64,000 nt of DNA from Candidatus Methanomethylicaceae archaeon. Lineage in GTDB: Archaea; Thermoproteota; Methanomethylicia; Methanomethylicales; Methanomethylicaceae. Location: positions 7,391 through 71,390 of the forward strand of contig JAOAJN010000007.1 of assembly GCA_026414165.1 (NCBI GenBank), in the 5' to 3' direction. Within the stretch, counting starts at the first letter, position 1. Each line of letters begins with the position of its first letter. The position numbers and the translations under genes were made by a program. This document shows, one piece after another, positions 1 through 64,000 of the stretch. Below the pieces are notes generated by a model. That model did no database searches and was not told the DNA's origin. It saw nothing but the letters and a program-made list of their open reading frames with translations.

Positions 1-612
1 TATAGAAGACCTTGCCAAGGATTCCTCCACGAACTCGGGAGGTAGGTTGTAGTGCCTAGTCAGGGATCGGATAATGCTGACCTTCTGCGAGCGGATCTCG
101 TCGATCTTTGGTTCGCTATAGACGCTCGCGCCCCTTACGGGAGGAGGTTGATATATTGCTCCGGTTCTGATAGTCCTGTCGCGCATCGTCTTCTGGTGGA
201 GCGCGTAAAGGATCTTTCCAGACTCGTCTGTGATTATTATGTTGCCCTCGCCCAGAAGTTCGAAATAGACATTCAAGAGCCTTCCTGATCTCTCCAAAGT
301 AAAGCGGGCTATCCTATCCAGATCCACTTGTTCAATTGACTTTATGATGGCGTTTGAGATTAGGCGCCTCATGTTCATCGCATGTGAGGAGGGGCTCGCT
401 GGAAGCGGATATTTGAAGGTGGTGATGTTCAGGCGTTTGCCAGGCTCCAACAGTAGGTCGAGGTTGCCGCCAGAGGTGTGAATGCGGAATAAAAAGCCCC
501 AGTCATCCAGGTTGTAAACGTTCTCGATGCGAGTGCTTATAAGAATGGACTTCAGTTCTCTTAAGATAGCGAGGAGGTCGATAGATGTCAGGGAAAGTTT
601 CAGAGAGACCAA
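1..612 (-). CDS. NFACT-family protein (Rqc2/NEMF/FbpA-like), N-terminal part; gene continues beyond the left edge
   Basis: Not in the ORF track because it runs off the window. Hand translation of the minus strand gives ...LTSIDLLAILRELKSILISTRIENVYNLDDWGFLFRIHTSGGNLDLLLEPGKRLNITTFKYP...LDRIARFTLERSGRLLNVYFELLGEGNIIITDESGKILYAL..., which has the layout of an NFACT-N domain. There is no in-frame ATG. TTG (612, 630) and GTG (621) are the only start candidates. Confidence 0.6.
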   Translation of the reverse strand, partial: MVSLKLSLTSIDLLAILRELKSILISTRIENVYNLDDWGFLFRIHTSGGNLDLLLEPGKRLNITTFKYPLPASPSSHAMNMRRLISNAIIKSIEQVDLDRIARFTLERSGRLLNVYFELLGEGNIIITDESGKILYALHQKTMRDRTIRTGAIYQPPPVRGASVYSEPKIDEIRSQKVSIIRSLTRHYNLPPEFVEESLARSSI

Positions 613-641
613 CGGCCGCACCGCAACCAATTTACAGAAAA

Positions 642-887
642 ATGTACTATATAAGGGTGGCATTTGCGTTCGTGGCAGGGCTAATATGCGGATTGTTGAA
701 TGTTGTGGGCGTTTTGGGTCTCGCTATAGGCATAGGCGTTTTTATTTTGACCTATCTGCTGTTCAGGTATGGGATAAAGAGCATCTCTGAGTCTGTAAAG
801 GACACGAAGAAGTTCTACATGACGGGGATATTCTCATATTTCCTCATTTGGTATGTGATCTGGGTGCTCTTCTTCAACATCACGTGA
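642..887 (+). CDS. small integral membrane protein (2-3 predicted TM helices), function unknown
   Basis: ORF 585..887. The hydrophobic stretches VAFAFVAGLICGLLNVVGVLGLAIGIGVFILTYLLF and GIFSYFLIWYVIWVLFF suggest TM helices. I prefer the internal ATG at 642 (MYYIRV) because it avoids overlap with the divergent NFACT gene start. Confidence 0.4.
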   Translation: MYYIRVAFAFVAGLICGLLNVVGVLGLAIGIGVFILTYLLFRYGIKSISESVKDTKKFYMTGIFSYFLIWYVIWVLFFNIT

Positions 888-1003
888 ATGACCTAAACGC
901 AAACTTGTTTTGATCCTATTTTATTCGCCTCTGTTTCGATCCGTTCTTGATTTAATCAATACTGTTGTTTTTCTCCGTGTTCTAGATTTAGCCTATTGTT
1001 GTT

Positions 1004-1507
1004 TTACTCCTTGTTTTTGTTCTTGTTCTTGCTCTTTTCCTTGGCTTTCTTCCTCGGGGCAACCTCGAACATCTCCTCACTCTTAGCCTCTGGGGCTTGT
1101 GGCTGCTCGTCCTTAAGTGGGTAGTCAGGATACTCCTCCTTTAGGGATGAGAGAGTCCTGAGCATTATCTCCCAGCACATTAGGAAACCACGCTCATAGT
1201 CGTCGGCGGTTGATCTGAATGCCTCGTTCTTGAATTTCTCAGCCATTTTTAGGATCTCTTTGGGGTCACCGTGGCGGTAAAGCTTCATGAAGAATGAGGT
1301 CTTGTCCTTCTCCTTTGCGGCTACGTATACTCCCCTCATGGCATCGAAGAAGCCCCGACCGATCTCTCCTAGCGGGAGGAGTTTGTTCTTTATGGGGCTC
1401 AGCTCCTGCTCAGCCCTCGCCAAACTCTTGAAGTAAACATACCGGACTATCTGGGAGGCGTCCGGAGCGAACTTTCTCAGCAAATCATATGTAGACATTT
1501 GCAACAT
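1004..1507 (-). CDS. hypothetical protein with Lys-rich C-terminal tail
   Basis: 167-aa ORF with no competing ORF. The tail reads KKAKEKSKNKNKNKE. I recognise no family. Confidence 0.5.
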   Translation of the reverse strand: MLQMSTYDLLRKFAPDASQIVRYVYFKSLARAEQELSPIKNKLLPLGEIGRGFFDAMRGVYVAAKEKDKTSFFMKLYRHGDPKEILKMAEKFKNEAFRSTADDYERGFLMCWEIMLRTLSSLKEEYPDYPLKDEQPQAPEAKSEEMFEVAPRKKAKEKSKNKNKNKE

Positions 1508-1559
1508 CCTACAGGATTCTTTATCTAATACTTTCTACTTATGAAACCTCCGATGGGAG

Positions 1560-2405
1560 ATGCGGATCGAGGATCTAGTGGAGGCAATAAGAGTACTGGA
1601 GACAGATCTGCCAGCTGATGTTGAGGGCAGACTGAAGGGTATCCGAGATAGGGAGAGCGGGATATGTAAGACTGTGATGGAGGCGATATTGGAGAATGTT
1701 CGCTATGCGAGGGAGAGAGGTGTCCCCATGTGCCAAGACACCGGAATACTCGAATTTTTCGTCAGGTGTGCTCATGGGCACGAAGAGATAAGGGATAAGA
1801 TAGCGGAGGCGGTGAGGAGGGCTACCCATGAAGTTCCATTGAGGACAAATACAGTAAACCCTTTCACGAGGGAGAATGAGGGGGCGAATCTGGGCAGGTT
1901 TCAACCGATAGTTCATTTCGAGGGAAGGGCTAAGGATGAAAATTCTATAGAGATGAGTATAATCGCAAAGGGTGCGGGTTCGGAGAATGTAAGTGCCTCT
2001 TTCATGCTGGACCCCATGCAAGGGGTGGAGGGTGTAAAGAGGGCAGTCGTGCAGGCTGTGCAGCGGGCGGGGGCTAAGCCGTGCCCCCCTGTGGTTGTGG
2101 GGGTTGGCGTCGGAGGCAATCTAGAAAGATCGGCGCACTTTGCGAAGAAAGCACTGCTGAGACCATTAGACGAAGAGAACCCTAACAGGGATTTGGCGGA
2201 ACTGGAGGAGGAACTGGTGGAGAGGGTGAACGCTCTGGGAATAGGACCGATGGGGCTCGGAGGGGACAACACGACCATAGGCGTACTAGTTGAGTGGGGG
2301 CATTGCCACACGGCGAGCCTACCAGTCTCCGTGAATATCCAGTGTTGGGCTTTGAGGAGGATATCATTGGAGTGGCGGTGCGGAGAGTTCAGGATCTTGA
2401 GGTGA
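1560..2405 (+). CDS. Fe-S type hydro-lyase alpha subunit (class I fumarate hydratase / tartrate dehydratase alpha)
   Basis: CQDTG motif in MCQDTGILEF, plus IAKGAGSEN and GVGVGG. It is followed 4 nt later by the matching beta subunit. Confidence 0.85.
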   Translation: MRIEDLVEAIRVLETDLPADVEGRLKGIRDRESGICKTVMEAILENVRYARERGVPMCQDTGILEFFVRCAHGHEEIRDKIAEAVRRATHEVPLRTNTVNPFTRENEGANLGRFQPIVHFEGRAKDENSIEMSIIAKGAGSENVSASFMLDPMQGVEGVKRAVVQAVQRAGAKPCPPVVVGVGVGGNLERSAHFAKKALLRPLDEENPNRDLAELEEELVERVNALGIGPMGLGGDNTTIGVLVEWGHCHTASLPVSVNIQCWALRRISLEWRCGEFRILR

Positions 2406-2409
2406 GGTT

Positions 2410-2991
2410 ATGGAGGTAAAGATGCCAGACTTGTGCTCAAGCATTTTCAAATTGAAGACGCCATTAAGTGAAGAAGACTCGATGTCGCTTAACGTGGGCG
2501 ACATAGTCTACCTCTCAGGAATCCTCTACACTATGCGAGATATGGCACACGTCAGGGCTCTGGAGTTGCTGAGGAGGAGGGATAAGTTACCATTCGACCT
2601 GAGGGGTGAGGTGATATACCACTGTGGACCGCTTTTAAAGGTAGGGGAGGTGATATCTGCAGGACCCACGACCAGCATGAGGATAGAGGGGATGGAGGCG
2701 GAGCTAATAGAGCTTACTGGGCTGAGGGGCATAGTCGGGAAGGGGGGTATGGGCGAGAGGACGGCAGGGGCTCTTAGGAGGTTTGGGGCAGTCTATATGG
2801 AGTTTCCAGGCGGCGCGGGAGCCCTAGCGGCTAAAGCGATTAAGAGAGTAAGGGATGTTTACTGGAGGGATCTTGGCGACCCGGAGGCGGTCTGGGTATT
2901 GGAAGTTGAAGACTTTGGACCATGTATTGTCACTATGGATTCAAAGGGAGGAAACTTCAGAACGATGAGGGGTGCCAAAACATCAAAATGA
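2410..2991 (+). CDS. Fe-S type hydro-lyase beta subunit (class I fumarate hydratase / tartrate dehydratase beta)
   Basis: GPTTSMR motif, GKGGMG, and the typical ~190 aa length. Adjacent to the alpha subunit. Confidence 0.85.
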   Translation: MEVKMPDLCSSIFKLKTPLSEEDSMSLNVGDIVYLSGILYTMRDMAHVRALELLRRRDKLPFDLRGEVIYHCGPLLKVGEVISAGPTTSMRIEGMEAELIELTGLRGIVGKGGMGERTAGALRRFGAVYMEFPGGAGALAAKAIKRVRDVYWRDLGDPEAVWVLEVEDFGPCIVTMDSKGGNFRTMRGAKTSK

Positions 2992-3415
2992 GCTTATAAG
3001 CACTTTGGTGAGTTAGAAAAAGGTTCAATTAAAAGTTTCAGTTCCATATGAAATTGCTGAAAAGTTAAGACAGTTTCTAAAGGAGAAGGGTTGCTTGGAA
3101 ACCAAGGCATAACTCTTTCAATAATCTCTTCAGAGGAGGGCGACGAGATTAGGAAAAATGGGAATGAAATGAGGGCGGAGGTTGCCCAAAAACTGTGGCG
3201 AGGGCGTTTATTAAGAATGTTCAAAACTTATGAGTGCTTATGGAAAACAAGGCCACGGTCATGAGGTTTTCCAGTATGCTGCAGAAAAATAGAATTTTGG
3301 AAATATTTGAAAATTAAGAGTTGCAAAAATATCTCAATATAACTGGGATTGCTGGAACAGTTGTCAATGGATGTGCGCTATAGAAAGCATGTTTTTGGAG
3401 AGTGCCTTTAGATTC

Positions 3416-3487
3416 TTAGATGTTGGTGTGGGCGTAGGTGCAGGTGCAGATGCAGGTGTAGGTTTAGATGTAAATTTAGATGTTGCA
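3416..3487. repeat. 12 consecutive degenerate hexamers (ttagat gttggt gtgggc gtaggt gcaggt gcagat gcaggt gtaggt ttagat gtaaat ttagat gttgca)
   Basis: Read directly from the sequence. The plus strand is nearly free of C here (one C in most units). It lies in the 580-bp non-coding spacer between the hydro-lyase beta gene and the AOR-HPS gene. Confidence 0.8.
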
Positions 3488-3573
3488 ATAGGGATTCGAG
3501 GAGATGAAAACCGGAATTTTGCGGCTTGGGGCAATATTGAAATGCAGGAAAAAGAGGGGTTATTGTTTCCTCG

Positions 3574-6072
3574 TTACGACTTTTGCTGGTTCCAAGTGGT
3601 CCTTATCAAGTTCACAAACCTTCTCGTTGCCTCTTCAGGATTTGCGGACTTCGTTATCGCGCCGCCTACTATCAGGATTTTTGCACCAGCATTCACCATC
3701 AGCGGGACTACTTCAAGCTTTATACCACCAGCCACCGCCACTGGTATTTTTACTGACTTAACCAAGTTCTCGACGAGGGCTATTTTTTGATCGATCTCGC
3801 GCTCCCTTGTCTGGGCGCTTATACCTACATGCATGCAGACTATGTCCACGCCCAGCTTCTCGACCTCCATAGCCCTGCTGATCGGGTCCTTCAAGTTCAT
3901 TAAATCCACCATCACCTTCACGCCGTACTTCCGAGCCGCTCCGACGGCATCCTTTATTGTGTAGTCGTCAGTTGCACCCATAACCGTAACAATGTCGGCG
4001 CCGTTCTCCACAGCCAACTCGGTCTCGAGCCATCCTGTGTCAAAAGTCTTCAAATCAGCTATTATAGTGGCGTTAGGGCAGATCCTGCGGAATTCCTTGA
4101 CCGCTCTTAGCCCCTCGGACTTTATCAGCGGAGTGCCAGCCTCAATTATGTCGGCTCCTCCGCGGTACGAGGCTTCTGCTATAGGTAGTGCATCCTTTAG
4201 GTATCGTTCATCGACGGCTACTTGGAGTTTAGGACCTTCGTAAAGTGGCTTCAGACCCAACTGTGACACCTTCTTATCCGTGGGTATTCCGTTATAGTCC
4301 CAACCTCTTACAGCATAATACTCATTTAATAACCTATCCATATCGACGGTCTCGCCCTTTGCTGGACCCTCTGGCATGGGCACTTCAAGTAAGCGCCTCG
4401 GGAGATAATCATCCTTCCTAGAGAAGCCCTCCCTGACGTTGAAGAGTCGCTCTAGATTATAGATCCTCTCGCCGATCTTGTAGAACTCCTCACGGTCGAC
4501 ATAGAAGCCCGTCGCGGTGGTCAGGAGGCGTGCGTAGAAGTCTGGCTCGAACAATAATGTGGAAAAAAGCGCCAAGGTCGTGTACTTGCATAAAACTAGA
4601 GAGTCAAGTACGGCGAATACATCCTGCATAACTTTTGTCAGGGCGGCTTTGTTATCGTAGGCGTTGGGGTTTAGGTACCTAGGAAGGCTCAGGATCTCGG
4701 GGGCTATCATAAAAGCCCTGAGGTGGCAGCCGCCCCTGTTTGATGTGGCATAGGCCAGAGCCATACCCTTAGCGCCCCTTGGGTCGTACGCAGGAAGCTC
4801 CAGCCCCTTCACATGCATGGCGTACTCCTCTCCGCCCAATTTGGCGGCAGCTCTCTTGGTCCCCTCTGCCAAGATGTCACCTATGCCCTGCCTGAAGGCA
4901 GTCATAGTAATCAGCTTCTGGAGAGCCTCGGTGTTGCCGAACTTTGGGGCAAAGCCTATATCATCGGACTTCACCTTGCTGTTCTCGAAGCATGCCATGA
5001 GATACCCTATAACCTGCCCCATGGATATGGTGTCTATACCGTAACGGTTGCACAGATCGTTCGCGTAAGCTATAGCCTCTATGTCGTTGATCCCGCAGTT
5101 AGGTCCCAAAGACCATATGGTCTCGTACTCTGGACCTTCGGATTCCACGATCTCGCCCGAAGGGAGCTTAACCTTGGTGACCCTCCCACACATTATTGGG
5201 CATGCAAAGCATCCCTTCTTGCCCTTAAGGATGGTCTTTGCCATATACTCGCCGCTCACCCTCTCAGCATCATCGAATACGCCGGTGCTGTAGTTCCTAA
5301 CGGGGAATATGCCAGCTTTGTTTATGATATGCACAAGCACTGCTGTGCCGTACCTGCCTAAGCCGTCCCCGGTGACCGGGTGACCCTTGAGGACCTCTAT
5401 GGAATGCCTTACCTCTTTCATAAAGGCGTACCGGTTGGCGAGTGGGATCTCGCCAGAGCCCTTCACCACAATTGCTTTCAGCTTCTTGGACCCCATTACG
5501 GCACCCACACCGCCCCTAGCGGCGGTCCTGTGCTTCTCGTTCATTATCGCCGCGATCTTTACGAGGCGTTCGCCGGCAGGTCCTATGCAGGCAACCCTCG
5601 CGAACTGGTCATTGACGATTTGCTTGAGTCGGGATTCGGTCTCGAAGACATCCAGCCCCCATAGATCAGAAGCGTCCCGAAGTTCTGCCTTGCCTTTCAT
5701 AATTGAAAGGTAAACAGGGGTCTCGCTGGCACCTTCGAATATTATGCCATCAAAACCCGACCTCTTCAGTTCTACGCCAAAATGACCACCGCTGTTGGCG
5801 TCGAATATAGTTCCGGTGGCGGGAGATTTCGTAGAGACAGAGTATCTTCCTGACGTGGGTGCCGCCGTACCCGTGAGTGGACCAGTCATGAAGATGAGTT
5901 TGTTGGCAGGACTCAACGGGTCTATCCCTACAGGAAGCTCATCGAAAAGGATCTTTGCTCCATAGCCCCTTCCGCCTATAAATGAGTATGCTATATCCAT
6001 ATCGAGATCTTCAACGGAGATCTCTCTGGACGATAGGTCTACTCTGAGTATTTTACCCATGTAGCCGCCCAT
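3574..6072 (-). CDS. AOR-family tungsto/molybdopterin aldehyde:ferredoxin oxidoreductase fused to a C-terminal 3-hexulose-6-phosphate synthase (HPS) domain
   Basis: 832 aa. The AOR part (about 4234..6072) has MGKILRVDLSSREISVEDL, the CxxCxxxC cluster motif CFACPIMC, and SNRGGCHLR. The HPS part (about 3577..4233) has LQVAVDE, IIEAGTPLIK, IADLKTFDTG, VTVMG and VAVAGGI. The frame is uninterrupted across the junction. Confidence 0.85.
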   Translation of the reverse strand: MGGYMGKILRVDLSSREISVEDLDMDIAYSFIGGRGYGAKILFDELPVGIDPLSPANKLIFMTGPLTGTAAPTSGRYSVSTKSPATGTIFDANSGGHFGVELKRSGFDGIIFEGASETPVYLSIMKGKAELRDASDLWGLDVFETESRLKQIVNDQFARVACIGPAGERLVKIAAIMNEKHRTAARGGVGAVMGSKKLKAIVVKGSGEIPLANRYAFMKEVRHSIEVLKGHPVTGDGLGRYGTAVLVHIINKAGIFPVRNYSTGVFDDAERVSGEYMAKTILKGKKGCFACPIMCGRVTKVKLPSGEIVESEGPEYETIWSLGPNCGINDIEAIAYANDLCNRYGIDTISMGQVIGYLMACFENSKVKSDDIGFAPKFGNTEALQKLITMTAFRQGIGDILAEGTKRAAAKLGGEEYAMHVKGLELPAYDPRGAKGMALAYATSNRGGCHLRAFMIAPEILSLPRYLNPNAYDNKAALTKVMQDVFAVLDSLVLCKYTTLALFSTLLFEPDFYARLLTTATGFYVDREEFYKIGERIYNLERLFNVREGFSRKDDYLPRRLLEVPMPEGPAKGETVDMDRLLNEYYAVRGWDYNGIPTDKKVSQLGLKPLYEGPKLQVAVDERYLKDALPIAEASYRGGADIIEAGTPLIKSEGLRAVKEFRRICPNATIIADLKTFDTGWLETELAVENGADIVTVMGATDDYTIKDAVGAARKYGVKVMVDLMNLKDPISRAMEVEKLGVDIVCMHVGISAQTREREIDQKIALVENLVKSVKIPVAVAGGIKLEVVPLMVNAGAKILIVGGAITKSANPEEATRRFVNLIRTTWNQQKS

Positions 6073-6220
6073 GAGGTTCCCTCTGCACTACTCGTAAAAT
6101 ACGAAGTATACTTATACTTGTCGAAATGTGCTTTATTGTTTAGTCTTATTTATAAGGTGCAAAATAAGAATAAGGGTAAATGAAAAGAGTGTAGTAAGAT
6201 AAAATTGTAGGTGAGGACTT

Positions 6221-6496
6221 TTGGCGATAAAGGTAGAGTTCTTCGCTACGCTGAGGGAGGTTCTGGGAACAAATTCCGTAGAACTAGACTATGCGGTCAC
6301 TGTGGGCGATTTGATTAATATGTTAATAGAGAGGTTCGGGCAGGCTTTCAGGGAGGCGGTGATGGAAGGTAGTAGGATCAAGGAGATGGTTAAGATTTTA
6401 GTAAATGGCAGGGACATAAGGGAGCGGGGAGGGCTCGAGACAGAATTAAGGGACGGAGACTGTGTCTCAATATTTCCGCCTGTTGCTGGCGGATGA
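6221..6496 (+). CDS. MoaD/ThiS-family ubiquitin-like sulfur carrier (C-terminal GG)
   Basis: 91 aa ending in FPPVAGG, with FFATLRE at the N-terminus. TTG start with a GGTGAGG Shine-Dalgarno-like element about 5 nt upstream. Divergent from the pterin-dependent AOR gene. Confidence 0.75.
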   Translation: MAIKVEFFATLREVLGTNSVELDYAVTVGDLINMLIERFGQAFREAVMEGSRIKEMVKILVNGRDIRERGGLETELRDGDCVSIFPPVAGG

Positions 6497-6589
6497 TTCT
6501 TTTACAATTTTATAAAAAACTGAGCACCGATCCCTAATGAAGTATATAGAAAAAAATGAAAGGGTTTATCCTTTAACGACTAAATTAGG

Positions 6590-6871
6590 TCATTCCTGTT
6601 TCTTTCCCGGTTTCCCAGAGAGCTTGATCTCTATTATGGAAACGTTCTTCGGCGGGTCTCCGACCGTCTCTGTACCTATGCTGACGGACTTGACGACAGC
6701 GTTGCCGCTGAGAAATCTCTTTGAGACCACCTCTGCAACGTCAACAGCACGCGAGATTGCCCTTCCTCTAGCTTTTATGGTTATTGTTCCGCTGTTAGTG
6801 AGCTGCATCAGCGCCGCCATGGCATAGCTCATCACAGGTTTCTTTCCAACCAAAATAACGTCCTTCGGCAT
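6590..6871 (-). CDS. albA: DNA/RNA-binding protein Alba
   Basis: VILVGKKPVMSYAMAALMQL...ITIKARGRAISRAVDVAEVV...VSIIEIKL. I chose the internal ATG at 6871 (MPKDVILVGKK), which gives the usual ~93 aa. Confidence 0.85.
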   Translation of the reverse strand: MPKDVILVGKKPVMSYAMAALMQLTNSGTITIKARGRAISRAVDVAEVVSKRFLSGNAVVKSVSIGTETVGDPPKNVSIIEIKLSGKPGKKQE

Positions 6872-6995
6872 TGTTGGTTTTTCAGCGGATTGTGCCTCAG
6901 TCTTTTGTGCTTCTGCCAAAAAGCTCCCCCCGATAGCAATGATTTGCAACGAATAGTTAATTAAATTTCATAATTTTAAGTTTTTTGAGAGTGGT

Positions 6996-7547
6996 ATGGG
7001 AAAATTGGAATTGTTAAGGGACTACAATGCGACGGCTCACCTTTACGACAAGAGGTACAGGGACGAGCAGATCCCAAAGATCAACTTTCTACTGGATAAG
7101 CTTAGACCGAAAGAAGGCGACATCCTGTTGGATGTTGGATGCGGCACAGGTCTGCTGTTTGAGAGGGTAAGTTGCAGGCTGATTTTAGGAGTGGACATAT
7201 CTATAAACATGCTTAGGGAGGCTAAGAAGAGAGCGAGGGAGGGCGCAGGATCAAAACAAAATCCTTTTGGGAAAATTAAAGATGTTGAGCTCATACTCGC
7301 CGATGCGGAATTTCTGCCCATAAGGAGCGGGAGCATGGATATAGTTGTAAGCATCACCGCCCTCCAGTTGGCGGGGGATCAAGATAGGGCGATCTACGAG
7401 ATGTTGAGGGTTCTCAAGGATCAAGGATCTTTTGGAATCAGCATTATAAAAAAAGCGAGTATTCCGAAGGGGTTGCCAAATGGGACGGAAGTATATGATA
7501 TGGAGGAGATTAAGGACGTTTTTTGTGTGGGTAGGAAGGAGCGCTAA
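6996..7547 (+). CDS. class I SAM-dependent methyltransferase
   Basis: Motif I LLDVGCGTGL, followed downstream by the acidic DAEFLP and DIVVS motifs. Confidence 0.7.
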   Translation: MGKLELLRDYNATAHLYDKRYRDEQIPKINFLLDKLRPKEGDILLDVGCGTGLLFERVSCRLILGVDISINMLREAKKRAREGAGSKQNPFGKIKDVELILADAEFLPIRSGSMDIVVSITALQLAGDQDRAIYEMLRVLKDQGSFGISIIKKASIPKGLPNGTEVYDMEEIKDVFCVGRKER

Positions 7548-7644
7548 GTCGTGGAGGCTTGATACATAGAGGGGCAGCGCCTTATAAAGCCCTGCGACAG
7601 GTTTTTATAATAAATGATCTTGATGATAACAACGGTGTAAATAG

Positions 7645-7872
7645 ATGCCTAGTGAGCCGTTGAGGCTTCTGAACAAAGCCCTGCACAACCAGATATTGGT
7701 AAAGCTGAAGGACGGGCACGAATACATTGGCAACTTGGTGAAGTACGACCAGACCATGAACTTAATACTTGTTGATGCTGTCGAGGCGGTAGATGACGGC
7801 AACCCGGTTGCTAAGTACGGCAAGATCTTGGTCAGGGGAAACAACATCCTATACATAAGAACCAGTGCATGA
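7645..7872 (+). CDS. Sm-like archaeal protein (LSm/SmAP)
   Basis: 75 aa. Sm1 motif: ILVKLKDGHEYIGNLVKYDQTMNLILVDAVE. Sm2 motif: ILVRGNNILYI. Confidence 0.85.
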   Translation: MPSEPLRLLNKALHNQILVKLKDGHEYIGNLVKYDQTMNLILVDAVEAVDDGNPVAKYGKILVRGNNILYIRTSA

Positions 7873-7987
7873 GGGCTTTGTCAAAAGAACCAGAACATTA
7901 AATATTACTCTTAGTAATAATAGTGGAGCAAGGATAACAATAAATAGTAATTGTGAATATTTACCAAATGGCAAGGCGGTGGCATGA

Positions 7988-9205
7988 TTGGTCAGCAGAA
8001 ATGTCGTCGTTGAGAGGCTCAAACAGCAGCCTGTCGAGTCGCACAGTGTAGAATTTGTGGAGAGGAAGGGTCTAGGGCATCCCGACTACATAGCGGACAG
8101 CCTTTCGGAGGAGTTCAGCCTCCAGCTCTGCAAGGTCTACAAGGAGAGGTTCGGTCAGATACTGCACCATAATGTGGACAAGGTACTATTGGTTGGAGGG
8201 CAGGCAAACGTCACATTCGGCGGGGGCGAGGTCCTGACCCCCATATACATCTTGATGTCGGGGAGGGCTACCACAGAAGTATCGAACAATGGTGTAAAGG
8301 AGTATATTCCGGTCGGAAGGGTTGCAGTGGAGTCGGCTAAGAACTGGATCAGAGGGAATATACGTTTCCTAGACCCGGAGAGCCATGTGATCGTCGATCA
8401 TAGGGTTGGGAAGGGCTCGGCAGACCTTGTATGCAATTATGAGTCGAGGAAGCAGAACAGATGTTCAAATGACACTTCATTTGGCGTGGCTTACGCACCG
8501 CTGGACTCTCTAGAGAAGGTAGTTTATGAGACGGAAAGGTTCGTGAACTCGCCCTATATGAGAAAGAGGCTTCCGGAGGTCGGCGAGGACGTCAAGGTTA
8601 TGGGGCTGAGGAGCGGCAGGGAGATAAAACTAACACTTGCGGTGGCGATGGTCTCAAAGCTAATACCAGACTTAGACCACTACATATCTGTAAAGGAGCA
8701 GCTCAAGAGGGAGCTGGAGGACTTCGTCGTTAAGAAGAGCGAATTGCCAGTTGAGGTCTACCTGAACAACGCCGACAGACCTGATTTGGGCATTGTCTAC
8801 ATAACTGTGACGGGGACCTCTGCGGAGATGGGCGACGACGGTGAGACAGGCAGGGGCAATAGGGTCAACGGACTGATAACCCCATCAAGACCTATGTCGC
8901 TTGAGGCGACTGCGGGAAAGAACCCTGTGAGTCACATAGGTAAGATCTACAACGTTGTGGCGGGAATAATAGCTAACAAGGTAGCTGAATTGAAAGGCGT
9001 TAGGGAGGCTTACGTGAAGATCGTAAGCCAGATAGGAAGACCCATAGACGACCCTCACATGGCCAACGTTCAGTTACTGCTCGATGAAGAGAGGGGTTTG
9101 ACGGCTGGGCTCCAAGGCGAGATCGAAGCCATAGTGAATGAAGAGTTTGATCAAATAGAGAAAATAACGGATGGCATACTCGAGAGGAGATTCACGCTTT
9201 ATTGA
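7988..9205 (+). CDS. mat: archaeal-type S-adenosylmethionine synthetase
   Basis: [18 protein letters not shown] near the N-terminus and ~400 aa length, as in archaeal MAT. TTG start in the ORF track. Confidence 0.9.
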
Positions 9206-11123
9206 ACTCCTTCATCCTCTCTAGTTGGTATTCTTCCAATATGGTCTTTAGTTTTCTCCTTTTTTCTTTTGATATTTCGGCAAGTCTTTGTCTAGAGGAT
9301 TCCATAGCACGGTCGAACGAGGTCTTCTCAACTATAACAAAATCTTGGTAATCTGCGAAGGTAAGGTCTTTTAGGAGTATAACAGGTATCTCAAGCTCAA
9401 ACATCAGACCTTCAGGAGAGGCTTCTTGGGCGATTATGAATTTTGGTGTTGAGCGCTTTAGTTCTTTTTTGAGTTCTTCGTTCAGAGCTTCCGCTTTTTT
9501 CACAAATATGCCTCTTTCGCTGCATGACTTGAGAGCATCCTTTAGTGTGGAGAATTTGTAGAATATCAAGGATGTACCAGAAGCGAGGGAGACCATGTCA
9601 GACGTCATCTTGAGATTCTTCGTTTTTTCGGATTCGAGATCTGCCCTGAGTTTTGCGATCTCTCCAAGGAGGGCGCTTATTCGCCGCTCCATCTCATAAG
9701 TTTCGGGGAGGGTCGGCACTCGTTCCTTCTTTTTGGCAAGGCGCAGCTCCAACTCGAGCTCTTCTAGCCTCTCCTCGAGAGTCTTTACTTTGAGTGAGAG
9801 AGCGTCTCTCTCGGATTGGATGTTGAGTAACTTAGTCTCGAGGACGCTAATCAACTCTTTCTCGGAACTCCTTCGTCTTCTGCGCAACTGTCTTTCTGGC
9901 GGAGGGGTTTTTGATGAGGCGATGGCATCCTTTATGCTCATGCCCCTGATGACTTGCGCCTTAATGTCGTCCAAATTCACTTGGATTCCCAACTCCTTAA
10001 CGTGCGACGCGCATTGTTCCAACTTATTCTTATAAAAGGAGAAGGCTTTAAATGCAGCAGATAGTGCATCACGCTGATGCGAGTCGGCAACCTCGATATT
10101 CTGCTCGAGCGTCAACTTTTCAATTATTTCCAATTTTTCTGAGGTTTTCAGCGACTGTTCGGGGAAGTATGTTATGGCGTTGTGGGATGCTGATAGTTTT
10201 AGAACCATAGAGGGCGGGGGTCGTACGTCGGAGGCGAATATGAGCGCCCTACCCAGCGAGGAGAGGATTCGCGTTATTTGGCCTCTGCTAATGCCTCTCC
10301 CGCTAGACAGGTGGATGACGTTCCCATTAAGATCGAGGACGGCCAAGCCGGAAACCATACCTGGATCCACACCAACAATGAGGTGGCGTTTGTGCACCTG
10401 TTCGGCTTTTGTGCCGATAGGGGCGAAGTCAAATGACTTTGAGAATATGGGAGTGACCCTCACATTCACACTTGATGTGCGTATCGGTCGGATGATCCCT
10501 GATAGTTGGTTTCTCGGCGCGTAGATGATAAAGGAAGCGCTCTCGATCCCATGGGAGCCCCTCTTCAGGGATAGATCATAATCAATTCCTCTTGAACGGA
10601 GCGCAGATTCAATGCCCTTCGCCAAGCTCAAAATCGCACCCTGAACGCTCCTCCGAAATCTCCCAGCACTCATGCCTCCTGGACCGAAGCTCCTTCTTCG
10701 GGAGATTGTGACCCTAGTCTCGGGATCGAAGAGCTTTACAACGAAGCCCTGCCCGGAAAACACTGCCCTTGCGCAAACTTCTGCAGACTTTAGCGGAAAG
10801 AGCTTCTCGCCCCTTGTGATTCCCAACTCCTTTCCTATTATTGACAGTGGTTTGAAGCCATGGATCGGCGAGCCTGTCACCTGTATCAGGTCTGCATTGT
10901 AAAGATAACTCATGAAACTCTTAATCTCCTTTTCTGAGCCTAGCTCGTAGATGTTGTCAATGGCGACGGCGTCAACTTTGTGTAGACGAACAAGTTCCAA
11001 GATCTCTTCTTTTGATGCAAACTCTTGTTTTGATATTATGTGAGATTGGTCGACAAGTACCAGAGAGAAACCAGAATAGGAAGGGAGCCTGTCAAGACCC
11101 AACACGAGTTTGTAAGGGATCAT
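9192..11123 (-). CDS. DUF460/COG2433-like protein: two RNase H-fold-like segments plus a long coiled coil
   Basis: KLVLGLDRLP near the N-terminus and a second LIVGVDPGMVSGLAVLDLNGNVI segment (RuvC/YqgF-like start). A central heptad-rich region reads LEERLEELELELRLAKKK. The family call is from memory. Confidence 0.6.
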   Translation of the reverse strand: MIPYKLVLGLDRLPSYSGFSLVLVDQSHIISKQEFASKEEILELVRLHKVDAVAIDNIYELGSEKEIKSFMSYLYNADLIQVTGSPIHGFKPLSIIGKELGITRGEKLFPLKSAEVCARAVFSGQGFVVKLFDPETRVTISRRRSFGPGGMSAGRFRRSVQGAILSLAKGIESALRSRGIDYDLSLKRGSHGIESASFIIYAPRNQLSGIIRPIRTSSVNVRVTPIFSKSFDFAPIGTKAEQVHKRHLIVGVDPGMVSGLAVLDLNGNVIHLSSGRGISRGQITRILSSLGRALIFASDVRPPPSMVLKLSASHNAITYFPEQSLKTSEKLEIIEKLTLEQNIEVADSHQRDALSAAFKAFSFYKNKLEQCASHVKELGIQVNLDDIKAQVIRGMSIKDAIASSKTPPPERQLRRRRRSSEKELISVLETKLLNIQSERDALSLKVKTLEERLEELELELRLAKKKERVPTLPETYEMERRISALLGEIAKLRADLESEKTKNLKMTSDMVSLASGTSLIFYKFSTLKDALKSCSERGIFVKKAEALNEELKKELKRSTPKFIIAQEASPEGLMFELEIPVILLKDLTFADYQDFVIVEKTSFDRAMESSRQRLAEISKEKRRKLKTILEEYQLERMKEFNKA

Positions 11124-11308
11124 GGGATATCAGCATAATAAAGATTTATATATTAGGAGTTGTTCGATAGATATAATCTCAATTGGGTTATAAAATTAGC
11201 TATTTATTGTTTTTAATAAGTAGGTCCATAATTGTATTTTTGCAACAAAAAGTTTAAAAGTGTATGTTTTACAAATCAGTTAGAAGCATGTAATAAAAGG
11301 TGGGATAA

Positions 11309-11617
11309 ATGACTGAAACAGAAAGTTCAGGTTCGATTAATGAAGGCATTATAGTAGTAAAAGGGGACAATGTAGCAAATGTAGCAATGGCACTCTCGTC
11401 CCCTACAAGGATCCAGATACTGAACTACATTAAAGGGAAAGAGGTGGATATGCAACAGATCGCCGAGCTCATAAAGCAGAGCAAGGCAAACGCGAGTGCC
11501 CAGATGAGGATACTTGAAGGGGCAGGTCTTGTAAAGACCATCTACAAGCCCGGTGTAAGGGGAGTTAAGAAAGTCTGCACGACGGGTGTTAAAGAAGTAA
11601 GGCTGATTCTGGATTAG
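11309..11617 (+). CDS. ArsR-family winged-helix transcriptional regulator
   Basis: ALSSPTRIQILNYIKGKEVDMQQIAELIKQSKANASAQMRILEGAGLV, an ArsR-type HTH. Confidence 0.65.
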   Translation: MTETESSGSINEGIIVVKGDNVANVAMALSSPTRIQILNYIKGKEVDMQQIAELIKQSKANASAQMRILEGAGLVKTIYKPGVRGVKKVCTTGVKEVRLILD

Positions 11618-11673
11618 CCTTAAATTATCTCTTTTTTAGTGCCAAATCTTTTAATTTTTAATCTTTATATTTT

Positions 11674-13290
11674 TCAATTTACTTTAATCTTCATGCCAGC
11701 GGAGGCTTTAATGAAGCCAAGATATGGCGGAGAGGGTTTGCCAGGTCTTGATTTGAACTCTGGATGGGCTTGTGTGCCCAAGAAGAAAGGATGATCAGGA
11801 AGCTCAATAAACTCAACTCGCCTTTTATCGTAGGAGAACCCGCTCAGGACGAGCCCGCCCTCTTTCAGAGCTTCCCAGTAATTGGGATTGACTTCGTACC
11901 TGTGGCGGTGCCGCTCTGATATCTCATTGGCTCCGTATAGTTGGTGGGCTAGTGTGCCTTCCTCCAAGAATATCTTGTAAGCGCCGAGGCGCATAGTGCC
12001 CCCTAGGGCGCCAACGCTCTTTTGTTCTGGTAGAAGATCAATTACGGGGTGAGGAGTGCTTGGATTCGCTTCAGTGGTGTCTGCATTTTTGTACCCAAGG
12101 ACGCTCCTTGCAAACTCGACCACGGCAAGCTGGAAGCCAAAACATATTCCCAAAAAGGGGATCTTGTGTTCACGTGCGAATTTTATAGCCATTATTTTGC
12201 CTTCTGTGCCCCTAGCACCAAAGCCTGGTAGGACCATTATGCCGTCGTAATTTTCTAAAGTGGAAGTGGCGGAGGGATCTTTCTCGAAAACTGTGGTCTC
12301 GATCCACTCTAAATGGGGGGTTACGCCCACCTTTGCGCCAGCATGCTTTAAGGCCTCTATGATGCTAACATAGGAGTCCGCCAATTTAGTGTATTTTCCA
12401 CACATCGCTATTTTGACGATCTTTTGAGGTTCCTTAAAAGAGGCCACTATTGAGTTCCAGTTGTTCCAGTCGGGAACTTTGTTGTTAAGTGATAGTCGCT
12501 TCACTATATACTCGCCCATGCCCTGCCTATCGAGCTCCATGGGCAGCATGTATATGTTATCAACATCATATGATGTGAAGACCGCCTCATAGGGGACGCT
12601 CCCAAACAGCGAGATCTTCTTCTTGACTGACTCGTCTAGTGATATGCGGCACCTGGCGACTAGAATGTCAGGCTGAATGCCTATCCTTCTCAGCTCCTGA
12701 ACGCTGTGCTGAAAGGGCTTGCTCTTCTGCTCTTTAGTGACATCTAGTATCGGAACCAAAGCCAAGTGTATGAAGAGCGTGTCATCATAGCCCTCCTCAA
12801 GGCGCATCTGTCTGACAGCCTCAAAGAACGGAAGGCTTTCAATGTCTCCCACGGTGCCACCAATCTCAACCAAGAGAATGTCACATTTTGCCATCTTCGC
12901 TGCGGTCCTTATTCGACTTTTGATCTCGTCGGTCACATGTGGTATTATCTGGACACATCTCCCCAGATATTCACCCTTTCTCTCCTTTTCTATTACTGAT
13001 GCATAAACCTGACCAGTGGTTATGTTGTTGAACTTTGGGATGTTTATGTCTAAGAACCTTTCGTAATGACCCAAATCAAGATCCGTCTCGCCGCCGTCGT
13101 CTGTTACGTAAACTTCTCCGTGCATGTAAGGATTCATAGTCCCAGCGTCCACATTTACATATGGATCTATCTTAACCGCTGAGACCGAATAGCCTCTTAC
13201 CTGCAACATCTTACCTATTGATGATGTGAGAATCCCCTTTCCGACACTGCTAAGGACGCCGCCGGTTACGAAGATAAATTTTGTCATCAT
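11674..13290 (-). CDS. pyrG: CTP synthase
   Basis: [19 protein letters not shown] at the N-terminus. Glutamine amidotransferase part with GICFGFQ and HRHRYEVN. Confidence 0.95.
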
Positions 13291-13432
13291 TAACGTCCCT
13301 CAGTTTTTGTAGACTATAATAGAGTAAAGATAAAAAGATATCCTACGGAAAAGTCCAGGCTAATACGAGGATTTACTAACAGAATTGATCACTCTTTGAA
13401 GGTGGCTGCAGAACCAAAAAAGAACGGCAGAT

Positions 13433-13462
13433 TATGTCTATTTCTATGTCTATTTCTATTTT
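13433..13462. repeat. tandem 12-mer tatgtctatttc x2 plus a partial third copy
   Basis: Read directly from the sequence, in the spacer upstream of pyrG. Confidence 0.7.
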
Positions 13463-13475
13463 TTAAGAGAAAAAA

Positions 13476-14204
13476 TTATTCATGGGGAGGTTCATCCGAA
13501 TCCCCAAATCTATCAAGGGGAATTTTCTCAACAATTTGTATACTTTTGATATTCCAGATTCCAGAGTTGTGGTGCCAGACGGTCTCTGCTTCAAGAACCC
13601 TCAACCTCCTTTTGAAGAGGGGGGAGTCACAAACGAAGGTCTCGTATTCCCCGCCTTCCCCTGAAGGGTTCAGCCCATACTTTTCTCTGAGCTTGAGCAG
13701 AGTGTTGACTCTGTTCAAATCCAAAACCTTCCCGAGCCAATCTTTATCCAGCCCTTCAGCGGAGACCGAGGTGAAGTAAACCTCGAATTTCAGATTCAGG
13801 ATCTCGGTCAACAATTCACGTTCTGGAGTTCCCCAGAGCGGGGAGAGGTGTTTCAGACCAAGAGTGTCGCACAATTTTTCCACCCTACTCTTCTGGTAAT
13901 TACTGGCTATGGCACCTGTGGCTACTCCTTCGATCTTCGATTGGTACTTAAGTTGGGACAAAGCAGGGATCAGTTCGGCGACCTCCTTCTCCTTTTCTCC
14001 GGATACCTTGACACATTGCCAAGGGAAGCCCATACAATCGGCTTGGAGACCAGCAAGTTCAACATTTGGTCGGTGGAACATCCAAGAGTCTGGTTTTTCA
14101 GGAATAACAGTCAAGAGAGAGACTATCTCGTGACCTTCTCTCAGAAGTCTATAAAGGGCAAGGTGGCTGTCTTTTCCGCCGGAGTATAAGACCACAACAC
14201 GCAT
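13476..14204 (-). CDS. PP-loop ATP pyrophosphatase, diphthine-ammonia ligase (Dph6)-like
   Basis: MRVVVLYSGGKDS PP-loop motif and EGGEYETFV near the C-terminus. Start placed at the MRVVV methionine. Confidence 0.65.
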   Translation of the reverse strand: MRVVVLYSGGKDSHLALYRLLREGHEIVSLLTVIPEKPDSWMFHRPNVELAGLQADCMGFPWQCVKVSGEKEKEVAELIPALSQLKYQSKIEGVATGAIASNYQKSRVEKLCDTLGLKHLSPLWGTPERELLTEILNLKFEVYFTSVSAEGLDKDWLGKVLDLNRVNTLLKLREKYGLNPSGEGGEYETFVCDSPLFKRRLRVLEAETVWHHNSGIWNIKSIQIVEKIPLDRFGDSDEPPHE

Positions 14205-14214
14205 TGAGAACACC

Positions 14215-14904
14215 TCATGATGCTAGTAGTAAAGCGATGAGCCCCGTCAGAAAGATCCCGTCGAAGGTTCCAGCGCCGCCAATGCTGACGCTTGAGGCGC
14301 CCAATTTTTTGAAGTCATTTTTGTGGAAGAGGTCTGCGCCCAACAGTGTGCCTATCGTACCTCCCACATAGGCCACAACGGGGGCGTAATCTCCACCAAT
14401 CAACAAGGCGATAACCGCGGTGAGTATTGGAGGTATGAAGCCTGGAACAACTATTCCCAGACCTTGAACCGGTCTGGAGATGAAGTATGTCAACACTGAG
14501 ATCAGAATTGTTGCCAAAAATGATGCAGAGACTGCAACTGGATTGACCAGTAATAGGTAAAAGGAGAGGAGGAGAGGCATTATAGCACCTCCCAAGTTAA
14601 TGCATACCGTAGTGTAGGACGCTCGGGACTCGATGGATGGAACAGGGTACGGTATTCCCATAAAGTAAGCATACTTCATTATGACTACTGGGATATCTGT
14701 TCTAATCTTCCAAAGTGGCAAATTGATTGTGCTGCCCATAAGGCTGAACGTCAAGAAGAGCAAAAAACCGTACCATGGCAGACCAAATCGGTGCAACGTC
14801 CTTCCAATGACTCCAAATAGGATTAGGGGCACCATAAAAACTAGTAAGATCAAGAATGCTGCCAACATAATGCCTACGATGGGTAGGAAAAAGAACCTTC
14901 GCAT
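14215..14904 (-). CDS. polytopic membrane protein (possibly DUF1614-like)
   Basis: 229 aa and almost entirely hydrophobic. Has GGAGTFDGIFL near the C-terminus. The family name is from memory only. Confidence 0.5.
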   Translation of the reverse strand: MRRFFFLPIVGIMLAAFLILLVFMVPLILFGVIGRTLHRFGLPWYGFLLFLTFSLMGSTINLPLWKIRTDIPVVIMKYAYFMGIPYPVPSIESRASYTTVCINLGGAIMPLLLSFYLLLVNPVAVSASFLATILISVLTYFISRPVQGLGIVVPGFIPPILTAVIALLIGGDYAPVVAYVGGTIGTLLGADLFHKNDFKKLGASSVSIGGAGTFDGIFLTGLIALLLAS

Positions 14905-14947
14905 ATTATGACCTTAGGGACTTATTTAAAGAGAAAACATATAACTT

Positions 14948-14995
14948 TTTAGTTTTAGGTTTAGTTTTAGGTTTAGTTATAAGTTTAGGGATAGG
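14948..14995. repeat. four tandem 12-mers (tttagttttagg, tttagttttagg, tttagttataag, tttagggatagg)
   Basis: Read directly from the sequence. The plus strand has no C here. Located directly upstream of the 15014 gene. Confidence 0.8.
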
Positions 14996-15013
14996 TATTA
15001 TGGTGGATCATTT

Positions 15014-15820
15014 ATGGAGAGAGCGCTGGTCACAATCACACCATCAGAGGCGAAGAGGCTGATAGGAAAGGCTGTTGCTTTATTGGAGCCAGTGAGAAGT
15101 GCTCTGAAAAAGGGAACTATCGTGATATGCCTCGGAACGACAAACGCGTTTGTTGCAGAGGAGATAATGGGCAAAGAGATCAGAGAGAGGGGCAATTTCG
15201 CCATTGGGATAATTACTCCCCTTGGGACATGTATTACCAATCCGAAAAACCGGCTGAAGGAGTTAGTTATAAGGGATGGAAAGGTAACCGAGCTCTCCAT
15301 GAAAGATGTTCTGGATGATCTTGGGCCAGAGGATGTGTTTATCAAAGGAGCAAATGCGATCGATCCATTCGGAAATGCAGGCGTATTTCTAGGGTCTCAG
15401 ACAGGCGGGACTTTGGGGATGAGTATTGGCGTTCTTCTCTCTAGAGGGGTGAGGGTGATAATCCCCGTAAGTCTAGAGAAGCTAATACCATGCCCGATTG
15501 GAGAGATCATCCCAAAGGTTGGGAACAGAAGGTTCCGCTACTCGATGAAAATGCCAGTTGGCATGATGCTGCTGCCAGGAGAGATCGTGACGGAGGTTGA
15601 GGCTTTCAATATCCTTTTTGGGTGTGAATGCTTCCCCATAGGTGGCGGAGGTGTAAATGGGGGCGAGGGAGCAAGGTGTTATTTATTAGAAGGCGAGAAA
15701 CTAGATGAGGTTTGGAAGGGGATTATGAAGATTAAAGGTGAGGAGAGGGTTATCGCGCAGGAGGCGAACTGTAAAGATTGCAATATGCAGTGTTGGAGGT
15801 TTGCCAGAATTGATGCTTGA
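15014..15820 (+). CDS. conserved-looking hypothetical protein, translationally coupled to sufC
   Basis: 268 aa with Gly-rich segments (GSQTGGTLGMSIG, PIGGGGVNGGEG) and a C-terminal CKDCNMQC. Its stop overlaps the sufC ATG (ATGCTTGA). I recognise no family. Confidence 0.6.
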   Translation: MERALVTITPSEAKRLIGKAVALLEPVRSALKKGTIVICLGTTNAFVAEEIMGKEIRERGNFAIGIITPLGTCITNPKNRLKELVIRDGKVTELSMKDVLDDLGPEDVFIKGANAIDPFGNAGVFLGSQTGGTLGMSIGVLLSRGVRVIIPVSLEKLIPCPIGEIIPKVGNRRFRYSMKMPVGMMLLPGEIVTEVEAFNILFGCECFPIGGGGVNGGEGARCYLLEGEKLDEVWKGIMKIKGEERVIAQEANCKDCNMQCWRFARIDA

Positions 15821-16559
15821 AGTGCAAGATCTTTACGTATCGGTAGACAAGAAAGAACTCCTGAAGGGAGTAAAACTTGTAGTTGAAGAAGGAGAGGTAG
15901 CAGCAATAATGGGCCACAATGCTTCGGGAAAGACCACGCTAGCGCTGACGCTCGCAGGATTCCCACAGTACAGTATAACGAAAGGGAGGATCATATTCAG
16001 AGGAGAAGATATTACCTACAAGGCTATTCATGAGAGAGCAAAGGCAGGGCTTGCCATCGCATTTCAGTCGCCTCCTGCGATCAGAGGTATAAAGCTGGGA
16101 GATATGATCGCACTTGCTGGCGGGATAAACCCTTGGACATCAAATTTAGACATAAGATTTGTGGAGGAGGTTCTAAGAAAGGTAAACTTGGAGCCCTCTC
16201 TCTACATGGATAGGGAATTAAATGTAGGTTTCTCCGGGGGAGAGAGGAAGAGAAGCGAGTTGGCACAGATATTTGCCATGAGGCCAAAGCTGATCATTCT
16301 TGACGAGATTGATAGCGGTGTGGACATAGATTCCCTCAGGATTCTTGGTGGTTCATTAAGAGAGTATATAGATCTCAATCGATGTTCGGCCATAGTCATA
16401 ACCCACCACAGACACATACTACAGTACCTCAAGCCCAATAGGGTCCACATCATGTCTAATGGAAAGATCGTGCTGAGCGGTACCTACGAAGAACTCGTTC
16501 CAAAGATAGAGACTTTGGGTTATGAGGCGCTGATAAAGGGGGTTTCGACAAATGGATGA
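15813..16559 (+). CDS. sufC: Fe-S cluster assembly ATPase SufC
   Basis: Walker A GHNASGKTT, ABC signature FSGGERKR, Walker B LIILDEIDSGVD. Start set at the internal ATG at 15813 (MLEVQDLYVSV). Confidence 0.85.
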   Translation: MLEVQDLYVSVDKKELLKGVKLVVEEGEVAAIMGHNASGKTTLALTLAGFPQYSITKGRIIFRGEDITYKAIHERAKAGLAIAFQSPPAIRGIKLGDMIALAGGINPWTSNLDIRFVEEVLRKVNLEPSLYMDRELNVGFSGGERKRSELAQIFAMRPKLIILDEIDSGVDIDSLRILGGSLREYIDLNRCSAIVITHHRHILQYLKPNRVHIMSNGKIVLSGTYEELVPKIETLGYEALIKGVSTNG

Positions 16560-17793
16560 GGGGTGGAGGGAGAAGTTCAGACTTAGGGCGATGGAGGCGC
16601 TGACCAAGAAGGCGCCTTTTGGAAGCGACATTGACCTGAGTAAATTTACTGGGCAAGCGATCTCAAGAGATGTTATTCCAGAGGATGCACCAAACAAGGC
16701 GCTTGAGGTGGGTGTAGAGCTAACAGAGAAAAAGAGCGGCATTTATTTCCAACTCGATCACTCCGTCATTTTATCGCAGTTAGCCTCTAAAATAAAAGGT
16801 TTGGAGCTGATGCCTATTGATGATGCCTTATCCAAGTATGAGTGGTTGAGGCAATACTACTGGAAGGCGTTATCGGTGGAACAGGATAAATATACCGCGG
16901 TTGCCGAACTCAATAGGACAAAAGGGTATTTCATAAGGGCATTGGCAAACGAGAAGATAACACAGCCAGTACAGGCGTGTCTTTTTATCGATTCCGATTG
17001 GCTTCTTCAGGCGCCTCATAACATAATTATAGCAGAGGAGGGCTCTGAAATCAACATTATAACGGGTTGCACGATAGGGAACAGAGCCAAGAGGGCGGCG
17101 CACCTGGGAATAACAGAATTTTATGTGAAGAAGAACGCCAAAGTCATTTTTACAATGATACATAGCTGGGGAGAGGAGACGTACGTCAGACCTAGGACGG
17201 GCGCGATTGTTGAGGAGGGAGGAGTATTCATCTCAAATTATGTGCTCATCAAGCCCGTCCGCGACATTCAGAGCTACCCCACAGTATATCTGTTAGGGAG
17301 GGGAGCGAAGGCAAGATTCAACTCCATTATATATGCCAGTAAGGATTCTTTAATCGACCTAGGAAACAGGCTAATACTAATGGAGGAGGGGAGCTCAGGT
17401 GAGTCTGTATTTAAGGTTGTGGCCACTGGAACTGCGAGAGTTTACAATAGGGGGCAGATAATAGGTCAAAGCAGGAACACGAAGGGACACCTAGAGTGTA
17501 GAGGGATGATCTTATGCCCTACCGCATCGGTGATTGCCATACCTGAGCTGATAGCGGAGCATTCAGATACTGAACTTTCACACGAAGCAGCCATAGGCAA
17601 GCTACAGGAAGAGCAGTTGCATTATATAATGTCCAGGGGGATACCGCCCGAGGAGGCAATAAGCATACTAGTAAAGGGTTTCTTGGATCCAGGTCTGCCA
17701 GGGCTTCCGGAGACCTTGCAGGCGGAGATAAGAAGAAGACTCTTCATGATTGATAGGGGGCTCGTAAAGGGGTCTGAGGTCAAAGTAGAATGA
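16552..17793 (+). CDS. sufB: Fe-S cluster assembly scaffold protein of the SufB/SufD family
   Basis: 413 aa and overlaps the sufC stop (ATGGATGA). The C-terminal HEAAIGKLQEEQLHYIMSRGIPPEEA is typical of SufB/D. Confidence 0.8.
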   Translation: MDEGWREKFRLRAMEALTKKAPFGSDIDLSKFTGQAISRDVIPEDAPNKALEVGVELTEKKSGIYFQLDHSVILSQLASKIKGLELMPIDDALSKYEWLRQYYWKALSVEQDKYTAVAELNRTKGYFIRALANEKITQPVQACLFIDSDWLLQAPHNIIIAEEGSEINIITGCTIGNRAKRAAHLGITEFYVKKNAKVIFTMIHSWGEETYVRPRTGAIVEEGGVFISNYVLIKPVRDIQSYPTVYLLGRGAKARFNSIIYASKDSLIDLGNRLILMEEGSSGESVFKVVATGTARVYNRGQIIGQSRNTKGHLECRGMILCPTASVIAIPELIAEHSDTELSHEAAIGKLQEEQLHYIMSRGIPPEEAISILVKGFLDPGLPGLPETLQAEIRRRLFMIDRGLVKGSEVKVE

Positions 17794-18742
17794 TGTCCCC
17801 GGAGTAGATCTTTTTAAAGCCATTATCATACTTAACTAAGAGGGATCCATCTTCGTCGATATCGACGGCAAGACCTCTCAAGGCTCCATCAGGCATACGG
17901 ACTTCCACCCTTTGTCCAATTGTACAAGAGTTGGAACGCCAAAGAGAGATAACCCTCGAAAAGCCATTCTCCGACGCCTCAAGATAAAGGTCCTCAGAGT
18001 TCTTTAGAATCCCGCAAAGTAACTCTGCCCTGTCTATTTTGGTGCCAATGATATCACACAGTGAAACAGCGGAGTCGCATATTTCGCTTGGTAGGTCGGT
18101 AAGCGAGGTGTTCACGTTTATACCTATTCCTGCGATCACATAATCCACGCGGTCTATTTCGGTTGAGGCTTCCAGAAGTATGCCGCAAACTTTTCTTCGA
18201 TCTATGAGGACGTCGTTAGGCCACTTTAAAGAGGCATTAATACCTAATGGTTGCAGTGCTGTGACTATCGCGACTCCAAATAGCAAGGTCAATTTATGCA
18301 ACTCTTTAGGAGGTATAGAAGGGCGTAAGAGGAGGCTGAACCAAAGCCCTCCTCTCGGGGATGACCAGACCCTATTCATTCGACCCTTCCCGCGGGTCTG
18401 CTCCAGAGCTAAGACTACCGTGCCCTCGGGAGCGCCCTTTTCGGCGAGTTTGCCCATGTAAGTTTGGGTTGAGTCTACAGAGTCCAAAGTTATGATCTCT
18501 TTTCCAAATATTCGAGTTTTCAATCTAGACTTTATTTCTAATGGTAAAAGACCATCAAACCTTGGCACAAGTCGGTAACCTTTCTTCCGGACAGCCTCTA
18601 TGTCGTAACCAAGTTTTCTAAGCTGCTGGATCCGCTTAAACACCGCAGTCCGACTTACTCCAAACGCGCTTGCAGCGCCTTGACCCGAGACGAAAGAGCC
18701 TTTAATCAGGAGGTCGTCAATTTTGCTAGACAAGCCTACCAC
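17780..18742 (-). CDS. birA: biotin-protein ligase with N-terminal HTH (BirA-type)
   Basis: GKGRMNRVWSSPRGGLWFS biotin-ligase motif and the N-terminal HTH SGQGAASAFGVSRTAVFKRIQQLRKLGY. I prefer the GTG at 18742, which sits 22 nt downstream of a TATAAAAG box. Confidence 0.8.
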   Translation of the reverse strand: MVGLSSKIDDLLIKGSFVSGQGAASAFGVSRTAVFKRIQQLRKLGYDIEAVRKKGYRLVPRFDGLLPLEIKSRLKTRIFGKEIITLDSVDSTQTYMGKLAEKGAPEGTVVLALEQTRGKGRMNRVWSSPRGGLWFSLLLRPSIPPKELHKLTLLFGVAIVTALQPLGINASLKWPNDVLIDRRKVCGILLEASTEIDRVDYVIAGIGINVNTSLTDLPSEICDSAVSLCDIIGTKIDRAELLCGILKNSEDLYLEASENGFSRVISLWRSNSCTIGQRVEVRMPDGALRGLAVDIDEDGSLLVKYDNGFKKIYSGDIILL

Positions 18743-18764
18743 AAAAATTGTAAAAGTGTGGGTG

Positions 18765-18772
18765 CTTTTATA
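18765..18772 (-). promoter_or_regulatory. putative TATA box (TATAAAAG) for birA
   Basis: The minus strand reads cataTAAAAGcacccacacttttacaatttttGTG. The box overlaps the stop codon of the upstream CoA-transferase gene. The spacing fits a leaderless or short-leader transcript. Confidence 0.35.
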
Positions 18773-19970
18773 TGGCACCCTCTTTCCTTAAGGCATCTAT
18801 CTGCTCTTTTGTGTATCCTAGAAGATTTGTAAGGACTTCTTCGGTATGCTGCCCAAGTAACGGCGCAGGTTTGAAGGTCTTTATTGGGGTCTCCGAGAAC
18901 TTTATTGGGCATCCTGCGATTCGGACCTTCCCATACTGGGGTTGCTCGACTTCAACGATCATCTCCCTTGCCTTTGTGTGTGGATCTTCCACCGCCTCAG
19001 CAACGTTGTACACTGGAGCGGATGGTATGTCGTTCGCGAGGAGCAATTTAGCTATGTCCCAACGGGTCTTGTCCTGGGTCCACTCTTCAATTAGGGATTT
19101 TAGCACAGGCTCGTTCTTGCATCGGAGGGGGTTCGTGGCGAACCTCGGGTCGTTGATCCATTCAGGCTTACCTATCGCTGTGCAGAACCGCTTCCATATA
19201 GCATCGTTGCCAACCGCTATGACCACATATCCATCCTTAGCCTTGAAGACATCAAACGGGGTTATGGTTGGGTGCTTTGCTCCGATTCTGGTCGGTGGTT
19301 TACCCTCAAGTGTGTAGCGGATAACAGCATTTTCCAATACTGCGATCATTGAGTCCATCTGTGCAACATCTATTTTCTGACCTTTTCCAGTAATATCTCT
19401 GTACCTGAGGGCAGCGAGTACGCCTATGCATAGGAACATTCCAGCGATTATATCGCCAATTGAAGACCCTGCTCTGCATGGGGGTTTGTCGGGCCAGCCG
19501 TTCAGATCCATGAAGCCGCCCATAGCTTGACCAATTATGTCGTAGCTAGGCCACTGACTGTAAGGACCATAATGACCAAAGCCAGATCCGCAGGCATATA
19601 TTAAGCGGGGATTCACCTTCTTGAGCTCTTCGTATCCAATACCCCATTCGTCTAAAGTTCCGGGCTTGAAGTTCTCAATCAAGACGTCGCTCTTCTTAAC
19701 CAACTCTTTGAGTATTTCTTTTGCTTTTGGACTCTTTAGGTTTAGTGTTATACCCTTCTGGTTTCTGTGGATGCTCACGAAGTAACCACTCTTGTCAGGA
19801 CCCTGAACATTAGGGAAGAATGGTCCCCACTCTCTGTTCATATCTCCAGTACCCGGGCGTTCAATTTTTATAACCTCGGCTCCCAAGTCTGCCAACAACA
19901 TTCCGCAGTAGGGTCCAAAGAGGGCGCCTGTTACACTTAAAACACGTATTCCTTCTAAAGGCCTCTGCAA
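18768..19970 (-). CDS. family III CoA-transferase (CaiB/BaiF, formyl-CoA transferase-like)
   Basis: PLEGIRVLSVTGALFGPYCGMLLADLGAEVIKIERP at the N-terminus; ~400 aa. Confidence 0.8.
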   Translation of the reverse strand: MQRPLEGIRVLSVTGALFGPYCGMLLADLGAEVIKIERPGTGDMNREWGPFFPNVQGPDKSGYFVSIHRNQKGITLNLKSPKAKEILKELVKKSDVLIENFKPGTLDEWGIGYEELKKVNPRLIYACGSGFGHYGPYSQWPSYDIIGQAMGGFMDLNGWPDKPPCRAGSSIGDIIAGMFLCIGVLAALRYRDITGKGQKIDVAQMDSMIAVLENAVIRYTLEGKPPTRIGAKHPTITPFDVFKAKDGYVVIAVGNDAIWKRFCTAIGKPEWINDPRFATNPLRCKNEPVLKSLIEEWTQDKTRWDIAKLLLANDIPSAPVYNVAEAVEDPHTKAREMIVEVEQPQYGKVRIAGCPIKFSETPIKTFKPAPLLGQHTEEVLTNLLGYTKEQIDALRKEGAI

Positions 19971-20178
19971 GGTTAATCACTCCTACAGTGTGACCAAAAC
20001 ATAATCCTATAAATAAGAGTTTTGATTTTGTTGAATCAAGATTGAAATGACAACTTTTATTATTTCGAGCGCTAAATGGATTAATAATTCCTAGAATCCA
20101 ATGGTCCGTATAGAGTTACAAGCCATGAAAGGAAGAAAAGTGAAAGATTATGAAATCGTTTTGGATTTGGTGGTCTTC

Positions 20179-20943
20179 ATGAGTTTGGTGGCGGAGGGCG
20201 CAGACGTTCTCCTTTATTTGAATGATCGTAAGAGCTGGATATTGAAGGTTGAAAAGGGCAAGAAGTTCCACACCCATAAAGGCATTGTAGAACTCGAGGA
20301 GTTGATAGGTAAGCCCTACGGCTCAGAGGTTGTGACAAGTTTAGGAATAACTTTGAAGGTCCTGCCTGCAGACTACTTGGACCATTTGGAAAGAATAGCA
20401 AGGAAGACCCAGATCATCTATCCAAAAGACATGGCATATATAGCTCTGGTAGCGAATGTTAGACCCGGCTCAAAAATAGTAGAGTGCGGGACGGGTAGCG
20501 GCGCACTGACCAGCTATCTGGCGAGCATGGTCAGACCAGATGGTAAAGTCTTCACCTATGAAGTCAGAGAGGATTTTCAGGAGAATGCGAAGAAGAATTT
20601 GGAGAAGCTTAGTCTGGAAAAATTTGTGGAGTTTAAACTCAAGGACATAACAAAAGGAATTGATGAAAAGGAGGTCGATGCTGTGATCTTAGATATGGCA
20701 ACTCCTTGGCTTGTTGTCGAAGAAGCATATAAGGCGCTAAGGATCGGAGGAAGATTGGTTAGTTTTAGTCCTACCATAAATCAGGTTGAGAAGACAGTCG
20801 AAGCGATGGAAAAAGCGCAGTTTATAAATATAAAGGCAGTGGAATTGATTATGAGAGGGTATAAGGTCAAGGTCAATGAGACCAGACCGGACACCTTAAT
20901 GATAGGCCACACAGGATATATCGTCTCTGGGAGGCGATGTTGA
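20179..20943 (+). CDS. trmI: tRNA (adenine-N1)-methyltransferase TrmI (Gcd14 family)
   Basis: EGADVLLYLNDRKSWILKVEKGKKFHTHKGIV N-terminal domain and SAM motif VECGTGSGALT. Start moved to the internal ATG at 20179. Confidence 0.8.
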   Translation: MSLVAEGADVLLYLNDRKSWILKVEKGKKFHTHKGIVELEELIGKPYGSEVVTSLGITLKVLPADYLDHLERIARKTQIIYPKDMAYIALVANVRPGSKIVECGTGSGALTSYLASMVRPDGKVFTYEVREDFQENAKKNLEKLSLEKFVEFKLKDITKGIDEKEVDAVILDMATPWLVVEEAYKALRIGGRLVSFSPTINQVEKTVEAMEKAQFINIKAVELIMRGYKVKVNETRPDTLMIGHTGYIVSGRRC

Positions 20944-20944
20944 C

Positions 20945-21268
20945 TTGGAGCGGGTAATTATAGCGCTGAAAAAAGTTGAGGAGGAAGCCGATGCTATAGA
21001 GTCTGAGAGTAAAAGAATCGCGACAGAAGTTGTGAGAAGGGCTGAGGAAGAGGCAAGAAAGATGGAGAAAGAGATCGAGGATGAAGCCCAGAAGGAGGGC
21101 GAAAGATTATTTTCAGAGAAGATCGAGGAGGCGAAAATGAAGGCGGTTGAGATAAAGCGCAAGGCCGACGAAGAGGGAGAAGTCATCAAGAGAAAGGCGG
21201 AGAATAATCTAGAGAAAGGCGTAGAGGAGATAGTTAAGGTCGCGGTAGAACGGTTCAGGAAGATCTAG
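20945..21268 (+). CDS. atpH: A-type ATP synthase subunit H (peripheral stalk, V-ATPase G-like)
   Basis: 107 aa, all-helical and E/K/A-rich (EEEADAIESESKRIATEVVRRAEEEARKMEKEIEDEA). Sits immediately upstream of atpC. Confidence 0.65.
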   Translation: MERVIIALKKVEEEADAIESESKRIATEVVRRAEEEARKMEKEIEDEAQKEGERLFSEKIEEAKMKAVEIKRKADEEGEVIKRKAENNLEKGVEEIVKVAVERFRKI

Positions 21269-21283
21269 TAGGAGGTGTTAATT

Positions 21284-22201
21284 TTGTCAATCTCCTACGC
21301 GGTAGTTAAAGCAGCCGCGAGGAAGGGGCAACTCCTCCCCGAACAACAGATTTTAGATCTGACATCATCGAAGGATCTCAAAGAACTTATTAATAAATTG
21401 AAGGATAGGTACCCGTCTCTACTGACATTAGGGCCTGTTCCAAGCGTAGAGGCGATTGAAAAGACCATTTTCGAGGCTTTTTGTGGAGAGGTGGAAGAGT
21501 TCGTAGAGATGTTCCCCAAAGCTGGAAAGATCTTAAGGTTATTTGAACAGGAGATAGATGAAGAAAAAAATGCCAAAGAATTGATAGAGGTTCTCACTGA
21601 AAGAAAGAAGGAATACGTGGAACTTGTGTCAAGACTTCGTCAAAAGGGATATGATGAAGAGATAAAAGAAAGTGAGAGAATTTTTCAGAAATATGGCATT
21701 CCAAGTCTGGTCATTTCAGCGTTTGCAAAATGCAGACTTTTGAAGTTGAGGAAGTTTTTGAAAGGATATAAGGCAGGTGTTTCAGAAGTTCTTGCTGAAT
21801 ATGTTGGGCTGAAGGTTGACGAGTTCAATTTTAATACTGTAATAAGAGGGATCAAAAACAACATAAGAAGAGATGCGCTGGAAGAGCTGCTGATACCGGA
21901 CGGTAGGCGCTTCGGGTATGCACTTCTAAAAGAAGCCATTAAAGCTCCCGATGTAAAGAAGGCGGTCGCAACCCTAGGATACGGCGCATATCAAGATGAT
22001 TTAAGATCCCTCGAGAGAGTGCTAGAGCGAGAAGTTAGGAGAATTTTGACGAGGGCTTACTATAATGGGTACACAAACCTTGCCGCAGTTATCGGTTATC
22101 TAGAGCTTAAAAAAATTGAAGTTATGAATGTGGTCAGGATAGTCAAATGTATAAGTAGAGGGATCGAGTCAAAAAGGATCGTATCGGAATTCTTGTTTTG
22201 A
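21284..22201 (+). CDS. atpC: A-type ATP synthase subunit C (V-ATPase d-like)
   Basis: ~305 aa helical protein next to atpH, with the C-terminal VIGYLELKKIEVMNVVRIV typical of AC39/subunit C. I prefer the TTG at 21284, which lies 6 nt after GGAGGTG. The ORF track starts at the GTG at 21275. Confidence 0.7.
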   Translation: MSISYAVVKAAARKGQLLPEQQILDLTSSKDLKELINKLKDRYPSLLTLGPVPSVEAIEKTIFEAFCGEVEEFVEMFPKAGKILRLFEQEIDEEKNAKELIEVLTERKKEYVELVSRLRQKGYDEEIKESERIFQKYGIPSLVISAFAKCRLLKLRKFLKGYKAGVSEVLAEYVGLKVDEFNFNTVIRGIKNNIRRDALEELLIPDGRRFGYALLKEAIKAPDVKKAVATLGYGAYQDDLRSLERVLEREVRRILTRAYYNGYTNLAAVIGYLELKKIEVMNVVRIVKCISRGIESKRIVSEFLF

Positions 22202-22208
22202 ATTCTTA

Positions 22209-24122
22209 TTATTTTTTAAGAATGGGCACCCCAAATGTCAGCTTGAAAGGTGAAAATCTCACGCCGCCATCTTCATAGAATTTGCTGAACCACTCATAGA
22301 AGTGGAGCCTCAGATCCTGCGCTAGAACCAATATTCCCTCCAGTAATACCACAAAGATGTTGCCAAGAGCCGCCAATATGGCAGAAACCACCATTCCCAC
22401 CATACCTCCCCCTGCAATTGTACCAAGACTGTAGAAAACTGCAGTCAGCTGTATGTGGGCCATCACCATGGCAAAGATCCTCAGGTATGACACGGTATTC
22501 GAAACAAAACGTATCATGGTATCAAAAACTTCAAATCCGATCTCCCCAAACACAGAGAGAAACTCCTTTCTGCCGTGTCTTATAAGTGCCCATACGGGTT
22601 TCCCGACAAGCATAAAGATCGCCGGACCGAGTATGAAGAATATTGGACCAGTGAACCACCGATTGAGATTCAGACCAAAATTAAATACGACATACATGAA
22701 AAGAAGGTACAAAAGTAATTTTGGTGTATTGACTAAAAATGCGTCTACCTTCTTCTTTTGTATCAAGTTATTTATTACCATTATAGCTAGACCTAATGAG
22801 ATCTGAGCTACACCTATGTAAAGCGAGAACTTGAACAGAGACATTAGATCTTCTCCTGGCGAGAATACAGTATGATAACCTATGTGCTTCCCAAAGGCTT
22901 CGCCATAAAGTGTTGCACCAACAATTGCCCCAGCAATTCCGCAGATCATTAGGAATATGCCGATCTTGGACATGGATTTAGTGTATTTATAGAAGATGAA
23001 ACCTAATGCGGCCAACATTAGCCCGTGACCTAGATCTCCAAACATTAGACCAAAAAAAACTGGAAAGGTAATTGCCAGAATTGGGGTGGGGTTTAATTCT
23101 GTATAGGATGGTACGCCGTATAGGTTTGTGATACTCTCAAATAACCTGAAGAATTTTGGGTATCTGAAAACCACAGGTACTTGGGGTGAAGAGTGCTCCT
23201 CTTTAGAAAAGAAGACTATGCGCCCATTGAGTCTGGCTTGGAGGTCGCCAATTAATGCAGATAAATTTTTGCTAGGGACGTATCCCTCTAAGATCATCCA
23301 TCGCTTCTCGAATGTAGCAACTTCTCTAATCGATATTAAGGAGTTGGCATCGCATAAAATCGCCTTAAGATAAAGCAACTTGGGTAGATAGGCGGTAAAG
23401 GAGCGACGGAATTCTTCATTCTTGAGGGATATCTCTTTAAGCTTTTTCTCAGCGGATTCGATGACCTTTGAAAGTTCATTTAAGTTGTCTGGCATATCCT
23501 CCAATACAGGCATTTGTGCATAGCCAGCCTCTTCTGCAGCGCGTCTTAGCTTATCCAAATCCTCCTTCATACATACTGCTAGGACCGTTGCAGGTTTCAA
23601 TGTTACAGTTAGTACTATAGAGGGGTGGGGTAGCAATAAAGAAAGAGAGGTTGGGCGATGCTCTTTTTGATATAAGGGTAAAAAAACAAGTCTTTTAAAA
23701 GAGGAGAAGATCTCGAGTGGTAGAGTTTTTTGCAGGTTGGCAATAAAAGGAGACCAAACACTAATAGAGAATTTAAGCTTCTCTTCGGTTTTAATAGAGA
23801 CGTCTATTTCCTTAACCTCGCGCTCGTGCCTACTGATCTCTTTTTCTACTTCGTCCAGAAATGAGTTCCAGTCCTGAGCTTCTATGGACACAGCCTTTGG
23901 CGGGGGCAGTTCAGATGAGCCTGAAATCACTTTAGACTGTTCGATTAATACTTCAAGACGATTGAGGAGTGCAGAGGACCTATTCAAAATATCAGATGTA
24001 GGTTCGCTGCTTTTTATAGTTATGTGGAAGGCGCCTTGCTTATTTAAAGAATCCAATACTTCTTCAGTATCACTTTTTAAGAAAAGTAAGGTAGTCTTAG
24101 ACATCCGCTCTGGGCGCAGCAT
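22209..24122 (-). CDS. atpI: A-type ATP synthase subunit I (membrane a-subunit)
   Basis: Soluble N-terminal half and polytopic C-terminal half with LRLHFYEWFSKFYEDGG. Start set at MLRPERMSK (24122), just after the atpK stop. Confidence 0.85.
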   Translation of the reverse strand: MLRPERMSKTTLLFLKSDTEEVLDSLNKQGAFHITIKSSEPTSDILNRSSALLNRLEVLIEQSKVISGSSELPPPKAVSIEAQDWNSFLDEVEKEISRHEREVKEIDVSIKTEEKLKFSISVWSPFIANLQKTLPLEIFSSFKRLVFLPLYQKEHRPTSLSLLLPHPSIVLTVTLKPATVLAVCMKEDLDKLRRAAEEAGYAQMPVLEDMPDNLNELSKVIESAEKKLKEISLKNEEFRRSFTAYLPKLLYLKAILCDANSLISIREVATFEKRWMILEGYVPSKNLSALIGDLQARLNGRIVFFSKEEHSSPQVPVVFRYPKFFRLFESITNLYGVPSYTELNPTPILAITFPVFFGLMFGDLGHGLMLAALGFIFYKYTKSMSKIGIFLMICGIAGAIVGATLYGEAFGKHIGYHTVFSPGEDLMSLFKFSLYIGVAQISLGLAIMVINNLIQKKKVDAFLVNTPKLLLYLLFMYVVFNFGLNLNRWFTGPIFFILGPAIFMLVGKPVWALIRHGRKEFLSVFGEIGFEVFDTMIRFVSNTVSYLRIFAMVMAHIQLTAVFYSLGTIAGGGMVGMVVSAILAALGNIFVVLLEGILVLAQDLRLHFYEWFSKFYEDGGVRFSPFKLTFGVPILKK

Positions 24123-24136
24123 CAAAGACACCCAGA

Positions 24137-24547
<411 letters not shown>

Positions 24548-24673
24548 TTATAAAACTTCCTTATATAATTCATCCTTCTTCTGTTCTATTCTCTTGGATA
24601 AATTAAGGAGTGAGTCGTTTATCTCCTTCTTTATTTCTGACCTTTTGGACTCGTACATACTCTTTATTCGCAT
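24548..24673 (-). CDS. candidate 41-codon ORF between atpD and atpK (MRIKSMYESKRSEIKKEINDSLLNLSKRIEQKKDELYKEVL)
   Basis: Hand-translated. The ATG lies 10 nt after the atpD stop, on the same strand as the operon. The predicted peptide is charged and helical. It is too short for the ORF track and has no family support. Confidence 0.25.
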   Translation of the reverse strand: MRIKSMYESKRSEIKKEINDSLLNLSKRIEQKKDELYKEVL

Positions 24674-24683
24674 GATGAAATCG

Positions 24684-25322
24684 TCACCCATAGGCCACCA
24701 CCTGTTTTGTCTTCTTTTCTAATAGTGTTTTTACTTTCTTCACCCTAACAAATTCTTCCCTGTCTCTCTCCTCCAAGATCGCAGATATCATTGACACCAT
24801 ATTCTGGTATCTTGGTATTAGAAACTGCTCTAAAGCGTTAATCCGGTGCTGAGTCTTCTTGACTTCCTCGACGAGTCTTATTAGCACGCTTTCCAGCTCG
24901 GCAAGTCTCAGGGTCATAGGCAGGATCTCGTCAAACTTCTCAATAAATTGGTCCAAAAGAATTGTAGGTTTGGATATACCATAAGTCAGCGGGTTAGACT
25001 CTTTTAAGAGTTCGAGCGAAAGTACTGATACGCCCATAATCTTCTTCTTCGAAACTGTTATATCATAATCATATCGAGGAGTTTTACTTATCAAGCTCAT
25101 TTCCCTTGCACCGATAATTACGCTTGCGGCGTCTAATAGCGCATAGGCGCTTCGCAGTTGTTCATTCAACTGAGATCTGAGCTTCGTTGCCTCACCTATC
25201 CTCCTGTTTAATTCCAAGAGCAGGATCTCGCGTTTTTCTTCCAATAGGTCGTGTGCCCTCCTGAGAAAAGCGAGGGTCCTTTTGAAGCGGATCAAGTTCA
25301 TTTTTGAGGGGGCGACCCTCAT
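24684..25322 (-). CDS. atpD: A-type ATP synthase subunit D (central stalk)
   Basis: MRVAPSKMNLIRFKRTLAFLRRAHDLLEEKREILLLEL. The internal ATG at 25322 lies 11 nt after the atpB stop. Confidence 0.85.
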   Translation of the reverse strand: MRVAPSKMNLIRFKRTLAFLRRAHDLLEEKREILLLELNRRIGEATKLRSQLNEQLRSAYALLDAASVIIGAREMSLISKTPRYDYDITVSKKKIMGVSVLSLELLKESNPLTYGISKPTILLDQFIEKFDEILPMTLRLAELESVLIRLVEEVKKTQHRINALEQFLIPRYQNMVSMISAILEERDREEFVRVKKVKTLLEKKTKQVVAYG

Positions 25323-25333
25323 TGACAAAGGGC

Positions 25334-26728
25334 TCACGTCCTCTTGTAATACATTTTTACGAAACGATCTGGAATTCTTGTAAGTTCGGTTTCTGGTAGA
25401 AGCGAGAGCTGCTCCCATGCCAGTGTTAAGGTGGTCTCAAGGCTCCTGTTCTCATCAATCCCTTGGTTCAAGAATTTGCGTTCGAAGCTGTCTCCGAAGC
25501 GGAGGTAGGCCCTGTCTTTCTCTGTCAACCCTTCCTCGCCTATTATTGCACTCAGGGACCTAAGTTCTTGAGCCCTCGCGTATGCTGAGTAGAGTTGGCT
25601 TGCGACTGGCCCATGATCCTCCCTCGTCTTTCCTTTGCCGATTCCGTCTTTCATAAGCCTTGACAGGCTTGGAAGGATGTTGATCGGGGGGTATATGCCG
25701 CGCCTATGCAGGTCTCTGTCCAAGACGATCTGACCTTCAGTGATGTAGCCTGTTAGATCAGGGATAGGGTGAGTGATGTCGTCGTTTGGCATGGTTAGTA
25801 CAGGCATCTGGGTTATGCTACCTTTTCTTCCTTTGATCCTGCCAGCACGTTCGTATATTGATGCGAAGTCACTGTACATGTACCCCGGGTATCCTTTCCT
25901 GCTGGGCACTTCCTCCCTAGCGGCGCTTATCTCACGCAGTGCCTCTGCGTAGTTCGTCATGTCCGTCAAGATCACCAAAACGTGCATATCTTGCTCAAAT
26001 GCAAGGTATTCCGCAAGTGTGAGGGCGCTCCTCGGGGTGACCAAACGCTCCACGGGCGGATCGTCAGCCAAATTCAGGAATATGGCCGAGTTCTTAAGCG
26101 CTCCAGACTCTTCGAAGCTCCTCTTGAAGAAAGCAGCCTCGTCGTGCTTAATACCCATGGCAACGAATACTACCGCAAAGCTCACCTCCTCTCCAACGAT
26201 CGTTGCTTGTCTCGCGATCTGAGTTGCGAGAAGGTTGTGAGGTAGACCAGAACCTGAGAATATAGGCAGTTTCTGCCCTCTCACTAATGTGTCCATACCA
26301 TCGATAGCAGATACCCCTGTTTGTATGAACTGCGTTGGGTAGTCCCTAGAATAGGGATTCATTGGAAGACCATTTACATCCCTATACTCTTCTGTGAAGG
26401 GCGCAGGTCCACCATCTATGGGCTCTCCGAGACCGTTAAAGACTCTTCCTAACATTTCAGTGGAGAGAGGTATTGTTAGGGGTTTACCAAGGAAGCGAAC
26501 CGAGGTGGAGGTTGTGGATAAACCAGTCGTTCCTTCAAAGACCTCAACCGCAGCCACGCCCCTGTTTATCTCGAGCACTCTCCCCCTTCTTAGTCCCCCC
26601 TCCGCGTCCTTTACTTCAACAAGTTCGTTAAAACCTACATCCGATACGCCCTCCACGAAGATCAGAGGACCGCTTATCTTCTGTACGCTTCTATATTCAA
26701 CACTAAAGCTCATATCAGATCCCCTCAC
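25334..26728 (-). CDS. atpB: A-type ATP synthase subunit B
   Basis: [46 protein letters not shown]. Confidence 0.95.
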
Positions 26729-28487
26729 CAGTCAGTCGTTTAATATCAGCCTGAATCCTTTCTAGGAATCGATCTATCTCCTCCGCCTTCTCATTTGGTA
26801 CGGACATCCTAACTTTCGCCAAATCAGTAACGGATGTTAATGAAGATATCTTGGAAACGGGAGTCCCCTTCGAAAGAGCTTTCAGGGCTATCTCGTGGAA
26901 TTGGAGTATTGCCGACAAAAGTTTGAACTGCTTTTCTGGGGAAGAATATGTGTCTACGGGGTCGTAGGCATTCTGCTGCAAGAAGCCCTCCCTGAGGAGT
27001 CTCGCAGTCTCCATTATCAGTTTCTCAGTTTCTGGGAGAGACTCTATGCCCACCAGGCGTATGACTTCCTTGAGGTCGTCCTCCTTCTTCAGGATGTCAA
27101 GCGCTTTGAGGCGGAGCTCCTTCCACCTGCCATTGGTCCTCTCATTCCACCACTTCTCCACATAGTCAGTATATTCGGAATAAGATGTTAGCCAGTTTAT
27201 CGCAGGATAGTGGCGCATGCTTGCCAAAGCGCTGTCCAGCGCCCAGAAGGCTCTGACGAACCTCTTGGTATGAACAGTAACTGGTTCTGAAAAGTCGCCA
27301 CCAGGCGGAGATACCGCCCCTACAAGTGTTACCGATCCGTAAAGTCCGCTGAGGGACTTCACCCTACCGGCTCGCTCGTAAAATTCACCTAACCTTGATG
27401 CGAGGTATGATGGGTAGCCTTCCTCGGCAGGCATCTCCTCAAGCCTGCCTGAGATCTCCCTCAATGCTTCAGCCCAACGACTAGTAGAGTCTGCCATAAC
27501 TCCCACGTTATATCCCATATCCCGGAAGTATTCAGCGATCGTCACTCCTGTGTATATGCTGGCTTCCCTCGCTGCCACAGGCATGTTGCTTGTATTCGCT
27601 ATAAGGACGGTCCTCTCCATTAGAGGTCTGCCACTCCGAGGGTCTTTCCATTCGGGGAAATTAATGAGTACCTCAGTCATCTCGTTGCCGCGCTCGCCGC
27701 AACCAATGTATATAATCACCTCGCAGTCAGACCATGCTGCCAACTGGTGAGAGGTTATTGTCTTGCCTGTGCCGAATCCCCCAGGTATGCTGACCGCCCC
27801 GCCCTTCGCAACGGGGAAGAACATATCAATGATTCGCTGACCAGTGATCAATGGTTCTGACGGTTCAAGGCGTTCGATGTATGGGCGTGGCTTTCTTACG
27901 GGCCATTTATGATACATCTTGAGCTCGTAAATCTCTCCGTCCTTGGAGAGTTTGGCGATGCAATCTTCTATTGTGTATTCCCCTTCGTCGGCGATAAAAT
28001 CGATTTTACCTTCTCTATTCGGAGGCACCAGTATTCGGTGCTCCAGCAAAGGCGTCTCTTGGACTTTGCCTACGATAGTGCCAGGTGCGGCGTAATCGCC
28101 TATCTTCTTCAAAGGAACGAAGTGCCACTTCTTATCCCTAGGGAGCGCAGTTGCCTTAACCCCCCTTCTGACGAAGTCGCCCGTGGCATCCCTTATTACC
28201 GTCAATGGGCGCTGTATACCGTCAAATATGCTCTGTAGAAGACCTGGACCCAACTCCACGGCAAGGGGCATCCCAGAACCTTTTACGGGCTCACCTAGCT
28301 TCAGACCCGCTGTATCCTCATAAACTTGAATGGTGGCCAAGTCGCCCTCCACTCTGACGACCTCGCCGATCAGTTCCTCGTTTCCCACCATTGTTAATTC
28401 ATGCATTTCTAAACCTGCAACTCCTTCGGCTTGGACCACAGGACCGCTTATTTTTGTGATTCTGCCAATTTTTGCCATATAAATCAC
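26715..28487 (-). CDS. atpA: A-type ATP synthase catalytic subunit A
   Basis: Walker [39 protein letters not shown]. At 590 aa there is no intein-sized insertion. Confidence 0.95.
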
Positions 28488-29098
28488 CCAAAGAGGATTG
28501 AGGCAACTCTCGATCGCAACATATGTCTTTCCTCACTCAAGATACTCTCAAAGGTTCGATCTAAGAATATTTTTTTGTCTGCTGAGACTATGATGAAGCC
28601 GCCTATATCTATGGGGTGCGGCTTGATTTGTAAATCCTTTCCAAAGATCTTCTTAAGATTGCCAAGACCAATTCTTTTTATATCCTTCTCCCTCATCAAT
28701 ATCTCACCCACTGGGACGGCTTTTGATAGTTTTTTCAGGTTGTTGACTAGGTCTGAGATGTACTCCTCAGTGTCACAATAACTAACTAGCCTTGAGCGTG
28801 CTTCTTTGAAGGCTCTTTCAACGTAGGACTCTCTCAAATTCAGAAGGTTCATGCGTGCCTCCACTTCAGATCTTGAGATCTCCTTCCTAGACTCAATCTC
28901 GGCTTTCTCATGATAGGTCGAGAGGATCTCCTGACATCGGTTTATAGAGAACCTTTCAGATTCTTCTAAAGTACTAACAACTTTCTCTGCAGCTTCATTA
29001 AGGGTCGAGAGAGCCTTAGACTTTGCCTCATCAAATATTTTGTCCACCATCTTCTTGAAAGCTTCGATCTGTGAATCCAAGGAGGGTTCTTGGCTCAT
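28484..29098 (-). CDS. atpE: A-type ATP synthase subunit E
   Basis: 204 aa with a long N-terminal helix and a C-terminal [22 protein letters not shown]...ILFG. Overlaps atpA by 4 nt. Confidence 0.75.
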
Positions 29099-29394
29099 AC
29101 CTTGACACCCATCATCCGGCTTATCATTGACTTCAAATCAACCTCCGCAGAGGTCTTTCTTCCAGGGACTTCCATTATAATGGGTAAGACTCGCTTGATC
29201 TTTAAAGAGGAGACGATCTCCGGAGCCATGGAGGAGTAGTCGCTGTCAAGCAAGATAACTCCAACATCGTCCATCTTCAACGCATTCTCAAGGGATGCTA
29301 AAAATTCCTCCTTCGAGGAGACAGGGACGCCCTTGACCCCTGAGAGGCTGTAGCCCTGCGATAGAGTGGCGTCTCCAATGAACAGGATCTTCAT
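29095..29394 (-). CDS. atpF: A-type ATP synthase subunit F
   Basis: MKILFIGDATLSQGYSLSGVKGV; 99 aa. Overlaps atpE by 4 nt. Confidence 0.8.
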   Translation of the reverse strand: MKILFIGDATLSQGYSLSGVKGVPVSSKEEFLASLENALKMDDVGVILLDSDYSSMAPEIVSSLKIKRVLPIIMEVPGRKTSAEVDLKSMISRMMGVKV

Positions 29395-29413
29395 CGATTA
29401 TCACTTTATTATA

Positions 29414-29677
29414 TTACTGGGTTTCAGATCCTATAAGAGCTTTTACCTTCTTTAGTTTTTCTATTAGCCTGTCGTACTTCGCAACCGGCTCAACTATAAG
29501 ACCCAGGTCTTGAATGGCTTTGATGCCATCTATGGAGTAGATAGGTGCCTCTATCTTGATAGGCTCGTCAAACGGATTGCCCACGACATAGTCCCTATAA
29601 GGCAGGTTGGCCCTATGCTCAACAACATAACCACCGAGGGTTATTGCGTGTTTTCCTCTAATAACGATTTTTGGCAT
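29414..29677 (-). CDS. small soluble hypothetical protein, last gene of the hydrogenase operon
   Basis: 87 aa from the internal ATG at 29677 (MPKIVIRGKHAITLGG...), preceded by AGGAGGTG. It lies 11 nt after the NuoH-like gene and 19 nt before atpF. I recognise no family. Confidence 0.5.
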   Translation of the reverse strand: MPKIVIRGKHAITLGGYVVEHRANLPYRDYVVGNPFDEPIKIEAPIYSIDGIKAIQDLGLIVEPVAKYDRLIEKLKKVKALIGSETQ

Positions 29678-29688
29678 AGTAACACCTC

Positions 29689-30732
29689 CTACAAGCTGAC
29701 AGAAAGAATCAAAGCGAGAACGCCAAGAGCCGAGAGACCCAAAGTTGCAGGATATATCTGTCGGAAGGTCAGTATTGGGGAGAATGCAACTAATATAGCC
29801 ATTGCTACGGGTAAGACAAGACTCAAAACCATGTTCAGTATGAGGCACAAGGGCATGAATGGATCAAATGGAATCCCAATAAATAGTGTGACAAATATGC
29901 TCGAGAGGGCGAATAATAGAAGGTTCCGCATCAGATAATAACCAGCTCTCAGTTTCGAGGCATACTCTAGGACGCCCCCCTCTATGACGTCAACCTTTGC
30001 TTTGAGAATATTGAATGGTCTTTCGTTTAGGAGCATGAGATAGCCCACAAAATAGACTACTGCTGCCAAAAAGCCAGGCACTGTGAGTAGAACTGGATTT
30101 GACGGTAGAGGTAAAGAGAACCAAGAGGAATTGAAGTAAACTGGATTCTGGACTCTTATCAGATCAGAGATCATACCACTTCTGGCAGCTACGAAAGGTA
30201 CTAAGAGGGCGATATAAAGGGGTAGCGAGCCAATTGCCATCATCTTTAGAGCTCTCTCGGCCGAGTGTTGTTCAACGAACTCCCTTATGACGCCCTTGAT
30301 CTTTGCTCCCTTGACAAGATCGTTTATGGGCATGGGCGTGGTAAGAATTGACTGGGATTGCGATCCCATGAGGACGTACAAGACCTCCTCCAACTTGAGA
30401 AAGCCAGCTAGACCAAGGATGCTGCCCCATCCCAAAACACCCCACCAGTATGGGGTGGAGAACAATAACAATAGGAGTACAATCGCCACTCCGAGCCAAA
30501 CCAAGGACTTGTAGAAGAAAGGCATCTGTGCGATGGGTTCCGCCTTCCCTTTGTACCAGAACTTCAGGACTGCCCACCAACCAGGAGTTAAGACTGGAGG
30601 ACCAATCCTCTGCTGAACTCTTGCCTGAAGTTTTCTCTCTATGCCAGGAAGTACAAGCGAGTAGAGGGTTGCAATTATAGCTGCCACTATTGAAGAAAGA
30701 ACAAGTCCAGCGATAAACAATATAGCATCCAT
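29689..30732 (-). CDS. NuoH/MbhM/HycD-like membrane subunit of a group 4 hydrogenase
   Basis: LPGIERKLQARVQQRIGPP at the N-terminus; polytopic; 347 aa. Confidence 0.8.
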   Translation of the reverse strand: MDAILFIAGLVLSSIVAAIIATLYSLVLPGIERKLQARVQQRIGPPVLTPGWWAVLKFWYKGKAEPIAQMPFFYKSLVWLGVAIVLLLLLFSTPYWWGVLGWGSILGLAGFLKLEEVLYVLMGSQSQSILTTPMPINDLVKGAKIKGVIREFVEQHSAERALKMMAIGSLPLYIALLVPFVAARSGMISDLIRVQNPVYFNSSWFSLPLPSNPVLLTVPGFLAAVVYFVGYLMLLNERPFNILKAKVDVIEGGVLEYASKLRAGYYLMRNLLLFALSSIFVTLFIGIPFDPFMPLCLILNMVLSLVLPVAMAILVAFSPILTFRQIYPATLGLSALGVLALILSVSL

Positions 30733-30733
30733 A

Positions 30734-31921
30734 CTATCTCCTCCATCCGTACTTTCTCACAACCTCAATCTCACTCATAATCCGCGTCTTGCCAGATTCA
30801 ATTATCTCGACGCGGTTGCAACAGGTTAGGCAGGGATCGCAGCTGGCTATTGTTAATACTGCGTCTGTAACGTGATCGCCTATGCATGCCTTTTCCATGG
30901 CAGCCAAGTTGGTTGGTGTGGGAGTGCGTATTTTATAACCCCTTATGAGTCCTTGCGAATCCAAACTGTAAGAATGCATAAGCTCTCCTCTGAAGGTCTC
31001 AAAATACATTGTAGTGTAGTCCATCTCACCTGGGATCCAATCCCTATTGACGATTGGTCCCTCGGGAAGGTTCTTCACTACTTGGCGTATAATCTTTAGA
31101 CTCTCAATCACCTCGAGGGCCCTTTGAACCACTCTCGCTTTGTTGTCTCCTTCTTTGAGAACAATTACATTGAAGTCAAACGGTTTGTATTCGTACATCA
31201 TTCTTCTGATATCATAATCCCAGCCCGAGGCCCTACCATTAGGTCCTGTAGCATGATATTTTATAGCGTCGTCTTTTGATAGGAGACCAACTCCAGCCAA
31301 CCTCGACATCACAAGTGGGTCGGCGAGAATCCTATCCACGTACTCTAAATATTTCTTCTCGAAGTCATCAAGCCTTTCTAGAATAACCCTCTTCAGAGAT
31401 TCAGTAAGATCCGACCTAGGTCTTATTCCACCAATCACTGGAACGGAAGGCATGACCCTGTTGCCGCCTATATAAGCCATAAGATCCATGAATACTTCCC
31501 TAAGGAGGAACGAGCGCATCGAGAAAGTCTCGTGCCCTAGAATCTCGAAGGCGTGCCCAAAGAATATCAGATGGCTCGCAATACGCTGAATCTCATTTAT
31601 CAGCACCCTGATGTAATTGGCTCTATCAGGAACCTTTATCTTAAGACCAGATTCGACTACGCGAACGGCGTTCCAAGCATGCACATTAGAGCATATTCCG
31701 CAGACCTTCTCAGCGATTAGTAGAGCCCGCTCTACTGGAAGACCTTCAAATAGCCTCTCGATCCCTCTGTGGGCCATATTTATTGTTAATTCACAGTCCT
31801 CAACGATCTCGTCATTTACAAAGAGTCTGATCCTGAATGGTTCGATCAGTGCAGGGTGAACTGGACCTAATGATAGTTCTTTCTCCACAACACTCTCTTT
31901 ATCTTTTGTTCTCTCGGTCAT
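30734..31921 (-). CDS. [NiFe] hydrogenase large subunit, group 4 (NuoD/MbhL/EchE-like)
   Basis: LGPVHPALIEPFRIRLFV, HRGIERL, N-terminal ligand pair in EKVCGICSNVH, and C-terminal pair in SCDPCLTCCNR. Start at the ATG at 31921 (TAAAATG junction with the small subunit). Confidence 0.85.
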   Translation of the reverse strand: MTERTKDKESVVEKELSLGPVHPALIEPFRIRLFVNDEIVEDCELTINMAHRGIERLFEGLPVERALLIAEKVCGICSNVHAWNAVRVVESGLKIKVPDRANYIRVLINEIQRIASHLIFFGHAFEILGHETFSMRSFLLREVFMDLMAYIGGNRVMPSVPVIGGIRPRSDLTESLKRVILERLDDFEKKYLEYVDRILADPLVMSRLAGVGLLSKDDAIKYHATGPNGRASGWDYDIRRMMYEYKPFDFNVIVLKEGDNKARVVQRALEVIESLKIIRQVVKNLPEGPIVNRDWIPGEMDYTTMYFETFRGELMHSYSLDSQGLIRGYKIRTPTPTNLAAMEKACIGDHVTDAVLTIASCDPCLTCCNRVEIIESGKTRIMSEIEVVRKYGWRR

Positions 31922-31922
31922 T

Positions 31923-32375
31923 TTAAGGTGCCTCCATGAGTTTTGGTACTCCCTTAACCGCCCCCGCGATGATATCTTCGGGTCTCGGGGCACAGCCAGG
32001 CACTTTTACATCCACTGGGATTACCTTTTCCACCGGACCTACCACCTCAGCATTTGCTCCGATGTCGCCAACCATATTTGTGAACACGTTGCCATTGACG
32101 GCGCAGGAACCTACTGCTAGAACCGCCTTAGGTTCCGGTATTAGTTCGTATAGTTTTTTGAGGGGTTCCACCATCTGCCATGGAACACATCCAGTCACGA
32201 TAAGTACGTCCGCCTCCCTAGGGTTCCATGTCAAAAGAATCCTGTACTGTTCCAAGTCGTATCTTGGAGAGAGAAGGGCGTTTAATATCTCTATGTCGCA
32301 GCCGTTACACCCTTCGGTGTAAACTAACATGGCATGTATGGCATTTTTTCTTGCAATTGCCTTCAAGCCCATCAC
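31923..32375 (-). CDS. [NiFe] hydrogenase small subunit, NuoB/MbhJ-like
   Basis: Four cluster Cys residues: GCNGCDIE, AVGSCAVNG, VPGCAPRPEDI. Confidence 0.85.
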   Translation of the reverse strand: MMGLKAIARKNAIHAMLVYTEGCNGCDIEILNALLSPRYDLEQYRILLTWNPREADVLIVTGCVPWQMVEPLKKLYELIPEPKAVLAVGSCAVNGNVFTNMVGDIGANAEVVGPVEKVIPVDVKVPGCAPRPEDIIAGAVKGVPKLMEAP

Positions 32376-32863
32376 TTCTTACCTCCTCTCAGAAATTCAA
32401 CGGTCTCTGGCGGTATCAACTTCTTAAGTTCCTCAATCTTCTCGGGAGGAGCCCTTATCGGTTTCTTAAGGATTTCCTGTAGGGTGAGTTTGGGGCTACC
32501 CACGTCCCTGGCATGAATTGGTGCCGCCTCCCCAAAGACTGAGTATATGGGGCAGAAATCATGACAATTTAGGCAAAATACACACTTCATGAGATCTATG
32601 CGGGGGACTTGTTCACGCATGTACCCCTCAGCAATCTCTACAGGTTTCTCGAGTTTCATCATAGTTATTGCCTGGGTGGGGCAGACTTTGGCACAGCCCC
32701 CGCAACCTATGCACATCTCGTCTAACACAGTATCCCAAGCAGGAACAGATAGTGTGAGGACCTTTTTACGTATCTCCAAGCTCGTCGCTCTGTCGGACCT
32801 CAAAACTACCCTAACAAAATTCCTGTAAGCTCCCTGGAGCATCAGTCTCAAGAAGGCGATCAT
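32372..32863 (-). CDS. 2x[4Fe-4S] NuoI/MbhN-like ferredoxin subunit
   Basis: CIGCGGCAKVCPTQAI and RIDLMKCVFCLNCHDFCPI. Confidence 0.7.
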   Translation of the reverse strand: MIAFLRLMLQGAYRNFVRVVLRSDRATSLEIRKKVLTLSVPAWDTVLDEMCIGCGGCAKVCPTQAITMMKLEKPVEIAEGYMREQVPRIDLMKCVFCLNCHDFCPIYSVFGEAAPIHARDVGSPKLTLQEILKKPIRAPPEKIEELKKLIPPETVEFLRGGKK

Positions 32864-33309
32864 GGTATCACCACCGCCTCACCAACATATCCAGCGACCC
32901 TTTTTGTGCTGTAAACCTTAACAACGCGGATGCAGTCCGTGGGGCATGTTGTGGCACAGGCACCACAACCTATGCATTTGGATTCATCAACATAAGCCAA
33001 TCCGTCCTTAAGGTATACGGCATGGTCACCTTTCAGCGTTATCTTGCAAGCATCAACACACAGACCGCAGCCGATGCATAGGTTTCTATTTATGTAGACA
33101 GACCATCGCAACAATTCCCTGTTTGGTAGGACATTCAAAATAGGTATGGCACCAACCGGGCAGTGAGAAGCGCAGAGCTCACATAGTATGCATTTTGAAA
33201 TCTCGACGACCGGTTTTTTCTCTACGATAGGGTTAAATGTTATTGCATTTGTAGGACAGACCTTAACACACGTCCCACACCTTATGCACAAGTCTGTTGG
33301 TTTGCTCAA
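32860..33309 (-). CDS. polyferredoxin, 4 predicted [4Fe-4S] clusters
   Basis: CIRCGTCVKVCP, CILCELCASHCP, CIGCGLCVDAC, CIGCGACATTCP. Confidence 0.8.
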   Translation of the reverse strand: MSKPTDLCIRCGTCVKVCPTNAITFNPIVEKKPVVEISKCILCELCASHCPVGAIPILNVLPNRELLRWSVYINRNLCIGCGLCVDACKITLKGDHAVYLKDGLAYVDESKCIGCGACATTCPTDCIRVVKVYSTKRVAGYVGEAVVIP

Positions 33310-33944
33310 AGGATATTACCTCCCCAACTTACACTTTTAATAGAAAGAGCCCCCACGGGGCAAGACTTTATGCAGCGACCGCACATGACACAGTACCCAG
33401 CAGGGTATCGGTCTTTAAGATACATCGTCTGTGGCGGACATACGCGTACGCATTCCCCGCAGAGAGTACAGAGTTCGGGGTTCAATTTGATCCTATTCAT
33501 CTCAAACTTCAGTGCGCCGTTCGGACACACCCTCGCGCATAGTGAGCAGAGAGAGCAGTTAATTATTGTTGGGCGGGCATCGCCCTTCTTAATCTTTAGT
33601 TTGCCCTCGTACAACTGTATAGCTCCGACCGGGCATTTCTCATAACACTCCATACACATTACGCATGTGACCTTTATTATCCTTTCAGCGTACGACTGTG
33701 TGTTCAAGTAAAGCTTTCCGGCTTCCTCAGGTTTGATCTTCCCCTCATAAGAATCGATGGCCTTAACAGGGCACACCTCGGCGCATAGGTTGCAATGTGT
33801 GCAGAGACCTCTCTCTTCAATGGTGAACTTTATCGCATCCGTGGGGCAAATGTTCCTGCATCTACCACAGAGTATGCATTTCGACATGTCCCGGAAGATC
33901 TTTCTCTTTGAGACTTGAACTGTCTTTGCAACTTGAACGCTCAT
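33306..33944 (-). CDS. polyferredoxin, 6 predicted [4Fe-4S] clusters
   Basis: CILCGRCRNICP, CTHCNLCAEVCP, CVMCMECYEKCP, CSLCSLCARVCP, CTLCGECVRVCP, CVMCGRCIKSCP. Confidence 0.8.
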   Translation of the reverse strand: MSVQVAKTVQVSKRKIFRDMSKCILCGRCRNICPTDAIKFTIEERGLCTHCNLCAEVCPVKAIDSYEGKIKPEEAGKLYLNTQSYAERIIKVTCVMCMECYEKCPVGAIQLYEGKLKIKKGDARPTIINCSLCSLCARVCPNGALKFEMNRIKLNPELCTLCGECVRVCPPQTMYLKDRYPAGYCVMCGRCIKSCPVGALSIKSVSWGGNIL

Positions 33945-34399
33945 TTTGTAACCACTGCCTCCACTTTTTTGTCCTTAAGTATCTCTTTGAGCCTCTCGGG
34001 AGTGGCGATCTCCAGAACAACTGAGTAGTCGATCGGACGAGTAATGTATCTGCCAAGATCGAATCGGGCGTTTTTGGGGCAGACCTTAACGCATAATCCG
34101 CACCTTACACAGATCCCCCTAACCCTTTCCTTCTTCAGATTATCATCAAACACGATCTTAGCAAATCCGAAAGGGCAGTGCTTGACGCAAAGACCGCAGA
34201 GTGTGCATCGGGCTCTGTCCACATACCAACCTCCAAACCGATTCTTCCTTATGGCTTGGGTCGGACAGACGCGTGCGCACTCCCCACAAGTCGTACAGCT
34301 AAATGGAATTCCGTCGGGATGCTTGATGCAGTCTGTAGGGCATGCCTCCCAGCATTTTCCGCATTTGTCGCACTCAGATGTTGTGAGGTACATCATCAC
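33941..34399 (-). CDS. polyferredoxin, 4 predicted [4Fe-4S] clusters
   Basis: CDKCGKCWEACP, CTTCGECARVCP, CTLCGLCVKHCP, CVRCGLCVKVCP. Confidence 0.8.
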   Translation of the reverse strand: MMMYLTTSECDKCGKCWEACPTDCIKHPDGIPFSCTTCGECARVCPTQAIRKNRFGGWYVDRARCTLCGLCVKHCPFGFAKIVFDDNLKKERVRGICVRCGLCVKVCPKNARFDLGRYITRPIDYSVVLEIATPERLKEILKDKKVEAVVTK

Positions 34400-34656
34400 T
34401 CACCCTTCAGAGCCTTACCTATTAGGAGCCCAATAGTAGCACCAATCAGAGGGGTGGCGAACCCCAGACCAGGCATTATGTAGCCCCCGTATATGGAGTA
34501 TGAAAACATAAATACTCCAAAGAGCAGGGCACCGACAATACTGAATGAGATTACCAATACTGTTGTCCCCTTGGAGATCTTTCCTGAGAGCTGTGTTCCA
34601 AAGAGAATGCCCAATATTATCGAAATTATAAACGGGGTTATCTCTCCAAGCATCAT
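34396..34656 (-). CDS. small membrane protein (about 3 TM) of the hydrogenase operon
   Basis: 86 aa from the internal ATG (MMLGEITPFIISIILGILFG...). Has a 4-nt overlap with the first polyferredoxin. Confidence 0.5.
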   Translation of the reverse strand: MMLGEITPFIISIILGILFGTQLSGKISKGTTVLVISFSIVGALLFGVFMFSYSIYGGYIMPGLGFATPLIGATIGLLIGKALKGE

Positions 34657-34657
34657 T

Positions 34658-35509
34658 TTACTTTCCTCCTTTCTCTTGGTCTTCCGGAGGCTCGGACCAG
34701 CCGTAGAGGAAGGCAAAATAGATTAGCCCAATAGCGCCTACAACATTGAATGCTTCTGCAATATTTATCAAGGGTATTATGCCAGGGGTGGAGTAAAATA
34801 CTCCCTCTTGGAGGTATAATGAGAGCCTGAACGGATCGCCGAATATGCTGTGGAGGGTTGGTGAGACAAGACTCCAGATATCCGCACCCACGTTATATTG
34901 CCAATATCCCGAAGTTAGAAATCCTGGTAGACCTAAAAGGGTGTATCCCCCTAGCCCGACAGCACCTATGCCGATAAGAAAGCGCTTGCCAAATTTTATC
35001 GGGTTATCCTTTCCGTAAAATATGGCAGCCAGTAAGTAAGCAGAAGTCATTATAACTCCGCACTGGAAGCCTCCTCCTCCAGATGTAGAGGATGCTGTGA
35101 CTACCATAATGCCATATGATAGCAAGAGTATCGCAGCTGGAAGACCAAGGTACTTCAAGATAACTGTCAAGGACTCGGTCCGGTACTCTAAAGGCGGAGA
35201 GGTTGCTGGAGCCTCCTCCGAATAATGTTTCATTTGAACCACCCCTCTGCCTATAACAAGGGCAGACGCCACAGCACCCACATAAATAACAGCAGTCTCT
35301 ATCAGTGTATCAAAACCACGCCAATCGTAAACCCAAGTCGCTATATTATTTGGAGCGACTAAATAAGCCAGGATATTGTAGATCCTGCTTATTCCGGGGC
35401 TCACATTCCCAGCTAGTTTTTCCAATGATGACATTAACCCTACGCAAATTATGAGTAGAGCGATTACGGCAATTATTCCCCTTTTACCCCTAAGTTCTGA
35501 CGGATCCAT
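34658..35509 (-). CDS. MnhB/MrpB-domain membrane protein (MbhE/F-like)
   Basis: WVYDWRGFDTLIETAVIYVGAVAS resembles the MnhB RxFDTLGE motif; polytopic. Confidence 0.65.
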   Translation of the reverse strand: MDPSELRGKRGIIAVIALLIICVGLMSSLEKLAGNVSPGISRIYNILAYLVAPNNIATWVYDWRGFDTLIETAVIYVGAVASALVIGRGVVQMKHYSEEAPATSPPLEYRTESLTVILKYLGLPAAILLLSYGIMVVTASSTSGGGGFQCGVIMTSAYLLAAIFYGKDNPIKFGKRFLIGIGAVGLGGYTLLGLPGFLTSGYWQYNVGADIWSLVSPTLHSIFGDPFRLSLYLQEGVFYSTPGIIPLINIAEAFNVVGAIGLIYFAFLYGWSEPPEDQEKGGK

Positions 35510-35512
35510 TTA

Positions 35513-35839
35513 TCATCCCCCCCATAAGGTTACAGCTATTATAATTGCAAAGTAAATTACAACCCAGTAGAGGACTCTGTTGAGATCGTTGCTGTTTTCT
35601 TTTTCCAAGGTGACTATCAGAGGAGCAAAATAAAGTGTTCCCGCGATTGCCGCGATAAGCAAGACCATGCCCAAAGGTATAGAGAATATCCTAAAGAAGG
35701 AGGCAAGAATTAGCGCAAACACTAAAGACTGGAGCTCTCCTGTCATATATCCTGTCATCATGTTAGTATAGCCGTTACCCTCTACGAAAGAGCTTATCCA
35801 TTTCTTAACCTTATCAAACAGAGTGTCTATAGATACCAT
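35513..35839 (-). CDS. small membrane protein of the hydrogenase operon (MbhI-like position)
   Basis: 108 aa from the internal ATG at 35839 (MVSIDTLFDKVKK...), with 3 hydrophobic segments. Confidence 0.5.
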   Translation of the reverse strand: MVSIDTLFDKVKKWISSFVEGNGYTNMMTGYMTGELQSLVFALILASFFRIFSIPLGMVLLIAAIAGTLYFAPLIVTLEKENSNDLNRVLYWVVIYFAIIIAVTLWGG

Positions 35840-37335
35840 GGTATACTCACCGCCTGTGCAACGGGTGTTATAAAACTCACAACAATATTGGGATAAACCC
35901 CAATGATCAGTGTGAGGGCAACAAAGACCCATAGCCCAATATAGAGGGATCTTGGAACCTTAACCTCCGCAACGGGTTCTGAAGTTTCCGGAGGCTTTAA
36001 GAACAATCTGTAAACTGCCCTGAAGAGAGCTATGAATGTTGTTACTGAAACCATCAGGATTACAGCGGCCACCTCCGGGAGCCCAGCCTTAAGAGAAGCT
36101 TGGATCAGTATAAGTTCGCTTTGGAAGCCGTTGAATGGAGGTATTCCGGAGGCCGCCATTGTGCCTAGAATAACAGCCATTCCAAGCCAAGGTGCCCTTT
36201 TGGCTAAACCCAAAGAATTCCTTGTTGAGGTCTTCCCTCCAAAGTAGTAAAGTGCCTCACAACAAAGTAGCAACACGGTCATGTAAATCACATCATTAAC
36301 AGCCTGAAATATGCCCCCAACAAGTCCTTCGGTTGTACCCAGAGAGATCCCAACTGTAACAAGTCCGCTATGGCTAACTATGAGATATGCCAAGATCCAT
36401 CTGAAGTCGGTCTGGATTAGAGCCATCACAACGCCCAACATCATAGTTATGATGCTTATTGCTAACATTACTTCCCTTACAAAAGGTAGCATGCCGAAGA
36501 TCTGTAGCATTACAATACCAATGGCGACAAGCATCAGTTTTGACTGTGTCTGAAGCATTGCTGTGCCGTGCGGAAAGGATGCCCCGTATACCTCTGATTT
36601 AAGCGGGTGAATTGGGGCAAGTCCGCCGGCATATATCCAAGAGAGCACAAAGAATGCAAAGGCTACGTAAAGTATGATGGACATCTCGCCAAGGTTGACG
36701 GACTGAAGATATCTTATGGCATCTGAGATGTTCGAATATCCAGTAAGACCCAATATTAGAGCTAGTGCGATAGCGAGACCTGCGCCGCTGAGGGCGGAGA
36801 AGAAGGTATACTTTAGGGCAGCCTTATGACTCACACTTGTCCCAGATCCGACTACAACACCTGCTACAACCAAACTACCAATTTCCACAGCGATCCATAG
36901 ATGGTAGAGGTCATTAACCATGATAATTATAGCTGCGGACGCAAATAGCAGGAAGATCATGCTCATGTATGGACCCTGGCGTTTTGTTAGACCGCTGGAG
37001 GCAACAGCAACCACAAATATCAAGATCAGTGACATCACGAATATCATTACTTGCTGGAGGGGACCGAAATAGAATTCAAGTGCCAACCGCCAAGCTGGAA
37101 AACCAGGGTCGAATGTAAAAGTCAGAGTCTCTGGGCGCAAGGCGGGTTGTCCAGTAAACCAGTGGTATCCATAGGAGGACAATGATGCTATTAGTGCAAG
37201 GCATACGGCAGAAACGATCGATATGATCTTTATGAGGCGCGACCTATTGTAAATGAAGTTAACCACAACCGCAACTATAATAGGGATCACTACAAGTAAC
37301 GGAATTGACCAAAGGTTTGATGGATATGCACTCAT
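35827..37335 (-). CDS. MrpD/NuoL-N-like antiporter subunit (MbhH-like)
   Basis: 502 aa with about 14 TM segments. The composition is typical of proton-pumping antiporter-like subunits. Located between the MrpC-like gene and small TM genes. Confidence 0.85.
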   Translation of the reverse strand: MSAYPSNLWSIPLLVVIPIIVAVVVNFIYNRSRLIKIISIVSAVCLALIASLSSYGYHWFTGQPALRPETLTFTFDPGFPAWRLALEFYFGPLQQVMIFVMSLILIFVVAVASSGLTKRQGPYMSMIFLLFASAAIIIMVNDLYHLWIAVEIGSLVVAGVVVGSGTSVSHKAALKYTFFSALSGAGLAIALALILGLTGYSNISDAIRYLQSVNLGEMSIILYVAFAFFVLSWIYAGGLAPIHPLKSEVYGASFPHGTAMLQTQSKLMLVAIGIVMLQIFGMLPFVREVMLAISIITMMLGVVMALIQTDFRWILAYLIVSHSGLVTVGISLGTTEGLVGGIFQAVNDVIYMTVLLLCCEALYYFGGKTSTRNSLGLAKRAPWLGMAVILGTMAASGIPPFNGFQSELILIQASLKAGLPEVAAVILMVSVTTFIALFRAVYRLFLKPPETSEPVAEVKVPRSLYIGLWVFVALTLIIGVYPNIVVSFITPVAQAVSIPWYL

Positions 37336-37706
37336 CGTCGCTCACCCTTTAGTACCTTAGAAGCTTTAAGTGTGCCATACCGCCTGTAGAGCATTATTGC
37401 CAAAGCAACCAGTATTGCGGTGGTGCTCACACCTATGACGATGTTAGTTAAAACGATTCCGACTGGAAAGACAAGAGCTGCCCTCGCCGCAAATTCTGAA
37501 ACCGACATTCCAGGGATCAGTATGGGGACGATGCCACCCTCAACATAGCCCAAAGCTACCAATAGTAAATTCACACCATCAGAAAGCAATGTAAAAGATA
37601 TTATTTTTTTGATCAGGTTATCCAAGAAAAGCATGCCTGCAATACCAATAACTACAAGTGCAGCAGCCGCAATGAAGCCCAATAGTTGGATTGTGACTTC
37701 TATCAA
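37332..37706 (-). CDS. MrpC/NuoK-like membrane subunit (MbhG-like)
   Basis: 124 aa, 3 TM; IISFTLLSDGVNLLLVALGY. Confidence 0.75.
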   Translation of the reverse strand: MIEVTIQLLGFIAAAALVVIGIAGMLFLDNLIKKIISFTLLSDGVNLLLVALGYVEGGIVPILIPGMSVSEFAARAALVFPVGIVLTNIVIGVSTTAILVALAIMLYRRYGTLKASKVLKGERR

Positions 37707-37966
37707 TCTTCTTCAGTCCTCCTTGTTTTGAATATTCCCAGAATGATGATTCCTGGCAGGAGCACGGTGCCAACAATTGCCTGGGTCAAACCAAGATCTG
37801 GTGCTAAGAGAGCTTGAAAGAAGAATGCTAGAGCTATGCTCTCTGCGCCTGATATGAAGGCGGCCCTTAGAAGATCTTTTTGAAGTAGAGCTGCTACTGC
37901 GCCCACAGTTATTGCAACCACCATAACATAAGCCATCACAATAAAACTTGAAGACAGTTCGATCAT
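37703..37966 (-). CDS. MbhD-like / DUF4040 (MrpB N-terminal-like) membrane subunit
   Basis: 87 aa; LLQKDLLRAAFISGAESIALAFFFQALLAPDLGLTQAIVG. Confidence 0.6.
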   Translation of the reverse strand: MIELSSSFIVMAYVMVVAITVGAVAALLQKDLLRAAFISGAESIALAFFFQALLAPDLGLTQAIVGTVLLPGIIILGIFKTRRTEED

Positions 37967-38445
37967 TTTTCCAACCTCCTCTGATAGCTATAATAATAGG
38001 CATTTGCAAGAGCGTTTCCGCAGAACGGTATGAGGACGAAAAAGAAGAAGCCAACGGCAACTAAATCAAGCCTAAATATCAACAATCCTCCGAATATCAT
38101 GACCAAAGAGGCCACGGTATCTATGATGCCAGTTATGTGGTTCCTTGCATAGAAGATGTTTGGACCATATTCGTCTCCAAATCTGAATAGGCCTATGGCA
38201 GCACCTATCATAGGCACGACTCCAGCGAACATTATTCCGCCGGCACCAATCTTGCCAACAACACTAACCGCTGTATCAAATGGGACCCCGTTGAAAACCA
38301 GAATGATTGCCAACACTACAAAAACTATTATAAGCGATGGTATGAGTTTGTTTGGGTCTATTACGAAAGTGCCCTTCTTTATATTCCATGCCACGAATGC
38401 AATTATAGCGAGCCCATATAGTATCACAAAGATCTCGTCGATCAT
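37963..38445 (-). CDS. MrpG/MnhG-like membrane subunit with N-terminal extension
   Basis: GAAIGLFRFGDEYGPNIFYARNHITGIIDT resembles the MnhG GLLRFPD..R.H motif. At 160 aa it is longer than the usual ~110-120 aa. Confidence 0.6.
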   Translation of the reverse strand: MIDEIFVILYGLAIIAFVAWNIKKGTFVIDPNKLIPSLIIVFVVLAIILVFNGVPFDTAVSVVGKIGAGGIMFAGVVPMIGAAIGLFRFGDEYGPNIFYARNHITGIIDTVASLVMIFGGLLIFRLDLVAVGFFFFVLIPFCGNALANAYYYSYQRRLEK

Positions 38446-38756
38446 TCGCCCTCCTCCATCCTGAATAATCTTGCAAAGATTATCGTGCCCACGGCGCCCA
38501 AAACAAGAAGTGCGATCGCAGTATCTCTAGCGAACTCAACCTCAAATATGATCTGAATGATGTATAGGCTGACGCCTGCAGCCGTTGTGAGGGCGCTTAC
38601 GCCCATCAGAGAGGTTACCGCCTCACCTTTTAATGCGAGCCTTAGCGCGCCCAGACCAGCTATCGCGACGGCCACCATAAAGGTAAATGCGCCCCAAAAG
38701 AACACCGAGTCGGCTAGTGATGTCAATGACGCGACATCCATCATTTTTCTAACCAC
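38442..38756 (-). CDS. MrpF/MnhF-like membrane subunit
   Basis: 104 aa, 3 TM. Sits between the MrpE-like and MrpG-like genes. Confidence 0.6.
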   Translation of the reverse strand: MVRKMMDVASLTSLADSVFFWGAFTFMVAVAIAGLGALRLALKGEAVTSLMGVSALTTAAGVSLYIIQIIFEVEFARDTAIALLVLGAVGTIIFARLFRMEEGE

Positions 38757-39046
38757 CTCTCAACATGAGGTTCTAATGGAATTATCTCTCCCCGGGTTCT
38801 TGGGTTAATAGCGCCCACGTAAAGCCGTTTTATAGGTACATCTACTTCGATAGTTACAGTGCCAGGAGTATATGTAATGCTGTTTGCGAGCATTGTTTGC
38901 GAGATAGGTTTTGTAAGGACAGAGTCAATGGGAATAATAACCGGGTCGATATCCCCATTAAAACACCTTTTTGTGACGTCTATAATGGATGCCATTATTT
39001 CCCTTATCAAACGTAACCAAAAACGAACTCCCCACATAAAAGCCAA
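38741..39046 (-). CDS. MrpE/MnhE-like subunit (MbhA-like)
   Basis: MLANSITYTPGTVTIEVD matches the MnhE ANSITLTPGT motif. Confidence 0.65.
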   Translation of the reverse strand: MAFMWGVRFWLRLIREIMASIIDVTKRCFNGDIDPVIIPIDSVLTKPISQTMLANSITYTPGTVTIEVDVPIKRLYVGAINPRTRGEIIPLEPHVERWLEK

Positions 39047-39052
39047 ATTAAA

Positions 39053-39337
39053 TCACCTTGCAACTTTTTTCAGACTTTCGAGAAACTTCCTTCCGTAATC
39101 TAAGTATATTCCTTCGTATCCAGGTTTGACTTCAATTGCCATACTGCGGTCCTTACCATCGCCTACATGAATTATCAGGTGAATTGTCCTGCCCATCACT
39201 TTTTTGTGCAGGTGAATAACTTTCTTTGATGGATCTTCAAAGGCAATTTGATAATTTTCGGAGGATGCGACTTCTTTTATTTTTTCGAAGAGGGCAGAAC
39301 CATTAATGTAGAACCTTGCAAAGATAGGGGGCGCCAT
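39053..39337 (-). CDS. small soluble hypothetical protein immediately upstream of the Mrp module
   Basis: 94 aa from the internal ATG at 39337 (MAPPIFARFYINGSALFEKIKEV...). Its stop lies 6 nt before the MrpE-like start. I recognise no family. Confidence 0.45.
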   Translation of the reverse strand: MAPPIFARFYINGSALFEKIKEVASSENYQIAFEDPSKKVIHLHKKVMGRTIHLIIHVGDGKDRSMAIEVKPGYEGIYLDYGRKFLESLKKVAR

Positions 39338-39439
39338 TTTTGCACGTCCCTGTGATAACCAAGTTTTATAGCAGAACGTATTAATAATTTTTTGCATAAC
39401 CAATGCAATGATGATCGAGAGGGGATACAAACGAGGATT

Positions 39440-40717
39440 GTGGCAGATCTGCACATCCACAGCCCATATAGCAGGGCAACAAGTAAGGACATGACGTTGA
39501 AAAACTTGGACAGGGGCGCCTCCATAAAGGGAATAAAAATTCTTGGAACTGGAGACTTCACCCATCCCAAGTGGAGGGAGGCGCTAAAAAACCTGAGAGA
39601 AGAGGATGGGCTATACAGAATCGAGGATAGTAATACAAGATTTATAGTGACGGGTGAAGTCTGCACAAACTTTAAATTTGGCGGAAAGACGCGAAGGATC
39701 CATCATCTGATATTGTTACCCTCGCTTGAGGTCGCTGAGCAGATCTGCGAGAGACTTTCGAGGTATGGAGACTTGGAAGCGGATGGTAGACCCAATCTAT
39801 CTATGACGGGGGCGCAGTTGGTCGAGGAGATTGTAGAATTTGGAGAAGAGTGCCTCGTAATACCAGCACATATCTGGACGCCTTGGTTCTCCCTCTTTGG
39901 AGATAGGGGAGGGGTAGACAGGATCGAGGAGTGCTACGAGGATCAGACGCCACATATTTATGCGTTAGAGACAGGGCTGTCTTCAGATCCGCCCATGAAC
40001 TGGAGGGTGAGCGCGCTTGACTCCTTCACTCTAGTGTCTAATAGTGACAGCCACAGCCCCAGTCCTTGGAGGTTAGGTCGTGAGGCAAACATAATAGAGG
40101 TGCAAAAGCTCAGTTATTCATATGTCGTAAGGGCCATAATGGAGGGAAAAGATAGGATAACCACCATAGAAGTGGATCCAGCTTATGGCAAGTATCACTG
40201 GACAGGTCATAGAATTTGCAATATTGCACTACCTCCCTATGAGGCTATCAAGTTGAAGGGCATATGTCCTGTATGCGGGAAAAAAATGACAAAGGGTGTC
40301 GCGGAGAGGGTCGAAGAGCTTGCCGACAGACCCGAAGGGGAGGGGCCGAAGAAGAAGCAGAATTTTTTGAGGGTTCTGCCCCTCAGCGATATAATAGCCA
40401 CTTATTTGGGTAAAGATCCATTCTCTGCAGAAGTTCAAAGGGTTTACTGGGATATCTTAAAGAAATTCAGTAATGAGTTGCAAGTTCTATTAGAGACGCC
40501 AATAGAGGAGCTTGAAAAAGTCTGTGGAATAGATCTGGCGAAATTGTTAATCATGAATAGAGAAAATCGTATTAACATCATACCAGGCTATGATGGAGTT
40601 TACGGAAAGATCGAAATTAATGGTGATATGGAAAGAGTGAGTTTTTTAAGGAGGCCAAAGAACCTAGAAGATTATATCAATAATCGGAAGGTGGATATTG
40701 ATGGGCAAGGCTCCTGA
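39440..40717 (+). CDS. PHP-domain endonuclease Q (EndoQ)-like protein
   Basis: [20 protein letters not shown]...[15 protein letters not shown] and zinc finger [13 protein letters not shown] prefer the GTG at 39440, which follows GAGG and gives ~425 aa. The ORF track starts at the TTG at 39392. Confidence 0.7.
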
Positions 40718-42146
40718 TAGGTCTCAGTGGGCAGGAAATTTTGGAGAATGGTTTCATAAGGTGATCTCAGAAGTTCCAATTTACGATATCAGATATCCTG
40801 TTAAGGGCACAGGGGTTTGGACGCCCTACGGATTCAAGATAAGGAAGGAGGTCACTGATGTAATTAGGGAGGAGCTATTGAAAACAGGTCATGAAGAAGT
40901 CCTATTCCCTCTGCTGATACCGGAATATATGCTGAAGAAGGAGGCGGAACATATTAGGAATTTTGAGGAGCAAGTATTCTGGGTGACGCACGGCGGCACA
41001 ACACCTCTCGACATAAAGCTTGCATTGAGGCCGACAAGCGAGACCGCCATATATCCTATGTTCCAGCTTTGGATAAACGCATATTCAGATCTCCCTGTCA
41101 AGATCTTTCAGATAGTTAGCGTCTTCAGATATGAGACTAAAGCCACAAAGCCCATGATAAGGGTTAGAGAGGTAAGCACATTCAAAGAGGCACATACTGC
41201 GCATGCAACGAGGGAGGAGGCCGAGGGGCAGGTAAAGGAAGGTGTAGAAATTTACAGCAGAATATTCGAAAGATTGGGGATACCTTTTGTCAAGTCGGTT
41301 AGACCTGACTGGGATAAATTTCCAGGCGCTGAATACTCAGTAGCCTTTGATACAGTAATGCCCGACGGAAAGGTCCTACAGATTGGAACTGTTCATTTCT
41401 TGGGGCAGGGATTTTCAAAGGCCTTTGATATAAAGTACATGAAGGCGGACGGCGGGTACGAGAATGTCTGGCAGACTTGTTACGGAATCTCGGAGAGGGT
41501 CATAGCTGCCCTCATTTCTGTGCATGGAGACGACCATGGACTCGTTTTGCCGAGCCGAGTTGCGCCTGTTCAAATCGTAGTAATTCCTATTGTTTATAAA
41601 GGGAGAGAGGATGAGATATTAAAGGCCTGTATGGGGGTTACAGAGGAACTCGAGAAAGTAGGGCTCAGGGTCAAATTGGATGATAGGAAAGAGGAGACTC
41701 CTGGCAGCAAATATTTCACTTGGGAACTAAAGGGCGTGCCAGTCAGGGTTGAGTTTGGGCCCAGAGACCTAGATAAAGGGACTGTAGTCCTCGTAAGGAG
41801 GGATTCTCTCGAGAAATTTACGATTGAGAGAGCCAATTTGGTGGAGGAAGTAAAATCACTCCTCGAGAGAATCGATTTGGATCTAAAGGAAAGGGCGAAG
41901 AAATGGCTGGACGAGCGGATCTTAAAGATAGAGATTCTTGAAGATGCAAAAAAAGTACTGGAGAGTAAAGGCGGGATCGTCGAGATGAACTGGTGCGGTA
42001 ATGTTGGGTGTGGACAAGATCTTGAGGCGAAATTGGATGCAAGGGTACTTGGAACACCATACGAAGATTCTAGAAAACCCGAGGGCTCATGTATAAACTG
42101 CGGTTCCAAAGCCAATATGATTATCAGAGTGGCAAGGTCATACTAG
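40698..42146 (+). CDS. proS: prolyl-tRNA synthetase, archaeal/eukaryotic type
   Basis: [38 protein letters not shown], a C-terminal Zn-binding part and a terminal ...ARSY. Confidence 0.9.
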
Positions 42147-42443
42147 TAAATTAAGGGCTTCTTTCCCGCTAATGCCTGGCTTGATGCCCAACTCCTTAGC
42201 TTTTTTTGTAGAATACACCACAGGCTTTTCCAAGATCTCTTCGAAAGTCTTTACACCACTTACAATCGCAGCCGCCAGACCTACCCTTTCGGCGACCTCA
42301 GGATTTAAATATCCGCAGAAGATAACGCCCTTTCTCCCTCTTATGAGAATAAGGGGAGGGGCCTCCGGAACGGATATTTTTATACCAATTGCATTTGTAT
42401 TTTCCATTTGAGAGATCTCTATCATGAGATCTTTTTCCTCCAA
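42138..42443 (-). CDS. DUF1805 (YunC-like) protein
   Basis: [42 protein letters not shown]; 101 aa. Family name from memory. Confidence 0.6.
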
Positions 42444-42514
42444 CGGGTTTTTAAGAGTTAACCCAGAAGCGCATTTTCCAGAATTTGATAGAAAAACAAA
42501 AAAGCTTAAGATAG

Positions 42515-42892
42515 TTAGCTTGACCGGTCGGCAAAGTGTTTTATGATGTTCTTCGGATTAAGTTTAGAAGCGATATAATCAAAGGCAAGTTCAGGATCGC
42601 TTTTTGCGCCACAGGTAAAGACGTCAACGGTCGCATAGTTGAGTTCGCTCCAAGTGTGTATCGCTATATGGCTCTCCAAAACGAGAGCCATAACAGAGAC
42701 CCCTCCCTTTTCGCCTCCGAATTTCCAGGTTTTTGTGTCCCAGATTGTCATTTTTGCGATTTTCGCGGCTTCTATAACAATACTCTTCAGAAACGATTCA
42801 TCGTTTACGATCTTCGGGTCGCAACCATAGAGGTTTCCGTATACATGCTTACCAACGATTTGCTTTTCTTTATCGATACAAGCAGTGATCAC
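42515..42892 (-). CDS. speH: pyruvoyl-dependent S-adenosylmethionine decarboxylase proenzyme (SpeH-type; could be the arginine decarboxylase paralogue)
   Basis: GKHVYGNLYGCD and the self-cleavage site LESHIAIHTWSE; 125 aa. GTG start preceded by GAGGAGG. Confidence 0.85.
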   Translation of the reverse strand: MITACIDKEKQIVGKHVYGNLYGCDPKIVNDESFLKSIVIEAAKIAKMTIWDTKTWKFGGEKGGVSVMALVLESHIAIHTWSELNYATVDVFTCGAKSDPELAFDYIASKLNPKNIIKHFADRSS

Positions 42893-42955
42893 TTTTGTTT
42901 CGAGATCCTCCTCGCATATTGGAAAGTTCTACATTTTTGCAGAGAAATGTAAGTT

Positions 42956-42963
42956 GTATTTAA
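42956..42963 (-). promoter_or_regulatory. putative TATA box (TTTAAATA) for speH
   Basis: The minus strand reads ggttaacTTTAAATAcaactt. It lies about 65 nt upstream of the GTG, leaving a ~40-nt leader that carries GAGGAGG. Confidence 0.35.
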
Positions 42964-43165
42964 AGTTAACCATTTCCTTGAGCCCATGACTCTAGTAAAA
43001 AGAATGCTAGTTTTTAATGGTTTAAATTCTATTGTGATAGCAAGTTCACTCTATCAAAGACTAGCATGCGAATTTTTCAAAATTAGATCTTCGGGAGATG
43101 GTTTCATCTGCCCGAAAACTTCCTAGCTATCAGGCTAAAGGTGTAAAAACGGCTGGTAAAACAGT

Positions 43166-43324
43166 TTATGCTCTACTTGTTTCTGAAGGGGCGTACAGGA
43201 CTCGCTTAATATAGTTTTTCTTATTTCTGTGAAGCGGTCTGAGACCCTTACGTTCTTTAGCTGGGATTTTTGGAGTCTGAGACCTTACTTTTCCTGCCTT
43301 TGTAAGAGAGCCGTGCGATGGCAT
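43166..43324 (-). CDS. rps30e: 30S ribosomal protein eS30
   Basis: Hand-translated; it is below the ORF-track size cutoff. [52 protein letters not shown] (52 aa). The [19 protein letters not shown] start is the eS30 signature. T-tracts follow the stop. Confidence 0.85.
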
Positions 43325-43382
43325 ATAATCACATCCAAACTAATGAATGAGGCGTGAGATAAAAAGTTTGCTACGCCATGAC

Positions 43383-44555
43383 CTAAGCCTCTTTAATGAC
43401 CTCCATTATTATATCCAATGGAGCGTCAGTTTTGAATGCTTTGGGGTTGAAGTGTGTAGGAGAAGCAACGTGTCCCCTCTCCTTGAGCCTCTGGATAATT
43501 AACGATACCGGAGGAGGGCCACGCTTTAATTTGCTCGAAAGCAAGTCTGCAGAGTAGTAGGCAGGAGGCATTCCGGACTCTTCAATCAGTAGACGGAGCA
43601 TTTTTTCGATCCGTCTTTTAGTATTCAGCGAGGAGAGGTCTTGTTCCATCATGGATTGTAGAAAGCGCCTGTCTACCAGCGAACCACACCAAAGCGGTCC
43701 AGCTCTTTTAAGAGGTTTTTGACATAAGGGGCAAGATGCGATGATTTTGCCGCTTAGGGGCACTGTATCCCTCCAGCTGCAATTTTGGCAGTAAAGCAAA
43801 TATCCCAACAAGGATGCTGAGGCGTCCGCTTTTTTGGCACCAAGAAACAGCTGAAGGTATGCACGGAAGTAATGGTCTACACTGTAGGATAGTAAGACCA
43901 TCACTCCGAAGTCCTCTCTTATTGAGGCGAAGACCGCAGACCCGATCAATATCCTGAGACCGACCTCGTGACAGAATTCGCATCTCAGCGGGAAAGCACC
44001 ATACTTCCGGAGACATGGCTTCACGTATACACCACATAGAGGAGCAGTATCCGTGGCGGTTAGAGCTATGATACCTTTATTCTTTATGGCTCTAATTGCA
44101 GAGTCGATAAACGGGACGGGGGTTCCGAAAGGGTCAAGATCTATGAAATCGAACCGCTTCCCAGGCTCGGAGTGAGTAGCCAGGAGCAGGTTGGCGTCTT
44201 TATGCTCAACCTCGACCTTTCCCCCTAAATCGTTGATTTTTACATTTTCCAATATGATCGGAATAGCCTCCTTGTTCAAGTCGCCGACTACACTCTTTTC
44301 AACACCGTCGACCTCTTTTGCATACCTTATGCCCCTAACACCAACACCTGCCAAGGGGTCACAAACAGCCACATCCCGATTGATTTCGTTTATGTATGAC
44401 TTTAGTGCCAAAACAGCCAAATCTCTGCTGAATTCCATCTTAGGATTGTAGAAGACCTGAGCCCTCGAGGGGTCGTACGCACCTTTTCTAGCATACTCGG
44501 CAAAGTCAGGTACTAGAAGCAAAGTCCGACCCTCTTTTATTTCAACAAGCCTCAA
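43383..44555 (-). CDS. trm1: tRNA (guanine26-N2)-dimethyltransferase Trm1
   Basis: VFYNPKMEFSRDLAVLAL, DPLAGVGVRGIRYA, IDLDPFGTP, and a C-terminal Cys-rich part. Confidence 0.9.
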   Translation of the reverse strand: MRLVEIKEGRTLLLVPDFAEYARKGAYDPSRAQVFYNPKMEFSRDLAVLALKSYINEINRDVAVCDPLAGVGVRGIRYAKEVDGVEKSVVGDLNKEAIPIILENVKINDLGGKVEVEHKDANLLLATHSEPGKRFDFIDLDPFGTPVPFIDSAIRAIKNKGIIALTATDTAPLCGVYVKPCLRKYGAFPLRCEFCHEVGLRILIGSAVFASIREDFGVMVLLSYSVDHYFRAYLQLFLGAKKADASASLLGYLLYCQNCSWRDTVPLSGKIIASCPLCQKPLKRAGPLWCGSLVDRRFLQSMMEQDLSSLNTKRRIEKMLRLLIEESGMPPAYYSADLLSSKLKRGPPPVSLIIQRLKERGHVASPTHFNPKAFKTDAPLDIIMEVIKEA

Positions 44556-45076
44556 ATCGATCCCCTCAAGAGACGCTTTGCGATTTCGCCAGGAATTAGA
44601 TTTCTATTATGTTCTGTAATCTCGAAGACGCGTATATTATGAAAATTTGATGTAATGTTGCGAACCATACCAATGTGAACTACGGCTATGATTTTTTTGT
44701 CACTTAATAATGCCTTTGTTACAATGTTGCGAAATGCGCTACTCTTCATCTCCATCGGACCGATCTCGTCTATGGCGGTGAGATCGGCTTCCTCCAAAGA
44801 TCGGTTTATCGCATTCACCGAGATCCGGTCCAAGTCAGCCATATTCACATAGTATCGACCGACAATAGGTCCGTTTGATGGGTTTGTGGATGCCAAAGTC
44901 CCCCGCTCCCCAGTAAGGAGATCAACGATCTCGAAAGCCACCCTTCTGCCACCAGTTCTGACTTCTGGGCAAATGATGCCGCCCACTCGCCATCCATTCG
45001 CTTCTAGGACTTTAATGACTTCTTTGAGGACGGTAGATTTGCCTATGCCCGGACGTCCTGTTATGATTGTCTTCAA
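44552..45076 (-). CDS. nucleoside-triphosphatase, THEP1 family
   Basis: MKTIITGRPGIGKSTV Walker A and DEIGPMEMKS; 174 aa. Has a 4-nt overlap with trm1. Confidence 0.75.
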   Translation of the reverse strand: MKTIITGRPGIGKSTVLKEVIKVLEANGWRVGGIICPEVRTGGRRVAFEIVDLLTGERGTLASTNPSNGPIVGRYYVNMADLDRISVNAINRSLEEADLTAIDEIGPMEMKSSAFRNIVTKALLSDKKIIAVVHIGMVRNITSNFHNIRVFEITEHNRNLIPGEIAKRLLRGSI

Positions 45077-45168
45077 AATGATCAGGATTTTATAGAGTGT
45101 GCATTGGTTTAAAAAATTTCTATGTTGAGTTATGGAGTTTTGAAATCCTTGAAATATAATTTTTAAAA

Positions 45169-45837
45169 GTGGCGAGACAATTTAAATCGTCGGTGGTTAA
45201 TACGAAGCTCGTTGTAGGGATCGACGAGGCAGGCAGAGGGCCAGTTATAGGACCAATGGTTATCGCAGGCGTACTAATTGAAGATAACAGGGCACATGTA
45301 CTCAATGATTTAGGGGTCAGAGATTCAAAAAAATTGTCTCCTAAGCGCAGGGAGAAACTTTACTCAGAGATTCTGAGAGAAGTCAAGTCATATCATGTGG
45401 AAGTTATAGACGCAAAATTCATAGATTTGGAGAGGGGCAGAAAGAACCTAAATGCAATCGAATTAGAGGGCATGGTCAAAATAATTTCTAAGCTGAGACC
45501 GGATCTGGTACAAGTCGGAAGCATAGAACTCAAGACTGATAGGTTCAGAGAGAAGCTCTTGCGAAGAGTCGAAGTCCCTGAAATCGTCTCAGTTCACCAC
45601 GCAGAAGATCTATTTCCCGCAGTTGCAGCGGCATCCATTATAGCAAAGGTCACAAGGGACAGGATAGTCGCCGAGCTTAGAGAAATTTACGGGGACTTTG
45701 GGTCTGGATACCCGTCAGATCCAAAGACTGTAGAGTTCCTTAGGCACGTAATAAGTAGAGGAGAGTTGCCAGAATTTGTTAGAAAGAGTTGGGGCACAGT
45801 TCAGAGAATCCTCAGACTCAGTTCGTGTAGCACCTAG
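45169..45837 (+). CDS. rnhB: ribonuclease HII
   Basis: VVGIDEAGRGPVIGPMVIAGV and DSKKLS. The true start may be the GTG at 45193. Confidence 0.9.
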   Translation: MARQFKSSVVNTKLVVGIDEAGRGPVIGPMVIAGVLIEDNRAHVLNDLGVRDSKKLSPKRREKLYSEILREVKSYHVEVIDAKFIDLERGRKNLNAIELEGMVKIISKLRPDLVQVGSIELKTDRFREKLLRRVEVPEIVSVHHAEDLFPAVAAASIIAKVTRDRIVAELREIYGDFGSGYPSDPKTVEFLRHVISRGELPEFVRKSWGTVQRILRLSSCST

Positions 45838-46774
45838 TCAGGTCAATATTGAGTATTCGCCCAAGGTCCTTTATGGTCTCAGCCTTCCGTATTTCATCTA
45901 TTGGGATTGAGACTATGTCAAGTTTACTTCCGCCATACGATCCTGTAATTAGCACAGGATTGACTCCGAGCAATTTGCCGATCTTCGTGGCGTTTTCCAC
46001 CTTTCGGTCTAGAGTGTCCTTATTCAAGTTCTCCTCGTCTGTCAAGAAGCTGACCCCGATGTTTCTTGCATGTACGTCTATTGGCGCATAGCTGAAGCCT
46101 ATCGCCCTGCAGCCTATCTTTTTAAGCTTGTAATGGAGCTGCTTTGCCACTGTGCCAGCGGGGCTCTTGTCGGGCAGTTCTTTCTTATAGGACCATTTGA
46201 AGATATCAATCTCCATAGTTATGCCTGCATTCAAAACCTCTTCCATCTTCAAGACGGTATTCAGGGTCGCACCCATCTGTGAGTTTTCGTATTCGTAGAC
46301 GGCCTTTCTGCTGACGCCTATCTTTGCTGCAAATTCGCCTAGAGACATTCCTCTCTCCATTCTCAGCTTCCTTAGAGCTGCGCCGTCGATCTTGAAGTAT
46401 AGCCCTCCCCGCCTTGAAAATGCGACTGGAAATCTGCGATATAGTACAGCCTCCTTGAACGTGTTAAGGTTGACTACATTTACATTGAACCGCTCGTAAA
46501 GGGTGCCGTCTTCAATCTTTCCACACTGGGCGCTGCTACCTATAATAAGTGGGGAGGCTAAAAAAGTCGTTGCTAGTGAACTCAAGTCTTCTGTTGTCTC
46601 CCTCTTCTCGTTGTCAACGTTAACTGTTGTCTTTATCAACAGCTTGGTGTCGCCTCTTTTGGCTACTATCTGCAAACAATAATCAGAGTCCACTTCGTAA
46701 AGAGCGAAACCTGCACTGTGTAATATTCTCAAGATCTCCACAAGTGTGTCCCTAGAGACTTTCCTCATTTCCAT
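45818..46774 (-). CDS. archaeal putative HTH-type transcriptional regulator (COG1395-like, central XRE HTH)
   Basis: LRKLRMERGMSLGEFAAKIGVSRKAVYEYENSQ in the middle of a ~318-aa protein. Confidence 0.7.
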   Translation of the reverse strand: MEMRKVSRDTLVEILRILHSAGFALYEVDSDYCLQIVAKRGDTKLLIKTTVNVDNEKRETTEDLSSLATTFLASPLIIGSSAQCGKIEDGTLYERFNVNVVNLNTFKEAVLYRRFPVAFSRRGGLYFKIDGAALRKLRMERGMSLGEFAAKIGVSRKAVYEYENSQMGATLNTVLKMEEVLNAGITMEIDIFKWSYKKELPDKSPAGTVAKQLHYKLKKIGCRAIGFSYAPIDVHARNIGVSFLTDEENLNKDTLDRKVENATKIGKLLGVNPVLITGSYGGSKLDIVSIPIDEIRKAETIKDLGRILNIDLTRCYTN

Positions 46775-46821
46775 TCGAATAAAAAGAAGTGCAAAGAGAG
46801 ATATAAATCAATCCCATTAAG

Positions 46822-47253
46822 TTATGGAATAAGTTCTTCGGAGGAGAACTGGAACCCGAAGACTATCAAGGACGGAATCCTTTTTGAAAGTTCGAGTATA
46901 TCGGGCAGGTAGATGTAGCGGTTGTTTCGAGGCTTCTTAAGTATCGAGTTTATAAGCTCCTTCTCGTATTCGTTACCTTGAATTTCGTAAACCCCTTTCT
47001 TACCACCCCACTCCTTAATTATCATTATTGGAAGCGATATTGAAGCGTGTCTGTCCTTTGGAACGAGGGATGCCACATCCTCTAGCTCCGCTTTGTTAAA
47101 GGTAACTCTCTCACCGATCACAGTTGTGTAGCAGGGCGCGCTCTCCTCAAGAAGAGAAGAGAGGGGCTTACGTACTTTCGGTAAGCTCTCGTTCAGTCTT
47201 TTGAGTTCGACTTCCCACAGGATCTTGGCGAGGCGATCCTCATCTTCCATCAT
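46822..47253 (-). CDS. UPF0216/DUF61-like protein
   Basis: 143 aa with LNESLPKVRKPLSSLLEE..PCYTTVIGERVTFNKAELEDVA...ISLPIMI. Family from memory. Confidence 0.5.
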   Translation of the reverse strand: MMEDEDRLAKILWEVELKRLNESLPKVRKPLSSLLEESAPCYTTVIGERVTFNKAELEDVASLVPKDRHASISLPIMIIKEWGGKKGVYEIQGNEYEKELINSILKKPRNNRYIYLPDILELSKRIPSLIVFGFQFSSEELIP

Positions 47254-47255
47254 TA

Positions 47256-47942
47256 TTAGAGAAATTCCCCCAGAACCATCGCATGATCTTTGTCGAATGG
47301 GTCCAGCCTCTTCACATCTAAGACTTTTATGCCTCTATCCTCCATAACTTTGATCTCCTTTTTGAAGACTTCGGCAGGATCCTTGGTGACGTCCACACTC
47401 CTCGCCTTTATAGCGATCATGATCTTCCCTTTTTTCCGTAGGTAGAGTTCGGCGTTGTCTGCCAGGATCTTTGCTTGCTCTGGCTGAGCGACATCGCAGT
47501 AAATGGTGTCCACCATCTCGACAAAAGCTCTGTAGGATGCAGGAATTCTCGCGTCGGCAAGTATGGGTATCATATTTGAGCGAAGGGCAGTTACTTCGAG
47601 TAGCTCCCTCATCACGCGGGGGGCAAATTCCACGCAGAAGACCTTTCCCTTCTCTCCCACAATGTCAGATACGTGGCTTGGAGTAGTACCACTTGCAGCG
47701 CCAAGGTATAGAACGTAAGTCCCCTCATTGATAGGTACTTCTTTTATGCATTTTTCTATGGAGGCAGCAAGCTTACTTCTGAAGAGATCCCAGATCCTAT
47801 ACTCCTTCTTTTCAAACTGGTATAGTTGCTCACCATAAACCTTTGTTCCAGGGACTAAGTTTTCGGTCGCTAACTTCTTGCCCTCTAGATCTTCTACTAT
47901 GTACACGCCCTGGAAATTAGGATGCTTCTTAACTGTGACCAT
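47256..47942 (-). CDS. flpA: fibrillarin-like rRNA/tRNA 2'-O-methyltransferase
   Basis: VYGEQLYQFEKKEYRIWDLFRSKLAASI, VLYLGAASGTTPSHVSDIV, YCDVAQPEQA. I prefer the ATG at 47942 because it overlaps the nop5 stop (TAATG). Confidence 0.9.
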   Translation of the reverse strand: MVTVKKHPNFQGVYIVEDLEGKKLATENLVPGTKVYGEQLYQFEKKEYRIWDLFRSKLAASIEKCIKEVPINEGTYVLYLGAASGTTPSHVSDIVGEKGKVFCVEFAPRVMRELLEVTALRSNMIPILADARIPASYRAFVEMVDTIYCDVAQPEQAKILADNAELYLRKKGKIMIAIKARSVDVTKDPAEVFKKEIKVMEDRGIKVLDVKRLDPFDKDHAMVLGEFL

Positions 47943-49144
47943 TACCTTCTCCTCCTTTTCTTCTTCCATTTGCGCTCAAATTTCTCCTTGGGCGGGCGAG
48001 CATATTTAGCCTTGATATCATCTATCCGCTTCTCTAGGGTCTGTTTCAAGGCAACCCCTACAAAGTCCCCCCCAAAAGCGTCTACTCTGGCCGCTATGGA
48101 TAGCTTGCCTGCCAAGGCCCTAGCGATCTTACCCCTCTGCCACTTGGGGGCGGCATGTATGTACTGGCTTTGGAATATTATACCATGCTTGGGCGGTTTG
48201 GCACCAGTCTTGAGGGACCTGAATAGGGCTTTCTCAGCTCCGAGCACCTGTATTGTGCTCGCCGGTTTCTTCGCAAGGACCTCTAGACCTCCACTGAGCG
48301 CGATGAGGCGGGCACCCAAGCTCGAACCCACAAGTTCCCTTATGTTGGGAGCAACTTCTTTCATTGTCTCATCAATGTACTTCTCTAAACGATCCCTGTA
48401 AGAATACAGGGTGAGGCATATATCAGCCAGTTGTTTTATCTTCTCTAGATCCAGTTCGCCGATTTCTGCTCCCATGGATTTCTTGCAAAGATCATAAATC
48501 GCCATAGCTTTGTTCTCATTCTGAATGATTTCAATTATATCATTGAGGGAGTAGTCCGACCTAGAGCCGAACTTCGTTACCATAGTGAGGTATTGCCTGT
48601 GATCTGGAATAAGGCTGTCGAGTTCTGGAAAGTGTAGTCCGTACCATTCCCGCACCCTCGAGATCATGATGTTTATGTTCTTGTCAACCTCGTCAAGTGC
48701 GGTCACCGCCTGAGCCACGAGTCTGTCACGCCTCTCAGAGGCGGCACGTACCTTGGCTTTTGCGAGGGACTCAGCCACCTCTTTTTGCATTCTTACTATC
48801 TTAGCCAGTTTTAAACCACATTTTTGCAATGTTTGAACGGCTGAGGCTCTAAAAGCCCTGCCCGCGGCACTTGGGGAGATGGCTTGTATTTGCACATTAT
48901 ACTTTTTCTTGAGGGCTTTCGCCTCCCCCTCATCCTCGACTATGATAGACTCGCAACCCATCTCCATTAAGTCTTTTAGGAGGGACTCCAATGAAGGAGA
49001 GGACCCGTAGCGCTCAAGTTCTATGAGCTCTTTTACAGCACCTTCAACATCGTTGAAAGGTTTTGAGGCGATGACTTTAAGATCTTCATCATAAGCCAAG
49101 AAGCCAAGGAAGCTTTCCACAATATAACATTTCACATGGTGCAC
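47942..49144 (-). CDS. nop5: Nop56/58 (Nop5) C/D box RNP core protein
   Basis: WYGLHFPEL, LVGSSLGARLIALSGGLEVLAKKPASTIQVLGAEKALFR, and a K/R-rich tail. Confidence 0.9.
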   Translation of the reverse strand: MHHVKCYIVESFLGFLAYDEDLKVIASKPFNDVEGAVKELIELERYGSSPSLESLLKDLMEMGCESIIVEDEGEAKALKKKYNVQIQAISPSAAGRAFRASAVQTLQKCGLKLAKIVRMQKEVAESLAKAKVRAASERRDRLVAQAVTALDEVDKNINIMISRVREWYGLHFPELDSLIPDHRQYLTMVTKFGSRSDYSLNDIIEIIQNENKAMAIYDLCKKSMGAEIGELDLEKIKQLADICLTLYSYRDRLEKYIDETMKEVAPNIRELVGSSLGARLIALSGGLEVLAKKPASTIQVLGAEKALFRSLKTGAKPPKHGIIFQSQYIHAAPKWQRGKIARALAGKLSIAARVDAFGGDFVGVALKQTLEKRIDDIKAKYARPPKEKFERKWKKKRRRR

Positions 49145-49177
49145 CTAAATCATCTATCATAATGCCATATTTATATA

Positions 49178-49813
49178 TTAGTTGGAAATGTTTAAGGGTC
49201 TTGGTTCAGAAGCGCCTCTCCATCCCTTGCAGATCAGATAGATCTCGGAGCTACGTTCTCTTGATGCTTTGGGCTTATAAAGGCTCACCGACTGAAACAT
49301 CTGACGCACATCTTTCAAGAATTGATCAAACTCGCTCCCCATAATGAGTTTGATCACCATATTGCCCCCTGGTCTGATTATTGTTCTGGCCATTATCAAT
49401 GCAGATCTTGCGAGCGCTATCTGTCTGGCGTGATCGAGATCATGAATCCCTGAAAACCTTGGTGCCAGATCAGAGAGTACAACATCTACGGGTCTCCCAG
49501 CCAACTCAATTATTTGTTTGTTTATAGAAGGATCAAAGATGTCTCCCTTTATGAGACGGACATTCTCGAAGGGGAGGGGTTCAATTTCAGAGAGGTCCAC
49601 TCCGATAACTTTTCCTTCGGATCCTACAAACTCACGGGCTACCTGAAGCCAACCCCCTGGTGCAGCCCCCAAGTCCACCACGTAGTCGCCTTCTTCAAAT
49701 ATGCGGTAGCGCCTCGCCAACTCCAAAAGCTTGAGAGCAGAACGCGATCTAAACCCCCTCTTCTTTGCCTCCCGATAGTAGAAGTCACCGAGAACTTGCC
49801 TCCTAGTTGGCAC
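49178..49813 (-). CDS. rlmE: 23S rRNA 2'-O-methyltransferase RlmE (FtsJ/RrmJ)
   Basis: YYREAKKRGFRSRSALKLLEL, VVDLGAAPGGWLQVA, VLSDLAP. Confidence 0.85.
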   Translation of the reverse strand: MPTRRQVLGDFYYREAKKRGFRSRSALKLLELARRYRIFEEGDYVVDLGAAPGGWLQVAREFVGSEGKVIGVDLSEIEPLPFENVRLIKGDIFDPSINKQIIELAGRPVDVVLSDLAPRFSGIHDLDHARQIALARSALIMARTIIRPGGNMVIKLIMGSEFDQFLKDVRQMFQSVSLYKPKASRERSSEIYLICKGWRGASEPRPLNISN

Positions 49814-50189
49814 TTTTAATCACCCCACTCGAGGAGAGACGTTTGTACTCGAGCTTTATAGCAGCTGTGAGCTTCTCGCAGGTTTCAGGAGAAATTGGCT
49901 GACCCCTACCACATCTTTCCAAGTCGGGGCAAACGGTGCAAGAGACCCAGATCACATCGCTTAGATCAACCTTCTGAGGGCGCTTAAGTAGGATTATCTT
50001 GTAGGTCCGCTTACCTCCATCCTGATATGGCTCCCTCTTTATCACTCCTCGCTTCTCGAGCTTTGATAGCGACCTCAATAAAGTCTTTCCATCCACACCA
50101 AGAGACTTCGATAATGTACTCTGGAGTACACCGTCGCCCTCAGAGTTTTGAAGGAGGCTCAGTATGCGTTCTTCTAACGACTCTGGCAA
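49803..50189 (-). CDS. winged-helix protein with C-terminal 4-Cys motif (TFE-beta / RPC34-like candidate)
   Basis: N-terminal wH LQSTLSKSLGVDGKTLLRSLSKLEKRGVIKRE and C-terminal CTVCPDLERCGRGQPISPETC (CxxCx5Cx10C). Located between tfb and rlmE. Confidence 0.45.
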   Translation of the reverse strand: MPESLEERILSLLQNSEGDGVLQSTLSKSLGVDGKTLLRSLSKLEKRGVIKREPYQDGGKRTYKIILLKRPQKVDLSDVIWVSCTVCPDLERCGRGQPISPETCEKLTAAIKLEYKRLSSSGVIKSAN

Positions 50190-50226
50190 ACGGAGGCACG
50201 CTCAAAAATATAAGAAAATTAAGAAA

Positions 50227-51168
50227 CTATAAATGTATCTCCAAATTGAGCCTCTCTAAAAGCTCCTTATACCTATTTCTGACGGTGACCTCAGTCACTC
50301 CGGCTGCGTTTGCTATGTCCCGTTGAGTCCGCTTCCGGTCCATAAGAATGCTGGCGATGTATACCGCAGCGGCCGCTACTCCGGTAGGACCTCTACCAGA
50401 GGTGAGGCCCTCGCTCCCAGCAAATTTTATTATCTCTATAGACTTCTTCTGGACAACGCCATCGAGATCCAGCTTTGCGATTAGACGCGGCACGTAGTTC
50501 ACAGGGTCTGTTGGGAGCACCTTTAGTGTTAGTTCGTTGGATATGAAACGGTAACTCCTAGCGATCTCTTTTTTGCTAGCTCTAGCAACATTTGCCACCT
50601 CGTCTAAGGTGAGGGGGATATTGTATTTTCTGCAAGCAGCATAGAGAGCAGCGCCTGTCATGCTCTCTATGGATCTGCCACGTATGAGTTGGCTCTCCAC
50701 AGCCTTCCTGTAAAGGAGAGCCGATGCCTCACGTATGTTCCTAGAGAGGCCTATCTGCGAAGCCATGCGTTCGAGCTCTGATAGTGCAAAGGCTAGATTC
50801 CTTTCAGAGGCGTCAGAGACCCTTATTCGCCTCTGCCATTTTCTCAGACGATAGATCTGGGCGCGCTTCTTTGACGTTAAAGATTTCCCGTAGCTGTCTT
50901 TGTCGCGCCAATCGATCATCGTGGATAGTCCCTTGTCGTGGATCGTTAGGGTGATGGGGGCGCCTGCCCTAGATCGCTTATCCCTTTGGTCGCTGTCAAA
51001 TGCGCGCCATTCAGGGCCAGGATCAAGGATCTTGTCGCTTATTACAAGACCGCACAGAGTGCATGTAACTTCTGCTCTTTCATAATCTCTTACTAATGAC
51101 TTGCCCCCGCATTCTGGGCAAACAATCTCTTCAACATTTTCATAGGTTTCAGAAGGATCACTTTGCAT
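50227..51168 (-). CDS. tfb: transcription initiation factor B (TFIIB homologue)
   Basis: Zn ribbon [28 protein letters not shown]-finger/linker, and two cyclin repeats. Start at the internal ATG at 51168. Confidence 0.9.
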
Positions 51169-51415
51169 AATTTCTTTTCCTCCTTCTCCGATAATATTCC
51201 TCCTTCCAGTACACCTCGGCACCTACCAATTTTTCCGGATTAATGCCTCTGTCAGGCTTCACGGAGGCGTAGGGGGAGGATACAGGACCAAAGACATCTA
51301 TAACAGTTCCAATGGGAGACCCGTTTTTGAGAAACAGACGAGAACCGATCTTCGGAGGGGTCAAGACCCGAATTGTTAAAAGCTTACTTTTAGAGAAGCC
51401 GAGAATTGACCCCAT
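51158..51415 (-). CDS. gar1: H/ACA RNP protein Gar1
   Basis: [34 protein letters not shown]. Start at the internal ATG at 51415. Sits upstream of tfb. Confidence 0.75.
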
Positions 51416-51646
51416 GGTCTTCAAGAAATCATCTCCGTCGAAACAATTCACTATAGAAAAACAAGGAGATCAATATATTCTTTGCTAGGGGTATAAGCAG
51501 TTATATTATAAAATTTTAGGTGATTTTCAACGAGCAAGTCAATAAATTTATTTGTTTATGGCAAATTTTGTTATGCATTTCATGTCTGCGGTCAGACAGT
51601 TGATTTCCAGAGCCTGCTTTATGTAGACCTTAGGATGTTAAGGTAA

Positions 51647-51698
51647 TCGTGATGCCAAGGAATAATCTAAATCAGATGATTTTCTAACTTGGCTGATT
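51647..51698 (+). ncRNA. candidate C/D box sRNA
   Basis: GTGATGC (C, 51649-55), 11 nt, CTAA (weak D'), atc, AGATGA (C'-like), 13 nt, CTGA (D, 51693-96). The spacing fits the archaeal dual-guide layout, but C, D' and C' each deviate from consensus. Confidence 0.35.
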
Positions 51699-51749
51699 GT
51701 TGAAAGAGTCTTTGGCAGATCTCTTGAGAACTGACCATTTGCGCCTTGT

Positions 51750-52061
51750 TCATTTAGATTTTGATTTTAATTTCAATGACTTCTCGTGTAGGGCTTTGCC
51801 AATTTCCGTCAGTAGATCAGTCTTCTTTTTGACTTTTTTTATTAAGATCCTTCCAGATTTTTCCCAGTTGGACCTCGGGAGGCGTTTATCCAGCTCTAGT
51901 ACCGGATCGAGCCCAAGCTCTTTGCAGACCTCATATATCAATTCGATAGAAGGAGCTTCCACAGAGAGAGCTTTCGGAACCTTTCTCCCTTCCAAACGTG
52001 TTCGCTGAGAATCGAAATAAGCAGGCCATATTACTAAGAAATTTCTATCCCTGCTCATCAT
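51750..52061 (-). CDS. srp19: signal recognition particle protein SRP19
   Basis: VIWPAYFDSQRTRLEGRKVPKALSVEAPSIELI; 103 aa. Confidence 0.85.
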   Translation of the reverse strand: MMSRDRNFLVIWPAYFDSQRTRLEGRKVPKALSVEAPSIELIYEVCKELGLDPVLELDKRLPRSNWEKSGRILIKKVKKKTDLLTEIGKALHEKSLKLKSKSK

Positions 52062-52118
52062 CCTCGCCTAGGTTAAGTATTTATTAGGAGTTTAAATGTT
52101 TTAACTAGTTGGTTGAAG

Positions 52119-52475
52119 ATGCACGAGCTATCACTAGCCACAAGTGTGGTAGATTTTCTGGAAGGTTTAAGCAAAGAGCAAGGTTTGAAGAAGATCCAAG
52201 CGGTTTACATCGAGATCGGTGGGATGACACACGTGGATCCTGCACAGTTTAGGTTCTCATTAAAGTTGGTCTCCCAAGGAACTGTGGTAGAAGGTTGCAA
52301 GATCTACATCAAAAAGAGAGACCCCGTGCTTAGGTGCAATAGTTGTGGAAAAGAAGTCAAGGTCAATGTGAGAGATCTAGCGTCGGTATCGTTCAAATGC
52401 CCATTATGTGGAGGAGAGCTAAAGATCGAGAAGGGAAAGGAGCTCCTGCTCAAGAGAATAAAAGGTACAAAATAA
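52119..52475 (+). CDS. hypA: hydrogenase nickel insertion protein HypA
   Basis: MHELSLATSVVDFL and Zn site CNSCGKEV...CPLCGG. Confidence 0.85.
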   Translation: MHELSLATSVVDFLEGLSKEQGLKKIQAVYIEIGGMTHVDPAQFRFSLKLVSQGTVVEGCKIYIKKRDPVLRCNSCGKEVKVNVRDLASVSFKCPLCGGELKIEKGKELLLKRIKGTK

Positions 52476-52520
52476 TCTAAAGGCGAATGTTAATGCTAAT
52501 AGGAAAATAGAAATAATAGA

Positions 52521-52907
52521 CTACTTAAGTAGAATGGCATTCAGCAGACCATGCTGTCCTGGTCTTGAAGTGATCTTCGCATCGCCAAGCTCCGTCTCTA
52601 CTATGGCGCCCTTTGTGATTATACCTCTTCTGGCGTAGTCTACGTTTGAAGGATTGTCTTTGACCTTAATAATGCGAGACCTCTTCGTAATGTGGGTCTT
52701 AGGATCCGTGACATTTACAAACAAAGCCTCCTCAAGCTTGATTTTCATATTACCTCCATAAGCCCTCTCTATGCTCCTGCTCTCACCTTCTGAGGCTAAA
52801 GAGGTCTCAACAGGGGAGGAGCCTAATTCATATCTACGCTTCTTACTGCTAATCCTGAATCTTCCGCCAGTGGGTTTCTTGTTGTCCCGTCCTTGGTAGT
52901 AACTCAT
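52521..52907 (-). CDS. rps8e: 30S ribosomal protein eS8
   Basis: MSYYQGRDNKKPTGGRFRISSKKRRYELG. Confidence 0.9.
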   Translation of the reverse strand: MSYYQGRDNKKPTGGRFRISSKKRRYELGSSPVETSLASEGESRSIERAYGGNMKIKLEEALFVNVTDPKTHITKRSRIIKVKDNPSNVDYARRGIITKGAIVETELGDAKITSRPGQHGLLNAILLK

Positions 52908-52986
52908 CCGAATCCCTCAAAGAACAGGGTAGATAAAGTAAATACAAATATAAGTTTTTTGAATCATTTTGAGGAAGGGATAGAAA

Positions 52987-54009
52987 ATGGAGGGAATGGT
53001 TCAGCTCAGCCACGGCGCAGGCGGTACAATAATGAATGAGCTCTTGAGAAGAGTCATATTGGGTAATATAAAGAGGAGGAGAGTTGAGGAAGGGATTGGG
53101 CTCGACGAATTCGATGATGGTGCAACATTGCCGTTAGATGGAAAGGAAATCGTGATCTCTTCAGACGCGCACACTGTTAACCCTATATTCTTTCCAGGGG
53201 GCGATATAGGCAGACTTGCAGTATGCGGTACCGTAAATGATCTCGCAATGATGGGAGCTAGACCTATCGCGCTCACAGATACAGTTGTTGTGGAGGAGGG
53301 TTTTTCGCTCCAGGATCTGGAAAGGGTATTTGTTTCGATCAATTCGACGATAGAGGAAGTGGGAATGGCGCTAATACATGGAGACTTCAAAGTTATGCCA
53401 AGGGGAAAGCTAGACGGAATTGTTATATCCACGGCAGGTATTGGGGTTGTTGAGAAGGGAAAGGCAATTTTAGATTCTGGGCTTCGCGAGGGTGACAAGA
53501 TAATAGTTACCGGACCCGTGGGGGATCACGGTATTGTCATAGCTTCCCTAAGAGAGGGGATAGAGTTCAAGACAAGTCTGATCTCTGATGTTGCGCCCCT
53601 CTGGAATCTTATGCATAAAGCTATGAGCGCAGGGCAGATCACGGCAGCAAAGGATCCGACGAGGGGGGGCTTGGCGATGGCTTTGAACGAGATGGCAACC
53701 CGCTCAAATGTGAGCATATGGATCAAAGAGGAAGCTATTCCAATTAGGGACGAAGTCAGAGGAGCTTGTGAGTTGCTCGGCATGGATCCGCTTGAGCTCG
53801 TTTGTGAGGGCAGAGCAGTACTAGGTGTTAGGGAAAATGATGCTGAGAGAGTCCTCGAGGCGATTCGTTCCACAAGAGAGGGCAGAGAGGCTAGGATCAT
53901 AGGCTACGTTAAGAAAGAGCGCCCAGGCTATGTAATTATGGAGACTATTGTGGGCGGAAAAAGGGTAATAAATCCTCCGCTGGGGGAGCCTACGCCCAGG
54001 ATCTGCTAA
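52987..54009 (+). CDS. hypE: hydrogenase maturation protein HypE
   Basis: AIR-synthase-like fold motifs and the diagnostic C-terminus GEPTPRIC. Confidence 0.9.
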   Translation: MEGMVQLSHGAGGTIMNELLRRVILGNIKRRRVEEGIGLDEFDDGATLPLDGKEIVISSDAHTVNPIFFPGGDIGRLAVCGTVNDLAMMGARPIALTDTVVVEEGFSLQDLERVFVSINSTIEEVGMALIHGDFKVMPRGKLDGIVISTAGIGVVEKGKAILDSGLREGDKIIVTGPVGDHGIVIASLREGIEFKTSLISDVAPLWNLMHKAMSAGQITAAKDPTRGGLAMALNEMATRSNVSIWIKEEAIPIRDEVRGACELLGMDPLELVCEGRAVLGVRENDAERVLEAIRSTREGREARIIGYVKKERPGYVIMETIVGGKRVINPPLGEPTPRIC

Positions 54010-54052
54010 AGCCCTTGAAAATAGATTTTAGGATCAAGTCGCCCAGCCGACC

Positions 54053-54595
54053 TTAGGGCTTACCAAAGTATAAGTCTTCATTAAGCCGGGGAATTAGAGC
54101 CATCAATACTGCAAGCTCGGTCAAGGCGGTTCGGTTCATAGTTCCCTTTGAGAAATAGCCAATCGCACCTTCCTTATGCCCCAGAAATGGCTCGCCAGTC
54201 AATTCGGCCATTATATTGTTAACTTCGATTCGCTCATCAAGAACCCTCTTCACCAAAAACCTTGGGTATTCGAAAGAGGGACCGCCCCCCAATGTCACCC
54301 TCCCAGAACGATCCACTATTGCGGCAAATTGTTGATCCATGTACCCAGAGAGTGTTCGGGGAATAGAGATTATTCCAGCCTCTATTCCGACACCAAGTTC
54401 GGCAGCGGGTTCGGCATCCAGAGCTCCCCTAGCCCTGGAGATCGCGCCCTCTATTGTCGAATCAAGACCCACCGGCTGCGGAGGGGCTTTTGATGGGACT
54501 TGCTTCATGACAACAGTGACCCTAAAGAATTTTGAGAAGACGTTCTTAACAGCTCTTACTTTAATTGGATTTGAGGTGCCGACTGCAATAATCAC
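54053..54595 (-). CDS. non-canonical purine NTP phosphatase (inosine/xanthosine triphosphatase, DUF84/YjjX-like)
   Basis: MIIAVGTSNPIKVRAVKNVF at the N-terminus; 180 aa. Confidence 0.7.
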   Translation of the reverse strand: MIIAVGTSNPIKVRAVKNVFSKFFRVTVVMKQVPSKAPPQPVGLDSTIEGAISRARGALDAEPAAELGVGIEAGIISIPRTLSGYMDQQFAAIVDRSGRVTLGGGPSFEYPRFLVKRVLDERIEVNNIMAELTGEPFLGHKEGAIGYFSKGTMNRTALTELAVLMALIPRLNEDLYFGKP

Positions 54596-54637
54596 ATGTA
54601 GCCACCGAAATAGTATATAGGACGTGTAATTTAAAAT

Positions 54638-55738
54638 ATGGATCCTAAGGTGTTCCCTATGGAATACAGGAAGAGAATGGAGAAGGTCCTCAAGGTCATA
54701 GAGGAGAGAGGCTTAGATGGTGTAGTTTTCGTCTCTCCTGAGAATATATTCTATTTCACTGGAGCGCCGTTTGTAAAGGGGAGTGTGGGAAAGATATTAT
54801 ACTTAAGCAAGGATGGGACGGCGTCGATAATAGTAACGGATTTGGATTATCAGGAAGCATTGGACTTTGTTGACGCAGATGCTGTCAGGATTGTCAAGAC
54901 TGAGTTCGGCGAAAGACCCTCGGAGAGGTTGAAGAAGATCTCAGGAAAGAGGATCGGGTTTGAAGAGCAGCAAATGAGTTACTCATTATATGATTACTTA
55001 AGGAAAGATCTGGAACTTCAGCCTTTGAATGGATTAGCCGAGAAGATGAGAGAGGTTAAGGATGAGGAAGAAATAAGGAGGATCGAAGAAGCGCAAAGAA
55101 TAACCGAGAGAGCGCTTGAGGAGGCGCTTCAAAGTTTCGCAAAGGGCATGACCGAAGTAGAGATTGCATCAGAGGTTGAGCGCAGGATCAGGCTGCTGGG
55201 GGCGGAGTCGTATGCCTTTGAAAGCATTATAGCATCAGGGGAGAGAGCCGTTTATCCCCATGGAAAGCCAACCAAGAAGAGGGTTGAAGATGGGGAGAGC
55301 GTCATATTAGATCTAGGGGCGCGAGTGGGAGGTTATTGTTCAGATATGACAAGAACATTTTTCGTTGGTAAACCTAAGCAATTTTTGAGGGACGTCTACG
55401 ATGCTGTGGCACAAGCGCAAAATGAGGCGGTGAGGGCGGCCAGAGAGGGGATCACTGGTAAAGAACTTGATAGTGTGGCGAGGGGCATTCTGAAGGAGTT
55501 TGGATACGCGCAGTACTTTGGTCACGGCTTGGGTCACGGTGTCGGGATAGATGTCCACGAGGGCCCCTCGGTTAGCCCAAGAGGAGAGACAAGACTCACT
55601 GCAGGTAATGTGGTGACAATTGAGCCCGGAGTATATATCCCCGGAATGGGCGGTGTTAGAATCGAGGACATAGTAGTCATCACAGAGAGGGGTTCCAGAA
55701 ACCTTACAAATTTCAGTAAGGAGTTTATTGAGTTCTGA
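54638..55738 (+). CDS. M24 family Xaa-Pro dipeptidase/aminopeptidase
   Basis: DLGARVGGYCSDMTRTF, HGLGHGVGIDVHEGP, VVTIEPGVY, VRIED. Confidence 0.85.
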   Translation: MDPKVFPMEYRKRMEKVLKVIEERGLDGVVFVSPENIFYFTGAPFVKGSVGKILYLSKDGTASIIVTDLDYQEALDFVDADAVRIVKTEFGERPSERLKKISGKRIGFEEQQMSYSLYDYLRKDLELQPLNGLAEKMREVKDEEEIRRIEEAQRITERALEEALQSFAKGMTEVEIASEVERRIRLLGAESYAFESIIASGERAVYPHGKPTKKRVEDGESVILDLGARVGGYCSDMTRTFFVGKPKQFLRDVYDAVAQAQNEAVRAAREGITGKELDSVARGILKEFGYAQYFGHGLGHGVGIDVHEGPSVSPRGETRLTAGNVVTIEPGVYIPGMGGVRIEDIVVITERGSRNLTNFSKEFIEF

Positions 55739-55813
55739 AAGACTGTTAACCTTTTGGGTAGATCCTCCATGGTAAGTTTGAGGGGCTTGAGGAATAGCAT
55801 TATATCACATGTG

Positions 55814-56569
55814 ATGAAGCATGTCTACAGTTACTATGAGCGGAAGCTCCTTTCTGAAGTCAAACGTGGTAGAATGCCTGAGCATGTAGGACTCATATTG
55901 GATGGTAACCGCAGATGGGCGATGGAAGCAGGCCTAACCTCGGAGAAGGGACACGAGTACGGTTTTGAAAAACTCAAGGAAGTGCTCAACTGGTGCTGGG
56001 AACTGGGGATACATGTTGTTACAATCTATGCCCTCTCAACTGAGAACCTTCAGAGAGATAAAAGAGAAGTTGAGAACCTGTTGAGGCTTGCAAAAAAAGG
56101 CTTCTCTGAAGTTTTGAACAGTCCAGAAATTCATAGATACAAAGTTAGGATCAAGGCAATTGGAAGGCTAGACCTCCTCGACGAAGACCTCAGACAACTG
56201 ATAATGCAGGTGGAAAAAGCGACTGAGAGATATAATGACAATAAAATATACGTGGCAATAGCGTATGGAGGCAGGGTGGAGATCGTTGATGCGACTAAGC
56301 GGATCATAAAGTCAGTCTTATCGGGAGAGTTGAGGATGGAGGACATTGATGAGAGAACCTTCGCCAAATATCTCTACACTAATGGTGATAAAGACCCAGA
56401 TCTTATTATAAGGACGTCCGGTGAGGAGAGGCTAAGCGGATTTCTGCTTTGGCAGAGCGCCTACTCGGAGTTTTACTTTATGGATGTCTATTGGCCTGCG
56501 CTTAGAAAGATAGACCTACTTAGAGCGATAAGGACCTACCAAAATAGGACTAGAAGATTTGGAAGGTGA
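55814..56569 (+). CDS. uppS: cis-prenyltransferase (undecaprenyl/di-trans,poly-cis-polyprenyl diphosphate synthase)
   Basis: PEHVGLILDGNRRWA, IYALSTENL, IRTSGEERLSGFLLWQSAYSEFYF. Start set at MKHVYSYYE. Confidence 0.85.
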   Translation: MKHVYSYYERKLLSEVKRGRMPEHVGLILDGNRRWAMEAGLTSEKGHEYGFEKLKEVLNWCWELGIHVVTIYALSTENLQRDKREVENLLRLAKKGFSEVLNSPEIHRYKVRIKAIGRLDLLDEDLRQLIMQVEKATERYNDNKIYVAIAYGGRVEIVDATKRIIKSVLSGELRMEDIDERTFAKYLYTNGDKDPDLIIRTSGEERLSGFLLWQSAYSEFYFMDVYWPALRKIDLLRAIRTYQNRTRRFGR

Positions 56570-56594
56570 TTTGGGCTTGTATCACTACGGTCTT

Positions 56595-57692
56595 TTACTC
56601 TGTTTTCTGTTTCAATGAACGTTTTTTAAAGATAGGAGTTAGGGAGAATATAACCACGAGGAACCCACAAACCAAAACCCCGAGACCTGATATGAGAAGG
56701 AAGGGTATTAGACTTGCTCTTGGGTCTCTTATTATTGGTGAGGCCTCGAGGACGATCTGTCTGATGAATATTAATGCCACTATGCCAACAATTTCGTGCC
56801 AGATTTTAGGGGACGAGTCCAAGTATTTCACGACGAGTCTGCCTACAATGTAAACAGCCACTCCCAGCGCCAACAAATCAATTGTGTTGGCCAAGACAGA
56901 ACTTGCGAAGAGGGGCGGGTTCACGAAAGGGCTCACATCCAAGAAGGCGATACTTATCCCTCGGTAGATCGAGACTATGGAGATTATGAGACCTATAAGG
57001 GAGGTTATCAGACGAATGGGGGATTCTGCCCAAGCGGACTTTATCAGCTTGTCAATGTAGAATCCCTTCAAGATGAGCACTACCCCAAGTATGATGCCCA
57101 ATGAGATGATTGCATAGCTGATCAGATCAAAGAAGTACAGTATAGTGACGGCCAAGAGGAGTATGCCTGGTACCCCAAGGGCAAATTTTGAGAACTCAGG
57201 GTCTCCCAGCTTCTTCAAGTAACGATAGAACAGCACATAGGTCTCCTCCACACTCTTCTCTTGTTGGACAAAGACCCGCTTCACGGACATTATGGGGATT
57301 TTTGCCTGTATGACTGGGATGACCTGCTCATCGCTTGCGCCGTCGCTCACGAATATGGCACCATCAGCGCTGAAGTTGTTGAGAACGTACTCAAGCTCAG
57401 AAGAGATCTTCAGATCTGACTTGAAACCACCCTCAGGAGTGCCGGTCACAACTGCGACTTCACACACAAATCCTTGATCGACCAGAGAATCGTAGGTATT
57501 TATAGCGGCAAAGACGGAATTGGCATCCGAGTCCTCGGGACTCTTCAAAGCAAACAGCGTTGCCACAGACAGGATCTTGTCCCTGCCGATAATTGGTGTG
57601 GAGACTCCTGTAACCCGTCCAATATCATTATCCTTATCGACGCTGAGGACAAGTATCCTCTTGGTCTTGTGGGACATCGTCCACACTGACAA
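56595..57692 (-). CDS. DUF373-like archaeal membrane protein
   Basis: Soluble N-terminal half (ILVLSVDKDNDIGRVTGVSTPIIGRD) and polytopic C-terminal half. Family from memory. Confidence 0.55.
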   Translation of the reverse strand: MSVWTMSHKTKRILVLSVDKDNDIGRVTGVSTPIIGRDKILSVATLFALKSPEDSDANSVFAAINTYDSLVDQGFVCEVAVVTGTPEGGFKSDLKISSELEYVLNNFSADGAIFVSDGASDEQVIPVIQAKIPIMSVKRVFVQQEKSVEETYVLFYRYLKKLGDPEFSKFALGVPGILLLAVTILYFFDLISYAIISLGIILGVVLILKGFYIDKLIKSAWAESPIRLITSLIGLIISIVSIYRGISIAFLDVSPFVNPPLFASSVLANTIDLLALGVAVYIVGRLVVKYLDSSPKIWHEIVGIVALIFIRQIVLEASPIIRDPRASLIPFLLISGLGVLVCGFLVVIFSLTPIFKKRSLKQKTE

Positions 57693-57755
57693 AAGATTAT
57701 GAATTTTATGAATTTAAAACATTTCCAGCTGTAATGGAAAGATTTATATATAGAG

Positions 57756-58643
57756 TTATGAGCCCTTCATTGCCAACATCGCTGCGAACTCCTCAAATGT
57801 TAGGCGTTCCCCATTTTTAATTTTTTCAGAGGCTCTCTCAGCAAGTTCCGAGCGCTTGTTTATTATCTGTCGAGTCTGTTCTGCTAATAATTCGATTTTT
57901 TGCTTCATAGCAGATTCCCTGGCTTCTTTGTATTTCGATTCCAATTCAAAGAGCTCTTTTTTCGATGATTCAATTGTGCCTTTTATCGATGCGATCTCTG
58001 CCTTAATCTGCTCAAGTTCAGATGAGAGAGGCTTACAGTCCTCCAGCGACTTAATCATGGACTCGTGATGCGCCTTTGATTCCTCTGCGAGGGAGATTAT
58101 CTCTTTGTGGACTAGATCGGCCTTCATCCTCAATTCATCGGATGATGCTTTAAGCGAGTTGATTTCCTGATCCAGCTCCTTGGCACGTTTGAAGACCATT
58201 AGCTTCTTCTCCAGTTCTGACCTCCTTTGTAGGAGTCGCCTCTCCTCTTCCAAGGAGAAAGGTGTAGTCTGATACTTCCAATCGATCTCCTTGAGTTGCC
58301 TCAAGAGATCGGACTCACTCTCCCTCACGGAGGAGAGTAGGTCTCGCTTCTTTGAAATCAAATCCTTGATCTTTTGGGAAAGATCGTTCTTCTCTTTGTG
58401 AAGTTGGTCTCTGAGAGACTTCTTTTCGGCTATAAGTTTGTTCTTCTCATCCCGCATATTTTTGTGATTCAGTGCGGCCTCTCTTAGGCTCTTGAGTTTA
58501 TCGATTATCTCGGATTTTTTCCCTCGAAGTTCATCCAGTCTCTTGTAATGAGCGTCTATACTATCTCTGATCAGCTTAATCTGCCTTGATAGGTCACCGA
58601 GGTTTAGGTTTTCCATCAGCCTCACCAGTCGATCACTAGACAT
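57756..58643 (-). CDS. archaeal coiled-coil protein (COG1340-like)
   Basis: 295 aa with almost continuous heptad-type E/K/L-rich sequence. Overlaps the GPN GTPase gene by 8 nt. Confidence 0.55.
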   Translation of the reverse strand: MSSDRLVRLMENLNLGDLSRQIKLIRDSIDAHYKRLDELRGKKSEIIDKLKSLREAALNHKNMRDEKNKLIAEKKSLRDQLHKEKNDLSQKIKDLISKKRDLLSSVRESESDLLRQLKEIDWKYQTTPFSLEEERRLLQRRSELEKKLMVFKRAKELDQEINSLKASSDELRMKADLVHKEIISLAEESKAHHESMIKSLEDCKPLSSELEQIKAEIASIKGTIESSKKELFELESKYKEARESAMKQKIELLAEQTRQIINKRSELAERASEKIKNGERLTFEEFAAMLAMKGS

Positions 58644-59391
58644 CTATTCCTCCTGTGTGTATGCGTTGAAGTTGGGCATAGAGATCGTCTAATCCGTCTC
58701 CTGTATTGGAAGAGATAAATATAAACTCTCCTAAGGCACCGATGTCAAGTAATGAGTCAAGGATCCTCTCTGAGATCTCAGTCTTCAAATCTGCGGTCTC
58801 TGAGAGAAAAGCATCTTTGAGAGTGATAGAATCCGAGGACCAAAGCTTGGCTTTTTCAAGAATTTCCTCTGAGATAAGATCGATTTTTGAGACGCAGTTA
58901 ACTTGCGGCGCACGAAATCTAACATGGACTGAATACGAGAGGAGTAACATAGAGACAAAGTCGGATGGTTTATTTAAGAAGATGTGGTCTGTGAGGAATA
59001 TTATTGAAAAGTTGCCTCCAGACAGGGCAGAAGCTATGAAAGTGCCAGAGTCTCGGTATGCGAAGAGCTCCATCTGTCCAGGTGTGTCCACGAGTACGTA
59101 ATCAGGTTCCAACCCTTCCAGCTCGCCCTTCATCTCGTAGACATGGTTAACCGCAGCGTCTACACATGCAACCAAAGCACCATTTGGACCCAACCGATAA
59201 TCCTCGATCATGCGGTCGTAGTTCACGTAGTCTCGGATGTCAACTTCTGGGCTGTAGGGAAGCCACTTGACCCCCGGGTCTAAGTTCACGGTAGCAACAT
59301 TTATCTCGGAGGTCCTTAGCCTGTCGGCTAGGGCGGATGTTAGGGCAGACTTTCCTGAACCAGCGGTTCCCATTATATAGACAAAGTTCAT
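58636..59391 (-). CDS. GPN-loop GTPase
   Basis: GTAGSGKS P-loop, LGPNGALV GPN motif, DTPGQMELF. Confidence 0.85.
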   Translation of the reverse strand: MNFVYIMGTAGSGKSALTSALADRLRTSEINVATVNLDPGVKWLPYSPEVDIRDYVNYDRMIEDYRLGPNGALVACVDAAVNHVYEMKGELEGLEPDYVLVDTPGQMELFAYRDSGTFIASALSGGNFSIIFLTDHIFLNKPSDFVSMLLLSYSVHVRFRAPQVNCVSKIDLISEEILEKAKLWSSDSITLKDAFLSETADLKTEISERILDSLLDIGALGEFIFISSNTGDGLDDLYAQLQRIHTGGIDV

Positions 59392-60188
59392 TTTTGAGTC
59401 CCCTTTATCCTTCCACCAACCTTTAGGACATATTTTGTGAAAGAATCCTCCGCTCTAGAGAGCAAAGAGTCCATCTCATCAAAATTCTCTCCGATTATAG
59501 ATAGGTGAATCTTCAGGGTTGGAGAAGGCTCTCTGCCAGCAGGGTGGGATTTCAGGTAAACACCTCCGCTGTGGGGCAGCCACTCTTCTATTAAAGGGGC
59601 GAGTGATGATTCGGGTATCCCCTCGATGATAAGTACCCTCTCTAAGAACATCTTCCTAGGCACTTTTTCAAGTAATTTATTCAAGACCTGTGAACTGAAC
59701 ATTTCCATCATCTCGGAGGGCACACCGGGTAGGGAAAAGATCGTCGTGTCCTTGTATTTAATCATCATTCCTGGGGCCGTGCCCAAATTATTCAATAATG
59801 GCTTTGCCCCTTCCAATAACACAGCCATCTTGTATCTAGAGGGCGTCATCTCAAGACCCATTGAACGATATTTCCTCTCGACCTGTTCCAGCGCCTCAGG
59901 ATTAAGGGCTTTTGGTATCTTTAATGCGGAGGCGATGCCCTCTACGGTGAGGTCGTCATATGTTGGTCCAAGCCCTCCAGTCGTGATGAGTATTGAGGGG
60001 GACCTAGCAAGCGATTCTGAAACTGCCCGTGAGATCTCATAAACACTGTCCCCGACTATTGAGATCCTTGAGACTTCTATGCCAACAGATATTAATTGAG
60101 AAGAGATCCAAACGGCGTTTGTGTTTTGTGTCCTTCCAATAAGCAACTCTCTGCCTATGCTGATGATCTCTGAGATGATCATATACAC
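59388..60188 (-). CDS. CinA-like MoCF-binding domain protein (COG1058)
   Basis: EIISIGRELLIGRTQNTNAVWISSQL, ILITTGGLGPTYDDLT, SLPGVPSEM. Confidence 0.7.
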   Translation of the reverse strand: MYMIISEIISIGRELLIGRTQNTNAVWISSQLISVGIEVSRISIVGDSVYEISRAVSESLARSPSILITTGGLGPTYDDLTVEGIASALKIPKALNPEALEQVERKYRSMGLEMTPSRYKMAVLLEGAKPLLNNLGTAPGMMIKYKDTTIFSLPGVPSEMMEMFSSQVLNKLLEKVPRKMFLERVLIIEGIPESSLAPLIEEWLPHSGGVYLKSHPAGREPSPTLKIHLSIIGENFDEMDSLLSRAEDSFTKYVLKVGGRIKGTQK

Positions 60189-60366
60189 CTGCCTATTCTT
60201 TATCTACTTTTTATTTTCTACTTTTTTCTTTGTTATGTGTTCTACTTTCCACTTTCTATTTTATTTTCTCAAGTCTTTGGTTTTCTTTCTTACGCCTTAC
60301 GTCTTTTTCCTACATTCTACCTTTAGCACTCTGCTTTTAAGCTCTTATCGTCTTTTTTTAAATTTC
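60189..60366. repeat. about 178-bp pyrimidine-rich (T/C) low-complexity tract with recurring tctac/ctttt units
   Basis: Read directly from the sequence. The plus strand is almost devoid of purine runs, so the minus strand (sense for the CinA-like gene) is polypurine. Confidence 0.6.
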
Positions 60367-60564
60367 TTATTTCTTTGTGGACCACCACTTGAGGTACTCC
60401 TTTCTTAGTCTTTCTTTTTCATCTTCGACCGTGGCGGCAGCATATTTTGACTTAATCTCGTCGATCTCATCTCTAGTGAGTGACAGACCACAACTTAGGC
60501 AGACGTACCTCCTTTGAGAAGGCTCGAACTTTAATTCCCCTCCACACTCAGGGCATACTACCAT
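60367..60564 (-). CDS. small zinc-ribbon protein
   Basis: CPECGGEL...CLSCGLSL four-Cys ribbon, then a charged helix; 65 aa. Confidence 0.5.
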   Translation of the reverse strand: MVVCPECGGELKFEPSQRRYVCLSCGLSLTRDEIDEIKSKYAAATVEDEKERLRKEYLKWWSTKK

Positions 60565-60637
60565 AAAATCTTCAAACTCCTATACTCTACTTAGGTTAGT
60601 TAATACTAATAAGGATAGTTTCGAAAGTGTATGAGGC

Positions 60638-61593
60638 TTATGTTATCACGTTGGTTAGTCCTAAAGAGTCCGCCATTTGAAGGGCGAGCTTCCATTCCGA
60701 ATGGCTAAGGCGCCTTGTTATCTCGGGAACCTCCCTAGCTCTCCAATGTGGGGTATACTGATCCATGAGGTTAACGCGCGTGTCTCTGCCTAGTTCTTTT
60801 GCTATGAACCCCAAGATCCTAGAGAGGCAGCACTCAAGATGATTTGGGAGGACCAGTATACGTATGAGCAGTTCGCCATGCTTTTTTGCCAATTTCAGGT
60901 TTCTGGTGAGAACCTCCCAGTATCTGGGGGCGTCAGATATGCGTTCGGCACATCGGTCGTTGCCGTACTTGAAGTCTATTTTATATATGTCGACAACTCC
61001 CCTAAGAAGCTCCGAAGATTCGAGAGAGTAGTGACCGTTGGTGTTGAAGAATACAGGCATGTTCTCCTTTTCGTAGAGGAGGACTCTCAGCCAGAATGGT
61101 ATATGTGGGATAGGGTCTCCGCCAACCCAGTTCTGATTCCTGCAGCCCCTCCTCCTAGCGTCGTCTATCAGGAGGGCCAGCTCCTTCTCTGAGTAAAGGT
61201 CTCCTTGCTCTATCTGCTGGCTTATGCCCCAGTTCTGGCAGTGGAGGCACCTGAAATTGCATCCCAGGCTAATTCGGCCGACTTTTGGTCGTATACCGTA
61301 AAGCTGGGAACGATCTCAGGTTCCTCCCCCATATGGTCAAAGTAAGAAGACACATACATCTCCTTACCGACTCTGCAGTACCCGAGTTCACCATGTAACC
61401 TATCCTTCATACACCTGCGCTCACAAAGGACGCAACTTTCCATAAGCTTATGCGCAATAGTGGATTTTAGGTGGAGGAGAGATGACTTCGGGACTTCAAG
61501 ATCAGAGTAGCAGACTTTACCTTCATCGAGAGACCTCTCCACTTCAGATTCTTTTTCCAGAGCTTCGCCGTGCAATCTCCAAAGTTCGTCCAT
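60638..61593 (-). pseudogene. PflX-like radical SAM activase, interrupted by a frame change (-1) near 61282-61287
   Basis: ORF 61222..61593 carries CVLCERRCMKDRLHGELGYCRV...HMGEEPEI. The CxxxCxxC motif (GCNFRCLHCQNW, 61238-61261) and the rest (ORF 60638..61060 extended upstream) lie in the -1 frame. The two frames are both open only between 61225 and 61315. Confidence 0.6.
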
Positions 61594-61769
61594 GGGCGAG
61601 TCCTCTGAGAACTCGACTGGGACGATTCGGGAAATCCTGAATTTTGCTACGCTTTTGTTCTTAACTATGCTGACGTACCTAGGGAGGGAAGATAGAACCT
61701 TGGGATCTTCCAGAGCAGATGCGGCATCTGGTCTCAGGAAGTACCAGATATAGTATCACCTCCTCTCAA

Positions 61770-62777
61770 TCAAATAATAATATTGATTTCTTCACCACAA
61801 AAAGCGCATCTTTTACCTTTCAGCCGAACCGATGTGACGTCGAAACCGAATCGCTCTATCAATACTTTATTGCACCTTGGACAGTAGGTGTGCTCGTATT
61901 TGTGACCCGGGACATTACCAAGGTAAACATATTTGAGGCCCTCGGATTTTGAGATCTTCCATAGCTCCTCCAGAAAGGATACCTGAGGCGGAGCAGCGCT
62001 TGTGTAAAGGTAACTTGGGAAGAAGCGGAGAATGTGGAGCGGGACGGCGTCCCCTAAGTTGTCGATTATCCATCTAATGAGTTTAAGGAAGGCGTTCTTT
62101 GAATCTCCTCCGCCCGTAACAATCAGGTTTGTTATCTCTATGAAGATCTTCTTCTGCTTCATTTCCAAGAGGGACTGGTAAATGGGCTCTGTATTGGTGA
62201 CTTTGCAGAAAGATCTGTAGAAGTCGGGATCTCCGCTACCCTTGAAGTCCACGGTCGCCGCATCGAGGTAGCCGTCAATGACATCTACAGCCTCAGGGGT
62301 CATGTAGCCGTTGGTCACGAAGGTATTGTAGATATTCTCTCTGTGGGCAATTCTCGCAGTGTCATAGGCATACTCGAAGAATATCGTGGGCTCAGTGTAG
62401 GTATAACTGATGGACTGGCATCCAGCACGCTTTGCCATAGAAACTACTTCCTCAGGAGGGAGATCCTCTCCTTTTATTTCACGATCTTGGCTTATGCTCC
62501 AATTGTCGCAGAAGATACACCTGAAATTGCAACCAACAGTTGCGATTGAGAAGGCGATGCTCCCTGGATGAAAGTGGTAGAGCGGCTTCTTCTCAATAGG
62601 GTCTACAGCATAAGATATTGCCTTACCGTAGACAAGTGTGTGAAGGGTGCCTCCCCGGTTCTCACGAACGCCACATAAACCCCTCTTGCCAGATTGAATC
62701 GTGCACCGCCACCCGCAGAGGTTGCACTTAACCGCAGAGTCCAACCTCTCATAGAGCATGGCTTCCAATACAACCAC
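61770..62777 (-). CDS. AmmeMemoRadiSam-type radical SAM enzyme (PflA-like)
   Basis: KCNLCGWRCTIQSGKRGLCGVREN, VGCNFRCIFCDNW, and the C-terminal ribbon CPRCNKVL...CAFCGEE. Confidence 0.75.
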   Translation of the reverse strand: MVVLEAMLYERLDSAVKCNLCGWRCTIQSGKRGLCGVRENRGGTLHTLVYGKAISYAVDPIEKKPLYHFHPGSIAFSIATVGCNFRCIFCDNWSISQDREIKGEDLPPEEVVSMAKRAGCQSISYTYTEPTIFFEYAYDTARIAHRENIYNTFVTNGYMTPEAVDVIDGYLDAATVDFKGSGDPDFYRSFCKVTNTEPIYQSLLEMKQKKIFIEITNLIVTGGGDSKNAFLKLIRWIIDNLGDAVPLHILRFFPSYLYTSAAPPQVSFLEELWKISKSEGLKYVYLGNVPGHKYEHTYCPRCNKVLIERFGFDVTSVRLKGKRCAFCGEEINIII

Positions 62778-62828
62778 TCCATAAAACTCTTAAGAGGAGC
62801 TTAAAGATAAGAGTTTGGAGCGATTTGT

Positions 62829-63704
62829 ATGATAGTCGTACCAGGACCTTCCTCAATAAAACTCGGGCTCAAAGTTGCCGAGATCCTCAGTGTAAGAAGG
62901 GTTGATGTAGAGTACAAGAATTTTCCAGACGGAGAGTCCTATTTAAGGCTTTCAGAAGCAGTGAATGGTGAGGACGTAGTGCTGATACACACGACCTACC
63001 CTCAGCCTGACAAGAGGGTTTTGGAGCTCCTCCTCCTGATAAACACTCTCAAGGACCTTGGAGCTCGCTACGTCAAGGCGGTGGTACCTTATATGGCATA
63101 TGCCAGACAAGACAGCAGATTCAGAGAGGGGGAGGCTATAAGCATCAACACGATATTCAAGCTGATAGAGAGGGCAGGGGCGGACGAGTTCCTCACTGTT
63201 GACATTCATAAGGAATTCTCGCTTAAGGTATTCGGGATCAAGGCAAAGAACATCCCTGCGGCAGAATCGATAGCAGAGTATCTAAAAGACATGGATCTTG
63301 TGAGACCTTACATACTCTCCCCTGACAAGGGCGCACTCAAGATAGCCCAGAGTATAGGGGAGAGACTAGGGGCAGAGTACGGTAATTTCGAAAAGACCAG
63401 GGATAGAATAAGTGGAGCCATTACTGTCAAGGGAGAGAGGGTCGAGGCGAAGAACAGAGACATAATCATCGCTGACGATCTAATAAGCACTGGCGGAACC
63501 ATTGCAAGTGCGTCCAAGATAGTAAAAGGGGAGGGTGCGAGGAGGGTGATAGCCGTGTGTACGCATCCGCTTCTGGTCGGAGACGCCCTTTCAAAGATGA
63601 AAGCGGCAGGAGTTGATGAAATTATAGGAACCGACACCATAGAAAGTGAGGTTAGCAGAATCACAGTGGCCAAGCTTATAGCGAAGGAGTTAAGCAAAAG
63701 TTGA
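62829..63704 (+). CDS. prs: ribose-phosphate pyrophosphokinase
   Basis: FPDGESYLR, VPYMAYARQD, DIIIADDLISTGGT. Confidence 0.9.
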   Translation: MIVVPGPSSIKLGLKVAEILSVRRVDVEYKNFPDGESYLRLSEAVNGEDVVLIHTTYPQPDKRVLELLLLINTLKDLGARYVKAVVPYMAYARQDSRFREGEAISINTIFKLIERAGADEFLTVDIHKEFSLKVFGIKAKNIPAAESIAEYLKDMDLVRPYILSPDKGALKIAQSIGERLGAEYGNFEKTRDRISGAITVKGERVEAKNRDIIIADDLISTGGTIASASKIVKGEGARRVIAVCTHPLLVGDALSKMKAAGVDEIIGTDTIESEVSRITVAKLIAKELSKS

Positions 63705-63787
63705 GCAGGGAGAGAAGGGTAATAGTAAAAGGAAAAGAAAAGGAGCCAGAGATGGGAAAGGGAAGAGGAGCAATAGAAGCAAGCACA

Positions 63788-64000
63788 ATGACGAGAATTT
63801 TGCTACTCCTTTCCGGGGAGCACGCCTCCCTCCCCTATTCTGAGGTTTATGCGATACTTGCAAGTGAAGGGGCGGAGTTCATAGAGTTAGAGCGGCACGA
63901 TCAAGTGTTGGTTGTGAAGGGGGATGAACGGGTGGTGAGACACTTGAAGAGAAGGGCAGCCTACGTGATGGAGGGAGGGGCTTTTATAACGTGGTCAAAG
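63788..64000 (+). CDS. tRNA G10 N2-methyltransferase (Trm11/Trm-G10) N-terminal THUMP region, partial (runs off the right edge)
   Basis: Hand-translated: MTRILLLLSGEHASLPYSEVYAILASEGAEFIELERHDQVLVVKG... The LSGEH..LP..E start is typical of this family. Open to the window end. Confidence 0.55.
   Translation, partial: MTRILLLLSGEHASLPYSEVYAILASEGAEFIELERHDQVLVVKGDERVVRHLKRRAAYVMEGGAFITWSK

Follow-up and report, generated by a model that had tools for sequence, protein, structure and literature searches.

[quoted passage not shown] The reverse ribulose monophosphate (RuMP) pathway releases one formaldehyde per pentose. To our knowledge, where that formaldehyde goes is largely unaddressed outside the methanogens with tetrahydromethanopterin (H4MPT). 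Those are thought to capture it via a Fae-HPS fusion (PMC5241800), and most archaea are described as making their pentoses by the reverse pathway, with formaldehyde released (PMC3189178). The gene considered here lies in a 64-kb stretch of DNA from a member of the Methanomethylicia, which we refer to as the window. It raises the questions of whether the fusion is real, whether each half is the enzyme it appears to be, and what the two would do together.

The fusion gene and its junction

The complete AOR-HPS fusion gene occupies 3574..6072 on the minus strand, begins with ATG and encodes 832 amino acids (832 codons plus the stop at 3574-3576). A preliminary description of the sequence had reported one uninterrupted frame containing both enzymes, and the ORF listing has it exactly so. 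In the product, Pfam finds AFOR_N, AFOR_C and OMPdecase; the identities of both enzymes are borne out by Pfam, NCBIfam and PDB matches. A translation check located every motif quoted in that description at its coordinates (CFACPIMC, SNRGGCH, LQVAVD, IIEAGTPLIK, DLKTFD and HVGISAQ). Homologues and an AlphaFold2 model agree with this definition of the gene, and the model is confident throughout (pLDDT 94.4, pTM 0.92).

The AOR homology ends at GLKPLY (4240-4257), and the HPS homology begins with KLQVAVD, from 4230 downward. The boundary proposed earlier, at about 4233/4234, was thus correct within one codon. Between the ends of the PDB alignments for AOR and HPS there are just three residues, E-G-P (4231..4239, minus strand), of which the proline, P614, is conserved in 68 of the 72 fusions compared. 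There is no low-confidence linker in the AlphaFold2 model; the mean pLDDT is 92 over the two 10-residue blocks, 601-620, that include it. Judged by the alignments and the model, the two domains are tightly coupled through a short, rigid linker of three residues with a conserved proline.

Full-length homologues of the fusion protein range from 46 to 97% identity, and the architecture appears in about 80 protein clusters (90%-identity clusters). Carriers include Methanomethylicia, the lineage of the window, as well as Nezhaarchaeales, Bathyarchaeia, Asgard archaea and a Thermoplasmata-like clade. A single frame runs across the junction in at least 19 independent GTDB species-representative genomes, spanning Methanomethylicia, Bathyarchaeia and Asgard archaea. 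Since it is read through in all of these genomes and clusters, a frameshift or a chimeric assembly is excluded as far as sequence comparison allows, and on this basis we regard the fusion as confirmed to be real and conserved. The notion that an assembly or sequencing error removed a stop or shifted the frame, joining two adjacent genes, has a negligible probability: two NCBI records (P0121 and P0122) do annotate the HPS part as a separate protein of 231-234 amino acids, but the DNA behind P0121 (L009 4444-6951) is a single unbroken 835-codon ORF, the junction is unbroken in the genomes and clusters just described, and a linker of three residues leaves no space for a stop and restart. A split of the fusion in close relatives, as these "stand-alone" HPS records from Verstraetearchaeota (85-87% identity) might suggest, is likewise rejected for P0121, which appears separate because its annotated start is an internal GTG within the 835-codon frame.

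The oxidoreductase and synthase domains

The N-terminal half belongs to the AOR family. AFOR_N (PF02730; residues 6-205, 5458..6057, minus strand) scores 282 bits against a cutoff of 29.8 and covers profile positions 1-198 of 199; domains 2 and 3, as AFOR_C (PF01314; residues 223-607, 4252..5406, minus strand), score 501 bits against a cutoff of 27 and cover positions 5-385 of 385. Pyrococcus furiosus AOR (1aor), a stand-alone enzyme of about 605 amino acids, aligns with it end to end (residues 2-611 of the fusion to 2-605, 630 bits). The CxxCxxxC cluster motif is CFACPIMC (residues 288-295, 5188..5211, minus strand), and its three cysteines are present in 72/72 fusions. Together with C495, C288, C291 and C295 are the predicted [4Fe-4S] ligands and align with the four cluster cysteines of 1aor. 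All four are invariant among the 72 fusions, as are E315/E317, H450 and D490/S491. E317 (in PEYE) and H450 (in GGCH) fall on the same motifs in 1aor, and correspond to what we take to be Glu313 and His448 of P. furiosus AOR, the active-site pair next to the metal. Members of the family bind a bis-pterin W (or Mo) cofactor and oxidise aldehydes with ferredoxin, as the AOR half may do.

The preliminary description had labelled this half a formaldehyde:ferredoxin oxidoreductase (FOR), which is the wrong subfamily. P. furiosus FOR (1b25) is a superfamily relative, and the reaction that we propose below is the one for which it is named, but it is clearly more distant, at 373 bits, against 630 for 1aor and 518-623 for other AORs. 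The FOR-type assignment is rejected by these PDB scores, and the protein lies outside the FOR clade. The AOR clade is known for broad aldehyde specificity. Since the oxidoreductase half is of this type, its homology does not imply specificity for formaldehyde.

Within the AOR family, the fused proteins stand apart. About 3,600 clusters at 50% identity match at E <= 1e-30, and among the 150 with the best scores only about four are fused. A neighbour-joining tree built from just the AOR domain places every fused protein apart from the 36 unfused AORs nearest to them. A column comparison of fused and unfused sequences finds seven signature residues common to the fused proteins and a six-residue insertion, FSTLLF in the window protein (residues 503-508, 4549..4566, minus strand), located directly after the fourth cluster cysteine. 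The nearest unfused AORs and 1aor show a gap opposite it; from 1aor the fused group differs by the insertion, the signature residues and the C-terminal HPS. By these comparisons and its spread among lineages, the fusion is an old and distinct subfamily.

The C-terminal half is an HPS domain (residues 615-832, 3577..4230, minus strand). OMPdecase of Pfam matches residues 614-819 with 116 bits, and TIGR03128 (RuMP_HxlA) matches residues 616-821 over model positions 1-203 of 205 with 204.3 bits, a narrow margin over its cutoff of 200. The best PDB matches, 9lj9_B (213 bits) and 3ajx (135 bits), are both HPS. Aligned to the HPS structures, the domain has the catalytic set of the OMPDC suprafamily: the Mg-binding Glu (E644), the Asp-x-Lys-x-x-Asp motif DLKTFD (residues 673-678, 4039..4056, minus strand; D673, K675 and D678) and the strand-6 His (H748). 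These residues are invariant in 72/72 fusions, along with Q617, D621, D723, A781-G782-G783 and G803. Both active sites of the fusion look catalytically intact and are under selection.

Around the strand-6 His, the sequence HVGISAQ (residues 748-754, 3811..3831, minus strand) had been suspected of being atypical. The His is invariant and Ile751 is a position of specificity between HPS and 3-keto-L-gulonate-6-phosphate decarboxylase (KGPDC). The Asp of His-x-Gly-x-Asp, present in solved HPS and KGPDC sequences, is Ser752 in the window protein. Among the 72 fusions this position is a Ser/Asp polymorphism (37 Ser, 35 Asp). We know of no catalytic role for it, and therefore read Ser752 as lineage variation.

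Could the C-terminal domain be another OMPDC-suprafamily enzyme, KGPDC-like or a novel aldolase, releasing or using a different aldehyde that the AOR domain handles? The four-bit margin over the TIGR03128 cutoff and the serine in place of the Asp would allow it, but HPS entries make up all of the best matches to families and structures, the Ser/Asp site varies inside one orthologous family, and KGPDC models reach 105 against a cutoff of 250. In addition, D723, I751 and A781 stand where the KGPDC variant chain 1xbx is mutated, and carry its residues; the domain scores higher with that variant (83.4 bits) than with wild-type 1kv8 (77.0 bits). We presume the 1xbx changes to be the published HPS-enhancing E112D/R139V/T169A from the Gerlt laboratory. 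A cutoff-passing 6-phospho-3-hexuloisomerase (PHI) also clusters with the fusion in two of the loci examined (L087 and L090, described below). Accordingly, we hold a non-HPS identity to be very improbable.

Some relatives are longer, at about 991-1014 amino acids. They are not AOR-HPS-PHI triple fusions, a possibility that we rejected because the additional stretch is a further HPS-like domain, in degenerate form, and no SIS domain is present. The losses in the two HPS-like domains are complementary. In the variants of about 991 amino acids, the first domain retains D-x-K-x-x-D, with QVAxD, the His and the phosphate loop all lost, while the second has lost only the third Asp. In the OMPDC suprafamily, that Asp comes from the partner subunit. 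Taken together, each chain would then have one composite active site, preserving the logic of the HPS dimer.

Neighbouring genes and other HPS fusions

Upstream of the fusion is a divergent intergenic region (6073..6220) that is AT-rich and carries TATA-like runs, TTATAAATAA and TATAAGTATA, with GAGG 8-11 nt before an ATG; we read these as putative promoter-like elements between the fusion and the next gene. That gene (6221..6496, plus strand), transcribed divergently from the fusion, encodes a small sulfur-carrier protein of 91 amino acids with a C-terminal GG. It had been called a divergent MoaD-like gene, but its sequence is that of a standard archaeal MoaD/SAMP1-family member (TIGR01687, 93.3 bits, cutoff 49.5). 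A MoaD-family gene is a conserved neighbour in four lineages, with ThiS-family neighbours of the fusion in L001, L002/L003, L014 and L089. As a conserved divergent neighbour, it is a circumstantial pointer to a pterin cofactor in the AOR half. A group-4 [NiFe] hydrogenase/Mrp-type cluster is present at 29689-39046, 23.6 kb from the fusion. The preliminary description had connected the two; the cluster is where it was said to be, but its link to the fusion is one of proximity. An Rfam scan of the window gave no RNA family match.

The search for pathway partners gave a mixed picture. Within the 64-kb window, no PHI, Fae, formate dehydrogenase or pentose-phosphate genes were found. None of the best 120 of 5,487 matches in a PHI profile search traced to fusion-bearing long contigs, Methanomethylicia included. 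A tblastn search of the examined loci and the window with a PHI fragment and canonical PHIs gave matches in L022, L023, L087 and L090 only. In L087, a PHI gene (TIGR03127, 184.6 against a cutoff of 160) is clustered with the fusion and reads in the same direction, and the same cluster is found in L090. In two Asgard genomes (L022 and L023), tandem PHI-like genes adjoin the fusion (143 and 131 bits, under the cutoff of 160), and one of the two also has a phosphofructokinase nearby. A PHI gene is thus less than 3 kb from the fusion in two lineage groups. One Bathyarchaeia contig has phosphofructokinase and PGI/PMI genes near the fusion. Most contexts examined (the window, L001-L006, L088, L091 and L092) have no RuMP neighbour. 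Since PHI lies beside the fusion in two other lineage groups, the fusion can be tied to the RuMP pathway, as the preliminary description had supposed.

Three other fusions of HPS are known, and the window polypeptide is none of them; a Pfam scan finds no Fae, SIS/PHI or RraA domain in it. The bifunctional NCBIfam models match through the HPS part only and score far under their cutoffs (160 against 274, 198 against 500 and 241 against 593). In Fae-HPS of methanogens and Archaeoglobi (NF009833), HPS is also joined to a formaldehyde-removing enzyme; this fusion is interpreted in PMC5241800 as recovering the formaldehyde of the reverse RuMP pathway. There, Fae is N-terminal and condenses formaldehyde with H4MPT, involving no redox and requiring the H4MPT pathway, whereas the window fusion has a pterin/[4Fe-4S] partner of 610 residues whose products would be formate and reduced ferredoxin. 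HPS-PHI of Thermococcales (NF041755; PDB 9lj9) contains the closest solved HPS (213 bits, roughly 58% identical by alignment count) and has the pathway role proposed here, pentose synthesis (PMC3189178). In that protein, HPS is N-terminal, and the SIS-domain isomerase joined to it catalyses the step before. In the window fusion, by contrast, HPS forms the C-terminal part and is paired with an enzyme for the by-product; wherever PHI is found beside AOR-HPS, it is a separate gene. Finally, the archaeal HPS-MenG/RraA-like fusion (NF005442) has an HPS part about 52% identical to that of the window, and a RraA/MenG-like partner of unknown role according to PMC5241800. The preliminary description correctly named the first two of these fusions but left out the third.

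Proposed function and its alternatives

We think that the fusion is probably, if far from certainly, a bifunctional enzyme of pentose synthesis by the reverse RuMP pathway that converts formaldehyde to formate and reduces ferredoxin. A separate PHI would make D-arabino-3-hexulose-6-phosphate from fructose-6-phosphate, and the C-terminal HPS would split this into ribulose-5-phosphate and formaldehyde. Formaldehyde would next be oxidised to formate by the AOR-type tungsto/molybdopterin domain at the N-terminus, with two electrons leaving via the [4Fe-4S] cluster of that domain to ferredoxin. Oxidation would clear a toxic product and pull an otherwise unfavourable cleavage, and substrate may be channelled between the HPS and AOR active sites. 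The reduced ferredoxin and formate may be used by the cell, for example by a membrane-bound hydrogenase or in formate-dependent purine synthesis. That the AOR domain acts on formaldehyde, and does so oxidatively, is what we infer; sequence alone leaves the direction of catalysis unfixed. The narrow passing of TIGR03128, the broad aldehyde specificity of the AOR clade, the lack of PHI, Fae, formate dehydrogenase and pentose-phosphate genes in the 64-kb window and the scarcity of RuMP neighbours in the contexts examined sit less comfortably with this proposal.

Run in the opposite direction, the same protein would assimilate formate. AOR-family enzymes reduce carboxylic acids with low-potential donors, and both reactions are reversible in principle. 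The AOR domain would reduce formate to formaldehyde with reduced ferredoxin, and HPS would condense it with ribulose-5-phosphate, the exergonic condensation pulling the unfavourable reduction so that free formaldehyde never builds up. The short rigid linker and the confident single-body model suit channelling either way, the phosphofructokinase and PHI neighbours suit hexose-phosphate formation as much as cleavage, and a ferredoxin-linked group-4 hydrogenase is in the window. A route from formate through formaldehyde into RuMP has already been hypothesised for a crenarchaeon, with no formate-reducing enzyme identified (PMC7143981). Assimilation would need regeneration of ribulose-5-phosphate by transketolase/transaldolase or an equivalent, but none is present in the window or beside the fusion. 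Nor is a formate transporter or formate-related gene linked to it, and the established role of archaeal HPS/PHI is the reverse RuMP pathway for pentoses (PMC3189178). We therefore rate this direction as unlikely. If true, formate would enter sugar phosphates through a single protein, a natural formate reductase driven by ferredoxin and linked directly to the making of a carbon-carbon bond, which would be of biotechnological interest. The sequence from formate to formaldehyde to sugar phosphate has so far been engineered by synthetic biology.

There is a similarly small chance that the domains work independently, as an ordinary HPS and a general oxidoreductase acting on aldehydes from amino acids or other sources. 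Their fusion would then serve co-expression, stoichiometry or shared dimerisation, with no hand-over of formaldehyde. The affinity of the AOR half to the broad-specificity clade and not to FOR fits this, as does the absence of RuMP neighbours from most genomic contexts. It is harder to reconcile with the fused AOR domains being a subfamily of their own, marked by signature residues and by an insertion beside a cluster cysteine, with a linker held constant at about three residues and a conserved proline, and with retention of the fusion in at least three groups of phylum level. Moreover, the described fusions with Fae and PHI pair HPS with partners that use its substrate or product.

Returning to formaldehyde oxidation in pentose synthesis, a cited survey reports H4MPT/Fae in most Bathyarchaeia orders. 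Since some Bathyarchaeia carry the fusion, it may not simply replace Fae.

As to novelty, the preliminary description did not recall this architecture as described. No description of an AOR-HPS fusion was found in the full-text literature, in a coverage lying mostly outside subscription journals, but the architecture is already common in sequence databases under generic names. It is thus common and not characterised. The fusion would be a conserved and seemingly undescribed means of removing formaldehyde where it arises, or possibly of producing it where it is used. The conserved pairing of HPS with an aldehyde oxidoreductase linked to ferredoxin gives a specific prediction for the fate of formaldehyde, one that is open to testing in culture, as the Methanosuratincola group, recently brought into cultivation, belongs to this lineage. 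If it is true, formaldehyde would be detoxified, the cleavage would be pulled thermodynamically, and two low-potential electrons and formate would be recovered. It would also provide a physiological substrate for one clade of the large AOR family, most of whose members are of unknown function.

Domain composition and continuity of the fusion gene

The minus-strand frame at 3574–6072 runs for 832 codons from an ATG start without interruption. [quoted passage not shown] Pfam places AFOR_N at residues 6–205, AFOR_C at 223–607 and OMPdecase at 614–819. In the minus-strand translation, the AOR homology ends at GLKPLY (4240–4257), a three-residue linker E-G-P follows (4231–4239), and HPS starts with KLQVAVD from 4230 downward. 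NCBIfam assigns the C-terminal part to HPS: the equivalog-domain model TIGR03128 scores 204.3 bits over residues 616–821 against a curated cutoff of 200, and the models for 3-keto-L-gulonate-6-P decarboxylase (KGPDC) and OMP decarboxylase stay far under their own cutoffs. Among solved structures, the best matches to the C-terminal 226 residues are HPS (9lj9_B, 213 bits; 3ajx, 135 bits). P. furiosus AOR (1aor, 630 bits) aligns with the N-terminal 612 residues from one end to the other, and formaldehyde:ferredoxin oxidoreductase (FOR; 1b25, 373 bits) aligns much more poorly. This places the oxidoreductase half outside the FOR subfamily. By all the sequence features that could be tested, the protein is a member of both the AOR and the HPS families.

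The exact sequence of the window protein is in no database record; full-length homologues are plentiful. About 80 clusters at 90% identity contain proteins of 806–860 aa with all three Pfam domains, at 46–97% identity, and their source names include Methanomethylicaceae (97%), Nezhaarchaeales, Thermoprotei, Thermoplasmata and Hodarchaeota. When an alignment of the junction (A1, residues 520–700) was scanned against one genome per GTDB species, the entire junction was found in a single frame in at least 19 species genomes. Among the matches listed, these include Methanomethylicota/Methanosuratincola, Thermoprotei, Bathyarchaeia/Hecatellales, Hodarchaeota and Promethearchaeota. Since the junction is continuous in that many species genomes and in the ~80 clusters, comparison excludes, as far as it is able to, that the fusion in the window is a product of misassembly or of a frameshift, and we regard the chance that it is an artefact as negligible.

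For three related proteins (P0121, P0122 and P0126), the HPS part is recorded as a separate "DUF561 domain-containing protein", of 231–234 aa in the NCBI records of the first two. A split gene was considered for P0121 and rejected. The DNA behind it (locus L009, 4444–6951 of JAJHRG010000001.1) is a single open frame of 835 codons, the "separate" protein comes from an internal GTG start, and the split is thus an annotation artefact. Counts of domain architectures that draw on annotations will undercount the fusion.

Catalytic residues, subfamily and junction

Conservation was read from 72 aligned sequences, the window protein and 71 other full-length fusions. The AOR half is invariant at the [4Fe-4S] cysteines C288, C291, C295 and C495, the PEYE glutamates, the GGCH histidine and D490-S491; E317 (PEYE) and H450 (GGCH) align with the same motifs in 1aor. 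The HPS half is invariant at Q617, D621, E644, D673-x-K675-x-x-D678, D723, H748, Q754, A781-G782-G783 and G803. The motif MHVGISAQ, flagged earlier as possibly atypical, is not so. Its His is kept throughout, and the position after Gly-Ile is Ser in 37 of the 72 and Asp in 35; therefore, the Ser is a lineage polymorphism. D723, I751 and A781 occupy three positions of the HPS domain that we take to be those separating HPS from KGPDC. The chain 1xbx, presumably the published HPS-enhancing KGPDC variant E112D/R139V/T169A, carries D, V and A there and scores 83.4 bits, against 77.0 for wild-type KGPDC. That the OMPDC-fold domain has some activity other than HPS is, beside these residues and the model scores, quite improbable.

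The fusion relatives of ~991–1014 aa (P0059, P0063, P0065 and P0069; locus L006, 4569–7544) were considered as fusions to 6-phospho-3-hexuloisomerase (PHI), and this was rejected: each contains a tandem pair of HPS-like domains whose defects complement one another. In the first, D-x-K-x-x-D is intact (as ADYKTMDTG) but QVAxD, the His and the phosphate-binding loop at the C-terminus are gone; in the second, the third Asp alone is missing (KTLRNG, KTLSCG). In the OMPDC suprafamily, the third Asp of D-x-K-x-x-D enters the active site of the partner subunit. If that role is right, the simplest reading is that each long variant would be a pseudo-dimer within one chain, its two domains building a single composite active site, and the complementary losses, so read, would be independent evidence of selection on HPS catalysis in the fusion family.

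In a neighbour-joining tree of the AOR domain alone, a single branch divides all of the fused proteins from the 36 nearest unfused AORs (591–629 aa); three seeming exceptions are truncated fragments. Common to the fused proteins are seven signature residues (N213, R240, K252, Y466, T519, Y524 and D526) and a six-residue insertion, FSTLLF (503–508), shortly after the fourth cluster cysteine, which is missing in the unfused relatives and in 1aor. A library clustered at 50% identity yields ~3,600 AOR-family matches at E ≤ 1e-30, and among the 150 representatives with the highest scores only about four cover both halves. As judged from sequence, the fusion family is compact.

Pro614 of the linker is present in 68 of the 72 fusions. 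An AlphaFold2 model from 63 family members is confident as a single body (mean pLDDT 94.4, pTM 0.92), linker included (mean pLDDT 92 over the two 10-residue blocks that contain it, 601–620), a result in favour of a fixed geometry between the AOR and HPS modules. Two independent activities, fused for the sake of co-expression, would be a rival explanation of the gene; next to the short conserved linker and the shared insertion, we think it unlikely.

Gene neighbourhoods

In the window, the fusion gene stands alone and is convergent with the downstream fumarase subunit genes. The ~350 bp between its 3' end and the fumarase beta-subunit gene (3225–3573) are AT-rich (GC ~0.39) and contain no convincing gene and no Rfam match. 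Divergent from the fusion is a 91-aa MoaD/SAMP1-family gene (6221–6496; TIGR01687, 93 bits). It is a conserved neighbour of the fusion in two Methanomethylicia loci in full synteny with the window (L002, L003), a Nezhaarchaeales locus (L001) and two Thermoprotei contigs (L014, L089). Its presence is consistent with a pterin-dependent enzyme and proves nothing more.

Also on the minus strand, an A-type ATP synthase operon (22.2–29.1 kb, from 22209) directly adjoins a group-4 [NiFe] hydrogenase cluster with Mrp-antiporter-type subunits and polyferredoxins (29.7–39.0 kb, to 39046). The maturation genes hypA and hypE lie at 52113–52475 and 52987–54009. The window also encodes PRPP synthase, housekeeping genes and a plus-strand ORF of 441 aa (39392–40717) with a PHP-like metal-binding start, a Cys-rich end and no Pfam match at E ≤ 1e-5.

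The search for phi, fae and pentose-phosphate genes proposed in the preliminary description found no PHI, formaldehyde-activating enzyme (Fae) or pentose-phosphate enzyme within the 64-kb window; PHI does lie beside the fusion in other lineages. Through these neighbours, a link to the ribulose monophosphate (RuMP) pathway can be seen. Two loci whose fusion proteins are 88% identical to each other (L087, 10001–17804; L090, 8001–15890) share a co-directional cluster in the order AOR-HPS, DUF402, an AP_endonuc_2-type protein (565–604 aa, a xylose-isomerase-like TIM barrel) and PHI, that of L087 scoring above the NCBIfam cutoff (TIGR03127, 184.6 against 160). The cluster also has a 741–749-aa protein without a Pfam match, and L090 has a second PHI-like SIS gene (4253–4888). 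On one Hodarchaeota and one Promethearchaeota contig, a tandem double-SIS protein adjoins the fusion; its best family is PHI, at 143 and 131 bits, below the cutoff. On the Hodarchaeota contig, the neighbourhood further includes a PfkA phosphofructokinase and, directly downstream of the fusion gene, a 221-aa HPS-like paralogue (L022, 3955–4620). The paralogue is most similar to the HPS portion of the Fae-HPS model (147 bits, under the cutoff) and has altered motifs, ADLKTLKFD and AASV replacing AGG. On one Bathyarchaeia contig, PFK and PGI/PMI are no more than 5 kb from the fusion, and on a second, pyruvate phosphate dikinase follows immediately downstream. The contexts at L004–L006, L088, L091 and L092 are uninformative on the RuMP link. 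Two unrelated contigs have purine genes near the fusion, one with SAICAR synthetase directly upstream (L024 3033–3725) and one with a PurT-like ATP-grasp gene downstream at a distance of 4 kb (L004 16627–17997). These genes are weakly suggestive of formate for purine C1 units and may be there by chance.

Proposed reaction and relation to known HPS fusions

Most archaea have no oxidative pentose phosphate pathway and make ribulose-5-P from fructose-6-P by PHI and HPS in reverse, releasing formaldehyde, and Fae-HPS fusions have been interpreted as a means of recovering it (PMC3189178, PMC5241800). The best-supported reading of AOR-HPS, and in our judgement a fairly probable one, is that the HPS domain would cleave hexulose-6-P and release formaldehyde, which the AOR domain would oxidise to formate with reduction of ferredoxin. 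Formaldehyde may be channelled between the two, formate and ferredoxin may both be used downstream, and the hydrogenase 23.6 kb away is one possible user of the ferredoxin. By our own estimate, the formate/formaldehyde couple has a potential lower than is typical of ferredoxins; should this hold, an otherwise unfavourable cleavage would be pulled forward by the oxidation. Membership of this AOR clade speaks neither for nor against formaldehyde as substrate. The interpretation first offered is partly supported: the fusion and the identity of both domains stand, the RuMP link has backing from other lineages, and the oxidoreductase is not of FOR type. Run in reverse, the same enzyme would be a formate-fixing module. 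A formate-to-formaldehyde-to-RuMP route without a known reductase has been hypothesised for Desulfurococcus (PMC7143981); we give operation in this direction a low probability.

The HPS fusions described are Fae-HPS, HPS-PHI and HPS-MenG/RraA. Pfam finds no Fae, PHI or MenG/RraA partner domain in the window protein, and the bifunctional NCBIfam models match it solely through HPS, far below their cutoffs. AOR-HPS would share with Fae-HPS the purpose of removing the HPS by-product, but by redox chemistry, whereas Fae-HPS uses cofactor condensation; HPS-PHI has the opposite domain order. It had been allowed that the fusion might prove both common and already characterised. It is common, and the full-text literature searched, which most subscription journals lie outside, holds no description of the architecture. 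Its database names are generic ("3-hexulose-6-phosphate synthase", "aldehyde ferredoxin oxidoreductase", "orotidine 5'-phosphate decarboxylase"). AOR-HPS is a conserved, widespread and apparently uncharacterised bifunctional enzyme. If formaldehyde oxidation is the true reading, a substrate would be assigned to one AOR clade. There would be a separate upside if the fusion runs as a formate reductase. AOR-HPS would offer a testable answer to the fate of reverse-RuMP formaldehyde in archaea without Fae, or besides it.

Follow-up and report, generated by a model that had tools for sequence, protein, structure and literature searches.

The window analysed, a 64,000-nucleotide stretch from a MAG of Methanomethylicia (Verstraetearchaeota), contains a [NiFe] hydrogenase locus at positions 29414-39337, and the question was whether this locus encodes an undescribed enzyme or a known one. 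The first-pass annotation had reported 18 packed co-directional genes with nine 4-nt overlaps. A recount of ORFs and overlaps gave the same figures: the minus strand, to which all features given below also belong, carries 18 closely packed, co-directional ORFs, with 4-nt overlaps at exactly nine junctions when the gene starts are those called in that annotation. The EhbA/EhbB junction becomes a tenth 4-nt overlap if the starts follow a 93%-identical MAG. The 24 nearest loci (L001-L024, 65-91% identity) came from Methanomethylicia/Methanomethylicota MAGs or from vaguer-labelled Thermoproteota/Nitrososphaerota bins. The gene arrangement was found again in more than 20 independent MAGs, which ruled out an assembly artefact as its source.

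Seventeen of the 18 genes mapped one-to-one, and in the same order, onto ehbA-P of Methanobacterium alcaliphilum (L031), and the same mapping was obtained with a second Methanobacteriales genome (L029). Every gene of the locus except the upstream 94-aa ORF had its best reciprocal partner in the M. alcaliphilum ehb locus. The data suggest, with a probability of about 0.93, that the locus is an ehb operon of a Methanomethylicia archaeon, encoding energy-converting hydrogenase B, or [NiFe] group 4i by the HydDB scheme. The likeness to the Eha/Ehb pattern (polyferredoxins, no NuoC) that had been pointed out earlier agrees with this mapping onto ehbA-P. The same annotation had taken the Mrp EFG-B-C-D genes as the Thermococcales Mbh/Mbs-type part of an undescribed hybrid group-4 hydrogenase, joined to a methanogen Eha/Ehb-type polyferredoxin module. 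The membrane genes do carry Mrp/Mbh family names in Pfam, and among solved structures P. furiosus MbhL (6cfw, 158 bits) comes nearest to the large subunit, although MbhL tops the PDB matches solely because the PDB copy gave no match to an Ehb/Eha sequence. However, the canonical Ehb loci of both Methanobacteriales genomes encode the same Mrp-type proteins in the same order (MNHE, MrpF, MnhG/EhaC, MbhD, Oxidored_q2, Proton_antipo_M, MnhB), the large subunit scored 441 bits against Methanobacterium EhbN, and Ehb of the Methanomethylicia lineage is already in the literature, eha/ehb having been described in Methanomethyliales (PMC6421429). The hybrid reading, refuted by the one-to-one synteny with canonical ehb, is thus very improbable; the enzyme is not a new hybrid because its genes are those of the known Ehb with the long Fe-S protein split in three, and the gene content thought undescribed is shared by a characterised subgroup.

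The membrane module was confirmed by Pfam/NCBIfam matches to MNHE, MrpF_PhaF, PhaG_MnhG, MbhD, Oxidored_q2, Proton_antipo_M and MnhB, together with the two small hydrophobic proteins that had been listed as small TM proteins. EhbA (MnhE/MrpE-like, 38741-39046) matched Pfam MNHE (1e-15) and NCBIfam NF004922 (105 bits, cutoff 99), and its best match was M. alcaliphilum EhbA (2.6e-27). The MrpF-like EhbB (38442-38756) matched MrpF_PhaF (2e-4) and Methanobacterium EhbB (1.3e-14), while the MnhG-like EhbC (37963-38445) matched PhaG_MnhG_YufB (2.4e-7) at residues 72-151, after an N-terminal extension of ~70 aa, and Methanobacterium EhbC (4.2e-13). Matches to the Methanobacterium counterparts were also obtained for EhbD (MbhD/DUF4040, 37703-37966; Pfam MbhD 1.5e-13; 6.7e-23 to EhbD) and for the NuoK/MrpC-like EhbE (37332-37706; Oxidored_q2 1.3e-17; NCBIfam NF005618 at 134.7 bits, cutoff 107; 5.8e-38 to EhbE). 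EhbF, the MrpD/NuoL-type antiporter-like subunit (35827-37335; Proton_antipo_M 2.9e-27), had NF004920 'energy conserving hydrogenase EhbF' as its top NCBIfam model (7.6e-120) and matched Methanobacterium EhbF at 1.8e-91; it was considered a divergent member because its 401 bits fall below the equivalog cutoff of 578. The small membrane protein EhbG (35513-35839) has two hydrophobic segments and matched Methanobacterium EhbG by phmmer (1.3e-7), and Pfam PF27305 MJ1308 was found in both the latter and the 108-aa EhbG counterpart of the 93%-identical MAG. The next gene (34658-35509) encodes an EhbH-EhbI fusion that matched both Methanobacterium EhbH (1.1e-16) and EhbI (1.6e-20), with Pfam MnhB in its C-terminal half (residues 124-260). 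The small membrane protein EhbJ (34396-34656, GRAVY 1.27) occupies the equivalent position of EhbJ, and its sequence match to EhbJ, though weak, ranked first (E 0.023 against a database of 19 sequences). The NuoH-like anchor EhbO (29689-30732) matched Pfam NADHdh (1.5e-17) and Methanobacterium EhbO (2.7e-81). The divergence of EhbF and the weakly detectable homology of EhbJ are points against the Ehb reading.

Three polyferredoxins with four, six and four CxxCxxCxxxC motifs, followed by a two-cluster NuoI-like protein, had been reported, and identical motif counts (4, 6, 4 and 2) were obtained here. EhbK fragment 1 (33941-34399, four motifs) aligned with the N-terminal third of the single EhbK of L029 and matched Methanobacterium EhbK at 4e-56; fragment 2 (33306-33944, six motifs) was collinear with the middle of EhbK, and fragment 3 (32860-33309, four motifs), which has a TTG start with GGGAGG upstream, with its C-terminal part. 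EhbL (32372-32863, two motifs), the NuoI-like ferredoxin subunit with 2 x [4Fe-4S], matched NCBIfam NF004914 (193 bits, cutoff 163) and Methanobacterium EhbL (5e-48). As judged from these alignments, a single EhbK has been divided into the three polyferredoxins. The 14-cluster wire once regarded as a novelty equals the known 14[4Fe-4S] EhbK of Methanothermobacter (PMC3087415) divided over three genes; the EhbK of M. alcaliphilum likewise has 56 Cys (14 x 4). The pieces are collinear with a single Methanobacteriales EhbK and occupy three different frames, as would be expected if one ehbK had been broken by frameshift errors in a single MAG assembly. Against this, the three-way split was seen in no fewer than nine other independent loci (L001-L005, L008-L010, L018) and in L030, the junctions between the pieces in the window are 4-nt overlaps, Shine-Dalgarno-like GGAGG/GGGAGG precedes the K2 and K3 starts, and other Methanomethylicia carry a two-way split (4+10). 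Such an artefact is therefore extremely unlikely. Within Methanomethylicia, EhbK is split over two or three genes, fragments 2 and 3 being joined in most other members.

The catalytic module was also matched as it had been described (Oxidored_q6, Complex1_49kDa+NiFeSe_Hases, NADHdh). EhbM, the NuoB-like small subunit (31923-32375), matched Oxidored_q6 (4.6e-31) and Methanobacterium EhbM (9e-64). EhbN, the [NiFe] large subunit (30734-31921; Pfam Complex1_49kDa and NiFeSe_Hases), was 51-53% identical to Methanobacteriales EhbN, and homologues 74-79% identical to it carry the JGI name 'energy-converting hydrogenase B subunit N'. Relative to Methanobacteriales/Methanococcales EhbN, it has a C-terminal tail of ~25 aa. 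The large subunit also matched NuoD/FpoD models, as a non-hydrogenase relative (Mbx/Mbs/Fpo-like) that had lost H2 chemistry might do, but it is homologous to EhbN, and the cysteines of CGIC (C74/C77) and DPCLTC (C364/C367), as well as the DPCxxCxxR processing motif, were invariant when Ehb large subunits from other lineages were aligned with it. The operon, moreover, has no quinone/phenazine-type signature or partner gene, and loss of H2 chemistry is hardly to be expected. The retention of both NiFe ligand pairs, claimed earlier, thus holds for all four cysteines, and the sequence supports the earlier view of a true membrane-bound [NiFe] hydrogenase of group 4 whose Ni-Fe ligands are intact.

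The earlier statement that no NuoC was recognisable also stood, within the scope covered at E<=10. At this threshold, the Complex1_30kDa (NuoC) Pfam model gave no match in the unassigned ORFs and the large subunit, nor in the bulk of the alternative-frame stop-to-stop segments of at least 45 aa at 29300-39700, which covers all but ~730 aa of short plus-strand segments, each no longer than ~85 aa; no NuoC match was found in the other annotated ORFs with Pfam at E<=0.01.

Two small soluble orphans had been reported to bracket the operon. The downstream one (29414-29677) proved to be the known small soluble Ehb-specific subunit EhbP (Pfam PF10622 Ehbp, 4.3e-19, 68.8 bits, cutoff 27; Methanobacterium EhbP, 1.1e-20), and NCBI gives the name EhbP to a protein 98% identical to it; its AF2 model had no fold match in the PDB. 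The upstream one, orfX (39053-39337), directly upstream of ehbA, encodes a conserved 94-aa soluble protein that indeed had no Pfam/NCBIfam match and is missing from the Methanobacterium ehb locus. Every complete Methanomethylicia locus has it, 9-15 nt before ehbA (54-87% identity, 45 invariant alignment columns). An NCBI protein from a 'Ca. Methanomethyliaceae archaeon' matches it at 100% identity, and it had only seven matches in 1.84 billion representative proteins. The AF2 model (pLDDT 83) shows a beta-alpha-beta4-alpha fold similar to that of KA1/AMPK-alpha C-terminal/BamC N-domain and unlike that of NuoC. On these matches orfX is specific to Methanomethylicia, and it may serve as an additional subunit or in assembly. 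The A-type ATP synthase genes F, E, A, B, D, c and I (22209-29394; Pfam ATP-synt_F, vATP-synt_E) are regarded as genomic context of the enzyme and begin 19 nt downstream of ehbP in the window and in all its relatives; AtpF/AtpE follow ehbP in all Methanomethylicia loci, and the complete gene order was read in the 93%-identical MAG.

Compared with Ehb (EhbA-Q) of Methanobacteriales/Methanococcales, the locus shares gene content and order from A to P, the Mrp-type arm (MnhE, MrpF, MnhG, MbhD, NuoK, MrpD, MnhB), 14 clusters in EhbK plus two in EhbL, and the presence of EhbP without NuoC. It differs in the three-gene EhbK, the EhbH and EhbI fusion, the extended EhbC and EhbN, orfX upstream, the A-type ATP synthase operon directly downstream, and the absence of an ACT-domain gene after ehbP, its position in Methanobacteriales, where it is presumably EhbQ. 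The absent ACT-domain gene and the extra orfX are further points against the Ehb reading. Mbh of Pyrococcus furiosus (PDB 6CFW, group 4d) is likewise a ferredoxin-linked group-4 [NiFe] hydrogenase with an Mrp-derived membrane arm, but it has the NuoC-like MbhK and no polyferredoxin, whereas the locus has polyferredoxins and no detected NuoC domain, and its large subunit scores higher against EhbN than against MbhL. The sister family, Eha (energy-converting hydrogenase A, group 4h), resembles the locus in having polyferredoxins (EhaP/EhaQ, with 6 and 10 clusters) and is not known to have a NuoC homologue; the locus is set apart from it by Ehb family matches (EhbP, EhbF) and by ehb rather than eha gene order. 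Ehb in Methanomethylicia and the NCBI naming of EhbP there are already known, as is the EhbH-I fusion, which has been published for Methanomethylicales in work whose Ehb phylogeny covers that order (PMC9635834). The lineage-specific features are the two- or three-way EhbK split, the lack of an ACT-domain gene after ehbP, orfX and the adjoining ATP synthase.

The most likely function is that of a reversible, ion-translocating ferredoxin:H+ oxidoreductase. EhbN and EhbM would supply the [NiFe] site and its proximal cluster, while the electron path on the ferredoxin side would run through EhbL (two clusters) and EhbK (14, on three polypeptides). EhbO would anchor the peripheral arm, and EhbA-J would make up a membrane arm of the Mrp type that translocates ions and is built around EhbF, its only antiporter-like subunit. 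The reaction, Fd(red) + 2H+ <-> Fd(ox) + H2, would be reversibly coupled to Na+/H+ translocation. An anabolic direction, opposite to the one judged likely below, in which a gradient drives electrons from H2 to Fd, may also apply and has been demonstrated genetically in Methanococcus. Members of the class, cultured and inferred, are H2-dependent methyl-reducing methanogens, and a model in which Ehb oxidises ferredoxin, evolves H2 and builds a gradient was proposed for Methanosphaera. An energy-conserving Ehb model in methyl-reducers has been published (PMC7485788). In the direction likely for such an organism, ferredoxin from Mvh-Hdr bifurcation would be re-oxidised, H2 would be evolved, and the ion gradient so built would drive the ATP synthase whose genes follow immediately after the operon.

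The operon at 29414-39337 comprised 18 consecutive ORFs, all on the minus strand, and nine of its junctions were 4-nt start/stop overlaps. The upstream genes were assigned by Pfam and NCBIfam to MNHE, MrpF_PhaF, PhaG_MnhG, MbhD, Oxidored_q2 (NuoK/MrpC), Proton_antipo_M, and MnhB, and two small proteins of the operon without a family match were strongly hydrophobic. Three Fer4 proteins in series carried 4, 6, and 4 CxxCxxCxxxC motifs and a fourth carried 2; these were followed by genes matching the Pfam families Oxidored_q6 (NuoB-like), Complex1_49kDa plus NiFeSe_Hases (NuoD-like), and NADHdh (NuoH-like). The large subunit, EhbN, contained the motifs CGIC and DPCLTC, and when homologues from four lineages were aligned, C74, C77, C364, and C367, as well as the arginine of DPCxxCxxR, proved invariant. 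No RNA family was detected within the window by an Rfam scan. The first-pass annotation had therefore described the 18 genes accurately, since the ORFs, the overlaps, the Fer4 motif counts, the catalytic domains, and the Ni-Fe cysteines were all re-found. Its reading of them as an undescribed hybrid architecture was not supported: judged by sequence, this is a standard ehb operon, encoding a predicted [NiFe] group 4i hydrogenase.

Two ehb loci served as references, one from a complete Methanobacteriales-like genome (L029) and one from Methanobacterium alcaliphilum (L031). Both showed the order MNHE, MrpF, EhaC/PhaG_MnhG, MbhD, Oxidored_q2, Proton_antipo_M, an MJ1308-family small protein, a small protein, MnhB, a further small protein, a 453-aa polyferredoxin, a 2-cluster ferredoxin, Oxidored_q6, the NiFe large subunit, NADHdh, and EhbP, and neither included a NuoC gene. 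The window had the same modules in the same order as both references, so Ehb normally has the "full Mrp module", whose derivation from a Thermococcales Mbh enzyme is contradicted by canonical Ehb loci that encode the same set. The comparison thus yielded what the first-pass annotation itself had said would count against novelty, namely that the enzyme falls into a characterised subgroup whose gene content it shares.

An all-against-all phmmer comparison was performed between the window proteins and the ehb proteins of M. alcaliphilum. The best match of each of the following window proteins was the Methanobacterium protein at the same position: EhbA (3e-27), EhbB (1e-14), EhbC (4e-13), EhbD (7e-23), EhbE (6e-38), EhbF (2e-91), EhbG (1e-7), EhbJ (0.023, a weak match), EhbL (5e-48), EhbM (9e-64), EhbN (3e-135), EhbO (3e-81), and EhbP (1e-20). 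The 283-aa MnhB-domain protein matched both EhbH (1e-16) and EhbI (2e-20) and is for that reason an EhbH-EhbI fusion, a fusion previously reported for Methanomethylicales (PMC9635834). The ehbA-P set was accordingly found in its conserved order, with H and I fused, K split, and EhbJ weakly supported.

The subunits specific to Ehb were also present. The downstream protein (29414-29677), which had been regarded as an orphan, matched Pfam PF10622 "Energy-converting hydrogenase B subunit P" at 4.3e-19 (68.8 bits, cutoff 27), and a protein 98% identical to it is already named EhbP at NCBI. The best NCBIfam model for EhbF was "energy conserving hydrogenase EhbF" (NF004920, 7.6e-120), with a score of 401 bits that lies under the equivalog cutoff of 578, and the counterpart of EhbG carries PF27305 MJ1308. 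The large subunit, with ligand motifs L1 (CGxC) and L2 (DPCxxC), was closest to EhbN: it scored 441 bits against EhbN of M. alcaliphilum and was 51-53% identical to Methanobacteriales EhbN. Its matches were Methanomethylicia proteins at 65-93% identity, then Altiarchaeota and Methanobacteriales proteins at 51-57%, and many of them bear the JGI label "energy-converting hydrogenase B subunit N". In the species-representative genome collection, the 24 closest loci (65-91% identity) all came from Methanomethylicia/Methanomethylicota MAGs or from less precisely labelled Thermoproteota/Nitrososphaerota bins, including Methanosuratincola petrocarbonis LWZ-6, M. verstraetei LCB70, and Methanomethylicus mesodigestus. 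The PDB copy searched gave no match to an Ehb or Eha sequence; the nearest solved large subunit in it was P. furiosus MbhL (6cfw).

The Mbh and Mbs enzymes of Thermococcales (group 4d and relatives) differ from this operon in two respects. Their peripheral arm includes MbhK, a subunit resembling NuoC, whereas none was detected in the operon of the window, and they have a single NuoI-like 2-cluster subunit without a polyferredoxin, whereas the window encodes 14 additional clusters on three proteins. The NuoC search with Pfam at E<=10 covered the unassigned ORFs, a 170-aa extended upstream ORF, the large subunit, and most stop-to-stop segments of at least 45 aa from both strands of 29300-39700, joined by X; the segments outside the scan were short plus-strand ones (up to about 85 aa each, about 730 aa in total). 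None of the sequences scanned gave a Complex1_30kDa match at this threshold, and the other annotated ORFs of the operon gave no NuoC match at E<=0.01. Coding density was close to 100% on one strand, which leaves nowhere else for a NuoC-sized gene. Whether the two small soluble proteins at the operon ends might be NuoC analogues in disguise was examined with AF2 models. That of the upstream one, orfX, matched only KA1/AMPK/BamC-type domains (TM 0.6-0.76), and that of EhbP had no PDB match (best E 5); the EhbP model is uncertain because only one of five AF2 models was confident (84.9 vs 60-67). For the sequences scanned, the reported absence of NuoC was thus borne out, and neither predicted fold resembled NuoC.

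The three consecutive Fer4 ORFs (K1, K2, and K3) mapped collinearly to successive, non-overlapping parts of the one EhbK reading frame in L029, and each matched EhbK of M. alcaliphilum (4e-56, 2e-53, and 2e-37, respectively). EhbK of Methanothermobacter holds 14[4Fe-4S] (PMC3087415), equal to the 4+6+4 of the window, and EhbK of M. alcaliphilum has 56 cysteines, or 14 x 4. As the pieces are collinear with EhbK and the 14 clusters agree, the "16-cluster wire" is the canonical complement of EhbK in pieces plus the 2-cluster EhbL, rather than the novelty it had been thought to be. The ehbK gene was split in all Methanomethylicia loci compared, as 4+10 in Methanosuratincola, Methanomethylicus, and most other Methanomethylicia, and as 4+6+4 in the clade of the window and a few more (L001-L005, L008-L010, L018, and L030). 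An assembly frameshift could produce such a split in one genome; this was rejected, since the split recurs across independent MAGs. That recurrence, the 4-nt overlaps joining the pieces in the window, and the Shine-Dalgarno-like sequences preceding the K2 and K3 starts identify it at the sequence level as a real gene fission. Ehb-like loci were also seen in an uncultured archaeon (L025) and in Altiarchaeota (L026), with large subunits 51% identical to that of the window. Beside EhbL, both loci showed only a 2-cluster protein and no EhbK-type polyferredoxin; for L026 this absence is weakly supported because the locus extends only about 300 bases upstream of EhbL. The pattern recalls the EhbKL loss reported for Theionarchaea (PMC9635834).

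Directly upstream of ehbA, orfX (39053-39337, minus strand) encoded a 94-aa soluble protein that was present at this position in every complete Methanomethylicia locus, with 54-87% identity and 45 invariant alignment columns; its sequence matched that of an NCBI protein from a "Ca. Methanomethyliaceae archaeon" at 100% identity. It received no family assignment, had no counterpart in the Methanobacterium ehb locus by phmmer, and did not match the ACT protein of that locus. A profile search of 1.84 billion representative proteins returned seven matches, three of which look spurious because they are partial, repeated stretches in longer proteins (346, 1168, and 3045 aa). By these searches orfX is restricted to Methanomethylicia. 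Its AF2 model (pLDDT 83) showed a beta-alpha-beta4-alpha arrangement resembling the KA1, AMPK-alpha C-terminal, and BamC N-domains. The orfX ATG has a TATAAAA box about 30 nt ahead of it, so the transcript may begin with orfX. The divergent neighbour of the operon (39392-40717, plus strand) encoded a TIGR00375-family protein, which scored 235 bits where the cutoff is 327; its counterpart in a related MAG carries Pfam MJ0043_C.

At the other end, an ACT-domain gene (presumed EhbQ) follows ehbP in Methanobacteriales; in the window no such gene was found after ehbP, and ATP synthase subunit F stands there instead. The phylogeny of Ehb is based on the conserved A-P set (PMC9635834), which does not include EhbQ, so EhbQ is not a core defining feature of Ehb. 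The A-type ATP synthase genes F-E-A-B-D-c-I (22209-29394, minus strand) began 19 nt past the ehbP stop, with atpC (21275-22201, plus strand) divergent from them. This linkage was kept in every Methanomethylicia locus examined and was absent from the Methanobacteriales loci. EhbC had an N-terminal extension of about 70 aa. The C-terminus of EhbN (30734-30820, minus strand) continued about 25 residues past DPCLTCCNR in Methanomethylicia, compared with about 7 residues in Methanobacteriales and none in another lineage, which implies that the endopeptidase would process a longer extension. Elsewhere in the window, a single 832-aa ORF (3574-6072, minus strand) fused an aldehyde:ferredoxin oxidoreductase (complete AFOR_N and AFOR_C, residues 6-607) to a 3-hexulose-6-phosphate synthase domain (residues 614-821; 204 bits against TIGR03128 HxlA, cutoff 200). 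By analogy with Fae-Hps fusions, it could channel reverse-RuMP formaldehyde to a ferredoxin-reducing oxidoreductase.

Ehb has been stated to occur in Methanomethyliales/Methanomethylicales (PMC6421429), its subunits have been analysed there with gene-cluster diagrams and a concatenated tree including Methanomethylicales (PMC9635834), and Ehb names are in use in public annotation (EhbN at JGI, EhbP at NCBI). Ehb of this lineage had thus been described before, and the main value of the locus lies in a correction: Mrp-type membrane subunits and polyferredoxins without NuoC are the normal Ehb pattern. The main text of PMC9635834 mentions neither EhbK fission nor ATP synthase linkage; both add a little to what was known and do not amount to a new architecture. 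Because neither Ehb nor Eha was found in the searched PDB copy, the fission at fixed 4 | 6 | 4 boundaries, the conserved orfX, and the invariant ehb-ATP synthase linkage are minor points that could interest specialists.

By homology, EhbN and EhbM would oxidise or evolve H2, and electrons would pass to or from ferredoxin through EhbL and the EhbK modules; EhbO with the Mrp-type arm (EhbA-J, in which EhbF is the one antiporter-like subunit) would couple this chemistry to ion translocation. Methanomethylicia are known as H2-dependent methyl-reducers. This lifestyle and the conserved ATP synthase adjacency lead us to favour, at roughly 60:40, an energy-conserving direction for their Ehb. In CO2-reducing methanogens, Ehb draws on the ion gradient to supply anabolism with reduced ferredoxin (summarised in PMC3087415), and in the methyl-reducing Methanosphaera it has been proposed to run in reverse, with reduced ferredoxin derived from Mvh-Hdr generating a sodium gradient (PMC7485788). 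It seems unlikely that orfX, the EhbK modules, and co-transcription with the ATP synthase together make the Methanomethylicia enzyme a functionally distinct variant. Under that reading, orfX, whose fold is KA1/BamC-like, could act in assembly or as a new peripheral subunit; the 4+6+4 cutting of EhbK could provide sub-stoichiometric or exchangeable pieces of the electron wire; and ehb and the A-type ATP synthase could be co-transcribed as one bioenergetic unit. If such co-transcription holds, these methyl-reducing methanogens would rely on Ehb as their primary ion pump, and not as an enzyme of anabolism.
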